The notes under the pieces are model-generated. The model was given only the letters and a program-made list of their open reading frames with translations. It did no database searches and was not told the DNA's origin. A program made the position numbers and the translations under genes. Below, one piece after another: positions 1 to 64,000 of a stretch of 64,000 bases of DNA (the first letter of the stretch is position 1; each line of letters begins with the position of its first letter). This stretch comes from Anaeramoeba ignava BMAN. Its lineage: Eukaryota; Protista; Anaeramoebae. The stretch lies in assembly GCA_028826165.1 (NCBI GenBank), contig JAPDFW010000060.1, positions 62,001-126,000 on the forward strand, read 5' to 3'.

Positions 1-58
1 AATTACATGAAATCAAATCTAAAAAAAAATTTATTTTTAATTCAAATAAAAAAATTAG

Positions 59-808
59 TCTTCAAATTGTGATGTGAAAATAACATCTCAAGAATGTAAA
101 AATTTTGCAAATTTAGAAACAGATGATATGTATGAAAAATATGATCCTGGAGATGCAACTTGTTGGTATAGTAAAAAATATAATGAATATGCAACAGTTC
201 ATTTTCCATTACCCAATTTTTTATGGTCATTATTTTTTTGGATTCCACTTTTTTTTACTTGCATTCCAGTATTTTTGTGGTTTAGATCTAAAACCAAAGG
301 TAGTTGTGATTGTTTTAAGAGTTGTGATGATGTTTGTTGTAATTGTAGATGTAATTGCAATTCAAGAAGAAGTGTAAGAAATCCACCAATTCCAAACAAC
401 CGACCAATGGAAATTAGTGGACCAACTCAAATAACTCATAATGTATCAATTCCTGAACCAGTTGGAGAACGTGATGATATGTCAGACTCAAGTGATACAG
501 TTGAACCACCACCACCAAAATTAACAGGAAATGAAGATTTTGAAACAATGGTCCAAATTTATGGAAATCGAAATCAAACTGGAAATCAAACTGGAAATCA
601 AACTGGAAATGATTATAATTATAATTATGAACCAACTGGAAATGATGAAATTCCAATGGAAGTTATTCAAATGCAAATGAATGAATATAATTCACCTTAT
701 AATCAATATTATAATCAACAAGAACCTCAAACAAATGATCAAATGAATGCTGGTCCTTTATATAATCCTTATAATCAAGATTCAAATCAAGGAAACAAAG
801 AATTTTAA
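59..808 (+). CDS. Two-TM Cys-rich-loop membrane protein, copy A (last exon only; 5' part lies outside the window)
   Basis: Acceptor ttag|tct at 58/59. Near-identical to the last exon of copy B (CWYSKKYNEYATVHFP, TM, Cys-rich stretch, N/Q tail ending NKEF). Confidence 0.85.
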   Translation, partial: SSNCDVKITSQECKNFANLETDDMYEKYDPGDATCWYSKKYNEYATVHFPLPNFLWSLFFWIPLFFTCIPVFLWFRSKTKGSCDCFKSCDDVCCNCRCNCNSRRSVRNPPIPNNRPMEISGPTQITHNVSIPEPVGERDDMSDSSDTVEPPPPKLTGNEDFETMVQIYGNRNQTGNQTGNQTGNDYNYNYEPTGNDEIPMEVIQMQMNEYNSPYNQYYNQQEPQTNDQMNAGPLYNPYNQDSNQGNKEF

Positions 809-1037
809 ATAATTTAAAAACAAAAACAAGAAAAGAAAAATTTTCTTTTTCAATTTTCCATTTTAAATTTATTTCCAAATTATTTTCCAATTCCAATTTA
901 TTTTTAATTTTGAAAAAAAAAAGAGAGAAGAAAACCAACAAAAAAATAATTTTTTTTGATCAAATTTTCATTTCATTTTTTTATTCTTATTTTTATTCTT
1001 TTTTTGTTTTATTTTTTGAATAGGCAAAAAAGTCAAA

Positions 1038-2532
1038 ATGGTTTCGCCACATTTTTGTATGAATTCTTTTCGTATTGCTTTTTGTTGTTTTTTTTTACCT
1101 GCATTTATATGGTTAATAATTGATGTTGTAACTCGTTCAAAATTTGAAAAAGTTGATTGTGAAATAACTGATAAATATTATGTTGAATATCTTGTTGAAG
1201 GAATAACAGATACTTATGTTCCTTCTTATACAACTCCTCAATATAGATTACCAAATCCTCTTGATCTTTCTCCAAAAAATGTTACTCCTTTTCATTCTTT
1301 TTCACCTCATTCTGTTTCTTTGGAAAATCTTTTTGGTGCAAATTGTTTTCCAAGACCTACTATTAACTATATTTCTTTTTTTCAAGTAACATTCTTTTTT
1401 CAATTTAAAATCCAAATTCAAAATCAAAATCAAAATTAAAATCAAAATTAAAATTAAAATTAAAATCAAAAAATATAGTTAAATTACACAACAAAGGATG
1501 GAACAAAATATAGTGAATATGCTTGTAATTTTGGAAGACGTTGTAAGTGTTTTTATATATTATTTTATAAATAAATCCAAAAAAAATGGAATAAAAATAA
1601 ATTTGGAAAATAAATCAAAAAATAAAAATAAAATAGGTTTTACAAGAAGAGGAACTAGTTGCAAAGTAAATTTCCAAAAATAAATAAATAAATTCAATTT
1701 AATTACATGAAATCAAATCTAAAAAAAAATTTATTTTTAATTCAAATAAAATTAGTCTTCAAGTTGTGATAAAAAAATAACATCTCAAGAATGTAAAAAT
1801 TTTGCAAATTTAGAAACAGATGATATGTATGAAAAATATGATCTTGGAGATGCAACTTGTTGGTATAGTAAAAAATATAATGAATATGCAACAGTTCATT
1901 TTCCATTACCCAATTTTTTATGGTCATTATTTTTTTGGGTTCCACTTTTTTTTACTTGCATTCCAGTATTTTTGTGGCTTAGATCCGAAAAAAAAGGTAG
2001 TTGTGATTGTTTTAAGAGTTATGATGATGTTTGTTGTAATTGCAATTCAAGAAGAAGAGGTGTAAGAAATCCACCAATTCCAAACAATCAACCAATGGAA
2101 ATTAGTGGACCAACTCAAGACACTCATAAAATGTCAGTTCCTGAACCAGTTGGAGAATTAGATGGAAAACCAGATGAAATTAAAGTATTTGATAAACCAC
2201 CACCAAAATTAACAGGAAATGAAGATTTTGAAAAAATGGTTCAAATTTATGAAGATCAAAATCAAACAGGAAATCAAACAGGAAATCAAACAGGAAATCA
2301 AACAGGAAATCAAACAGGAAATCAAACAGGAAACAATGATGATATTTATAATGAACCAACTGGAAATGATGAAATTCCAATGGAAGTTATTCAAATGCAA
2401 ATGAATGAATATAATTCATCTTATAATCAATATTATAATCAACAAGAACCTCAAACAAATGATCAAACGAATACTGGTCCTTTATATAATCCTTATAATC
2501 AAGATTCAAATCAAGGAAACAAAGAATTTTAA
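1038..2532 (+). CDS. Two-TM Cys-rich-loop membrane protein, copy B; exons 1038-1385, 1479-1542, 1637-1665, 1756-2532
   Basis: Three GT-AG introns splice in frame. N-terminal TM, loop with conserved Cys (DCEI, CNFG, CWY), second TM, low-complexity tail with GNQT repeats. Confidence 0.85.
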
Positions 2533-2801
2533 AAACAAGAAAACAAACAAAAAAGAAAAGGAAAGAAAAAAGGATTTTCCAAAATTTTTCCTTCTTTTAA
2601 TTATTAATTATTGATTATTGATTATTGATTTTTGATTTTTGATTTTTAATTATTGATTTTTGATTATTTAATTTTTATTTTTTTTGACAGAATTCACTTA
2701 TTCAATCCAAAAAAAAACAAAAAATTTTTTTTCATTTTTTCTTTCACTCTTATTTTCTTTTATTTTTACTCAAAATTAAAAATCAATTAAAAAAAAAATC
2801 A

Positions 2802-4458
2802 ATGAAAAGAAAAGTTTGCAGAATTATTTGCTGTTTGAATTTTTGTTTTTTTTTTCTTCCAGCAATTATATGGCTTGGAATTGATCAATCAGTAAGAACT
2901 TCACTTGTTAAAACTGATTGTGAAATTATTGATAAATATTATATTGAGTATTCATATAAATTTCCAGAATCTTTACCCATTGTTTCTCCTGATACAACTC
3001 CTCAATATAGAGCAACTCGACCAACTCAATTAACTCAACAAACTCAACAAACTTCTTTAGAAAATTTATTTGCAAGTTCTTGCTATACTCATGCAACTAC
3101 TAATTATGTTCCTTTCTTTCGTGTAATTTTTATTCTTTTGTTTTGTTTTGTTTTGTTTATTTCTTTCTTTTCTTTTCTTTTCTTAGTTAGTTTATAATGC
3201 AGATGGAACTTCTTATAATGAAACTTCTTGTAATTTTGGAAAAGTTTGTAAGTTGATTTTGATTTTGGATTTTAATTTTGAATTTAATTTTAATTTTGAT
3301 TTTAATTTTGGATTTTGATTTTCAATTTGATTTGGATTTTAAATTTGATTTTAATTTTGATTTTAATTTTGATTTTAATTTTAATTTTGATTTTTAATTT
3401 TAATTTTGATTTTAATTTTAATTTTTATTTTGGTTTTGATTTTAATTTTGATTTTAATTTTGATTTTAATTTTGGATTTTAATTTTGGTTTTAATTTAAT
3501 TTTGATTTTGATTTTGATTTTGATATTAATTTTGATTTAAATTTTAATTTTAATTTGAATATTTAGGTTGGACAAGAAAAGGTTCAAGTTGTTCAGTAAA
3601 TTCCTTTAAATAAATAAATAAAAAATAATTTATATTTGAAAAAATAATCAAAATAGGTAAGTAATTGTGACACATCAATTTCAACAAGTTCATGCAAAAA
3701 TTTTGCGAATTTAAAAAAATCAAGTATATATGAAAAATATGATATTGGTTCAGCAGATTGTTGGTATAGTAAGAAGCAAAATGATTATGCAACAGTCCAT
3801 TATCCAATGCCAAATTATGCATGGTGTTTATTTTTCTGGATCCCATTCATTATTTTGAGTATTCCCGTTTGCGTTTATATGAAACAAAATGAAATCTTTC
3901 CTTGTAGAAAATGTTGTTCAAAAATCAGGAAATGGATATCAAAGAGAAAATTTCTTTTTGGATAATAATAATAATAATAATTATAATCAATTACAAAATC
4001 AAAGAAATGAAGATTATCATTTGAATCAAAAACAAAACAATCCAAATCTAAATGAGAGATTACTTGATAACGAAACAATTGTTGATCCACCTCCTCCAAA
4101 ACCAACAGCAAATGATGATTTAAAATCAATAATGGAACTTTATCGAAACAATCATGAAACAAACCAAAAGCATAAAGATCCAAATCAAAATCAAAATCAA
4201 AATCAAAATCAAAATCAAAATTCAAGTGGAAATCAAAAATTTCAACGTTATCAAAATTTATTCCAAAATGATGGTTATAATTATTATAAATATCAAAATG
4301 ATTTTGCAAATCAAACCAATGAAATGCAAATGAATGTATTTCAACCTCAAAATTCTCAACTTAATCCATTTCCACCTTTTACTCAAACAAATCAAGCAGG
4401 ACCAATATATAATCCAAATACAGAAAATTATAATATTCAAGAAAACAAAGAATTTTGA
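2802..4458 (+). CDS. Two-TM Cys-rich-loop membrane protein, copy C; exons 2802-3122, 3187-3247, 3567-3595, 3657-4458, with a +1 frameshift at the A5 run 3920-3924
   Basis: Same intron positions and phases as copy B. The tail (PPPPKPTAN...NKEF) is in a shifted frame relative to the second TM. Confidence 0.75.
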
Positions 4459-4498
4459 TTTTGATTTTTATTTTTATTTTCAATTATTTTCAAAAAAA

Positions 4499-5839
4499 TC
4501 ACACTTTTTCATTCAAAATCAAATAATTCTCTTTTTCTTTTTCCTTTTCTTTTTGTCTCATTTCAATTAATTTTTTGATATTTTCCTTTTCAATTTGAAG
4601 AGCAAAAGTTTCTAATTGAATTTTTCCCATTTTTTGATTAAATTTTTGGATTCTTTGCCAAGAATTATAAATATATAAATTCTTTTCTTTAAAATTACTT
4701 TTAACTTGATCTTGAAGGTTTTGATTAGAATTTGAATTGGAAAACTCAACAATTTTATCAACATTTTCTTTTTCAAAATTTTCAATTTGATTTTCAATTT
4801 GAATTTCATTTTCAATTAAATTATCATCTTCATTTTCAAGTTCAAAACATAATTTCCATAATTTTTCAATATTTTTTCCTTTTTCTAAAAGATTTCGAAG
4901 AAATTCAAGTGATTGGTTACTTTTTGAAACAAATCTTGATAATCGAGAAAATTGATCTTCTCGAAATTGTTCCATTTTTTTTTTTTCTTCAAGAAATTTT
5001 TCAATTAAAAATTCTTTTTCTTTTTTTAATAAAGAATTCTTTTCACAAAATTCCATTTTAATATTTTTCAATTTCCTTTTATTCTCTTCAATTTGTTGAT
5101 TTAAATCTTGGATTAATTGTTGATTTTGTTGAGAAATTTGAGAATTTTTTTGATCTAAAAATTTTTTTTTTTCGAAATTTTCTTTCTTTTTTTGAGTTGA
5201 GTTTTGAAACTTATTTTGAATTTGTTGTTTTTTATTTTTTAAATATTCAATTTTGGGACGTTTTGAAATATTGATTAAATTTTCCAATTCTTGTTGATTT
5301 TCAAAAGTTGATTCTTTTTGATTTAGATTTTGTTTTTGGATTTTTTTTTGAATTTCTTTTTTTTGTGTTTGAATTTCTTCAATTTTTTTATTAATTTTTT
5401 TTTCTAATTCTTCATTTTCTTTTGCAAAATTATTATTTAAGATGAGAAATTCATTTGCAATTTGATTTAATTCTTGATTTAATTTTTGAGTTTTTGTTCC
5501 ACTTTTTTTTATGATTTGATTTAAAAAATTTTCTTGTTTTTTCTCATTTAATTTAATTAATATTTTGCATTGATTTAGAATTTTTTCATTTATTTCAAAA
5601 TGATTTTGTTTTTCAAGTTGATTTTGGATTTTCAATTTATTTTCTTTTTCGAATTGATTTTGTTCTTCTTTTTTGATTTTTGGAAGAAAATTTTCGATTT
5701 TCTTTTTTTCTTTTTTTTCTAAATTCTTTTTAACAAATTAAAATTAAAAATTGAAATAAAAATTGAAACAAAAATTGAAATTAGATTTTCTTACTTTTAA
5801 TCTTTGTAAATTTATTATATTTTTTTGATTATTTGACAT
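4499..5839 (-). CDS. Coiled-coil protein resembling dynein regulatory complex subunit 2 (DRC2/CCDC65), shortened and divergent
   Basis: SNQSLEFLRNLLEKGKNIEKLWKLCFELENE and KFNQKMGKIQLETFAL recall the CCDC65 C-terminal half. Putative exon 1 is 5795-5839 with a GTAAG donor, but its junction is off by 1 nt in an A-run. Confidence 0.55.
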
Positions 5840-5877
5840 TAATTTTATGTTTTGAAAAATGAAAAATTCAATTCAAA

Positions 5878-6665
5878 AAAAAAAGTGGAATTGATTTATT
5901 TTTGACTTTGATTTTAATAAATAAATAAATAAAAAGTGGAATTAATTTAATTTTTATTTTAGATTTTGATTTTAATAAATAAAATAAAAAGTGGAATTAA
6001 TTTATTTTTATTTTAGATTTTGATTTAAATAAATAAATAAAAAGTGGAATTAATTTAATTTTAATTTTGATTTAAAAAAATAAATAAATAAAAAGTGGAA
6101 TTAATTTATTTTTATTTTAGATTTTGATTTAAAAAAATAAATAAATAAAAAGTGGAATTAATTTATTTTTATTTTTGACTTTGATTTTAATAAATAAATA
6201 AAAGTGGAATTGATTTATTTTTATTTTAGAATTTGATTTAAATAAATAAAATAAATAGTGGAATTTATTTATTTTGGATTTTGATTTTAATAAATAAATA
6301 AATAAAAAGTGGAATTAATTTATTTTTATTTTTAGAATTTGATTTTAATAAATAAATAAAAAGTGGAATTAATTTATTTTGGATTTTGATTTTAATAAAT
6401 AAATAAATAAAAAGTGGAATTAATTTATTTTTGACTTTGATTTAAATAAATAAATAAAAAGTGGAATTAATTTAATTTTAATTTAATTTTAGATTTTAAT
6501 AAATAAATAAAAAGTGGAATTGATTTATTTTTATTTTAGATTTTGATTTTAATAAATAAATAAAATAAATAGTGGAATTAATTTATTTTGGATTTTGATT
6601 TTAATAAATAAATAAATAAATAAAAAGTGGAATTAATTTATTTTTATTTTAGAATTTGATTTTAA
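5878..6665. repeat. Minisatellite, 15 units of ~47-58 bp with core AAAAGTGGAATTAATTT
   Basis: GTGGAA at ~5885, 5936, 5991, 6044, 6095, 6152, 6204, 6258, 6309, 6363, 6414, 6461, 6514, 6572 and 6627. Confidence 0.95.
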
Positions 6666-6731
6666 AAAATAAAAATCATTTTTCATTTTTTTCATTTTTT
6701 TATTTTTTTATTTAAAATAAATTCGTTAGAA

Positions 6732-9634
6732 ATGGAAAACGAAATGGAAAACGAAATGGAAAACGAAAATAACGAAATGGAAAACGAAATGGAAAAGGAA
6801 GAAAATAATGAAGTTGAACCAATTCAACCACTTTATTATGTAATTGCAACTGCAAATTTTGAAAAACAAGAAGAAGAAGAAATGAGTTTTAAAAAAGATG
6901 ATTTAATAACAATCGTTTGTGATAAATATAATTGGTGGGTTGGCTTTATTGACCCAGAAAACCCAGGATTTATTCCAAAAAAGTAAAAAAAAAACTATTC
7001 TATAAGAAAAATTACGAATTATTTCCTCAATTAAATTTTTAATTATAAATATAAATATAAATCTAAATATAAATATAAATATAAATATAAATATAAATAT
7101 AAATATAAATATAAATATAAATATATAAATATAAATATAAAAATAAATATAAATATAAATATAAATATAAATATAAATATAAATATAAATATAAAATATA
7201 AATATAAATATTAAAATATAATTATAAATATATAAATATAAATATAAATATAAATATAAATATAAATATAAATATAAATATAATTATAAATATAAATATA
7301 AATATAAAAAAAATATAAATATAAATATAAATATAAATATAAATATAAATATAAATATAAATATAAATATAAATATAAATATAAATATAAAATAATTATA
7401 AATATAAATATAAATATAAATATAAAAATAAATATAATTATAAATATAAATATAAAATATAAATATAAAATATAAATATAAACATAAAATATAATTATAA
7501 ATATAAATATAAATAAATAAAAATATAAATGTAAATATAAATATAAATATAAATATAAATAAAAATATAAATATAAATATAAATATAATTATAATTATAA
7601 ATATAAATATAAATATAAATATAAATATAAATATAAATATAAATATAAATATAAATGTAAATATAAATATAAATATAAATATAAATATAAATATAAATTT
7701 AAATATAAATGTAAATGTAAATATAAATGAAGTTATGTGAAAATTTATGAAGAAAGTACTATTTCAGAATCAAATTCTAATGCAGAAGAAGTAAATAATA
7801 ATAATCAAGAATCTGATGAATTTGAAGACCTTGATTTACAACAACCTGATAAAAACTCAAAATATTCTGATCAAATGGAAGAAGTTTTAAATGAAGATGA
7901 ATTTGTTGATGTTTTTCATCAAAATCTAAATCAAGAAAAGAAAATGAATGAAATCAAAATTGTAAAGGCAAAAGAAGAGGAAGTTGCTGAAAAATTTAAA
8001 AATTCCCAATATTATTTAGATGTAAATTATTGAAAAGCAAAGAAAAAAGCAAAAATTTTTTTATAATTTTCTTCAATTTTTTTCAATTTTTTTCAATTTA
8101 AATTATAAAGGATAATTTTATATGGAAAAAAAATAAAAATTCAGAAAATCGAACATTCGAAATTGTAAAAGTAGAAAAGAGAAGGAAATCTTTTAGATTA
8201 AAACAATCAGGAGCTTATAAAATTATAACAAATGTAAAATTGAAAAATTCAATTTTAAAAATTTAAATAAAATTTAAATTGAAAAATTCAAATCAAATTT
8301 ATAAAAAAAAAGCCAGGAAAATACCAAATAACTCACTCTTTACAAGATTTTATTAAATTATCAGAAAAGTTTCAAAAAGAATTTCAAAGCATTTTAATTC
8401 CTCAAATTTCTAAATCTAAAAATGAAAGTAATTGAAATTAATTCAAATTCAAATTAAAATTAAAATTAAAATTAAAATTAAAATTAAAATTAAAATTCAA
8501 TTTAAAATTAAAATTCAATTTAAAATTAAAATTAAAATTAAAATTAAAATTAAAATTAAAATTAAAATTAAAATTAAAATTAAAATTAAAATTAAAATTA
8601 AAATTAAAATTAAAATTAAAATTAAAATTAAAATTAAAATTAAAATTAAAATTAAAATTAAAATTAAAATTAAAATCAAAATCAAAATTAAAATTAAAAT
8701 TTAAAGTTTCATCAATTGAACAAGAGCTTAAAACATTTCTAGTGGAAATAAATAGTCATCCAATTCTTTGTCAATCTCATACCTTTTTAAATTTTCTTGG
8801 AATTTCTCAAGCAATAATTGAAAATCCAAAATTTGAATTTGAAAGGAAATTAACATCTTATTTTGAAGAAATTGGAATTGATCATCAAAAAAAATTACAT
8901 GATTTTAATTATTATGTTCATAAATTAGAATCTGAATTTAAAAGTTTAAAAGATAGCATGATTAAACTTACAAAACAAAATCAAGGTTTAAATCAAAATT
9001 AAAAAATTTAAATTAAAAATTCAAATATTGAAACATTTTTTTCTAAAATATAGAATTGGGTGATAGTTTTGTAGAAGCTGGAGAAATTTTTAACGAATTA
9101 GGGAAAATTAAATTTGATTGGGATTCTCCAAAAGAAAATCAAGAAATACGAGGAAAAAGACAAAGTAATATTGGATCTACACTTGTTGCATTTTCATTTA
9201 CACTAAATCAAATATCAAAACTTATAAAAGACGAAGTGATTTCAAGTGCAGAACCTTTAATCACTTTTCTTTCTAGATATTTAACTTTACTTTCTTCATT
9301 TTCACAAGTTATTAAAAGAAAAGAAAATTTAAAATCAAAATGTGATTCAAGTTTGAATAATTTAAGCAAAATGGAAAAGAATCCAAATCAACAACCTCAA
9401 AAAATTGCAATAGAAAAAAAGAAGCATCAAGATTTAACTCTTATTTATAAGAATTTTCAACTTGCTGTTCTTGGAGAAATGAAAAATTTCCAATCAAATA
9501 TTTCTTCAGATCTTCGAAATTCAAGTCGTGAATTTGTTACAAATCAAATTAAATTTCATAAAAAAATGGGAGAATTATGGGAATATATTTTATCTTTTCT
9601 TGACGAAACTGAAAAAGAAAAAAAAAGGAAATGA
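6732..9634 (+). CDS. SH3-PX-BAR sorting nexin (SNX9/18/33-like architecture), ~6 exons
   Basis: SH3 (ATANFEKQEEEEMSFKKDD...WWVG...GFIPKNYV, spliced across the ~6983-7732 intron). PX-like segment (IPQI...HPILCQSHTFLNFL) followed by a helical BAR-like C-terminus. Confidence 0.8.
7045..7725. repeat. (TAAATA)n microsatellite filling SNX intron 1
   Basis: Directly visible hexamer run of ~680 bp. Confidence 0.95.
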
Positions 9635-9659
9635 ATTCAAAATCATAAATTTAAATTTT

Positions 9660-10190
9660 AATTATAAATCTAAATCTAAATCTAAATCTAAATCTAAATC
9701 TAAATCTAAATCATAAATATAATTCTAATTTTAATTTTAATTTTAATTTTAATTCTAATTCTAATTTTAATTTTAAATATAAATATAAATATAAATATAA
9801 ATCTAAATCTAATTTTAAATCTAAATCTAATTCTAAATCTAATTCTAATTATAAATATAAATCTAAATCTAAATATAAATATAAATATAAATCTAATTTT
9901 AATTCTAATTCTAATTATAAATCTAAATATAAATCTAAATCTAAATATAAATCTAAATCTAAATATAAATCTAAATCTAAATCTAATTTTAAATCTAAAT
10001 ATAATTTTAAATCTAATTCTAATTCTAATTCTAATTCTAATTCTAAATCTAAATATAATTTTAAATCTAATTCTAATTCTAATTCTAAATCTAAATCTAA
10101 ATCTAATTATAATTTTAATTATAATTCTAAATATAATTCTAATTATAAATCTAATTCTAATTCTAATTTTAATTTTAATTTTAAATATAA
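9660..10190. repeat. Compound hexamer microsatellite (TCTAAA/TCTAAT/TATAAA/TTTAAT)
   Basis: Directly visible in the intergenic region. Confidence 0.9.
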
Positions 10191-10394
10191 ATGAAAATTG
10201 GAAAATAATTTCCTTTTATTTTTTATTTTCAGATTAAGAACAAAATAGGGAAAAAAATTTATAACAACTCATCATGAGTTTTAATAAAAAAATTTTTAAT
10301 CATTTACTTTTCCAAAATTTTTTTTTTTCATTTTTTTTTTTTATTTTTATTTTTGTTTAATTAGTTAAAATAAGATTTATTTTGATTGCTTTAA

Positions 10395-13236
10395 ATGATT
10401 TCAAAATTAATAAAAGAAAAAGATCTTTTTAGTTGGTTTTCAAAAATAGTTAAAAAAAATGTAAATGAAGAAATAGAAGATAAAAAGTTTGAAAATTACT
10501 TAAAAATAGTTTTACAAAAAATTATTATAGAAAAAGAAGTTTTAGAGTAAAAAAAAAATTTTTTTTTTCTTTTTAATATTTTTGCTTTTGATATTTTTTT
10601 TTTCGACATTTTTGTTTTTGCTTTTTGAAAAAAAAAAAATAGAAAATCGGAAAATCCTTTTATTTTCTTTAAAACAATTTGTAAAGAAAAAGGAATTCCT
10701 AAAAATTTTTTTGATTTGGAAAAAAAGGAAGAGATTTTGTTAATTTTACAAGAATTATGTGAAGAATCTAAGTATCAAAAAAGATTATGTAAACCATTTT
10801 CATTAGCAGTTGATTTTATTAATCCAGATTTAGAAATAATTAGTGCAGGAACTATATTACTTAGAGACAATAAAATTGTTATTGATACACATTTGGAAAT
10901 ATTTACTTTTGATTTAAAACAAAAACATACAATCAAATTTCATAATCAAAATCCTTCAATAATCAAAATCTCTTTTCAAAAGGATTGCTTTAATATTCTT
11001 TTCGAAAGTAAAAAAGAAAAATCAAAATTCTTAAATGAATTGGAAAATAGAATCAAAATTGAAGAGAAGCAACTGAAACAACAAGCACACTTCAAAAAAA
11101 TTGTTGAATGTTGTCAAAAAGAATCAAAGAAAAAAAAGAAGAACAAAATCAAAAAAATGAAAAAGAGAAAAAAAGCAACAAATAAATCAAATGGATGGCT
11201 TTGTGGTTTGCATTCCTTGAACAAAGAGGAAAAACTGGAAAAGAAAAAATTCGAAGTTAGCTTCCAAGTGAAAATTTTGGATGACAATTTTCGTCCAATT
11301 CAAGATGCTCGACTTGCTTTTTAAAAAGAAGGAATTTAATGTGATCACAAAATCCAGAATTTTTCGAACAAGATATAATGAAAAATTTAATATTTATTTT
11401 GAGATGGATTCACAAATATTATCCAGAGTAAATTTCCAAGATCGATCCTTTTTGGCAAAATTCTCATCAAAGAAAGAAGCTCATCATTTTGCTTCAATGT
11501 ATTCAGATTTGACAGAGAAGGCAAAATCAAGAAGAAAAAAAAGACAAGGAAGTCAATCAATAACATCAACATTTTCCAATAAAACAAGCGAAGATTCTCC
11601 ACAAAATGAGAATGAAAATGAAAATGAAAATGAAAATGAAAATGAAAATGAAAATGAAAATGAAAATTATAATGAGAACGAGAATGAAAATGAAAATGAT
11701 AATGAGAATGAAAATGAAAATGAAAATATAAATGAAAATGAAATTGAAATTGATAATGAAATGGAAAGTGAAACTGAAGATGAATTGGAAGTAAATCAAG
11801 TGAATAAAATTGAAATGAGTAATATTTATTCTGTTCTTGTTTCCAACGATTCTTTAAAATATTTTGGTGATGCTATTCTTGAAATTGAGAATGATGATGT
11901 AAAATTGGAAATCTCAAGTATTAATTATTCAAATTGTGGATTAAAATCGGAAATGAAATTTTTTTGTCAAAGAAATGATACAAAATTTTGTAAATTAAGA
12001 TTTCCTAATTCATATCAATTCATTGTTTCATTTCAATCTAATCAAAAATTATTAAAATTCAAGGCTCAATTAGATGAAAGAATAGATTTACCGAATCAAT
12101 TAAATAATGCAAATCAACTAAATAATTCAAATCAATTAAATAATACAAATCAAATGAATAATTGGAATCAATTAAATAATTCAAATCAATTAAATAATAC
12201 AAATCATTTAAATAATGCAAATCAATTAAATAATTCAAATCAACTAAATAATTCAAATCAATTAAATAATCCAAATCAATTAAATAATTCAAATCAATTA
12301 AATAATTCAAATCAATTAAATAATACAAATCAAATGAATAATTGGAATCAATTAAATAATTCAAATCAATTAAATAATGAAAATTATTCACAATCTTTAA
12401 TTCGTTCAAATTCATTGAATCAACAAAATTATACAAATTTTGGAAAATCATTAAGTCGTTCCTATACAACAAATAATTCAAATCAATTAAATAACGCAAA
12501 TCAATTAAATAACGCAAATCAATTAAATAATTGGAATCAATTAAATAATTCAAATCAATTAAATAATTCAAATCATTTAAATTCAAATCATTTAAATTCA
12601 AATCAAATGAATAATTCAAATCATTTAAATTCAAATCATTTAAATAATTCAAATGAAATAAAACCAATTCCTTTGGAGATTCTCTCAAATGATTTTCAAA
12701 AAGTAATAGATAAAGGTTCAATGTTTTCAAATGAAAAATATATCAGATTAGTAATGAAAGGATATGAATATGTTATCAATAATCATGGACCAAAAATGGA
12801 AATAATAGAAGTTAATCAACACCCTAATACTTTTCAAATGGAAAGAGAAGATCTCAATGCGCCAATAATAATTCATTTCGGATATGCTCAAGATTCAAAA
12901 ATTTTCAAATCACATCTCAAATTCTTTCATATTTCAGTAAAAAAAGAACCGGATGGAATACAATTTAGTCTTTCTATTGTTAACAATAATTTCCAACGTA
13001 TTTCAAGTGCAATTATGATTTTTTTTGAGAAAAGTTGTGTTTTCAAAGATTTCCAAAATTTAAAAGAATACAAAATTACAGATCCAAAAAATTTACATTT
13101 TCAATATCATCCAAAATTTCAAAACATTTTAAAACTAAAAATTTATAAGAAAATTTTTGTGGTTGCTTTTACTGAAGAAAAAGAAAAATCCAATTTTATT
13201 TCTTCTTATCAAGAGTTTCAAAATTCAAATCAATAA
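10395..13236 (+). CDS. Degenerate calponin-homology-like N-terminus plus ~5 PH-fold-like repeats, with EN and NNxNQL low-complexity tracts; one intron (~10548-10642) and a +1 frameshift at 11318-11324
   Basis: KEKDLFSWFSKIV...ENPFIFFKTICKEKGIP..FDLE is CH-like. Five ~85-aa beta-rich repeats each end in an F-x-S-x-x-E/D...F helix. Repeat 2 straddles ORFs 10716-11324 and 11281-13236. Confidence 0.6.
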
Positions 13237-13299
13237 ATAAAATAAAAAAATTGGAATATTTCGAGAAAATCCAAAAATCATTTTTTTTCTGTTTTAAAA

Positions 13300-14381
13300 A
13301 TGAATCATAAAAAATGTTCAGTGTAAAATTTTGAATTTTATTTTCAAAAAAAAATAATTCATTTCATAATTTAAAATCAATTAAAAAAAATAGATGTAGA
13401 AAAAATATTGCGAAATATACATGTCCCAAATGTTCAGTTGAATATTGTTCTACAGAATGTTATAAAAAACATAGTTTAATTTGCACTGAATCTTTTTATA
13501 AAGAATCAATAGAAAATGATTTAAGAAAATCAAAAGTGAATGAAGAAAGTCAAAAAAAAGCATTAGAATCTCTCCAAAAACATTCATTTGATTTAATTGA
13601 GAATATTGAAGATCCAAATCCAAATGAAGGAGAAGAAATTTCTGAAGAAGAAATGAAAGCACTTAAAAAATTAGTGAATAAAGAAGATCTTTCGATTGAT
13701 GATCTCACAAAATCACAAAAAGAAGCATTTTTTAATGCCTTGAAGTTGGGGAAACTGAATGATATTGAGATTTATGAGCCATGGTGGAGTGATTCAAGCG
13801 TGAAGAAGAATGATTATTTGATTGAAGAAATCAAAGGAGAAAAAAAGGAAGAAAATCCAAAAAAATATGATAAAATTGTTCCTCTTTCAAATTTAATTAA
13901 GAAAGAACCGTCACCCAAATTAAAATACAATTTGGTTGATATTTTATATTGTTATGCTTATATCATGAGAATGTATAACGGAGAAATAAATGATTCAAAT
14001 AAAGACGAAGTTTTTGCATCAATTAGTTCAATTTCTGGTGTTTTAGGTTCTGATCAAGTTTATTCAAATTTTGATGAATGTTTGGATTCTTGTTTAAAAA
14101 ACACTCAACAATCTTCATTAATATTTGTTTCTGATGAATATTCGTTGATGATTTTTAAAGATGTCGTTTCCATTCTTAAAATGGGAAAGAATTATGTTTT
14201 GAGAGCAATTCAAGAGTTGAAATGGTTTATTTCTCTTATTGGATCCAAAAAATCTCAAAGAACTTCAATGAAATTAAAATTTTTTCTTTCTTGGATTAAT
14301 GAACAAAACAGTTTGGAATTTTTTGAACAAATTTATCAATCTATAGAATTAATTTTGAATACGATAGATTTGAAGATTTAA
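13300..14381 (+). CDS. ZNHIT2: Zinc finger HIT domain protein 2-like; exons 13300-13322, 13394-14381
   Basis: Spliced N-terminus CSVC...KYTCPKCSVEYCSTECYKKH..CTESFY, plus EPWW, YAYIMRMYNG and KLKFFLSW motifs. Confidence 0.85.
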
Positions 14382-14487
14382 ATAAAAAAAAGAAGAATGA
14401 AAAAAAATTCATTTTTTTCCTTTTTCTAATTTTGAAATAATAATAATAATAATAATAATAATCTAAATCAATAAATATAAAGAATAA

Positions 14488-15186
14488 ATGAGTGTTTCTT
14501 TTTTACTAGAAAAATTATGTGATCGAATTCTTCCAGAATCTCAAAAAATGAGACAATATCACAATAAATTTATTGGGAAAAAAAAGCAAATCTTTGATAT
14601 TTTACTAAGTGATTCCGAAAATGATTTAGAAAAAGAATTTCCAGACTTTTTCTCTGATGAAATGGAAAGAGAAGAAATCAATCAAATTCAAATAATGTCG
14701 AGGTTGTTTTCTTTAGAATCTCAAGGAAAACAAATAATAGCAAATAGAATCCAAGGATTGCTTCAATTACTCAATTCAAAAAAGTTTGTTTCTGTTGATA
14801 TTTCTGCAACTCAAAGGAATTTTGTTGTTGATTTTGATTATAAAAATGAAATCATTTCTCTTTTTATTCATTTATCAGATTTTTCAAAACAATTTCAATT
14901 TTTTGAAGAATCTTTAATCAATTCAAAAAAATTTGGTTCAAAATCAAATTTGGAATTAAATTCTCAATTCCAAAAAGTGACTGAAACTAGATCTTTTATT
15001 TTTCCTGATAAAATTTATATTGAACCAAAAGTTCCTGAATTTTTCCATTTTGAAAAAAATTTATCATTTGAAAAAACAGAAACAAAAACAGAAACAAAAA
15101 CAGAAACAAAAACAGAAACAAAATCAAAATCAAAATCAAAATCAAAGCAAATTTCCAAATTTATTTTACCAGATTTTGATGTATAA
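14488..15186 (+). CDS. Protein resembling only the N-terminal helical domain of gamma-tubulin complex component 6 (GCP6); no GRIP domains
   Basis: SVSFLLEKLCDRILP...KKKQIFDILL...IMSRLFSLESQGKQIIANRIQGLLQLL...IISLFIHLS recalls the GCP6 N-terminus. Confidence 0.5.
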   Translation: MSVSFLLEKLCDRILPESQKMRQYHNKFIGKKKQIFDILLSDSENDLEKEFPDFFSDEMEREEINQIQIMSRLFSLESQGKQIIANRIQGLLQLLNSKKFVSVDISATQRNFVVDFDYKNEIISLFIHLSDFSKQFQFFEESLINSKKFGSKSNLELNSQFQKVTETRSFIFPDKIYIEPKVPEFFHFEKNLSFEKTETKTETKTETKTETKSKSKSKSKQISKFILPDFDV

Positions 15187-15248
15187 AATCATTAAAATTA
15201 AAATTAAAATTCAAAATTCATTTTTTTCATTTTTTTTCTTTTTTAAAA

Positions 15249-17057
15249 ATGAATGATTGTTTATTTTTTGGTATAAATCAATCACCAAAACTTTTCAAAA
15301 ATGAACCAGATGAAATAACAAAACCAATTCAATTTAAATTTAAAAATGAAAATGAAAATGAAAATGAAAATGAAAATGAAAATGAAAATGAAAATGAAAA
15401 TGAAAATGAAAAACAAATTAAACAAATTTCATCATCAAATTTTTCAGCTTTTTTCCTTTTTCAAAATGGAAAATTAATAAAATATTTAGATGAAAACGAT
15501 TCAAATCAAAATCCTAAAAAAATCCAAATTGAAAATATTCAAAAAGTAACTGTTGGCGAAGAAAATGAAGCTATTTTAACAAAAGAAGGAAATGTATTTG
15601 TCAAAGGAAATGATATTAATACAAATAATCCAAATGAATTTATCAATATTTCATCATTAATTGAAGATAAAAATGATAGAATAATTCAAGATATTGTTTC
15701 TGGATACACTTCAATTTACTTATTAACTTCAAATCAAAATGTTTATGGAATTGGTTCAAATTATTATGGTCAATTTGGTTTTGATTCTAAAACACTTAAA
15801 GAAACAGAAAAACCAATTTTAATGATGAAAAATGTTTCTAAAATATTTTCAGGAAATTCTTCATATTCTGTTTTTCTTTTAAATTCAAATCAAGAATTAT
15901 TTGGATGCGGTGATAACGAATATGGCCAACTTGGATTAGGAGAATTAAGAAAAGATGAAAGAGAAATCAATAAATTAATCAAAATACAAAATATTCCAAA
16001 AGGTAAAATAATTGATATTCAATGTGGATATTATCATTCAATAATGTTGATTGAAAATCAAAATCAAAATCCAAAAAGAAAACTTTATTCATGTGGAAGT
16101 TATGAATACAATGGACTTGACAAAGATGAAAATACTTATGAATTTAATGAAATTAAATCATCTTTATTTGAAAATGATGATGATATTCTTGATTTTTCTG
16201 TTGGATTTAACCATAATTTGATTTTAACTTCCAATTCAAAATTAATTGGATTTGGAGAAAATTCATATGGTCAATTAGGAACTGGAGATACAATAAACCA
16301 ATCAATTCCAATTCAAATTGAACTTCCTAAATTAAGATTTAATGAAAATATTTCTAATTATCATCTTCATTGTAGTATTAATCAATCATTTCTTTATTAT
16401 TCTCCTTCTCCTTTTTCCAATCTTGAAGAAGATTTGATAAAATTATTTGAAAGAAAAGAATTTTGTAATATTTCATTTAAAACAGAAAATGGAGAAATAA
16501 TTGAAGCTCATAAATTAATATTGAAATATAGATTAAATCAAAATGAAAATCAAAATGAAAAACTTCAAAAAATTATTTCAAAAAAATCAATTAAAGAATC
16601 AAATCAAATATTTGAAATGATTTATTCAAATAATTCCAAAATAAATCCAAAATTATATTCTGAAATTAAAGAAATTATAAATTCAAATGAAAAAATTGAA
16701 GAAACAATGAAAAGGATTTATTTAAATGAAAATGAAAAAGATTTTATAATTGAAAGAAAAGAAAAACAATATAAATTTCCAAAATTAATATTAATAATGA
16801 GAAGTGAATTATATCGAGGAATGTTTTTATCTGTAACAAATGATACTTCTAATAAAGTTACAGATTATAGTGAACTAAGTAATAAATCATTTCAATTATT
16901 TGAATATTGGATTTATTCAAATCAAATTAAAGATGAAATTCAAATTACACAAGAAATAATTGAAGAATTAGAAAGAGGAATTGATTATTTTCAATTAAAT
17001 CAAACAAATCCAAATTTATTTGATTTATTAATTAAAAAATTTAATAATCAAAATTAA
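15249..17057 (+). CDS. RCC1-repeat plus tandem BTB/POZ protein, copy 1
   Basis: RCC1 motifs (GxNxYGQLG, CGYYHS). BTB motifs (FCNISF...AHKLILKYR; KLILIMRSELYRGMF). Intronless. Confidence 0.9.
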   Translation: MNDCLFFGINQSPKLFKNEPDEITKPIQFKFKNENENENENENENENENENENEKQIKQISSSNFSAFFLFQNGKLIKYLDENDSNQNPKKIQIENIQKVTVGEENEAILTKEGNVFVKGNDINTNNPNEFINISSLIEDKNDRIIQDIVSGYTSIYLLTSNQNVYGIGSNYYGQFGFDSKTLKETEKPILMMKNVSKIFSGNSSYSVFLLNSNQELFGCGDNEYGQLGLGELRKDEREINKLIKIQNIPKGKIIDIQCGYYHSIMLIENQNQNPKRKLYSCGSYEYNGLDKDENTYEFNEIKSSLFENDDDILDFSVGFNHNLILTSNSKLIGFGENSYGQLGTGDTINQSIPIQIELPKLRFNENISNYHLHCSINQSFLYYSPSPFSNLEEDLIKLFERKEFCNISFKTENGEIIEAHKLILKYRLNQNENQNEKLQKIISKKSIKESNQIFEMIYSNNSKINPKLYSEIKEIINSNEKIEETMKRIYLNENEKDFIIERKEKQYKFPKLILIMRSELYRGMFLSVTNDTSNKVTDYSELSNKSFQLFEYWIYSNQIKDEIQITQEIIEELERGIDYFQLNQTNPNLFDLLIKKFNNQN

Positions 17058-17233
17058 AATTAAAATTAAAATCAATAATTAAAATTAAAATTAAAATTAA
17101 AATTAAAATTAAAATTAAAAATTAAAATCAATAATTAAAATTCAAAATTAAAATTAAAATTAAAATTAAAATCAAAATTAAAAATAAAATCAAAATCATT
17201 TTTTTCATTTTTTTCATTTTTTTCTTTTCAAAA

Positions 17234-19070
17234 ATGAATGAAATTTTATTTTTTGGTACAAATCAATCACCAATTCTTTTCAAAAATAAATCAGAAAAAA
17301 TAATAAAACCAATTCAATTTAAATTTAAATTTGAAAATGGAAATGAAAATGAAAATGAAAATGAAAATGAAAATGAAAATGGAAATGAAAATGAAAATGA
17401 AAATGAAAATGAAAATGAAAAACAAATTAAACAAATTTTATCATCAAATTTTTCAGCTTTTTTCCTTTTTAAAAATGGAAAATTAATAGAATATTCAGAT
17501 GAAAATGATTCAAAACAAAATCCTTCAAAAATCCAAATTGAAAATATTCAAAAAGTATCTGTTGGTTTTCAAAATGAAGCTATTTTAACAAAAGAAGGAA
17601 ATGTATTTGCCAAAGGAAACGATATTAATCCAAATAATTCAAAAGAATTTATCAATATTTCATCATTAATTGAAGATACAAATGATAGAGTAGTTCAAGA
17701 TATTGTTTCTGGAGATGCTTCAATTTATTTATTAACTTCGAATCAAAATGCTTATGGAATTGGTTTAAATGAATATGGTCAACTTGGTTTTGATTCTAAA
17801 ACACTTAAAATAACAGAAAAACCTATTTTAATGATGAAAAATGTTTCTAAAATATTTTCAGGAAATATTTCAAATCATATTTTTCTTTTAAATTCAAATC
17901 AAGAATTATTTGGATGCGGTGATAACGAATATGGCCAACTTGGATTAGGAGAATTAAGAAAAGATGAAAGAGAAATCAATAAATTAATCAAAATACAAAA
18001 TATTCCAAAAGGTAAAATAATTGATATTCAATGTGGATATTATCATTCAATAATGTTGATTGAAGATCAAAATCAAAATCCAAAAAGAAAACTTTATTCA
18101 TGTGGAGATTATCGATACAATGGACTTGACAAAGATGAAAATACTTATGAATTTACTGAAATTAAATCATCTTTATTTGAAAATGATGATATTATTCTTG
18201 AATTTTCTGTTGGATTTAACCATAATTTGATTTTAACTTCCAATTCAAAATTAATTGGATTTGGAGAAAATTCTTATGGTCAATTAGGAACTGGAGATAC
18301 AATAAACCAATCAATTCCAATTCAAATTGAACTTCCTAAATTAAGATTTAATGAAGATATTTCCAATTATCATCTTTATTGTGGTATTAGTCATTCATTT
18401 CTTTATTATTCTCCTTCTCCTTTTTCTAATCTTGAAGAAGATTTGATAAAATTATTTAGAAGAAAAGAATTTTGTGATATTTCATTTAAAACCAAAAATG
18501 GAGAAATAATTGAAGCTCATAAATTAATATTGAAATATAGATTAAATCAAAATCAAAATCAAAATGAAATTGAAAAACTTAAAGAAATTATTTCAAAAAA
18601 ATCAATTAAAGAATCAAATCAAATATTTGAAATGATTTATTCAAAAACAAAAAACAAATCCAAAATTATATTTTGAAATTAAAGAAATTATAAATTCCAA
18701 TGAAAAAATTGAAGAAACAATGAAAAGAATTTATTTAAATGAAAATGAAAAAAATTTTATAATTGAAAGAAAAGAAAAACAATATAAATTTCCTAAATTA
18801 ATATTAATAATGAGAAGTGAATTATATCGAGGAATGTTTTTATCTGTAACAGAAGATAAATCAAATAAAGTTACAGATTATAGTGAATTAAGTAATAAAT
18901 CATTTCAAATATTTGAATATTGGATTTATTCAAATCAAATTAAAGATGGAATTCAAATTACACAAGAAATTATTGATGAGTTAGAAAGAGGAATTGATTA
19001 TTTTCAATTAAATCAAGCAAATCCAAATTTATTTGATTTATTAATTAAGAAATTTAATAATCAAAATTAA
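17234..19070 (+). CDS. RCC1-BTB protein, copy 2; +1 frameshift in A-runs 18643-18654 (sequencing error or pseudogene)
   Basis: ORFs 17234-18676 and 18720-19070 together align with the full-length paralogues. NPKLY continues in the shifted frame. Confidence 0.85.
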
Positions 19071-19255
19071 AATTAAAATCAAAATTAAAATTAAAATTAA
19101 AATTAAAATTAAAATTAAAATTAAAATTAAAATTAAAATTAAAATTAAAAAAATTAAAATTAAAATTAAAATTAAAATTAAAATTAAAATTAAAATTAAA
19201 ATTAAAATTAAAATTAAAATTAAAATTAAAATTAAAATTAAAATTAAAATTTAAA
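19070..19255. repeat. (AAAATT)n microsatellite; similar tracts at 8440-8700, 17055-17195, 22375-22725, 26580-26780, 32205-32515, 41700-42005 and 53760-54240
   Basis: Directly visible. Confidence 0.95.
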
Positions 19256-19294
19256 ATTTTTTGATTTTCATTTTTTTTCTTTTTTCAAAAAAAA

Positions 19295-20428
19295 ATGTAT
19301 GAGGAATATCAAGCAATAGTAATTGATAACGGAACAGGAACAATCAAGGCAGGACTTGCAGGAGATGATGAACCAAAATTCGTTTTTCCATCAATAGTGG
19401 GAAAACCAAAATATCGAGAAAATCACACAAAAAAAGAAATAAAAAAATTATATATTGGAGATGAAGCTATAGAAAACAAGGGATTTTCAACAATTAGTTA
19501 TCCAATGGAAAAGGGAATAATAAAAAATTGGGAAGAAATGGAAGAAATTTGGGAATATATAATTTATGATGCTTTATCAGTTGTTCCTGAAGATCATCCA
19601 ATTTTATTCAATGAACCACCTTTTAATCCAGAAAGAAATCGGGAAAAAATGGCAGAAATTATGTTTGAAAAATTTAATGTTCCAGCTTTTTATCTTGCAA
19701 TTTCAGGAATTTTATCACTTTATGCATCAGGAAGAACAACAGGAATCACAGTTCAATTAGGAGATTCAATTTGTGATACAATGCCTATTTATGAAGGATA
19801 TGGTTTGACTCATGCAATCAGAAGAAATAATTTAGCTGGAAGAGATTTAACTGATTATTTAATGAAAATTTTAAATGAAAGAAATTATTTTTTTGAAACT
19901 TCTTCAGAAAGAGAAATTGTGAGAGATATTAAAGAAAAAATTTGTTATGTTGCTTATAATTTCGATGAGGAAATGAATAAAGAACAAAAATCAATTGAAT
20001 CAAATTACGAATTACCTGATGGAAATATTTTGACAATTGGAAACGAAAGATTCAGATGTCCTGAAGCCTTGTTTAATCCTTCTTTCATGGGAAGAGAGGA
20101 ATATGGAATTCATGAATTTATTTTTGGTTCAATTATAAAATGTGATAATGATGTTCAAAGAGATTTATTTGGAAATATTGTTTTATCAGGCGGATCTTCT
20201 TTGTTTCCGGGATTTGCTGAGAGAATTGAAGCTGAAATGAGGATGTTAGCTCCTCCAAGTATGAGGATCCAAATTGTTGCTCCTCCTGAAAGAAAATATT
20301 CTGTTTGGATTGGTGGATCTATATTGGGTTCTCTTTCCACTTTCCAGCAAATGTGGGTTATACGAGAAGAATACGAAGAATTTGGTTCTTCGATTGTTCT
20401 CAAGAAATGTTTTGCAAATCAAAATTAA
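19295..20428 (+). CDS. Divergent actin / actin-like protein
   Basis: [46 protein letters not shown] and [16 protein letters not shown]. Colinear with conventional actin. Confidence 0.95.
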
Positions 20429-20517
20429 AATCAAAATTTAAATTTAAATCAAAATCAAAAATCAAAATTAAAATTAAAATCATTTTTTTCATTTTTTTCA
20501 TTTTTTTCTTTTCAAAA

Positions 20518-22374
20518 ATGAATGAAATTATATTTTTTGGTTTCAATCACTTCCCAAAGTTTACAGGAATTTCTAACGAAAAAATAACAAATCCAATTCA
20601 AATTAAACTTGAAAATGAAAAACAAATTAAACAAATTGTAGTTGGTGATTTTTCGATTCTCATTCTTTTCGCAAATGGAAAAGCAATAGAATATTTAAAT
20701 GGAAAAAGCCAAGTTCAAATTGATCAAGAAACTGAAATTGAAAATATTCAAAAAGTAACTGCTGGACAGAGAAATTTAGCTATTTTAACAAAAGAAGGAA
20801 ATGTATTTGCAAAAAGAAGTGCCAACTTGTTTTCTGAACAGACAAAATATTTTGAGGATATTTCATCATTAATTGAAGATACAAATGATAGAATAATTCA
20901 AGATGTTGTTTGTGGAAGAGAAGCTATTTACTTATTAACTTCAAATCAAAATGCTTATGGTTTTGGTCCAAATCAATTTGGTCAACTTGGTTGTGAATTA
21001 CCAAAATCAACAATCAAGATGAAATCAAATGATGATTTTCTTCAGATTTTTTTCCCCGTTTTGAATTCTGATCCAAATCAACAAAAAGTTGGAATTGAAG
21101 ATCAAAATGAAAAAGAAAAACCAATTTTAATGATGAAAAATGTTTCTAAAATATTTTCAGGAATTTCTTCAGATTGTGTTTTTCTTTTAAATTCAAATCA
21201 AGAATTATTTGGATGCGGAAGAAATCACACTGGTCAACTTGGATTAGGAGAATCAAGAATACAAGAAGAAATCAATAAATTAACCAAAATCCAAAATATT
21301 CCAAAAGGTAAAATAATTGATATTCAATGTGGATTTAAGCATTCAGTAATGTTGGTTGAAGATGAAAATGAAGATGAAAATCCAAAAAGAAAACTTTATT
21401 CATGTGGAGATTGGTTATTTCTTGGATTAGATAGAGAAAAAAAAAAAGAATTTACTGAAATCAAATCATCTTTATTTGAAAATGATGATAATATTCTTGA
21501 TTTTTCTGTTGGAAATGAACATACTTTGGTTTTAACTTCCAAAGGGAAACTTATAGGATTTGGGCATAACTATTTTGGTCAATTAGGAACAATTAATAAA
21601 GCTTATGAATTAATTCCATTTCAAATTGAACTTCCTAAATTAAGATTTAATGAAAATATTTCCAATTATCACGTTTCTTGTGGATTTGATAATTCATTTC
21701 TTTATTATTCTCCTCTTTCTTTTTCCAATCTTGAAGAAGATTTGATAAAATTATTTAGAAGAAAAGAATTTTGCAATATTTCATTTAAAACCGAAAATGG
21801 AGAAATAATTGAAGCTCATAAATTAATATTGAAATATAGATTAAATCAAAATCAAAATGAAATTGAAAAACTTAAAGAAATTATTTCAAATAAATCAATT
21901 AAAGAATCAAATCAAATATTTGAAATGATTTATTCAAACAGAATAATAAATCCAATATTATATTATGAAATTAAAGAAATTATAAATTCTAATGAAAAAA
22001 TTGAAGAAACAATGAAAAGAATTTATTTAAATGAAAATGAAAATGAAAATGAAAAAGATTTTATAATTGAAAGAAATGAAAAACAATATAAATTTCCAAA
22101 ATTAATATTAATAATGAGAAGTGAATTATATCGAGGAATGTTTTTATCTGTAACAGATGATACTTCTAATAAAGTTACAGATTATAGTGAATTAAGTAAT
22201 AAATCATTTCAAATATTTGAATATTGGATTTATTCAAATCAAATTAAAGATGAAATTCAAATTACACAAGAAATAATTAATGAAATTCAAACAGGAATTG
22301 ATTATTTTCAATTAAATCAAACAAATCCAAATTTATTTGATTTATTAATTAAGAAATTTAATAATCAAAATTAA
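20518..22374 (+). CDS. RCC1-BTB protein, copy 3 (true start 20518; carries a ~30-aa loop insertion)
   Basis: MNEIIFFG start matches the paralogues and follows TCATTTTT motifs. Confidence 0.9.
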   Translation: MNEIIFFGFNHFPKFTGISNEKITNPIQIKLENEKQIKQIVVGDFSILILFANGKAIEYLNGKSQVQIDQETEIENIQKVTAGQRNLAILTKEGNVFAKRSANLFSEQTKYFEDISSLIEDTNDRIIQDVVCGREAIYLLTSNQNAYGFGPNQFGQLGCELPKSTIKMKSNDDFLQIFFPVLNSDPNQQKVGIEDQNEKEKPILMMKNVSKIFSGISSDCVFLLNSNQELFGCGRNHTGQLGLGESRIQEEINKLTKIQNIPKGKIIDIQCGFKHSVMLVEDENEDENPKRKLYSCGDWLFLGLDREKKKEFTEIKSSLFENDDNILDFSVGNEHTLVLTSKGKLIGFGHNYFGQLGTINKAYELIPFQIELPKLRFNENISNYHVSCGFDNSFLYYSPLSFSNLEEDLIKLFRRKEFCNISFKTENGEIIEAHKLILKYRLNQNQNEIEKLKEIISNKSIKESNQIFEMIYSNRIINPILYYEIKEIINSNEKIEETMKRIYLNENENENEKDFIIERNEKQYKFPKLILIMRSELYRGMFLSVTDDTSNKVTDYSELSNKSFQIFEYWIYSNQIKDEIQITQEIINEIQTGIDYFQLNQTNPNLFDLLIKKFNNQN

Positions 22375-22769
22375 AATTAAAATTAAAATTAAAATTAAAA
22401 TCAAAATTAAAATTTAAAATTAAAATTAAAATTAAAAAAAATTAAAATTAAAATCAAAAATTAAAATTAAAATTAAAATCAAAATTAAAATCAAAATTAA
22501 AATTAAAATTAAAATTAAAATTTAAAATTAAAAAATTAAAAATCAAAATTAAAATTAAAATTAAAATTAAAATTAAAATTAAAATTAAAATTAAAATTAA
22601 AATTAAAATTAAAATTAAAATTAAAATTAAAATTAAAATTAAAATTAAAATTAAAATTAAAATTAAAATTAAAATTAAAAATTAAAATTAAAATTAAAAT
22701 TAAAATTAAAATTTAAAATTAAAATTTACAATTTTCAAAATCATTTTTTTCATTTTTTTCTTTTCTAAA

Positions 22770-24674
22770 ATGAATGAAATTTTATTTTTTGGAAGAAATG
22801 AATTTCCAAAACTTTTAGAAAATAAATCAAATAAAATAACAAAATCAATTCAATTTAAATTTGAAAATGAAAATGAAAATGAAAATGGAAAACAAATTAA
22901 ACAAATTTCATCAGGTTATTTTTCAATAATTTTCCTTTTTAAAAATGGAAAAGCAATAGAATATTTAAATGAAAATGAATTAAATCAAAATCCTGAAAAA
23001 ATCCAAATTGAAGAAAATATTCAAAAAGTAACTGTTGGTTGGGAAAATGAAGCTATTTTAACAAAAGAAGGAAATGTATTTGCCAAAGGAAAAGATATTA
23101 ATCCAAAAAATTCAAAAGAATTTATCAATATTTCATCATTAATTGAAGATAAAAATGATAGAATAATTCAAGATATTGTTTCTGGATCTGTTGCAATTTA
23201 TTTATTAACTTCAAATCAAAATGCTTATGGAATTGGTTCAAATAATTATGGTCAACTTGGTTTTGATTCTAAAACACTTGAAAAAACAAAAAAACCAATT
23301 TTAATGATGAAAAATGTTTCTAAAATATTTTCAGGAAATACTTCAGGAACTGTTTTTCTTTTAAGTTCAAATCAAGAATTATTTGGATGCGGATATAATG
23401 GATCAGGCAAGCTTGGATTAGGAGAATCAATAAAAGAAACAAAAATCGATAAATTAACACAAATCCAAAATATTCCAAAAGGTAAAATAATTGATATTCA
23501 ATCAGGATTTGATTTTTCAATAATGTTGATTGAAAATGAAAATGAAAATCCGAAAAGAAAACTTTATTCATGTGGATTTTATGAATACAATGGACTTGGC
23601 AAAAATGAATATACTTATGAATTTACTGAAATCAAATCATCTTTATTTGAAAATGATGATAATATTCTTGAAATTGTTGTTGGATGTTATCATACTTTGA
23701 TTTTAACTTCCAAATCAAAATTAATTGGATTTGGAAATAATTCTTATGGTCAATTAGGAACTGGAGATATGAATTTCCAAAAAATTCCAACACAAATTGA
23801 ACTTCCTAAATTAAGATTTAATGAAAATATTTCTAATTATCATATTTCTTGTGGAGAATTCAATTCATTTCTTTATTATTCTCCTTCTTCTTTTTCCAAT
23901 CTTGAAGAAGATTTGATAAAATTATTTGAAAGAAAAGAATTTTGTGATATTTCATTTAAAACCAAAAATGGAGAAATAATTGAAGCTCATAAATTAATAT
24001 TGAAATATAGATTAAATCAAAATCAAAATGAAAATCAAATTGAAAAACTTCAAGAAATTATTTCAAAAAAATCAATTAAAGAATCAAATCAAATATTTGA
24101 AATGATTTATTCAAACAATTTCAATATAAATCCAAAATTATATTCTGAAATTAAAGAAATTATAAATTCTAATGAAAAAATTGAAGAAACAATGAAAAGA
24201 ATTTATTTAAATGAAAATGAAAATGAAAAAGATTTTATAATTGAAAGAAAAGAAAAACAATATAAATTTCCTAAATTAATATTAATAATGAGAAGTGAAT
24301 TATATCGAGGAATGTTTTTATCTGTAACAGAAGATAAATCAAATAAAGTTACAGATTATAGTGAATTAAGTAATAAATCATTTCAAATATTTGAATATTG
24401 GATTTATTCAAATCAAATTAAAGATGAAATTGAAATTACACAAGAAATTATTAATGAGTTAGAAAGAGGAATTGATTATTTTCAATTAAATCAAGCAAAT
24501 CCAAATTTATTTCATTTATTAATTAAAAAATTTAATAATCAAAATCAAATTGAAAAAGAAATTGGAATTGGAATTGAAATTGAAATTGAACAAGAAAAAG
24601 AACCAGAACCAGAAATTGAAAAAGAAAAAAGAGGAAAAGAAATCAAAATCAAGAAAAAATGTTATATTTTTTAA
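22770..24674 (+). CDS. RCC1-BTB protein, copy 4, with a polybasic CaaX tail (KIKKKCYIF)
   Basis: Paralogue with a ~40-aa C-terminal extension. Confidence 0.9.
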   Translation: MNEILFFGRNEFPKLLENKSNKITKSIQFKFENENENENGKQIKQISSGYFSIIFLFKNGKAIEYLNENELNQNPEKIQIEENIQKVTVGWENEAILTKEGNVFAKGKDINPKNSKEFINISSLIEDKNDRIIQDIVSGSVAIYLLTSNQNAYGIGSNNYGQLGFDSKTLEKTKKPILMMKNVSKIFSGNTSGTVFLLSSNQELFGCGYNGSGKLGLGESIKETKIDKLTQIQNIPKGKIIDIQSGFDFSIMLIENENENPKRKLYSCGFYEYNGLGKNEYTYEFTEIKSSLFENDDNILEIVVGCYHTLILTSKSKLIGFGNNSYGQLGTGDMNFQKIPTQIELPKLRFNENISNYHISCGEFNSFLYYSPSSFSNLEEDLIKLFERKEFCDISFKTKNGEIIEAHKLILKYRLNQNQNENQIEKLQEIISKKSIKESNQIFEMIYSNNFNINPKLYSEIKEIINSNEKIEETMKRIYLNENENEKDFIIERKEKQYKFPKLILIMRSELYRGMFLSVTEDKSNKVTDYSELSNKSFQIFEYWIYSNQIKDEIEITQEIINELERGIDYFQLNQANPNLFHLLIKKFNNQNQIEKEIGIGIEIEIEQEKEPEPEIEKEKRGKEIKIKKKCYIF

Positions 24675-24767
24675 ATAATCAAAATTAAAATTAAAATTAA
24701 AATCAAAATTAAAATTAAAATTTCAAATTCATTTTTTCATTTTTTTTCATTTTTTTCCTTTTCAAAA

Positions 24768-26579
24768 ATGAATGAAATTTTATTTTTTGGTAAAAATTCT
24801 CATCCAAAACTTATCGAAAATAAACCATATGAAATAACAAAACCAATTCAATTTAAATTTGAAAATGAAAATGAAAATGAAAATGAAAATCAAATTAAAC
24901 AAATTTCATCAGGTTATAATTCAACAATTTTCCTTTTTAAAAATGGAAAAGCAATAGAATATTTAAGTCAAAATGATTCAAAACAAAATACTTCAAAAAT
25001 CCAAATTGAAAATATTCAAAAAGTATCTGTTGGTGACTGGAATGAAGGTATTTTAACAATAGAAGGAAAAGTATTTGCCAAAGGATATGATATTAATCCA
25101 AATAATCCAAAAGAATTTACCAATATTTCATCATTAATTGAAGATAAAAATGATAGAATAATTCAAGATGTTGTTTCTGGAGATCGTTCAGTTTATTTAT
25201 TAACTTCAAATCAAAATGCTTATGGAATTGGTTCAAATAATTTTGGTCAACTTGGTTTTGATTCTAAAACACTTAAAAAAGCAGAAAAACCAATTTTAAT
25301 GATGAAAAATGTTTCTAAAATATTTTCAGGAAATTCTTCATATTCTGTTTTTCTTTTAAATTCAAATCAAGAATTATTTGGATGCGGAAGAAATATTTCG
25401 AGTCAATTTGGATTAGGAGAATCAATAAAAGAAACAAAAATCGATAAATTAACACAAATCCAAAATATTCCAAAAGGTAAAATAATTGATATTCAATCAG
25501 GATTTGATTTTTCAATAATGTTGATTGAAGATGAAAATGAAAATCCAAAAAGAAAACTTTATTCATGTGGATTTTATGAATACAATGGACTTGGCAAAAA
25601 TGAATATACTTATGAATTTACTGAAATCAAATCATCTTTATTTGAAAATGATGATAATATTATTGATTTTTCTGTTGGAAATCAACATACTTTGGTTTTA
25701 ACTTCCAAATCAAAATTAATTGGATTTGGAAATAATTCATATGGTCAATTAGGAACTGGAGATATGAATTTCGAAAAAATTCCATTTCAAATTGAACTTC
25801 CTAAATTAAGATTTAATGAAAATATTTCTAATTATCATATTTCTTGTGGAGAATTCAATTCATTTCTTTATTATTCTCCTTCTTCTTTTTCCAATCTTGA
25901 AGAAGATTTGATAAAATTATTTAGAAGAAAAGAATTTTGTGATATTTCATTTAAAACAGAAAATGGAGAAATAATTGAAGCTCATAAATTAATATTGAAA
26001 TATAGATTAAATCAAAATCAAAATCAAATTGAAAAACTTCAAGAAATTATTTCAAAAAAATCAATTAAAGAATCAAATCAAATATTTGAAATGATTTATT
26101 CAAACAATTTCAATATAAATCCAAAATTATATTCTGAAATTAAAGAAATTATAAATTCAAATGAAAAAATTGAAGAAACAATAAAAAGAATTTATTTAAA
26201 TGAAAATGAAAATGAAAATGAAAAAGATTTTATAATTGAAAGAAAAGAAAAACAATATAAATTTCCTAAATTAATATTAATAATGAGAAGTGAATTATAT
26301 CGAGGAATGTTTTTATCTGTAACAGATGATACTTCTAATAAAGTTACAGATTATAGTGAATTAAGTAATAAATCATTTCAAATATTTGAATATTGGATTT
26401 ATTCAAATCAAATTAAAGATGAAATTGAAATTACACAAGAAATTATTAATGAGTTAGAAAGAGGAATTGATTATTTTCAATTAAATCAAACAAATCCAAA
26501 TTTATTTCATTTATTAATTAACAAATTTAATAATCAAAATCAAAATCAAAATCAAAATCAAAATCAAAATCAAAATTAA
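24768..26579 (+). CDS. RCC1-BTB protein, copy 5
   Basis: Paralogue ending in an (NQ)n tail. Confidence 0.9.
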   Translation: MNEILFFGKNSHPKLIENKPYEITKPIQFKFENENENENENQIKQISSGYNSTIFLFKNGKAIEYLSQNDSKQNTSKIQIENIQKVSVGDWNEGILTIEGKVFAKGYDINPNNPKEFTNISSLIEDKNDRIIQDVVSGDRSVYLLTSNQNAYGIGSNNFGQLGFDSKTLKKAEKPILMMKNVSKIFSGNSSYSVFLLNSNQELFGCGRNISSQFGLGESIKETKIDKLTQIQNIPKGKIIDIQSGFDFSIMLIEDENENPKRKLYSCGFYEYNGLGKNEYTYEFTEIKSSLFENDDNIIDFSVGNQHTLVLTSKSKLIGFGNNSYGQLGTGDMNFEKIPFQIELPKLRFNENISNYHISCGEFNSFLYYSPSSFSNLEEDLIKLFRRKEFCDISFKTENGEIIEAHKLILKYRLNQNQNQIEKLQEIISKKSIKESNQIFEMIYSNNFNINPKLYSEIKEIINSNEKIEETIKRIYLNENENENEKDFIIERKEKQYKFPKLILIMRSELYRGMFLSVTDDTSNKVTDYSELSNKSFQIFEYWIYSNQIKDEIEITQEIINELERGIDYFQLNQTNPNLFHLLINKFNNQNQNQNQNQNQNQN

Positions 26580-26823
26580 AATTAAAATTAAAATCTAAAA
26601 TTAAAATTAAAATTAAAATTAAAATTAAAATCTAAAATTAAAATCAAAATTAAAATTAAAATTAAAATTAAAATCAAAATTAAAAATAAAATCAAAATCA
26701 AAATCAAAATTAAAATTAAAATTAAAATTAAAATTAAAATCAAAATTAAAATTAAAATTAAAATTAAAATCAAAATTAAAATTTTTTTGATATTTTTTTT
26801 TTCATTTTTTTATTATTATTCTT

Positions 26824-27354
26824 ATGAGTCATAGACCAAAACATTTAATTGAGAATATCCTGGATGATTGTCCAGTTCCAAAAGAAAATGAGTATATTGC
26901 ACTTGTTATTGGTGTTAGAGGTACAAATGTAGTTCAAGTTCGAGTTGAAAAAATTGAAATGAAAGAAAAAGAAAAAGAAAAAGAAAAAGAAAAAGAATTA
27001 GAAGAAATACTTGTAATGGTTCCTAAGAAATTTAATAAAGTAATTTGGATTAAAAGAGGAGATTACGTCATAATCGATAGAATTTCTCTTCAAGATCTTG
27101 CAAAAGACCCAAAAGCCAAAGTTGTTGGTGTTATTTCAACAGTTTTATATAAGAAACAGATAAAACATTTAGAATCAATTGGAAAATGGCCTAAATATTT
27201 CCCATTGAAAGAAGAGAAGAAAATTGAAAGTGATGAAAGTGATGAAAGTGATGAAAGTGATGAAAGTGATGAAAGTGATGAAAATGATGAAAATGATGAA
27301 AATGATGAAAATAATGAAAATGATGAAAATAATCAAAATGATAATTCAAATTAA
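26824..27354 (+). CDS. EIF1AD: eIF1A-domain RNA-binding protein
   Basis: RGTNVVQV...LVMVPKKFNKVIWIKRGDYVII...QIKHLESIGKWP, with an acidic tail. Confidence 0.85.
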   Translation: MSHRPKHLIENILDDCPVPKENEYIALVIGVRGTNVVQVRVEKIEMKEKEKEKEKEKELEEILVMVPKKFNKVIWIKRGDYVIIDRISLQDLAKDPKAKVVGVISTVLYKKQIKHLESIGKWPKYFPLKEEKKIESDESDESDESDESDESDENDENDENDENNENDENNQNDNSN

Positions 27355-27577
27355 AATTAAAATCAAATCAAAATTAAAATCAAAATCAAAATTCAAATCA
27401 AAATTAAAATTAAAATCAAAATTAAAATTAAAATTAAAATTAAAATTAAAATTAAAATTAAATAAAAATGGAAAAAAAAATTATTAATTCTTTTTAAGGA
27501 AAATTTATTCTACTTTTTCAAAGAAAAAGCAAAAAGCAAAAAAAGAAAAAATCAAAATGGGGAAAATAGTTCCAAAT

Positions 27578-28789
27578 TCAAACTCTTTCAATAATCATTG
27601 CAGTACTTCCACCACCACCATTACAAATAGCAGCACAACCAATTTTAGCATTTTTCTTATGAAGAACATTAATCAAAGTGACTAAAATGCGAGCACCAGA
27701 ACAACCTATAGGATGACCCAAGGAAACAGCACCACCAAAGACATTGATTTTCTGCTTAGGAATTGAGAGGAGTTTCTGGTTCGCGCAAACAACGACTGAA
27801 AAAGCCTCATTAATTTCGAAAAAATCGATATTTTCGAGGGAATCAAAGGGAGACAAATCGAGAGCTTTCTTGATTGAAAGGGAAGGGGAAGTGGGAAATT
27901 TCTCTGGTTCCTGGGCAGCATCAGCGAACGAGATGATGCGAGCAAGAATAGGAGCGCCGAGCTTTATTGCTGTGGCTTCAGACATGAGAACAACAGCCGC
28001 GGCACCGTCACTTATTGTACTTGCGTTTGCGGCGGTTATTGTTCCATCTTTTTTAAACGCGGTTCGCAACACTTTTAACTTCTCTTCGTTGAGCTTTGTG
28101 TACTCCTCATCTTCTGTGATTGTTATGTATTTCTGTTCTTCATTTGTGCGTTTGGGAAGGGGAATTTTGACTGGGATAATTTCGGTGTCAAACATTTTGG
28201 ATTCGAAAGCTTGCTTTGCTTTCTTATAACTTTCAATTGCATAAGCGTCTTGTTCCTCACGGGTGATCTTCATCTCTTCTGCGCAAAGCTCTCCAGCGAG
28301 TCCCATATGGAAGTTATTGAAGCTATCCCAGAGCCCGTCTTGGATCATGCCGTCGACAATCTCTTTGTTTCCCATTTTGACATTTGAAAATCCGTTGCGA
28401 TCAAGATAATAAGGCACATTACTCATCGATTCCATTCCTCCTGCAACAACTACATCTGCGCCTCCAAGCATGATTTGCTGCGCTCCTAACGTCACCGCTT
28501 TCATTCCTGATGAACATACTTTATTCACAGTTGTACATGGCACTTTTGACGGGATTCCTCCGCCAAGTGCTGCTATTCTTGCTGGTCCTTGTCCAAGATT
28601 TGCGGGCAGAACATTCCCAAAAAATACTTCGTTCACTTGATCTCCTTTGATGTTCGCTTTTTCTAATGCTCCTTTTATCGCTATTGAACCTAATTCAGTT
28701 GCTTTTAATTTTGAAAGAACTCCATTAAATCCTCCTATTGGCGTTCTAACAGCACTTACAATCACAACAACGTTATTTTTGTTTTCCAT
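27578..28789 (-). CDS. Acetyl-CoA C-acetyltransferase (thiolase II, ERG10/ACAT-like)
   Basis: VRTPIG, NKVCSSG (catalytic Cys), NEAF, GHPIGCSG and ICNGGGG motifs. No obvious presequence. Confidence 0.95.
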   Translation of the reverse strand: MENKNNVVVIVSAVRTPIGGFNGVLSKLKATELGSIAIKGALEKANIKGDQVNEVFFGNVLPANLGQGPARIAALGGGIPSKVPCTTVNKVCSSGMKAVTLGAQQIMLGGADVVVAGGMESMSNVPYYLDRNGFSNVKMGNKEIVDGMIQDGLWDSFNNFHMGLAGELCAEEMKITREEQDAYAIESYKKAKQAFESKMFDTEIIPVKIPLPKRTNEEQKYITITEDEEYTKLNEEKLKVLRTAFKKDGTITAANASTISDGAAAVVLMSEATAIKLGAPILARIISFADAAQEPEKFPTSPSLSIKKALDLSPFDSLENIDFFEINEAFSVVVCANQKLLSIPKQKINVFGGAVSLGHPIGCSGARILVTLINVLHKKNAKIGCAAICNGGGGSTAMIIERV

Positions 28790-28891
28790 TTTTTTTAAAA
28801 AAAAAATTTTAATAAATTGAGAAAAATGAAAAATAATTTTCTCATTTCAAAATTTTTTTTTCATTTTTTTTTTCATTTTTTTTTTTAAAAA

Positions 28892-30316
28892 ATGTCAATT
28901 CGTCTTCAATCTGATTGGAATAAAGGAAATTCTTTTTGGGTTCAATGCTCAAAACTTAATGGAACTCAAACTATTTATTCTGAATTAAAATTAAATGAAA
29001 ATCAAGAATATCAAGATTTAAAAGGAATTTTTACAACTGAAAAAATTGGAAATAAAAAAAATCTTCTAAAAATCAAATGCAAGGAAAGCAAATACGAATC
29101 CGAAACAACATTTCAAGGAGCAATAAAAGAATATGGGAAAGTCCATGGGACAGAACCTAAAAAGCAGGCAATTTTATCGATAGATATTTCGCCACAATCA
29201 CAATTGACGGTTTCTGGAAGCACAAACGGGAGCCTTAAGGTTTTCGAGACAGAAACCGGGGAGATCCGAAGGGACCTTGTGGGTCATATCATGGGAGTTA
29301 GTGTGGCGAAGTTTTTCCCCAGCGGACAAGTTGTTCTAAGCGGAGGAGAGGATTTCCGCTTGAGAATATGGGATATAAGTGACGGCGAATGTGAAGCCGT
29401 TTTTGTCGGTCATAAAAGCAGAGTCAATGCTGCTGCGTTTATTGAGAGAGGCAGAAATATTCTCAGCACTTCTAATGACGGATCTTCCCGTCTCTGGAAC
29501 TCCGGTACTGAGCAGCAAATTGCTTTGTTTTCAAGAAATAATTTTTTCAATCAAAATTCTCCTTTTGCAAATTTTGATGTCAGAAATTTTGATTGTTGCG
29601 TTTCTCATCTTGATGCTCAGAAATACCCCTCTTTGTTCCGTTATAATTCTAATCTTGTTTTGGATCAAAATGAGTTTGGAACTGATGGGAAAATCTTGTT
29701 TGTTTCTTCCAATAAAGGAAATGTGGATGTTTTTGATGTTAGAAATAAAAAGGAAATTTGGAATCTTATGTTAACAAGTGAAGATTTCAAGAATCAGAAT
29801 CAAAATTTAGAAAAACTTGAAATGGATTGTGTTAATTATGATATGAATTGCGTTAATTTTCTTCCTGATTCTTTTACTGTTGTTTCTGGATGTGAAAACA
29901 AATTGGTTCAATGGGATTTACGAACTGGAAGAATATTATCTATTGATTATGTTGGTTCTCTTGGGAATTTACAATCAATAAAACCAGTTATTTTTTCCAA
30001 TCCAAATTTAAAAGAAAAAGAAAAAGGAAATGAAAAAGAAAAAGAAAAAGAAAAAGAAAACGAAAACGAAAAAAACTGTCAAAATAATTCTCAAAATTCT
30101 CAAAATGGGGAAAATATTCAAAATAATCAAACTGGATTATGGATTTCTTCTTCTGATGGTGAATGTTTTTTATGGGATTTAGTTAATAAGAAAAGAATTT
30201 TTAGTTTAAGTGGAGCTGATTATGATTCAATTAATTCTTTTGCTTTTAATCAAAATAAAATTGTTACAGGTTCTAAAGATGGATTTATTAGGATTTATAA
30301 TACAAAATTATTTTAA
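28892..30316 (+). CDS. PAAF1: Proteasomal ATPase-associated factor 1 / Rpn14 (WD40)
   Basis: GH...AKFFPSGQVVLSGGEDFRLRIW...GH...IERGRNILSTSNDG..RLW signature. Confidence 0.85.
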   Translation: MSIRLQSDWNKGNSFWVQCSKLNGTQTIYSELKLNENQEYQDLKGIFTTEKIGNKKNLLKIKCKESKYESETTFQGAIKEYGKVHGTEPKKQAILSIDISPQSQLTVSGSTNGSLKVFETETGEIRRDLVGHIMGVSVAKFFPSGQVVLSGGEDFRLRIWDISDGECEAVFVGHKSRVNAAAFIERGRNILSTSNDGSSRLWNSGTEQQIALFSRNNFFNQNSPFANFDVRNFDCCVSHLDAQKYPSLFRYNSNLVLDQNEFGTDGKILFVSSNKGNVDVFDVRNKKEIWNLMLTSEDFKNQNQNLEKLEMDCVNYDMNCVNFLPDSFTVVSGCENKLVQWDLRTGRILSIDYVGSLGNLQSIKPVIFSNPNLKEKEKGNEKEKEKEKENENEKNCQNNSQNSQNGENIQNNQTGLWISSSDGECFLWDLVNKKRIFSLSGADYDSINSFAFNQNKIVTGSKDGFIRIYNTKLF

Positions 30317-30505
30317 AAAAATTAATAAAAAAAAATAAAAAAAATAATGAGTCATCAATTATAAAAATGATGATTGGAAAAAACAAATAAGAAAATCCAA
30401 GTGTAAAAAAATTTTTTTTTTCTTTTTTATTTTAATTTTTTTAATTTCATTTTTTCTTTTTCTTTATTCCTTTAAAAAATAAATTTAAAAAATTAAAAAA
30501 AAAAA

Positions 30506-33500
30506 ATGCTTTCTCCAATTAAACCAACTTTTTTTTTAAATAAAAAAAACAATTCTCTCTTACAATCAAATTTTAATGTAAAAAATTAAAAATTAAAACT
30601 AAAAATAAAAAAAATTTTTTTTTACTTTAAATTTAATACAAAAATAAAAACAATAAATTATTATTTTAAACATTGATCTTTTAAAATTTAAAATTCAAAA
30701 ATAAGAAAAAAAATAAAAAAAAATTTTTTTTTTACTTCAAATTTTAAATTAAAATTAAAATTAAATATTTAAGAACAACAATACAGATTTAGAATTAAAG
30801 TTAAAAAATATCAAAAATGAAGAAAAAAACAATACAAATCTTAATTTAATTTTATAAATGAATTTAATAAATGAATTTTATAATTTAATTTTAATTTAAT
30901 TTTATAAATGAATTTTAATTTAATTTTATAATTTAATTTAATTTTATAAATTAATTTTATATATTAATTTATATATGAATTTTATAAATGAATTTTAATT
31001 TAATTTTATAAATGAATTTTATAAATGAATTTCAATCTAATTTAATAAATGAATTTTAATTTTATAAATGAATTTTATATATTAATTTTATATATTAATT
31101 TAATATATTAATTTATAAATGAATTTAATTTTATATATTAATTTATATTTATAGCGCTTCATAAAAACAGGTGCAAAAAGAATTTTAGAACATCCAGTTC
31201 TCGAAATACCCCAAAGAAAAGAAGTATCTTTCCAATGGAACGGAAAAATTCTATATGGATATGAAGGAGAGATGCTTTCATCAGCCTTAATCGCCAACGG
31301 AGAAGACATTTTCGGATTCCACTACAAAGACAAATCACCACAAGGAATTTTCTGTGCTAACGGACAATGCTCACAATGCATGGTTACCTGCAACGGAGTT
31401 CCAGTGAAATCATGCATGACACCCTTGAAGGAAGGTATGGTTGTGAATTATGCAGCACAAGTTCTTCCTGAATTCCGAGAAAAACTTAACTTGAAAGACG
31501 CGCCCAAATCCGAAATTGATGTTTTGATTATTGGAGGAGGACCATCTGGACTTTCCGCTGCTTGCGAACTTGGAAAAAAAGGAGTCAAAACTCTTCTTAT
31601 TGATGACAAGGATCGATTGGGAGGAAAATTAGTTCTTCAAACACATAAATTTTTTGGATCAAGTGAAGAATGCTATGCAGGAACAAGAGGATATAAAATT
31701 GGAGGAATTTTGACCAAAGAAGTTGAAAAATACTCGTCAGTTCAAGTTGCATTGAATTCAACGGCTGTCGCTGTTTTCTCTGATAAATACGTTGGAATCG
31801 TCAGCAATGGAGAATACAAACTTGTCAAACCCAAAAAGCTTCTTGTTGCTGCTGGAGCTCGTGAGAAATTCCTTTCTTTCCCTGGAAATACTCTTCCTGG
31901 TGTTTATGGAGCTGGTGCTTTCCAGACTCTTGTCAATAGAGATCTTGTCCGTTCTTCTAATAAGGTTCTTATTGTTGGTGGTGGTAATGTTGGTCTTATT
32001 GGTGGTTATCATGCTATTCAAGCTGGTATTGAAGTTGTTTGTTTGATTGAAGCTATGGATCATTGTGGTGGTTATAAAGTTCATGAAGATAAATTGAGAA
32101 GACTTGGTGTTCCTATTTTGACAAGACATACCATTGTTGGTGTTACTGGAAAGGATCATGTTGAGAAATGCACTATTGCTCAATTAGATAATAATTGGAA
32201 AGTAAATAAAATTAAATTAAATTAAAATAAAATTAAATTAAATTAAATTAAATTAATTAAAATTAAAATTAAAATTAAATTAAAATTAAAATAAATTAAT
32301 TAAAATTAAATTAAATTAAAATTAAAATTAAATTAAAATTAAAAATTAAAATTAAAATTAAAATTAAAATTAAAATTAAAATTAAAATTAAAAATAAACT
32401 AAATTTAAAATTAAAAATAAATTAAATTTAAAATTAAATTAAATTTAATTAAATAAAATTAAAATTAAATTAAATTAAATTTAAAATTAAAATTAAAATT
32501 AAAATTAATTTATATTAAATTAGATCATCCCAGGAACTTATAAAACTTACGATGTAGACACAGTCTTGCTTGCTGTAGGTCTCGAAGAATGCAAAGAATT
32601 CTACAAAAAAGCTCAAAATTACGGAATTGATGTCTTCTCAGCAGGAGATGCTCAAGAAATTGCAGAAGCTTCAGCTGCAATGTTCACAGGAAAAATTGAA
32701 GGAAGAAAAATTCTTAAATCATTAGGAATTGATATTGAAATACCAGAAGATTGGGATGAAAAAGTGAAAGTTTTAAAAAGCAAACCAAAAGACACAGATG
32801 AAAAACACATCACAGAGTTAACCGAAGGAGTATTCCCAGTATTCCATTGCCATCAAGAAATCCCATGCAACGCTTGTGTAGCGGGATGTTCATTAGGAAA
32901 CATTTCAATGGGAGAAGAAAATGACATCAAAGATCCACCAATTTTCAGAGGAGATTGTGATGATTGCAACGGATGTCTTAGATGCGTAACAGTATGTCCT
33001 GGATTAGCTGTCACTTTGGTTGATTTCCGAGAAGACGCCGAATTTCCTACAGTCACATTTCCTTATGAAGTCTGGAGAAAGGATGTTGAAATTGGCAAAA
33101 TGGTTCCTATTATGGATGAAGCTGGTTTGATGCTCGGAAAATTCAAAGTGGAAAATGTCCAACAACGCGAACGAACTTTGTTGGTTTCTGTTAAGCTTCC
33201 AAAAGATATTGCTAAAAAAGCAGCTTCTGTTTTTACTCGCGAAATAAAACAAATTCCTGATCTTTATGAAAAATCTAAATTCCCTGATGAATCTATTGTT
33301 TGCCGTTGTGAAAGAGTTTCCGCAAAGGAAATCAGAGACTCAATCCGTTTAGGTGTTACTGATATGAACCAACTCAAAGCTGCTACTAGAGCTTGTATGG
33401 GTGCTTGCGGATCTAAAACTTGTTTCTCAACTATTAAAAGAATCTTTAGAGAAGAAGGTATTCCAAATGATAGAATTACTGACAGAGTCGAAAGACCTTT

Positions 33501-33546
33501 ATTCGTTGAAGTTCCTCTTGGCGCTTTTGCTGGAATGAATCTTTAA
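30506..33546 (+). CDS. Prokaryote-type FAD/NAD oxidoreductase fusion (2Fe-2S, pyridine nucleotide-disulfide oxidoreductase, ferredoxin, BFD-like 2Fe-2S; sarcosine oxidase-alpha / proline dehydrogenase-alpha-like) with a putative organelle presequence; exons 30506-30577, 31155-32201, 32524-33546 (~713 aa)
   Basis: FCANGQCSQC..SC; GGGPSGLSAA; GGGNVG; CHQEIPCNACVAGC; CNGCLRCVTVCP; VCRCERV...GACGSKTC. Both introns are phase 0 and splice in frame. Confidence 0.9.
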
Positions 33547-33779
33547 ATTCTTCTTTCTAAGTTTTTTTAAACAATTTTTTACTTTTTTCTTTTTCTCTTT
33601 TTTTCTTTTTCTTTTTCTTTTCTTTTCAGTTTTTTAGGTTCGTTCAATTAACTCATTGACTTTTTTTTTTCAATTTTACTTCTATTACTTCTATTTTTCT
33701 TTTTTTTCTTTTTCTTTTTCTTTTTCTTGATTTCTCAAAACTTTTTTTTTTTCAAAACTTCTTTCCAAAAAAAAATTTC

Positions 33780-34470
33780 AATTCTCTTCTTTTTTGATTT
33801 AAATCAAGAATAAATTTTTCATCAAATTTAATTTAATTTTAATTTAATTTCAATTCTCTTCTTTTTGATTAAATCAAGAATAAATTTTTCATCAAATTTA
33901 ATTTTAATTTTAATTTTAATTTTAATTTCAATTTTAATTTTAATTCTTCTTTTTTTGATTAAATCAAGAATAAATTTTTCATCAAATTTAATTTTAATTC
34001 TAATTTTAATTTAATTTTAATTTAATTTTAATTCTTCTTTTTGATTTAAATCAAGAATAAATTTTTAATCAAATTTAAATTTAATTCAATTTTAATTTTA
34101 ATTCTTCTTTTTGATTTAAATCAAGAATAAATTTTTCATCAAATTTAATTTTAATTCTAATTTTAATTTTAATTTAATTTTAATTTTGATTCTTCTTTTT
34201 GATTTAAATCAAGAATAAATTTTTAATCAAATTTTATTTTAAATTTTAATTTAATTTTAATTCTTCTTTTTGATTTAAATCAAGAATAAATTTTTCATCA
34301 AATTTAATTTTAATTTTAATTTCAATTCTCTTCTTTTTGATTTAAATCAAGAATAAATTTTTCTTTTTTGATTTAAATTAAGAATAAATTTTTAATTAAA
34401 TTTAATTTTATTTTAATTTTAATTTTAATTCTTCTTTTTGATTTAATTAAGAATAAATTTTTCATTAATT
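33780..34470. repeat. Tandem array of ~10 units, each a conserved core containing the palindrome TTGATTTAAATCAA, separated by variable-length (AATTTT)n
   Basis: AATCAAGAATAAATTTTT recurs at ~33802, 33871, 33961, 34048, 34118, 34206, 34277 and 34344, with variants near 34375 and 34445. Confidence 0.9.
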
Positions 34471-34484
34471 TTAATTTTAAATTG

Positions 34485-34516
<32 letters not shown>

Positions 34517-34620
34517 TTTTGTTTTTGTTTTGATTTTGTTTGGAATAAAAGAAAAAGAAAAATAAAAAAAAAGATTGAATTAAAAAAAAAAAGATTGGAA
34601 ATTAATAAAAAGAAAATTGT

Positions 34621-37600
34621 TCATTTCCATTTTCCATGTCTTGGTTTTGATGGATAAGGCCTTTTGTGATGATAATGCCTGTCTCTAAAATCATAATCAT
34701 CATAATCATACTCATTTTCATTCTCTTTGACAATTTTCCTAAATCCTTCATATTCAGTGTTTTTAGAATTTGGAAGAGAATTTCGATCAGGATTAAAATC
34801 AATAAAATAAACAGTTGATTCTGAAGAATCATAAGTTATAAGACTTGGAGAATAAGCATAAAAATGAGCCTCAAACAAAGAAGAAATTTGTGAAGCACAA
34901 TAACGGAACAATGATAATTCAATGTATTTATCAAAAATCTTAGTTGATTCATTCAATCCCATTTTTTCAATTTGTTCATTTATTATCCTCTTTGCAACTG
35001 TCCAATGCGGAGCAAAAACCCACGCTTCTTGGAAATCAATAAAATTCGAAACCATCTCCATATATCTTCCCGACTCAGTTTCTTTCAAATACTTTTTCGT
35101 TGTTTCTTGATTTTCCATTGAATCATTGAAATAATAAGAATAAAACGTTTTTAATCTCATTCGGGCAATATAAAAGAAATCATGAAGAGCTATTTGCTCC
35201 TGGATAGATAAAGGCTCATATCCCAGCAAAAGCTTGCCAACAAAAGGATGAATTCTTCCGTTGAGAATACCAAGAACACTGGAAACAACAACCCTGAATT
35301 GTTTTGTTGGGAAAACATTTGTCGCATGCAACGGAACTTGCACAGCCTTTTTCCAACACTGATCCAAATACCGATTGTAAAAGTCTTTGTCAGGCGAGCA
35401 AAACGGAGCCTGATAAGTCTGCACAATATGGTTGCGAATGAGATTGGGTACAACAATGTTGTTGGAAACGAAACTAGCAAGATCAGGCCGAGAAAGGATT
35501 ATCGGCGATCCAAAATAAGTTCCAAGAATCCGAACTTTTGCTGAGAAATTATGGAAAGTAATGCAAGCATAGCAGGGTTTTCTGATATTCATTGAAGCAC
35601 GTCCAATATACTTGCCATTGCGAGCAAAGGAAACAGAGCCTTCTTCAGCGTTGTAGATAATCGTGATTAAATCGTTTTTTTGCAATGGATCTGTGAATGG
35701 GGATTCATGATTGCTCAACAAAATATCTCCGTTATCAAGTAATCCACAGGATCCAGGCAGAAATCCCACAGGAATGAGTTTGTCAAGTTCGCGATCTGTG
35801 AGGCTTTCTTTCTTGTGCTTCTTCTCATCATCATCATCTTCTGGCTTTTTCTTTTCATTTGTAATTTCACTTAATCTTTGTGATATTCCAATTGAAATTG
35901 AATGAGAAACAACAAACTTCTCAATCATAACTTCCCATATGCATATTCCCTTTTGAGGGAAAGGATCCATAGAATAAATTGTGAGACATTCTGCGTTTCC
36001 AAAGTTGTTTTTGGGGGTTAGTACAAGATCATATTGCGAATTGGATCTCGGATGTTGTAATTGATTAATTTCAACTGAATTCTCATTTCCAATTAAATCA
36101 AATAAAGGATTAAAATGACAATATTTCATTTCCTCCTTTTGCGGATCTCCTTCAAGAATCGAGTCAATTAACCGCATTTGGTTGAGTTGTGATAATCTTC
36201 CAAATGAAGAAACCATCCCAAATAACGCTTCAATCACAGAATAACGAACCTTGTTATACATGAAATGTCCAAATTGTTCTAATTCTTTTGCATTTTTTGG
36301 TTCGTTTTTTCGGAAATATTTTTCTTGATCCGTAATTTCCTTCATTTTTAACTTCGCTAACTCGCGCAATTGCTCAATCATTTCAGGTTTCAACTCAGTA
36401 AGATATTGTGCGTGTTGTTTCTTCAGGAATTTCTTGATGTTCTTCTCAGTTTTTTCGATAGTTTCTTCAAGTTGTTTTCTTGACTTCTTCCGCTCTTCTT
36501 CATTCTTATCAAGAGATAGATCATCAAAAACAGGAGGTGTTCTCTCCACAATCGGTGGATTGAATATTGCTCCTATGCTTTTTGTGAGTGTTGATGTATC
36601 CAGGTTCAGATCTTCGGGTTTTTCAGGTAATTTTTTTGAGTATGTTCGATGATATGGACTTCTTGGAGGTTCGATTGGCACAAATTCAAACCCAAATTCT
36701 TTAGAAATCATCATTTCTTTCCGAAAGATTGATTTGTCCATTTCAGGTGCTGAAAATTCAGAAAGTTTTTCAATTGCTTCAGATTCAGACTCTTGGATTT
36801 CTACTGAAGAAGTTTCTGATGAAATTGAAAAATCAGGTGGAGGAGGTTGTTCCACTTCAAGTTCATCCTGTTTTGGAGTTATCATTCTATCAACATCCTC
36901 CTCCATTTCTTTTGTTTTAGGAATAATAGATCTTTCTTTTCTTAATTCTGATGTCATTTCTAGTTTTCTTGAAGGAGCTAAAGGTGCAGCCATAGTTTTG
37001 AAACCTCCACTTATCATACTTTTTGCATCTTGTCTTGCACTAAAAAATTCTGTTGGTTCTCGTTCTTTTTCAAGCATTTTTTTACCAGAAATTTTTGATC
37101 TGCTTTCTATGTGCAGATCCATATCTATATTCCTACTCAAATCTATTTTCTTACTCATTTCTGTCGTATCCATCTCCATATCCATCATATCCATAACTGC
37201 ATCTGGTTCTTCTAAAGATCTTTGCATTTTTCTTGATTCTTTTTTCTCTCTTTTTTTTTCCTCTTGTCCAATTTTTTCTTTTGCTGCTTTTTGTGGTTTT
37301 GGTTTTGATTTTGGTTTTGCAGATTGCTTAGCTTTTCTTCCTCCAAAACTAAATCCTTTTTTTTTTTTTGATTTCATAGCATAAACTCCATCATCCTCAT
37401 CCATCATCATCAAATTAGCTGATTCCTTATCCATTGACTTTTCCATTGGTCTATAAGAATCCTCAATAGTTGGATCATAACCACCGCCATAACTGTCGCC
37501 AATATCGAGTAAACCTGAATCTTTTAATGCTGATGATTTTGGCATTTCATCAAACATTAAATTTTCCATCATATTCATTTCTGGTATTTGAGGTTGAATT

Positions 37601-40600
37601 TGTTGTTGAGCTTGTATTTGTCCAAGAAATTCATGTGTTTGTATTGGTTGTGATGAAAATGATGGTTGAATTGGTGGTGTTGGTGGTCCTGCTCCCATTG
37701 GTGGTGGTGGTCCTCTCATTAGTGGTGGTCCTTCTCCTGCTACTGGTGGTGGTGGTGGTCCTCCTCTTGTTGGTGGTTTTGGTGGTCCTCCTCTTGTTGG
37801 TGGTTTTGGTATTCTTCCTCTTCCTTTTAATTTTAATTTTAATTTTAATTTTGATTTTGATTTTGATTTTAATTTTGATTTTAATTTTAATTTTAAATTT
37901 AATTTTAATTTTAATTTTAATTTTAATTTTTGATTTAATTTTAATTTAAATTTTTATCCGATTTTGAAAATGAATTTTAATTCTAATTTTAATTTACCAG
38001 TTGTTGTTGTTGATGATTTACGATCTTATTTTTGTTAAACAAATTTTAAAAATTAAAATTAAAATAAAAATTAAGATTAAAATATAAATTCAAATATTTA
38101 TCCTTACGTTTTGTTCTTTTTGAAATACTCTTTGATTTATCCTTTTTTTTCCATACTGATTTACTTTCTTCAAAAGCAAAACTTTCTTCTGCTTCTTCTT
38201 TTTTTTCTTTTTCAACTTCGAGATCTCCATCAGACCAATCAGACTCATCTTCACTATAATCAACATCCTCATCATACATAGTGCGACGAGCACCTAAACT
38301 TGTTTTCAAAAGTGACATTAGATCTTGAGGTCTTTCATCTTGAGCTTTTTTTTGATCTCGATCTGCTACTTTTGTTAATCTTGTTCCTTTTCGAATTTGA
38401 TCTAATAACTGACTTCTACTTTGTGGTTCTCCTTCTCTTCTATCTATTTCTTTTTTCCCCAATGGAAATTGATAAGGTGGTGGTCTTGATGGGTATTTAG
38501 GCGGTGGAGGTATTTTTGGATGATGAATTATTTGCTTTTCAGATTTTTCAATAATTTCCTTTTTTCTTTTTTGAAAAATTTTGCGAATATTTTTCCTCTT
38601 CTTTTCGCGTCTTTCATTTACAACCTGATCAAAATCATTCTGGGTTTTCAAAATCAACGGTTTCAATTCAACACGCATTTTTTTGTCGATTTGCATTTGG
38701 ATTTTCTGTTGAAAATCTAGAGATATTTGCTTGTTCATCTGCGACTCCAAAGCTTGTTGATATAAATTCAACCAAGATTCCTTTTGAGAAAATGTGCCTG
38801 CAAGCTCATCAAGTTTATCATGAAGAGGACGACTCAAAGAATCAGCGGGATACATATTATAAGAGCTCATTCCACCAGTGTTTTTATTATGATAATAATT
38901 TTCTTCCACAATCACTTGCACTTTGTCAATGAAAAAAAATCCCAAATGTTCATTATAACCGGGTCCAGTTGCCAAAAAGAACATTGATAATAAGTCGTTT
39001 TGTTGGAATAAAGAATATTTCTCGCACCGTCTTAACTCTTGATATCCAGGTGCTGTTGGACCCGTTTTCACTTGATTTTTCACAACCGTTGACACGATCC
39101 AAACGTCAGGATCATTTTCCACTGCATAATTTAACAGAAGTGTCCGATCGGCAGACCGCGCAAGTGCAAAGTATTTGATTCGATTCACATCAACGATTTT
39201 CCCGTCATCCATTTGCATTTCTGTTTTGGAGATTGGATCGAATGCTACGTTCAAAATAAATCCTGAAAACGTGATAATTGCAAGAATATTGAAAACAAAA
39301 AACCCAAATAAAATCACTTTTCCAAGTGTTGAATAACTGCTTAAATCTTGCACTTCTCTGTGGAGCATTACTCCAATGCCTGAAATAGCCAATACAAGCA
39401 CAATACAGAAAAATGTGATATATCCTATTAAGTATGCCTTTGTATCCAATAGCATCACTTTTGTTCCATCTTTTTTACGGAAAAATAATTTTGTTCGGAG
39501 TTGATCCAAAAGATTGATATTTGCAATAACAACTTCTTTTCTCATCATAACAGAATAGAATATTACAAGATAGAATAAACACACTAATACATATCCTACA
39601 ATACATCCTATTGTTATTTTGAGATCGATCCCAAGAATGTCATTTAATGTGTGCCAAAGACTGTATGTAACAAATCCCTGCATGATTGTTATTAAGCAAA
39701 ATATTACAAAGAATGTGTATCTTGTTTCTTTCTATTTTTTTTTTAAATTTTCAAATTATTTTCATATTTTCATGTAAATTTTCAAATTTGAAATGAATTT
39801 TATTTTTTCAAATAAATTTACTTTATGTGAAAATCTCACAAGTTTCTTGAAAAATGTTTCTTTTTTTAATATCACTTTTTTTGTTGGCATTAAAACTAAA
39901 AATGGTCCAAATCCCATTGTAACTGCAGAAAACTAAATTTTTTTCCAAATCCAAACAAACAAAATTTCTATTATTATTCTTATTCCTCTTTTTTTAAAAA
40001 AAATTTTTAAAACAAACAAGAAAGCATGATCTCATAAATATATCCATTGCTGAAGTTCCTGAATATTGAGCAGCTAATGAAAATGTTGTTCCTGCAAAAT
40101 AGTATGCAATTGAAATAAAAGAACCTGCCAAACTAAAATATTTTATATATTTTAGATATTTTATATATTTTAGATATATTATATATTTTAGATATTTTAG
40201 ATATTTTATATATTTTAGATATTTTAAATATTTTATATATTTTATATATTTTATATATTTTAGATATTTTATATATTTTATATATTTTATATATTTTAGA
40301 TATTTTATATATTTTATATATTTTATATATTTTATATATTTTATATATTTTATATATTTTAGATATTTTAAATATTTTATATATTTTATATATTTTATAT
40401 ATTTTAGATATTTTAGATATTTTATATATTTTATATATTTTATATAATACAGATATTTTATATATATTAGATATTTTATATATATTAGATATTTATATAT
40501 ATTATAATTTTAAATATTTTAGATATTTTATATATTTTATATATTTTTATATTTTTAGATATTTTATATATTTTAGATATTTTATATATTTTAGATATTT

Positions 40601-40925
40601 TATATATTTTATATATTTTATATATTTTATATATTTTATATATTTTATATATTTTATATATTTTAGATATTTTAGATATTTTAGATATTTTAGATATTTT
40701 ATATATTTTATATATTTTAGATATTTTAGATATTTTATATTCCTTGTTGATTATAATTTGCTAATTGGGAATATTTTTCTTTCAAATTTACCTTCTAGGT
40801 CTATTACAACTCCATTCAAAAGTTTTTTGAATATAACTTTTTGCAGTTCCTAAAACTGTGCTTAAAACAACTAAAACCGTTGAAACAGCAAGATTATTTT
40901 GAACTGAATCTGCAAAATTTGTCAT
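34621..40925 (-). CDS. Large multidomain protein (~7 TM helices, longin-like domain, Pro-rich/WH2-C-A (VCA), Pro-rich and low-complexity region, SPRY, helical C-terminus); exons 40792-40925, 40018-40132, 39822-39932, 38108-39731, 37998-38024, 34621-37823 (~1737 aa)
   Basis: Five GT-AG introns give a continuous 5214-nt frame joining ORFs 38046-39683 and 34621-37719. Motifs are listed in the findings. Confidence 0.75.
40140..40740. repeat. ~10-bp minisatellite (TATTTTATA[TA]/TATTTTAGA) filling intron 1 of the TM-VCA-SPRY gene
   Basis: Directly visible. Confidence 0.9.
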
Positions 40926-41224
40926 ATATTTTAAAAAGAATTTAAATAAAAATTTGAAAGAAAATTTAAATTAAAAAAAAAGAAGAAAGATAACGAAAAT
41001 AACAAATAAAAAAATAAAAAAAATGAAAAAAAATAAAAAAATAAAAATGAGAACCAAAAGAAAAAATTAAAAAAAAAAGAAAAAAAAATTTATTTTAATT
41101 CATATTTTTTAATATATATAATAATTTATATGAAAAAAATATTTTTTATTTTAATTTTTTTTTTTCATTTTTTTTTTAAATTTTTTTTCATTTTTCTTTT
41201 TTTAATTTTTTTTTTGGATTAAAA

Positions 41225-44200
41225 ATGGAAGTTATTAAAAGAATTATTCCAGGAGCTTTAGATAAGGAAAATATAGGTAAAATAAAATAAATAAAATAAA
41301 TAAATAAAATAATAAATAAAATAATAAATAAAATAATAAATAAAATAATAAAATAAAATAATAAATAAAATAATAGGAGCTCTTGATTGGGGAATACAAA
41401 ATCTTGTGGCTTATGCTGCAAGAAATACAATTGTGATTCTCAATCCACAAACTATGCAAGTTGTACAAACTTTAGATGGACATAAAGCAAATATTAAATC
41501 AATTAAATGGTATTTTTATTTTATACCATTTTTTTTTAATTGTTAATTTATATCCATTTGATTTTATTTTTTTTATAAAAAGGACTCGTAATATTTTTAA
41601 TAGAGAAATCACTGATGAATATCAATTACTTCTTGCTTCTGGTGATAAAGCAGGATATATTATTTTATGGGATATTTTTCTTGGAAAAGTATATTATTTT
41701 TTAAAATTAAAATTAAAATTAAAATTAAAATTAAAATTAAAATTAAAATTAAAATTAAAATTAAAATTAAAATTAAAATTAAAATTAAAATTAAAATTAA
41801 AATTAAAATTAAAATTAAAATTAAAATTAAAATTAAAATTAAAATTAATATAAAATTAAAATTAAAATTAAAATTAAAATTAAAATTAAAATTAAAATTA
41901 AAATTAAAATTAAAATTAAAATTAAAATTAAAATTAAAATTAAAATTAAAATTAAAATTATATTAAAATTAAAATTAAAATTAAAATTAAAATTAAAATT
42001 AAAATTAATATAAAAAAATTAATATAAAAAAAGGCACTTGGAACAATATTTTCAGATATTGCTCAGCATAGTCCTGTTTATGCAATGGAGTGGATTGGTC
42101 AAAATCCTTCATATTTATTTACATTTCATTTTCCTTCAATATTTACATTATGGTCAATTAAAAAATTTCCTTATCAAAGACCAACAAAAGTTTGGGATTT
42201 GGAATTAGCACAAAGAATACAATCAATATCTTTCAATCCTTTTCATGACAAAGAACTTGCATTTTGCACAGAAGAAGGATCTTTGTTTATAATTGAAGGT
42301 TTATAGAAAATTAAAATTAAAATTAAAATTAAAATTAAAATTAAAATTAAAATTAAAACTAAAATTAAAATTAAAATTTAAAATTAAAATTTAAAAAAAC
42401 AGATTTTAATACATCAGAAAAACCAAAGAAAATCCAATACAAATTTCGAGTTGATACAACAAAATCAGAACAAAAACCAGAACATAAACCAAAAAAATCA
42501 ACAACACCAAAAAAACAAGTTGAACAACCAAAAACAAATACTTTAAGACAAATCAAATATTCAACAACACACAAAGATATGCTTTATTTTCTTTTTCCAA
42601 GAGAAATTTTCATACTTGATTTAACAATAAGTCAATCTGTTGGATATACAGAAATACCCCAAACAAAATATTCTTTATCAGAAATGATTTATTTAAAAGA
42701 TTCACAAAAATCTTTTGTTTGTCTTCATGAAGATGGAAGTTTAAGTGGTTGGATTCAAGAATCAAACTCAAAAATGTTTTTTCTTCAAATATCTTCCTTT
42801 TCAGATCAATTTAGAATTACAAGAAGTGGGAAATTTGGAGCTTTACTTACAACAGGAATAGTTCCTTCTCCAATTAAACCAAATACTTTTATAGTAGTTT
42901 CATTAGATGGAAAAGTGTAAACAATATTTTAATATTAATTTTAATATTAATTTCAATTTTAATATTAATTTTAATTTTAATTTAAATATTAAGTTGGAAA
43001 TGGAATTTTGATACTCAAAAAATTCAATTACAAAATCAAGATGTTTCACATTCTTCAATTGAAGCCACAAGTGCTCTAGAACTAAAAGAAGTTCTTGAAA
43101 ATTCTTCTGCACAAACTTCAGCAATTAAAGTTTCTGGAAATTCATCTAATTCACATTTAATTGCAATTGGGAAAAAATCTGGAATTATTTTAGTATAAAA
43201 AACAAACAAAAAAAAAGAAGAAAAAACATTATTTTTTTCTTATCGTAAATTTAAATAATTTAGATTGGTGATTTATTAACAGGTGAAATTATTTCTTCTT
43301 TTCGAGTTCATCCAAATCCTGTTGAACAAATAATTTGGATTTCAGAAAATTCTTTGATTTCTTATAGTCTTGAAAAGTATTTATATTTATTTTAAATATT
43401 TATATTTATATTTATTTTAAATATTTATATTTATATTTATTTTGAATATTTATATTTATATTTATTTTAAATATTTATATTTATATTTATATTTATTTTA
43501 AATATTTATATTTATATTTTGTTTTTTAGATTACCTGATAATTCTTTTATTAATTGCTCAATTATTTTGGATATTCACACTGGAAGACAAAAATTATTTC
43601 GTTCAGATATTGTTAATGAAGATGATTATATTAAAGGAATGAGACTATCACCCTCAAAAAAATATTTAGCAATACTTTTTAATGAAAGGTTGATTTTTCT
43701 TTGTTTAATTTAATTGGAAAATTTTTTGAAAGAATTTAATTAATTCAAAAAAAAAAAACAATTTAATTAATTCAAAAAAAAAAAGACCTTTTGAAATTTG
43801 GAATTTAATAACAATGAGTCGTTTACCAACTCTTGAGCATCAAATAATTCAAGATTTACAATGGAGAAATAGAAACAAAACTAGAAGAGAATATTTCTGT
43901 TTTTCATGCAAAGGACAATGTATATAAATTTTAATTTTAATTTTAATTTTAATTTTAATTTTAATTTTAATTTTAATTTTAATTTTAATTTTAATTTAAT
44001 TTAATTTAATTTTAATTTTAATTTTAATTTTAATTTAATTTTAATTTAATTTTAATTTAATTTTAAAAAATTAAGCTATAATATTTCAATATTGTGTTGA
44101 TGGGTCTTTACTTAAAAAGAAAAAGGAAATGCCATACACTTCATCTTTAGGAATTATTTCTCACATTTCATGGATTAATCGGTACAAAAAAAATTTTGAA

Positions 44201-46063
44201 AAAAAAAAAACTTATTTTATAAAATATTTAAAAATTCTTTTTGTTTTTCTTTTTCTTTTTGTTTTTGAAATAGGAATTTTGTCATTGTAAATTCATCAGG
44301 AGTTATTTATCTTTTCGATTCTTCAATGAAAAAACCTATTCCGTTAAATGCAGGATTGAAACCTATTATTAAAGTGATTTCCAATCATCAAAAATCAGAA
44401 TTTTGGACTTTGCTTGTTTTATATTCAAATGGAGAAACAGAAATATATGATTTAGAACATAAAACCAAAATCAGTTCAGATTCAAAACAAAATCACTATT
44501 TATCAGTTGATATTGATTGGATGTCAACAACTCATCCTATTCTTGGTATATATTTTATATATTCATATATTTATATTTCATTTTTTATATTTATTTATAT
44601 TATATTTAGCTGCAAATGATGGATCAATAAGAATTTTTAACGAAACAAGACAAAATTGTCACCATAATTTTCAACTTGAACCAAAACCAAAACTTCATAG
44701 TCCATATTTACTTTCATTAGAAAATGGATTAAGACTTAAAATTTGGATGAAATTCGGACTTAATACTCATTCAAATACTGAAAATCATCCAAAATTACTA
44801 TCTATCGATAAAAACACAATGGATCCTATTGAAAAAGAATTGCTTTCTTTCCCTGATTATATTGTTCCTCGCAAATTATTCTCCAAATTGCAAAACTCTG
44901 ATACTCCAACAAGATGCATGCTTGTTGAAAAATTCTATTCAAATAAAAAAGAGGAAAAGTTTTGGCGTTTGGCTTTATTTTATTTAAATAAGTATTCATC
45001 AGATAGAAAGAATGTAATTAAAAATCAAGAAGATAAAATTGAAGAGAAAATTGAAGAGAAAATTGAAGATAAAACTGAAGATAAAATTGAAGATAAAATT
45101 GAAGAGAAAATTGAAGAGAAAATTGAAGAGAAAATCGAAGATAAAATTGAAGAGAAAATTGAAGAGAAAATTGAAGAGAAAATTGAAGAGAAAATTGAAG
45201 ATAAAATTGAAGATAAAACTGAAGATAAAACTGAAGATAAAATCAATCTTCTTTTATCAGATGGAATTTATCGAAATGAAAAATCACTCAGAAATAGCAT
45301 GAAAGAAAAAGCTGAAATGACCGAAAATAATAGAAACAATAGATATCCATTGGCTCAGAAAGCATATCAAGAATATGTTTATTTAAATGAACAAAATCGA
45401 GCTTTGGAAACACTTTTCTACACTCCACATGATCATCCCGACTTCTTTCCCAACCTTCTTAAATCAGCAATAATCTCAGCAGCAATATCTCCCGAACTCT
45501 TTACACAAACAGTACTTCGCATATCCAACTCTCTTGCAGAACAGAACCGCATTGTGGAAGCATCAAATATCTTATGCTTAACTGGACAAACAGAACTTGC
45601 TTGCGATTTACTGCAAATTAACGGTTTCTGGAAAGAAGCTTATTTCATTGCCAAACTCAATCTTCCTCAAGACAGAATACAATTCTTTTTATCAAGACAC
45701 GCAAACTATCTTGTTTCTCAAAATCGCCATTTTAAAGCTATAAAAATTTATCTCACAATCGGTTATTTTGTAGAAGTTCTTAAACTTCTTAAACAGGTTC
45801 AACATGATGATACTGCTGGTTTGTTTCTTATGGCTTGTCAGGAATATAATCTCCTTCAAGAAGATTCTCCTTTGGTTTCCAAAACTGATTCAAAAAACCA
45901 AAACAGTTTAACTGTAAAGGAAATTCGCCAAATTGTTAATCTTGCAATGATTCAATATCTTGAATCTCTTGGATTAACTCAATTTTCTCATTCTTATGAA
46001 CATCATATTGGTGCAAAAGTTTTTAGTCAAAAATCCGATAAAAAGAATGTTTCTCATAATTAA
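41225..46063 (+). CDS. WDR11: WD repeat-containing protein 11-like, ~12 exons
   Basis: Spliced N-terminus IIPGALDKENIGALDWGIQNLVAYAARNTIVILNPQTMQVVQTLDGHKANIKSIKW, plus LASGD, DIDW...AANDGSIRIF and a helical C-terminus (LCLTG..ACDLLQ..GFWKEA..IAK). Eleven GT-AG introns stay in frame. Confidence 0.85.
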
Positions 46064-46164
46064 ATTTAAATTAATTTTAAATTAATTTAATTCTTCTTCT
46101 TGAAAAGTAAAAAAAAATTATCTTTTTCAATTTAATTAAATTTTTGTCAAGTTGACAAACCAAT

Positions 46165-46539
46165 TTAAACATTTTTTTTTGATTTTTTCTTTTTTCTTTT
46201 CTTTTTTTTCTCTTCTTTTTGATCTAAAATGAAATTTGGAGGAATATTTTCTTTGTTTTCTTCTTCATATTTATATTTATTTTTATATTTATAATTATCA
46301 TTTTTTTCTAAAGGAAATTCTTCAAATAAAATTTTTCTTGATTTTGGAATTTTTTCTTGATTTTTTTGAAGAACTTCATTAACTAAAAAAAAAACAACAA
46401 AAAGAAAATTAAAAATAAAAACATTTAAAGAAAAAAAAAAAGAAAAGATTTTTAATTTACTTTTTGGATCTTTTTCTTGATCTTTTGAGTCCATAATATA
46501 TTTATGTTTTTTCTTTTTAAAAACTACCATTTTAGACAT
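46165..46539 (-). CDS. Small basic hypothetical protein (~98 aa; exons 46461-46539, 46165-46382)
   Basis: AAAAATG context and a 78-nt GT-AG intron. Contains RKILF and KENIPP. Confidence 0.5.
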   Translation of the reverse strand: MSKMVVFKKKKHKYIMDSKDQEKDPKSKLKIFSFFFSLNVFIFNFLFVVFFLVNEVLQKNQEKIPKSRKILFEEFPLEKNDNYKYKNKYKYEEENKENIPPNFILDQKEEKKKKRKKKKSKKNV

Positions 46540-46717
46540 TTTTTCTTTTTTAATATTTTCTTTCTTTTTTTTTGGAATAAAAAAATGATTAAAAATTTTC
46601 AAAAACAAAAAAAACAAAAACAACAAAAAACATGAAAAGATTTGTTTTCTGGAAGATCAAAAAATAAATAAAAATAAATAAAAATATAGAAATAATGTTT
46701 CACTTTTCTAAATATAA

Positions 46718-47296
46718 TTAATTTGTAATACATTTACTATCTTTTTTCTTTGGTTTTACATCTTCATAAAAAATATGAGCAATTTCTTTTAAAACAGTCT
46801 CTAATCCTTTTTGTCTTAATGAAGATATTTCAATATATTTTGAAGCACCAATTTCTTTAGCTAAAACTATTCCTTGTTCATGTGTTATAAAATCTTGATT
46901 TTTTGATTTAAGTTTTTCTTGAGTTTCTTTATCAAATCTTAAATCTGATTTTGTTCCAATTAAAATCCTTTTTGCATTTGGGAGATATTGTTTAATTTCA
47001 GGAACCCATTTTTTAAGAATATTTTCATAAGAAATTGGAGATGCAATTGAAAATATTAAAAGAAATACATCTGTTTCAGGATAAGATAATGGTCTAAGTC
47101 TATCAAAATCTTCTCCTCCAGTTGGATCCCAAAATTCTAATGTTATATTCTTTCCTGAAATATTAAAATCTCCTCTGTAATTATCAAATACTGTTGGAAT
47201 ATATATATCTGGAAATTTTTTATCAATTATTGTCATATAAAGAGAAGTTTTTCCAGTTGCTCCATCTCCAGCATTAAGAATTTTTAAAGGTTTCAT
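46718..47296 (-). CDS. Atypical Rho/Rac-family GTPase (WDPTGGE)
   Basis: GDGATGKT, YIPTVFDNY, RLRPLSYP, TKSD, Rho insert, CITN CaaX. Confidence 0.95.
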   Translation of the reverse strand: MKPLKILNAGDGATGKTSLYMTIIDKKFPDIYIPTVFDNYRGDFNISGKNITLEFWDPTGGEDFDRLRPLSYPETDVFLLIFSIASPISYENILKKWVPEIKQYLPNAKRILIGTKSDLRFDKETQEKLKSKNQDFITHEQGIVLAKEIGASKYIEISSLRQKGLETVLKEIAHIFYEDVKPKKKDSKCITN

Positions 47297-47568
47297 ATTT
47301 TAATCAAAATCAAAAAATGAAAAAAATGAAAAATGAAAAAATGAAACAAAAAAATATTTCTATTTTGATTTTCATTTCTATTTTCATTTCTATTTCTATT
47401 TTGATTTTAATTTTGATTTTGATTTTGATTTTGATTTTGATTTAGGTTTAGATTTTATTTTTCCTTTAAAAAGAATAATTGAAAAATTGAAAATAAACCA
47501 AAAAATAAAAATAAATAAAAATAATCCAAAATAATAAAAGAAATATTGTTCCATTTTCCTAAATATAA

Positions 47569-48144
47569 TTAATTTGTAATACATTTACTATTTTTTTGCT
47601 TTGATTTATCTTCATAAAAAACACAAGTAATTTCTTTTAAAACAGCTTCTAATCCTTTTTGTCTTAATGAAGAAGTTTCAATATATTTTGAAGCACCAAT
47701 TTCTTTAGCTAAAACTATTCCTTGTTCACGTGTTATAAAATCTTGGTTTTTTGATTTAAGTTTTTCTTGAGTTTCTTTATCAAATTTTAAATCTGATTTT
47801 GTTCCAATTAAAATCATTTTTGCATCAGGAACATGATGTTTAATTTCAGGAACCCATTTTTGGAGAATATTTTCATAAGAAATTGGGGATGCAATTGAAA
47901 AAAATAAAAGAAATACATCTGTTCCAGGATAAGATAATGGTCTAAATCTATCATAATCTTCTCCTCCAGTTGGATCCCAAAATTCTAATGTTATATTCTT
48001 TCCTGAAATATTAAAATCTCCTCTGTAATTATCAAATACTGTTGGAACATATATTTCTGGAAATTTTTTATTGACAACTGTTATATAAAAAGAAGTTTTT
48101 CCAGTTGCTCCATTTCCAGCAGTAACAATTTTTAAAGGTTTCAT
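47569..48144 (-). CDS. Atypical Rho/Rac-family GTPase (WDPTGGE)
   Basis: GNGATGKT, YVPTVFDNY, CITN. Confidence 0.95.
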   Translation of the reverse strand: MKPLKIVTAGNGATGKTSFYITVVNKKFPEIYVPTVFDNYRGDFNISGKNITLEFWDPTGGEDYDRFRPLSYPGTDVFLLFFSIASPISYENILQKWVPEIKHHVPDAKMILIGTKSDLKFDKETQEKLKSKNQDFITREQGIVLAKEIGASKYIETSSLRQKGLEAVLKEITCVFYEDKSKQKNSKCITN

Positions 48145-48666
48145 ATTTTAATCAAAATCAAAAATGAAAAAATGAAAAAAATGAAAAATGAAAAAATAAA
48201 ACAAAATATTTCTATTTTAATTTTGAATTCTATTTTCATTTCTTTTCATTTTATTTTTGATTTTAATTTTAATTTGATTTTGATTTTGATTTTATTTTTG
48301 ATTTTGATTTTGATTTTGATTTTGATTTTTGAATTTGATTTTGATTTTAAATTTGATTTTGATTTTAATTTTGATTTTGATTTTGATTTTTCATTTTGAT
48401 TTTGATTTTAATTTTGATTTCGATTTGATTTTGATTTTAATTTTTCATTTTCATTTTGATTTTGATTTTGATTTTCATTTTGATTTTCATTTTCATTTTG
48501 ATTTTAATTTTGATTTCGATTTGATTTTGATTTTGATTTTTATTTTCATTTTCATTTTGATTTTATTTTTCCTTTAAAAAGAATAATTGAAAAATTGAAA
48601 ATAAATCAAAAAATAAAAATAATCCAAAATAAGAAAAGAAATATTGTTCCATTTTCCTAAATATAA

Positions 48667-49245
48667 TTAATTTGTAATACATTTACTATCTTTTTTCTTT
48701 GGTTTTACATCTTCATATATAACATGAACAATTTCTTTTAAAACAGTTTCTAATCCTTTTTGTCTTAATGAAGATATTTCAATATATTTTGAAGCACCAG
48801 CTTCTTTAGCTAAAACTATTCCTTGTTCACGTGTTATAAAATCTTGGTTTTTTGATTTAAGTTTTTCTTGAGTTTCTTTATCAAATCTTAAATCTGATTT
48901 TGTTCCAATTAAAATCATTTTTGCATCAGGAACATGATGTTTAATTTCAGGAACCCATCTTTGGAGAATATTTTCATAAGAATCAGGGTATGCAATTGAA
49001 AAAAATAAAAGAAATACATCTGTTCCAGGATAAGATAATGGTCTAAGTCTATCATAATCTTCTCCTCCAGTTGGATCCCAAAATTCTATTGTTACATTTC
49101 TTCCTGAAATATTAATTTCAACAGTGCATTCATCATATGCTGTTGGAACATATATTTCTGGAAATTTTTTATGGTGAACTGTCATATAAAAACAAGTTTT
49201 TCCAATTGCTCCATTTCCAACACCAACAATTTTTAAACGTTCCAT
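48667..49245 (-). CDS. Atypical Rho/Rac-family GTPase (WDPTGGE; switch I YVPTAYDEC)
   Basis: GNGAIGKT, TKSD, CITN. Confidence 0.95.
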   Translation of the reverse strand: MERLKIVGVGNGAIGKTCFYMTVHHKKFPEIYVPTAYDECTVEINISGRNVTIEFWDPTGGEDYDRLRPLSYPGTDVFLLFFSIAYPDSYENILQRWVPEIKHHVPDAKMILIGTKSDLRFDKETQEKLKSKNQDFITREQGIVLAKEAGASKYIEISSLRQKGLETVLKEIVHVIYEDVKPKKKDSKCITN

Positions 49246-49894
49246 ATTTTAATGAAAAAATGAAAAAATGAAAAATGAAAAAATGAAAAATGAAAATAAA
49301 ATATTTCTATTTTCATTTCTATTTCTATTTTCTATTTTGAATTTGATTTTGATTTTGATTTTGATTTTGATTTTGATTTTTGATTTTGATTTTGATTTTG
49401 ATTTTGATTTTAATTTTGATTTTGATTTTAATTTTGATTTTAATTTTCATTTCTATTTTCATTTCTATTTCTAATTTGATTTTAATTTTAATTTTGATTT
49501 TAATTTTGAATTTGATTTTGATTTTGATTTTAATTTTAATTTTGAATTCTATTTTCATTTCTATTTTCATTTCTATTTCTAATTTGATTTTAATTTTGAT
49601 TTTGATTTTGATTTTGATTTTGATTTTGATTTTGATTTTGATTTTGATTTTGATTTTGATTTTGATTTTGATTTTGATTTTGATTTTGATTTTTATTTTG
49701 ATTTTGATTTTAATTTTGATTTTAATTTTAATTTTAATTTGATTTTGATTTTGATTTTTATTTTGGTTTAGATTTAGATTTTATTTTTCCTTTAAAAAGA
49801 ATAATTGAAAAATTGAAAATAAATCAAAAAAGAAAAATAAATAAAAATAATCCAAAATAATAAAAGAAATAATGTTCCATTTTCCTAAATATAA

Positions 49895-50473
49895 TTAATT
49901 TGTAATACATTTACTATCTTTTTTCTTTGGTTCTACAACTCCATATATAACATGAACAATTTCTTTCAAAACAGTTTCTAATCCTTTATGTCTTAATGAA
50001 GATATTTCAATATATTTTGAAGCACCAGCTTCTTTAGCTAAAACTATTCCTTGTTCACGTGTTATAAAATCTTGATTTTTTGATTTAAGTTTTTCTTGAG
50101 TTTCTTTATCAAATCTTAAATCTGATTTTGTTCCAATTAATATCCTTTTTGCATTTGGAAGATAATGTTGAATTTCAGGAACCCATTTTTTAAGAATATT
50201 TTCATAAGAAATTGGAGATGAAATTGAAAATACTAAAAGAAATACATCAGTTTCAGGATAATATAATGGTCTAAGTCTATCAAAATCTTCTCCTCCAGTT
50301 GGATCCCAAAATTCTAATTTTACATTCTTTCCTGAAATATTAAAATCTCCTGTGTAATTATCAAATACTGTTGGAACATATATTTCTGGAAAAGTTTTAT
50401 TGGCAACTGTTATATAAAAAGAAGTTTTTCCAGTTGCTCCATCTCCAGCAGTAACAATTTTTAAAGGTTTCAT
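49895..50473 (-). CDS. Atypical Rho/Rac-family GTPase (WDPTGGE)
   Basis: GDGATGKT, YVPTVFDNY, CITN. Confidence 0.95.
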   Translation of the reverse strand: MKPLKIVTAGDGATGKTSFYITVANKTFPEIYVPTVFDNYTGDFNISGKNVKLEFWDPTGGEDFDRLRPLYYPETDVFLLVFSISSPISYENILKKWVPEIQHYLPNAKRILIGTKSDLRFDKETQEKLKSKNQDFITREQGIVLAKEAGASKYIEISSLRHKGLETVLKEIVHVIYGVVEPKKKDSKCITN

Positions 50474-50869
50474 ATTTTAATTAAAAATGAAAAAAATGAA
50501 AAAAATGAAAATAAAAAGTGGAACAAAAAAATATTTCTATTCTTTTCTTTTCTTTTCTTTTCTTTTCTTTTCTTATTTTGAAATTTGATTTTAATTTAAA
50601 TTTGATTTTAATTTGATTTTGATTTTAATTTTGATTTTATTTTTGATTTTGATTTTAATTTTGATTTTAATTTTGATTTTAATTTTGATTTTGATTTTGA
50701 TTTTGATTTTAATTTAAATTTGATTTTCATTTTGATTTTGATTTTGATTTTGATTTTATTTTTCCTTTAAAAAGAATAATTGAAAAATTGAAAATAAACC
50801 AAAAAATAAAAATAAATAAAAATAATCCAAAATAATAAAAGAAATAATGTTCCATTTTCCTAAATATAA

Positions 50870-51448
50870 TTAATTTGTAATACATTTACTATCTTTTTTC
50901 TTTGGTTTTACAACTCCATATATAACATGAACAATTTCTTTCAAAACACTCTCTAATCCTTTTTGTGTTAATGAAGATATTTCAATATATTTTGAAGCAC
51001 AAATTTTTTTAGCTAAAACTATTCCTTGCTCATGTGTTATAAAATCTAAATTTTTTGATTTAAGTTTTTCTTGAGTTTCCTTATCAAATCTTAAATCTGA
51101 TTTTGTTCCAATTAAAATCATTTTTGCATTTGGGAGATATTGTTTAATTTCAGGAACCCATTTTTGGCGAATATTTTCATAAGAATATGGAGCTGTAATT
51201 GAAAAAAATAAAAGAAATACATTAGTTTCAGGATAATACAATCTTCTAATTCTATCGAAATCTTCTCCTCCAGTTGGATCCCAAAATTCTAATGTTATAT
51301 TCTTTCCTGAAATATTAAAATCATATCTGTAATTATCAAATACTGTTGGAATATATATGTCTGGAAATTTTTTATTAACAACTGTTATATAAAAACAAGT
51401 TTTTCCAATTGCTCCATCTCCAATACCAACAATTTTTAAAGGTTTCAT
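50870..51448 (-). CDS. Atypical Rho/Rac-family GTPase (WDPTGGE)
   Basis: GDGAIGKT, RIRRLYYP, CITN. Confidence 0.95.
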   Translation of the reverse strand: MKPLKIVGIGDGAIGKTCFYITVVNKKFPDIYIPTVFDNYRYDFNISGKNITLEFWDPTGGEDFDRIRRLYYPETNVFLLFFSITAPYSYENIRQKWVPEIKQYLPNAKMILIGTKSDLRFDKETQEKLKSKNLDFITHEQGIVLAKKICASKYIEISSLTQKGLESVLKEIVHVIYGVVKPKKKDSKCITN

Positions 51449-51596
51449 ATTTTAATGAAAAAAATGAAAAAAATGAAAAAATGAAAAATAAAAAGTGGAA
51501 CAAAAAAATATTTCTTTTCTTATTTTTTATTTTCTTTTCTTTATAAAAATAATCCAAAATAATAAAAGAAATATTGTTCCATTTTCCTAAATATAA

Positions 51597-52175
51597 TTAA
51601 TTTGTAATACATTTACTATCTTTTTTCTTTGGTTCTACATATCCATATATAACACGAACAATTTCTTTCAAAACAGTCTCTAATCCTTTTTGTGTTAATG
51701 AAGATATTTCAATATATTTTGAAGCACCAATTTCTTTAGCTAAAACTATTCCTTGTTCATGTGTTATAAAATCTTGATTTCTTGATTTAAGTTGTTCTTG
51801 AGTTTCCTTATCAAATCTTAAATCTGATTTTGTTCCAATTAAAATCATTTTTTGTTTTGCAGTATAATTTTGAATTTCAGGAACCCATTTTTGGCGAATA
51901 TTTTCATAAGAATCAGGAGATGTAATTGAAAAAAATAAAAGAAATACATCAGTTCCAATATAATATAATGGTCTAAGTCTATCATAATTTTCTCCTTCAA
52001 TTGGATCCCAAAATTCTATTGTTACATTCTTTCCTGAAATATTAAAATCATGAATATACTTATTAAATACTGTTGGGGTATATATATCTCTAAAATTGTT
52101 TTGGGCAACTGTTATATAAAAAGAAGTTTTCCCAGTTGCTCCATCTCCAACAATTATAATTTTTAAAGGTTTCAT
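51597..52175 (-). CDS. Atypical Rho/Rac-family GTPase (WDPIEGE), the most divergent copy
   Basis: GDGATGKT, YTPTVFNKY, CITN. Confidence 0.95.
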   Translation of the reverse strand: MKPLKIIIVGDGATGKTSFYITVAQNNFRDIYTPTVFNKYIHDFNISGKNVTIEFWDPIEGENYDRLRPLYYIGTDVFLLFFSITSPDSYENIRQKWVPEIQNYTAKQKMILIGTKSDLRFDKETQEQLKSRNQDFITHEQGIVLAKEIGASKYIEISSLTQKGLETVLKEIVRVIYGYVEPKKKDSKCITN

Positions 52176-52329
52176 ATTTTAAATCAAAATCAAAATAGAA
52201 AAAAATGAAAAAATAAAAAAGTGGAACAAAAAAATATTTTTTTTTTCTTCAAATTTATTTTTTTTTTCAACAGTATCAATTTTTTTTTTTCATTAGATTA
52301 ATTTCATATAATTATTCATTTTTTATTTT

Positions 52330-52997
52330 TCATTTTTCATTTGATTCTGTTTCAGAAAAATTCACTAAAAGATCGATTGATAAATCTTCAATTTCTTGAT
52401 CTTCTCCAATTACAATTTTTTCAAGAGGAGATAAAGATTTCATCACATCAATAAAATCCAAAAAATATTTCCTAAATTTATGACATTTTTAATTAAAAAT
52501 AAAATTTTCAAAACCAAAAAATCAAAAAAATCAAAAAAATCAAAATCAAAATCTTTTTTTAAATCAAATCAATTTGATACCTTTCTTTTCTTAAATAATC
52601 CAAAATAATTTTGTCATTTTTATAAATATTTAAATTTATCCGATTTGTTTCTAAAGAATCTAAAGCTAATTCCATAAAAGATTTCCTAAAAAATGAAGAA
52701 TTAAAAATAAAAAATTAGAGAGAAAAAAACGTGGAATTTTTTATATTTTTTTTTTGCTTTTTTTTTCTTATTGATAAAAGGAAATTGAATGTGGAAAGTT
52801 TTATACCTTGAACAACCAAGCATACTTGAATCAATTTCCATTTCTTTTAAACCATTTGTAGTAATAATTTCCAAAAATTGATTTCTAGTTTTATTTTCTG
52901 TTTCAATAAATTCTTTTAATTGTTGATTTGCTGATTCCAAATCAATTTTTCTAATTTTATTCAAAGACGAAAAATAATTTAAATCTTTGCTTAACAT
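52330..52997 (-). CDS. Hypothetical protein (~145 aa; exons 52807-52997, 52581-52685, 52330-52471)
   Basis: Two phase-2 GT-AG introns give a 438-nt open frame. No recognised motif. Confidence 0.6.
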
Positions 52998-53116
52998 TTA
53001 AATAAAGAAAAAAAAAAGGGAAATTAAAAAAAATGAATTTAAATTTTTTTCTCATTTTTTCATTTTTTCATTTTTTCATTTTTCATTTTTCATTTTTGAT
53101 TAAAAAAAAATATAAA

Positions 53117-54665
53117 ATGATTAGAAGAAATGTTAGATTGAGAAAAGAATATCTTTATAGAAAATCACTTGAAGGAAAAGAAAGAATTGAATATGAACAA
53201 AAAAAAATGTTAAAAGAAGCTTTAGAAGAAGAAAAACCAATTTCAAAAGATATTGCAGAACGTTATGAAGAATTACATAATAAAATTGAAGGAGATGATG
53301 AATATACTGGCAGAGGTTATTATTACTTTTAAATTTTAATTTTTAATTTTTAATTTTTAATTTTTAATTTTTAATTTTTAATTTTTAATTTTTAATTTTT
53401 AATTTTTAATTTTTAATTTTTAATTTTTAATTTTCAAAATAGAACGTTTAAGTATTGATGATGAATATATGAATTCAGGAATTACAGATCCAAAAGTTTT
53501 AATTACAACATCTCGTAATCCTTCTTCTCGTTTATCTCAATTTGCAAAAGTAAATTTTTTATTTTTTAATTTTTTAATTTTTAATTTTTTATTTTTTATT
53601 CAAAATAAAAAAATATAGGAAATTAAATTAATTTTTCCAAATTCTGAACGTATTAATAGAGGAAAACATGTAGTTCATGAAATAACACAAGCATGTCGTG
53701 CAAATGAAATGACTGATTTAATATTACTTCATGAACATCAAGGAGAACCAGGTAAACAAAAATTAAAATTAAAATCAAAATTAAAATTAAAATTAAAATC
53801 AAATTAAAATTAAAATCAAATTAAAATTAAATTAAAATTAAAATCAAAATTAAAATTAAAATTAAAATCAAAATTAAAATTAAAATTAAAATCAAATTAA
53901 AATTAAAATCAAAATAAAATTAAAACAAAACAAAACAAATCAAATCAAAATTAAAATTAAAATTAAAATTAAATCAAAATTAAAATTAAATTAAAATCAA
54001 ATTAAATCAAATTAAAATCAAATTAAAATAAATTTGAAATTTAAAATAAAATTAAAAATTAAATTAAAAATAAAATCAAAATTAAAATTAAATCAAAATT
54101 AAAATCAAATTCAAAATTAAAATCAAAATTAAAATCAAATCAAAGTCAAATTAAAATCAAATCAAATTAAAATTAAAATTAAAATTAAAATTAAAATCAA
54201 ATTAAAATCAAATTAAAATTAAATCAAATTCAAATTTAAAATCAAAAAGATGGAATGATTATTAGTCATTTTCCTTATGGACCAACAGCATATTTTGGAT
54301 TAATTAATACAGTTTTAAGACATGATATCAAAGGAGCAGAAAAAATGTCAGAAACTTATCCACATTTAATTTTCCACAAATTCACAACAAAAATTGGAGA
54401 AAGAGTTCAAACAATTTTAAAATATTTATTTCCAGTACCAAAAGATTCAAGTAAAAGAATAATCACATTTGCAAATGATCAAGATGTGATTTCATTTAGA
54501 CATCATATTTATAAAAAAGAAGATAATGAAATTTTATTAAAAGAAATTGGACCTCGTTTTGAAATGAAATTATTTTGTATTAAACTTGGAACTGTTGAGA
54601 TTGAAGAAGCAGATAAAGAATATATTGTTCATCCTTATATAAATTCAAAAAAGAATGTTCTTTAA
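53117..54665 (+). CDS. IMP4: U3 snoRNP protein IMP4 (Brix domain), 4 exons
   Basis: [17 protein letters not shown]; [22 protein letters not shown]; HEHQGEPDG; [10 protein letters not shown]; EIGPRFEM. Confidence 0.95.
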
Positions 54666-54692
54666 AAAACCAATTAAAAAAAATAGATTTTT

Positions 54693-54763
54693 TTTCATTT
54701 TTTCATTTTTTCATTTTTTCATTTTTTCATTTTTTTCATTTTTAAAAATAAAAATAAAAAATG
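54693..54763 (+). promoter_or_regulatory. Cluster of tandem TCATTTTT initiator-like motifs followed by AAAAATG (representative example; present before most genes)
   Basis: About 6 tandem copies here. Also seen before 6732, 13300, 15249, 17234, 19295, 20518, 22770, 24768, 26824, 28892 and 53117, and as AAAAATGA on the + strand upstream of the minus-strand Rho and ATG2 genes. Confidence 0.7.
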
Positions 54764-55195
54764 CAAGTTTATCAATTTAAAAAAGAATTTTTTAAAGATC
54801 AAGTAATTCAATTTGAAATTATATCATTAAGTGAACAAAGTATTTTAATTATTATTCAAAATACTGATTCCAAAATAACTTCTTTATCTGTTGGAATGAA
54901 ATTTCCTGAAAGTGAAAAAACAAGTACATCTTTAATTCCTTTTGGTTTAAAAATGGATGATTTTGAACAAGGTTTATCTGAAAGATTAGCTTTAAGAATT
55001 TCAAAAGATCAAAACAAACCAACTCAAATTTTTGTTTCTTATAATATAGAATCTTTACAATCTTTGGAATTAATTGATTTACAAATTTTTGTTGAAGAAA
55101 CATTGTTAAAATATTTTCTTGAAAAAGGAATTATAAAAGGAAAATCGAATTCAAATGAAAATTCAAATGAAAATTTAAATGAAAATTTAAAATAA
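54761..55195 (+). CDS. Proteasome assembly chaperone 4 (PAC4/PSMG4)-like
   Basis: SLSVGM...STSLI...GLSERLALRI....QIFVSYNI pattern and size. Confidence 0.65.
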   Translation: MQVYQFKKEFFKDQVIQFEIISLSEQSILIIIQNTDSKITSLSVGMKFPESEKTSTSLIPFGLKMDDFEQGLSERLALRISKDQNKPTQIFVSYNIESLQSLELIDLQIFVEETLLKYFLEKGIIKGKSNSNENSNENLNENLK

Positions 55196-55528
55196 AATTC
55201 AAATTCAAATTCAAATTTAAATTCAAATTCAAATTCAAATTTAAATTAAAATGAAAATTCAAATTAAAATTCAATTTAAAATTCAAATTTAAATTAAAAT
55301 TAAAATTAAAAATAAAATTCAAATTCAAATTCAAATTTAAATTAAAATGAAAATTCAAATGAAAATTCAAATGAAAATTAAAATTAAAATTAAAATTCAA
55401 ATTCAAATTAAAATTCAAATTTCAAATAATTCAAATTTCAAATAAATTCAAATAAAATTTTAATTCAAAAAAATTCAAAAAAATTCAAAAAAATTCAAAA
55501 AAATTCAAAAAAAAAAGTTTCATTTAAA

Positions 55529-58500
55529 TCATTTCTTGTCAGAATCCTTTTTAACAGACTTAAATTTTTTATCAGATTTTGTCATATGCTCAGGATCTAA
55601 ACTATTAATTGCTCCTATCAAAGAATAATAAACAGCATTAAGAAAAGTTTTTGGAATAAGAGAAGCATCAGTTCCTTTTTTAACAATTCTTTTAAAAAAA
55701 CCATGTTTTTGATCGTTATCTGAAGTTGTATAACTATCAACAATTTCATTAAAACCACTTGAAATTTCTTTCCAAGCTTTTTTAAATCCTTGTTTCATAT
55801 TTGAAGGTTGTTCAGCTGAAACCATTGAAATTCGACTAAATTTATCGTTTTTTTTAATCAAATCTAAAGCCTTTTGAGAAAAATCCGTAAATGCAACTCC
55901 AGTTTCAAGTCCTTCAAGTAAAATTGCTTTTGTTAATGATTCTGTGCCTTTCCAAATGCCTATTAAAACACTTCCTCCTGATCGATATTGATCTACTGGT
56001 TTTTTGATAAATTCTTTTAATCCTTTCCCAATGTTTTTAAATGATCCAATTACTGGTAAATATCCTGCAACTGATAAAATTCTTCTTTTCTGTTTGAGAG
56101 ATTTGATATAATGGTTTTTTAATTCTTGAGCTAATTCATCAAGTCCATTTTGCTAAAAATTTTAATTTTTAATAAAAGAAAGAAAGAAAAAAATTTTTTT
56201 TTTTGAGTAAAAAAGTGGAACAAAATTATTTTTTTTATGATAATTATAATTACACCTATAATTTTAATTCCTGGTACTTTCAAATATACATCATTAATCT
56301 CTGCTGCGATTTCTCCTTGTAAAGTATATGTCAAACAAATTTCAAATTCCAAAGCATTAATTGAAAATTCCTCTATTTAAAAGAAAAAAAGAAAAAGAAA
56401 ATTTTTTTGATTTAATTAGAAAATTTGTTTTTGTTTGAAGAAGGAAAAAGAAAAGTGAAATGTTTACGGATAAACGGTTTTGGTTTTTTCACTTCGAGAT
56501 ATTCAAATGTTTTCGGATATCGAAAAGAGAAGAAACGAGTGATAAAATCAAGAACTCTCATATCAAGATTCAAACGAAGTGGAAGAATAAAAAGACTCAT
56601 TCTCCATTCTTCTGTTGCTTCTTTGATTTGGGTTTGCGATTCTGGATTTGGATAAATTGCTGAAAACATAAAGTGGATCAAAGATCGAAACTTGTCTTTT
56701 GGCAAACCATGATGGTATCTATAGTTGAATAAAGTGAAATATTGACTAGATGAGATGTGATCAAGAATTTTCATTTCTCCAACATTGAAATCAAGTGCAA
56801 ATTTGAACAAGGATTTGCGCGGAAAGAGAAAGAAAGTGCCGTGAATGTTATTCAGATCAAATTCTAAATGATCTGTTGAAATAATTGATTGCTTTTCAAT
56901 TTTTAATTCTTTTGCTTTCTCGTTTTCTTTGTTTAAATTTGCCTCGTTTTCTTCATTTGGATAATTATAAATTTTAATTGAAAACTCATTTCTTTCAATC
57001 ATTTTGCTTCTGCTATTTCTTAATTCTTTCAGTTTTTCGTTTTTCTTTCTTTCTTTTTGCAGCACAAAATCATATCCATCAAATAAATTAACTTTTGCAG
57101 ATAAATTTGTGAATTGAATAATCACTTTGGCATTTTTCCGATATTGATCAAGTTCTTTTTCTTTTTCGGGTGGCCATTGACTTGGGAGATTTAAATAATC
57201 GCGAAATGTGACTCCAATATTATCAATAACTTCTTCCTCATTCCAGTTTACAATAAAATTCTCGGATTTGATAGTTTTAATTGCTTTATTTTCTTGTATT
57301 TTATTAATTGATTCAAATAATTTGATTTCTTGATTAAAATTCTTTATTTTTTGATTTTTGATGAATAAATTTTCATTTTTTTCATTATCATTATCATTAT
57401 CATTATCATTATCGTTATCATTATCATTATCGTTATCATTATCATTATCATTATCATTATCATTATCATTATCATTATCATTATCATTATCATTATCATC
57501 ATTTTCTAAATCAGAATCATCATTAAGTGGCTTTCCGTTTTGTGGTTGAATTTCCGGAACAATTGGTCGATATTCTTCTGGAAGATCTACTAAATAGTTC
57601 AAATGATCAATAACAGAAATGATTGCCTGAAGAGAATCACATCTTAAATTAACTTCCAATGTTTCATTATTGATATTCGCCTTTAAAAATGATCCATTTT
57701 GATTTTGATTTTGATTTTGATTTTGATTTTGATTTTGATTTTGATTTTGATTTTGATTTTCTTTTTTCATTTCCAAGTCGATTGTAAGTTTGGGTAATGA
57801 CATCACTTCCACAAAATCATATAAATCTTGATAATCAAAACATTTATATAAATTATTCAATCTTTCCTTTTGTTGATTTGAGATGTAGAATTTTAGTTTT
57901 TCTAGTGAAATTGAAATGGATTTTTTGGAAGATAAACTCATGATTTTTTGGAATAAATGAAAAGATCCAATTCGAATCAAAGCATTAAAATTAGCATTTT
58001 CTGGTGAATAACAAATATAACTATTGCTTATAGTAATCATTAAATGCAATGCTTGTGATTTCATATTCACTTCTTTATTAATTAATTGTTGTGAATTTGA
58101 TTCATCTGGAAAATCATCGTTAAAATTTTGATTTTTTTTGAATAATATTTCTGATGATTTTTTGGTAATTAAAGATGAGATATTGATCACTCTTTGAAGT
58201 GTTTCAGGTCGAATAACATGCATATATTGTAAATTTTTCAATTTTAAAGACACAATTGATTCTGATGAAAAATCTTTTTGGGAAATCATTTTGGGACTTT
58301 TGTTTTCAATAAAGAAAAATTTTATCATTTTTTGTTCAGATTTTAAAGATCCAGATTGTGCTTTAGAAAGGATAACATATTTATTTTCTTTGTTTTTTGA
58401 GCTTTCATCATATTCTTCATCTTCAAAAGCAAACTCTTCGGTTTGTAAACAAAAATAATTACATTTTTCTTTGTAAATTTGAGATGCAAAATATATTTGA

Positions 58501-61500
58501 GTGCTGAAAAAAGAAAGTAGAAAAGAATGTTTTCTTGGAATTAAAGCAGTTGGAAATTGTTTCTGAGAACTTTCTGAAATTGAAATTAAAAATTCATCAA
58601 ATGTAATAAACATGGAAAGTTTAGTTGGTAAAAATTTCAATTCATTTTCATTTTCATTTTCATTTTCTTTTTGATTTTCTTTTTGATTTTCTTTTTGATT
58701 TTCTTTTTGATTTTCTTTTTGATTTTCTTTTTCTTTTTCTGGTTTTGATTTAAATATTTTGTTTTTAATAATTGAAAAAAAATCAATCAGAAGCAAAATT
58801 TCATTTGTTGTAAAATTTAATTCAATATGAGGAAAATTGAAATCAATCGAAATTAATGAGTTTTGAAGTAAATATCCATGGAAACTAATTCTATTCTTCT
58901 CATTCATAATTGAAAATCCAGGATATTTCCCATAAAATTTACTTGCTTGTTCTTGTTCTTCATCTTTATGTCTTGCAGGTTCAATTTGTTGATTTGAAGT
59001 AAATTTGTTGAAATAAATATTAATTTTTGCATTATTTCCTTCTCCATTTCTATATGTTGTTGATGTAATTAAGAAATTATTTTCTGGTGTAATTTCGATT
59101 TCGGAATTATTTGTATTTGATTGATTTTCTTGTGTATTTTCCAAGTTTGGATCTGGTTTATATTCTCTTATTTCTTGACTTAAATTTAGAATATCGTTTT
59201 CCAAATCGTATTTGTGATTTTTGTTGGTGTTATTAGTATTATTGAATAAAAAGGATTTGTCTTCAAATTCATCACTAATAGTTAAATCTCTTAATTTTGA
59301 TATATTTCCTGATAAACTGTGGAATTCAAAAAGGATATGATGTCTAACATCTTCTGAAGTAATTTCTACTTTTTTTAAATCCAATACAAATTGAAGTTCC
59401 TCATTTATAAATACTATCACTGAAAATTGAAAGATATCCCCTTTAATATGAATTATTTTTTTGGTTTTTTCTTGGTCTTCATTATAAAAATTATAGCTAT
59501 CATCTTCAAAACTGTCAGATCGTTTTTCTTGATCAACTTGTGAGTTTTTTTTCATATTTTGAATAATTGGTTGAATTTGGGTCCAAATCTTCATTATCCA
59601 GATTATAATTGATGATTCGATAAAAAATTGCAAAGAATCACTTGATATTTTAATTTTGGATTCATTTGATTTTGGATCATCAATAAATTCAAAATGGAAA
59701 CGAATTTTAAGCTTGTCATCATTTTGATTTCTTTGAAATTGAATGATTTCATGTTTTTTTTGTTTGTTGAATTTGAAAGAGTATGCTGAAAAATTAAAAT
59801 ATGCTAACGAAATTTTGAAAAGAAATTCCATTCCTTGTTCTAAATTAATATGAATTTTGGAGAATTTGATTTTGAAATAATTATTTAATTTAAGTAATTC
59901 CTAAAAATCGAAAAAGACAAGAAAATATTTAAATTAAATTAAATTAAATTAAATTAAATTTTAAAATTAAAATTTTTTTTTTTACATAAGTTATGCTTTT
60001 TTCATCAGTAAAACAAATAACAAATTTGGATATCGATAAATCCAAAAGAAATTTTAAAGATTTTTGTTTTTCATTTTGTTTTTCAAAATCTTCTTGGTTA
60101 AAACTATCTAATGAATAAAAACTTGACATAGAATTCATTTGTGAGAAAGACATATTCATTTTTTTCATTTGCTGTTTTTCAATAAAATCCATTATAGCAT
60201 CAATATCATCATCACTAAATGCTGGCGATTGTGATTTTTGATTTTGATTATCAGAATCTGATGAAAAACTTTCAAATTCATCAGAATCTAAATTTTTGTC
60301 AAGATTTATTTCTTGATTTATTTCTTGATTTATTTCTTGATTTATTTCTTGATTTATTTCTTCGTTTGATTCATCAAAATCAATATTATCATAAATTGAA
60401 TCATCATCATAAATTTCACTTTCATTTTCACTTTCATTTTCATTATCATTTTCATTTTCATTTTCATTTTCATTTTCATTTTCATCTAAATCAATAGACT
60501 CATTTTCATTTTCTTCATATTTCGTTTTAGATATTTCTTTCTTCTCCTCTTCTATATATTTTTTAAATTTATCATGCCTGTTTTTTTGATTGAATTGATT
60601 TCCAATTTGATTTAAAATGAGCAAAAATAACTTTAAATTTTGTAAATTAAGTAAAATTTGAATTTTCCCAAATGAAATTGAGATACGAGTTGGTGATTTC
60701 AATTTGGAAAAGAAATTTTTCTCTTTGATTTCTTTTTTTGGTTCTTTAATTGAAAATATATCAAGTTTAGTTGGCTTTTCTTGAATTGTCAAAATCTTTT
60801 CGAAATTTTGAGAATTAATATTTGAATCAATTTTGAAAGACATCTTTTTTGTTTGTTTGTTTGTTTTTTTTTTTTGATTTAAAATTATAAAATTAAGAAT
60901 TAGATTTTTTCAAAATAAGCATATTAAAAATATTAAAAATAATAATAATATACTTGAATATTTATAATTTCAATATTTCTTGAAATTGATCCTTTTGAAT
61001 TATTTTCAGAATTTTCTTCTGTTTCAAATGATAAATCAATTTGATCCAAATTATTATTCTTTAAAAGTAAATATTCAGAAAAAGTTGATTGTTTTAAGAA
61101 AATTGATTCAATTTCTAATTTAAAATAAGCATTAAGATCAGATGAAAAATTTAATGATTCTAATCCAGTTGAATCTTTTTCAATAATTAAAGTAAATTTT
61201 TCAATTTGAATAGTTGTATTGCTAATTAAATTTTTGATAAATTTTTGAAAGAAACCAGGTTCTTGTTCAATTATTTTTTTATTTTTATTTTTATTTTGAT
61301 TTTTATGATTTTGATTTTTTAAATCAAATTGAAAACTTGATAATTTTAGATGAATAAATATTTTTTTCACTTGAATTTCACATTTTTCAAAAGTTAAAGG
61401 AATTGAAGCTTTAATTTTTCCAATTGAACCATTTATCAAAATAAAAGGAAGAGATAAATCTTTTAACTTTTGATTTATTGTCTAAATGTAAAAAAGTTTT

Positions 61501-61758
61501 TATTAATTCATTTCAATTTTTCATTTAGCAAAAAATATATATAAAAAATATAAATTTTTTTATTATAATTACATCAACTGATAATTCAACATTTTCTAAA
61601 TCAAGTGTAAAATCTTCTCTTGTTATTATTGGTTTACAATTATTATAATTAATTCCTTCACTTAAATAATCTCCTGCAACAAAACTTATTAAATAAGCTA
61701 AAATTCTGTTTGGAGATTTTAAAACTCTTTCTTTAAAAAAATTTATTAATGAATCCAT
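55529..61758 (-). CDS. ATG2: Autophagy-related protein 2 (chorein-N to ATG_C lipid-transfer protein), ~6 exons
   Basis: N-terminus GDYL...LENVELSVD|TINQKL..LPFILINGSIGKIKASIP. LPLRLNLDMRVLDFITRFF. C-terminus IGKGLKELI..PVEQYR, EQPSNMKQGF..AW and LIGAINSLDPE....KKFK. Confidence 0.85.
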
Positions 61759-62298
61759 AATAAAAAAAACTGAAAAAAACTGAAAAAAACTGAAAAAAAA
61801 AATGAAAAAAATGAAAAATTTTTTTTCCCATTTTTTCAATAATTTTTATTTTAATTTCAATTTTAATTTCAATTTTAATTTCAATTTTAATTTTGATTTT
61901 GATTTTAATTTCAATTTTAATTTCAATTTTAATTTCAATTTTAATTTCAATTTTAATTTTGATATTGATTTTAATTTCAATTTTGATTTTGATTTTGATT
62001 TCAATTTTAATTTCAATTTTAATTTTAATTTTAATTTTGATTTTAATTTTGATTTTAATTTTGATTTTAATTTTAATTTTTATTTCAATTTTGATTTTAA
62101 TTTTAATTTTAATTTTAATTTTGATTTTCATTTAAATTTTGATTTTGATTTTAATTTTAATTTTGATTTTGATTTTAATTTTAATTTTAATTTTCTTTTT
62201 CATTTTCATTTTGGTTTTAATTTTGATTTGAATTTTCATTTTCATTTTCTTTTTGATTTGTTTTGATCTTGATTTTCATTTTAATTTCAATTTTCAAT

Positions 62299-64000
62299 TT
62301 AATCTCGGTTTTGATCTTGATTTTCATTTTCATTTTCATTTTCATTTTCATTTTCATTTTCTTTTTCTTTTTCTTTTTCTTTTTCTTTTTCTTTTTCGTT
62401 TTGATTTTTGTTTTGATTTTGATTTTGATTTTGATTTTTATTAGTATCTTCTTGATTTGTTAATTGTTTATTTCTTTCTTCAGTAAGTTCATTAATAGTA
62501 ACAGTAGCCAACTTTTCAAATTCATCATCAAAAACTTCATTAGAAACAAGATTAACAAAATTGTTTAGAGAAGAATGAGAATTTTGAGGAGAAATAAGAG
62601 AAGATAAAGAAACAACAACAACAGAAATATTATCTAAAGATCCTCTATTCAAAGCGATATTTCTAAGTTTGACAGCAATAAGATTTGGATCCAAATGAGA
62701 ATTATTATTAACAATATCAACAGCTTCTTGGTCAGAAATAACATCCCAAATACCATCACAACCCAAGATAATATGCTTTGTTTCTGGTGTGATTTCAAAT
62801 GTTGTGATTTCGGGATCTGATGAAAAAAATGGTTGAAAAAGTATATCTCCAAGTCCTCTTGAAACTCCAAGAACTCCGTTAATTCTTCCATCTTCTGTTA
62901 CTGAACCTCCTATTTCAAGTATTCTTTTTCTTTCTTCTACATCTGTTGGTTTATGATCTCGTGTTAATCTTATTCCAACTCCATTCTTGTTTAAAACTGC
63001 TCTGGAATCTCCACAATTAATTATATGACAAATTTTAGATGTTAGTAACGCAATAACAACTGTAGTTCCACTTTCTTCTCGTATGTTTTTGAATAGAATA
63101 TTGAATTTATTGAAAATTTGTGAAATTTTTTCTTTTAATTTTTCATCTTGATTAAAAATTTGATTTTCTAATTGATTTTCTAATTGATTTTCTAATTGAT
63201 TTTGATTTTCTAATTGATTTTCTAATTGATTTTCTAATTGATTTTGATTTTCTAAATGATTTTGATTTTCATTTTCATTTTCATTTTGATTTTGATTTTG
63301 ATTTTCATTTTGATTTTCATTTTCATTTTCATTTTCATTTTGATTTTCATTTTGATTTTCATTTTGATTTTCATTTTGATTTTCATTTTGATTTTCATTT
63401 TCATTTTCATTTTGATTTTGATTTTGATTTTGATTTTGATTTTTATTTTCATTTTGATTTTGATTTTCATTTTCATTTTGTGAAGGAAATATTTCATCAA
63501 CTATTTTGGATATTTCTTTGGAAATTAACAAAGATGCATAATTTGAACAATGTCTTCCACCATGACCATCATAAACACCAATAAAATCAATACTTAAATT
63601 CTTTCCAATATCACATTGAATATCAATTGCATCTTCCATTCCTGGTCTTCTTCCCCAAATTTCTGAATATCCAACTCCATGAAATTTACTTTTAAGATTA
63701 AATGCTTTTCCATTACATTTAGGAAATAAATTAGTATCATAATCAAAAATAAGTTCATTAAGATTTGGGAAGAAAGTTCTTGCTTTTAATAATTCACCAT
63801 TTTCCGAATATATTTGAAATTTTGTTAATTTATCTTGGAATTCATGTTCAATTGTATTTCCTTCAAGATGAACAATTTCTAATGTAGGATGATTTGAAAG
63901 TATTGAAAGATCTAAATTATTTGCATTATTATGAGAAATTTTCAAGCATTGGAATATTCTTAAATCTTTTAAATCTTTTAATTCTTCTGATGAAATTTTC
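62299..64000 (-). CDS. LRR-containing PP2C-family phosphatase (5' end lies outside the window)
   Basis: GRRPGMED, GVYDGHGG, SGTT, NCGDSRAVL, RDHKP, LGVSRGLGD, GCDGIWD and GSLDNIS. LRR-like segments upstream and a large NQ/NE insertion. Confidence 0.9.
   Translation of the reverse strand, partial: KISSEELKDLKDLRIFQCLKISHNNANNLDLSILSNHPTLEIVHLEGNTIEHEFQDKLTKFQIYSENGELLKARTFFPNLNELIFDYDTNLFPKCNGKAFNLKSKFHGVGYSEIWGRRPGMEDAIDIQCDIGKNLSIDFIGVYDGHGGRHCSNYASLLISKEISKIVDEIFPSQNENENQNQNENKNQNQNQNQNQNENENENQNENQNENQNENQNENQNENENENENQNENQNQNQNENENENQNHLENQNQLENQLENQLENQNQLENQLENQLENQIFNQDEKLKEKISQIFNKFNILFKNIREESGTTVVIALLTSKICHIINCGDSRAVLNKNGVGIRLTRDHKPTDVEERKRILEIGGSVTEDGRINGVLGVSRGLGDILFQPFFSSDPEITTFEITPETKHIILGCDGIWDVISDQEAVDIVNNNSHLDPNLIAVKLRNIALNRGSLDNISVVVVSLSSLISPQNSHSSLNNFVNLVSNEVFDDEFEKLATVTINELTEERNKQLTNQEDTNKNQNQNQNQNKNQNEKEKEKEKEKEKENENENENENENENQDQNRD

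Follow-up and report, generated by a model that had tools for sequence, protein, structure and literature searches.

A candidate integral-membrane Arp2/3 activator from a family of seven-helix longin proteins in Anaeramoeba ignava

Results

Gene structure and expression

The window analysed here is a stretch of 64,000 nucleotides from Anaeramoeba ignava BMAN (assembly GCA_028826165.1, contig JAPDFW010000060.1, positions 62,001–126,000 of the forward strand). Coordinates are those of the window; the gene, with all its features, lies on the minus strand at 34621–40925. Its exons, joined across five GT-AG introns, give a frame of 5214 nt that encodes 1737 aa and has a single terminal stop.

Translation begins at the ATG at 40925 in exon 1 (40792–40925), which encodes aa 1–45 and the first predicted transmembrane (TM) helix; intron 1 (40133–40791), 659 nt of AT-rich simple repeats, follows. 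Exon 2 (40018–40132) encodes TM2 and the start of TM3, with 66–71% identity to A. flamelloides homologues, and exon 3 (39822–39932) the end of TM3, with a conserved GPFLVL.P, and a basic loop predicted to be cytosolic. TM4–7, the longin domain, a coiled coil, a proline-rich segment and a WH2-C-A (WCA) module are encoded by exon 4 (38108–39731). After a micro-exon of 27 nt (exon 5, 37998–38024) comes exon 6 (34621–37823), comprising a proline-rich block, a probable Ras remnant, a low-complexity region, a SPRY domain, a helical C-terminal domain and the stop codon (34623–34621). The GC-content of the introns is 6–16%, compared to 26–35% in the exons, and the spliced translation is identical to A. 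ignava protein P0001 (NCBI/UniRef).

The gene is expressed: transcript contigs are present in run X1, whose library type is unrecorded, yet the contigs are spliced. One, of 2130 nt, spans introns 2 and 3, which rules out an alternative in-frame splice of intron 2 (40013/39922); one of its loose ends reads exon 1, while the other reads the micro-exon, in a 24-nt allele, and then the first bases of exon 6. A second contig corresponds to 34755–37727, and the depths of the two are alike (99.6 and 111). In the transcript's allele 11 of 16 substitutions are silent (22% expected, p=7e-5). Three of its five amino-acid differences fall within the WCA, as does a two-codon insertion, and the differences in the WCA spare the key Leu, Arg and Trp positions.

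The initial annotation had proposed one spliced gene with five GT-AG introns and a micro-exon, and suggested a transcript check of the joins between exon 4, micro-exon and exon 6. Both are borne out, by the 5214-nt frame, the identity to P0001 and the spliced contigs, and by the loose end that runs from micro-exon into exon 6. We consider it very improbable that the model mis-joins two adjacent genes, one for 7TM, longin and WCA that stops at 38046 and another for SPRY. Were intron 4 retained, the frame of exon 4 would indeed continue to a stop at 38046, and no single contig covers the gene end to end (the break is in proline-repeat DNA within exon 6); however, the spliced contig links exon 4, the micro-exon and exon 6, and TM-longin and SPRY occur in one chain in homologues from both Anaeramoeba species and Mantamonas.

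Membrane bundle and longin domain

Database searches were made exon by exon, with excised pieces or with homologues, and folds are those of homologues. The N-terminal region (39243–40892, aa ~12–283) is predicted to form a seven-helix membrane bundle, N-out/C-in, with no Pfam or PDB match. The helices come from the hydropathy of homologues and a homologue's model, and the orientation from the positive-inside pattern; all hydrophobic peaks lie N-terminal to the longin. Seven hydrophobic segments had been recognised at the outset, and seven helices are found in the homologue's model, although TM2 is only weakly hydrophobic in the A. ignava copy (all 19-aa windows at or below 1.4) and clear in homologues. 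Gln, Pro and Tyr are conserved within the membrane. Sequence and model together predict a seven-helix anchor with a long cytosolic tail.

A putative longin domain of VAMP7/Sec22 type follows (38772–39185, aa ~303–440). Because Pfam Longin gave no match in the A. ignava protein, searched piecewise, the assignment draws on ESM features, a weak profile match to VAMP7 and the fold of a homologue; on these grounds a VAMP7-type fold is predicted, and the longin-like stretch first noted behind the TM segments is retained, with its boundary extended to about 38772. The charged helical linker beyond it (38532–38759) is a probable coiled coil. We rejected this linker as a SNARE motif, since it does not match the family R-SNARE profile; indeed neither Pfam nor that profile finds an R-SNARE motif in exon 4 or 6. 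Such a motif follows the longin in P0004, P0007, P0054 and, weakly, P0057.

The A. ignava protein is not a longin R-SNARE. Set beside VAMP7, Sec22b and Ykt6, its closest likeness is to the VAMP7/Sec22 longin fold, and some paralogues have a true R-SNARE after the longin, but in the A. ignava protein seven TM helices come before the longin, and neither a SNARE motif nor a C-terminal anchor accompanies it. Phytolongins and Sec22a/c, longin-SNARE derivatives whose SNARE motif was lost or replaced (PMC2779197), also have a longin without a SNARE motif; their longin, however, is N-terminal and their anchor C-terminal, and they lack WCA and SPRY.

An internal WCA module

A short proline-rich segment (38457–38516, aa 526–545) precedes a WH2 (38355–38426, aa 556–579), which scores 25.0 bits as an excised piece (Pfam cut-off 23.1) and is likewise above cut-off in a genome scan. 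The central (C) helix (38283–38324, aa 590–603) reads L-x3-L-x3-L-x2-RR, the acidic (A) segment (38229–38273, aa 607–621) contains Trp619, and a second, longer proline-rich block, evident in the sequence, lies downstream (37660–37809). Spacing is canonical, with 32 aa from WH2 start to C and 28 aa from C to Trp; in three VCA types encoded elsewhere in the genome the corresponding distances are about 29–37 and 29–32 aa. The score against canonical VCAs far exceeds that of shuffles, and the early identification of a class I type WH2-C-A is upheld. The genome also encodes the Arp2/3 subunits ARPC2 and ARPC3.

The class I nucleation-promoting factors are WASP, WAVE/SCAR, WASH, WHAMM/JMY, WAML and WAWH (PMC3298513, PMC10330494). 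Like them, the A. ignava protein has a proline-rich segment and then WH2, central helix and acidic Trp segment at canonical spacing; nonetheless it is not a WASP-family member. Its WCA is internal, Trp619 of 1737 being followed by 1118 aa, whereas WASP-family VCAs are C-terminal (PMC3298513), as are those of all four of the genome's own VCA types. Seven TM helices are predicted ahead of its longin, and exon 4, exon 6 and homologous N-termini gave no Pfam match to WH1, WHD, WAHD or similar domains. The word 'transmembrane' is absent from the WASP-family survey (PMC3298513).

Ras remnant, SPRY and C-terminal domains

The peptide YDPTIEDSY (37453–37479, aa 786–794) corresponds to Ras switch-I/G2 and is probably the remnant of a circularly permuted Ras (cpRas) domain. 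The Mantamonas isoform P0058 has the full order G3-G4-G5-G1-G2; the A. ignava copy lacks the GTPase domain, and in this differs from cpRas proteins, but retains the G2 peptide in the corresponding place. A basic KKKKGFSFG motif (37342–37374) follows, as it follows the R-SNARE or cpRas in the variable slot of Mantamonas homologues. Previously, cpRas has been described in VWA proteins and in one COG2373-like protein, with transmembrane, longin and SPRY unmentioned (PMC2430557).

The SPRY domain proposed initially (35533–35940, with a charged insert) scores 30.4 bits as an excised piece against a Pfam cut-off of 26.3, and stands. The C-terminal domain (34735–35517) is common to the family, probably helical, and has no match in Pfam or PDB. 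DUF4238 was rejected for it: the ESM value of 0.92 came at low recognition, the motif-like stretch is unconserved in homologues and Pfam gave no match. A kinase-like C-terminus is unsupported. The database label of the protein, a Diaphanous-type formin, is wrong; its likeness to such formins is confined to proline-rich stretches, and the exon pieces gave no Pfam match to FH2 (E up to 3) or GBD/FH3.

A family with a variable slot

The A. ignava gene belongs to a family with the order 7TM-longin-[variable slot]-SPRY-helical tail, found in both Anaeramoeba species, Diphylleia, Mantamonas and Rigifila; a search of other protists had been suggested, and profile searches added only P0056–P0058. The metagenome contigs scanned gave no matches. 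No protein of this architecture was known to the first annotator, nor is one described in the literature searched, a coverage that mostly excludes subscription journals. That annotation overlooked the remnant of Ras switch-I, the helical domain conserved at the C-terminus, and the position of the WCA in a variable slot that is filled by SNARE motifs or cpRas in relatives.

Depending on the member, the slot is occupied by WCA, an R-SNARE, Q and R SNAREs in tandem, or cpRas. In Diphylleia a WCA-like motif is followed by an R-SNARE; the A. ignava copy has WCA and the Ras switch-I peptide, without a SNARE. In A. flamelloides the W-to-C spacer is long, and P0003 and P0006 have a decayed WCA or none; an insert of 70–100 aa splits the WCA in P0056 and P0002, and in Rigifila C-A occurs with no distinct WH2. 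P0011, P0012, P0014 and contigs C4/C65 have neither WCA nor SNARE, nor any recognisable slot module. Key WCA residues are nevertheless kept across the two Anaeramoeba species and CRuMs, despite unalignable flanks. Longin-less relatives bear kinase-like, SAM or MORN tails.

Discussion

The reading that we favour, if by a modest measure, is that the protein is an Arp2/3 activator integral to an endomembrane: a multi-pass scaffold acting like a class I nucleation-promoting factor from within the bilayer. By analogy with WASP/WAVE biochemistry, the WH2 would bind an actin monomer, C and A would bind and activate Arp2/3, and the proline-rich segments would recruit profilin-actin or SH3 partners, so that branched actin would arise on the protein's own membrane. 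The biology of VAMP7 suggests that the longin may direct the protein to endosomes, lysosomes or phagosomes, and might also fold over onto the tail. Judging from relatives, the ancestral gene may have combined WCA and R-SNARE as in Diphylleia, probably with cpRas, its product linking the assembly of actin with that of SNAREs on a single organelle; the modules would then have been split among paralogues, leaving an actin-specialised copy in A. ignava. More tentatively, we advance a wider proposal: a family of multi-pass longin proteins, ancient and hitherto undescribed, whose 7TM fold is uncharacterised and whose cytosolic slot takes interchangeable effectors, would have been retained in Anaeramoeba and CRuMs, and this copy would be a eukaryotic Arp2/3 activator that is also a multi-pass membrane protein.

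The activator reading is weakened by a WCA that is internal, decayed, absent or insert-split in paralogues, and polymorphic in A. ignava. The internal position is also what one would expect if binding were kept and productive activation blocked, the protein then serving as a membrane-anchored tether or damper that holds Arp2/3 and actin on the organelle, for which Gadkin and Arpin offer a comparison. The Rigifila C-A and the long A. flamelloides spacer would preserve binding more easily than activation; but in the A. ignava copy W, C and A are canonically spaced with proline-rich flanks, and we think this account unlikely. Less likely again is that the WCA is a decaying vestige in a trafficking scaffold that works, like the slot-less paralogues, through its 7TM, longin, SPRY and C-terminal domains. 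Several paralogues do lack WCA and SNARE, the Ras domain is already reduced to a peptide, and replacement changes are concentrated in the WCA (a post hoc observation on small numbers); against this stand the key residues conserved between Anaeramoeba species and in CRuMs, and the score far above shuffles.

The initial annotation called the protein receptor-like, and its seven helices, N-out/C-in topology and conserved intramembrane residues, along with the varied tails of longin-less relatives, are what a true receptor or transporter might show, with a bundle that gates the WCA on sensing a ligand, lipid or lumenal pH. We regard such a role as improbable. The term receptor-like is unsupported: the outside loops measure just 11–13 aa, and comparison of homologue fold and N-termini with PDB and Pfam found no GPCR or other solved protein resembling the bundle.

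To our knowledge, eukaryotic Arp2/3 activators are soluble and reach membranes by way of lipids, GTPases and adaptors; a membrane-built design is otherwise known from bacterial mimics. ActA and B. thailandensis BimA are membrane-anchored surface activators with a non-terminal Arp2/3-activating region (PMC6712393), and the A. ignava protein, with its candidate region, resembles them in both respects; they are, however, bacterial mimics with a single anchor and no longin, SPRY or multi-pass bundle, and homology is not expected. If the activator reading is true, a membrane-built activator would anchor the growth of branched actin on an organelle with no recruitment step, and in Diphylleia a single polypeptide would bring together the nucleation of actin and the assembly of SNAREs. 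These deep-branching protists combine, within one family, a membrane domain of uncharacterised fold with a VAMP7-type longin, SNARE motifs, WCA and permuted Ras, a mix that bears on how early eukaryotes coordinated actin and fusion machinery. A phagosome or a symbiont-housing compartment had been suggested initially as a possible site of action; since the family also occurs in CRuMs, it is not an invention of the Anaeramoeba symbiosome. That compartment resembles an arrested phagosome, with endosomal regulators expanded (PMC11550330), and the A. ignava protein is a concrete candidate for localisation.

Gene structure and transcript support

The gene lies on the minus strand and comprises six exons in the model built from the genomic sequence (40925-40792, 40132-40018, 39932-39822, 39731-38108, 38024-37998 and 37823-34621). 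All five introns are GT-AG and have a GC-content far below that of the exons; spliced, the exons total 5214 nt and encode 1737 aa, with a single, terminal stop. Exon 6 alone, used as query, returned one match, an A. ignava protein of 1737 aa that is identical to the spliced model. Its database name, 'protein diaphanous', is wrong because a Pfam search finds no FH2 domain.

The region was found in just one assembled run (library type unrecorded), whose contigs are spliced and represent an allele or strain different from the genome. Contig 1 spans exons 4, 3 and 2 with the introns spliced out; its overhang past exon 2 is the end of exon 1, and that past exon 4 is the micro-exon (one codon shorter in the transcript's allele than in the genome), which runs straight into the start of exon 6. 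The micro-exon junctions originally singled out for checking are thus read in a transcript. Contig 2 corresponds to 34755-37727; the contig depths are 99.6 and 111. The whole gene is present in no single contig, because proline-repeat DNA within exon 6, where repeats were skipped in matching, separates the two. Between transcript and genome, 11 of 16 substitutions are silent, against an expected 22% (p = 7e-5). Retention of intron 4 (38046-38107, minus strand), of which the assembled contigs of this run hold no evidence, would shorten the protein to an end about 60 aa past the acidic Trp.

An internal WCA motif

The WH2 motif of the window protein (P0001) exceeds the Pfam cut-off, and a 94-aa region aligns across W, C and A with human WAVE1 (E 0.0017) and N-WASP (E 0.02). 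The A. ignava genome encodes the Arp2/3 subunits ARPC2 and ARPC3, together with canonical VCAs of its own, every one C-terminal. A profile made from four of these genomic VCAs only matches the internal WCA nearly end to end, with a score reached by none of 2000 full shuffles and by one of 2000 shuffles that kept the WH2. The class I order WH2-C-A, initially read by eye, is therefore upheld.

A VCA at the C-terminus is what defines the WASP family (PMC3298513), whereas in the window protein 1118 residues follow the Trp. Although the protein would, judging by its sequence, work like a class I nucleation-promoting factor, it lacks two of the WASP family's defining features; nor is it a longin R-SNARE. 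No description of its architecture was found in the literature searched, in agreement with the earlier claim, and its family, which includes two domains without known match, appears to be undescribed.

A family with a variable slot

A HMMER search with exon 4 against 1.8 billion representatives gave 40 matches. Named members with 7TM and longin come from A. ignava (five loci), A. flamelloides, Diphylleia rotans, Mantamonas plastica and Rigifila ramosa. They share a plan of 7TM, longin, helical linker, variable slot, low-complexity region, one or two SPRY-type domains (detectable by Pfam in most members, not all) and a common C-terminal domain. Choanoflagellates and metagenomes contain relatives that have the 7TM, lack the longin and bear SAM, kinase-like or MORN tails. 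A fold search with a predicted model (m5dc9999b0d6d) linked its TM and longin parts, as a lead only, to uncharacterised proteins from Asgard archaea (436 and 753 aa) by weak similarity of shape (TM about 0.3).

The slot holds W, C and A with a long spacer in A. flamelloides P0056 and P0002, C-A in Rigifila, and WH2 in Mantamonas P0055 and metagenomic P0018. In Diphylleia a degenerate WH2, C and acidic Trp are followed at once by an R-SNARE (46 bits). The slot of A. flamelloides P0004 carries an R-SNARE, then a syntaxin-like stretch (the latter by eye and database name); that of the A. ignava paralogue P0054 carries Q-type motifs and an R-SNARE. A single chain thus combines tandem Q- and R-type motifs with an upstream 7TM and longin both in P0054 (G000:C99:133000-137000, locus L014; model apparently mis-spliced around aa 120-140) and in P0004. 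Because the motif is distant from the anchor and a C-terminal TM helix is absent, we infer that, for the SNARE-bearing relatives, a role in tethering or in regulating SNARE assembly is more plausible than one in fusion itself.

In the Mantamonas isoform P0058 the slot is occupied by a circularly permuted Ras, a domain so far reported beside VWA or COG2373 partners (PMC2430557). The first 404 and last 379 residues of P0058 are common to the R-SNARE isoform P0057 of M. plastica, so a chimeric assembly is possible, as are alternative cassettes or paralogues. In the window protein the Ras switch-I nonamer (chance expectation 1e-8) persists together with the basic motif that follows; across 46 columns this stretch and P0058 share 46% identity (E 4e-5). 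The switch-I peptide is retained in A. flamelloides too.

A midpoint-rooted tree of TM4-7 and longin leaves deep branches without resolution. It places the SNARE paralogue of A. ignava beside the window gene (98/93), and joins the WCA genes of A. flamelloides to the SNARE gene of that species (100/98); therefore slot modules do not track clades. This is most simply explained, with Diphylleia in support, if one ancestral gene carried both WCA and SNARE and its duplicates then lost different modules; the pattern would also result from gene conversion or exon shuffling. The family is older than the symbiosome.

Possible function

On balance, we think it probable that the window protein is a nucleation-promoting factor integral to its membrane. 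The 7TM bundle would anchor it; since searches and folds used single exons or homologues, the structural basis for the full bundle comes from a homologue (51% identity across TM4-7 and longin). The longin of VAMP7 directs sorting to endosomal, lysosomal or phagosomal membrane; by analogy, that of the window protein may do likewise, and the WCA would activate Arp2/3 on the membrane so reached. Expanded phagosome regulators have been described for Anaeramoeba (PMC11550330), and a symbiosome role is possible.

The same parts could instead make a tether or damper of Arp2/3, which we regard as rather unlikely. Caution is also due because, in the transcript's allele, a two-codon insertion and three of the five replacement changes lie inside the WCA (at 38269-38353), most other differences being silent; the key residues are spared, and a trafficking scaffold whose WCA is a vestige seems a less likely account still. 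A ligand-gated receptor is improbable. That two genes have been conflated is scarcely credible: the contig joins, and homologues that likewise carry both halves in one chain, support one gene, as first proposed.

Neighbouring genes

A WDR11 gene (41213-46063, plus strand), with Pfam matches to the WDR11 propeller and TPR, lies head to head with the window gene, its start about 290 nt from that gene's ATG. WDR11 takes part in the capture of vesicles travelling from endosomes to the TGN. Directly downstream, a convergent gene split by introns (31272-33546, plus strand) unites 2Fe-2S, FAD oxidoreductase, 4Fe-4S and BFD domains. The minus strand carries, at 46718-52175, a tandem array of six Rho-like GTPases whose G3 motifs are altered (DPTGG or DPIEG), and an ATG2-like gene, its ATG2_CAD match under the cut-off, lies at 56412-61439 (minus strand). 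Tandem RCC1-BTB genes span 15249-26579 (plus strand), and an actin-family gene (19295-20428) interrupts the series.
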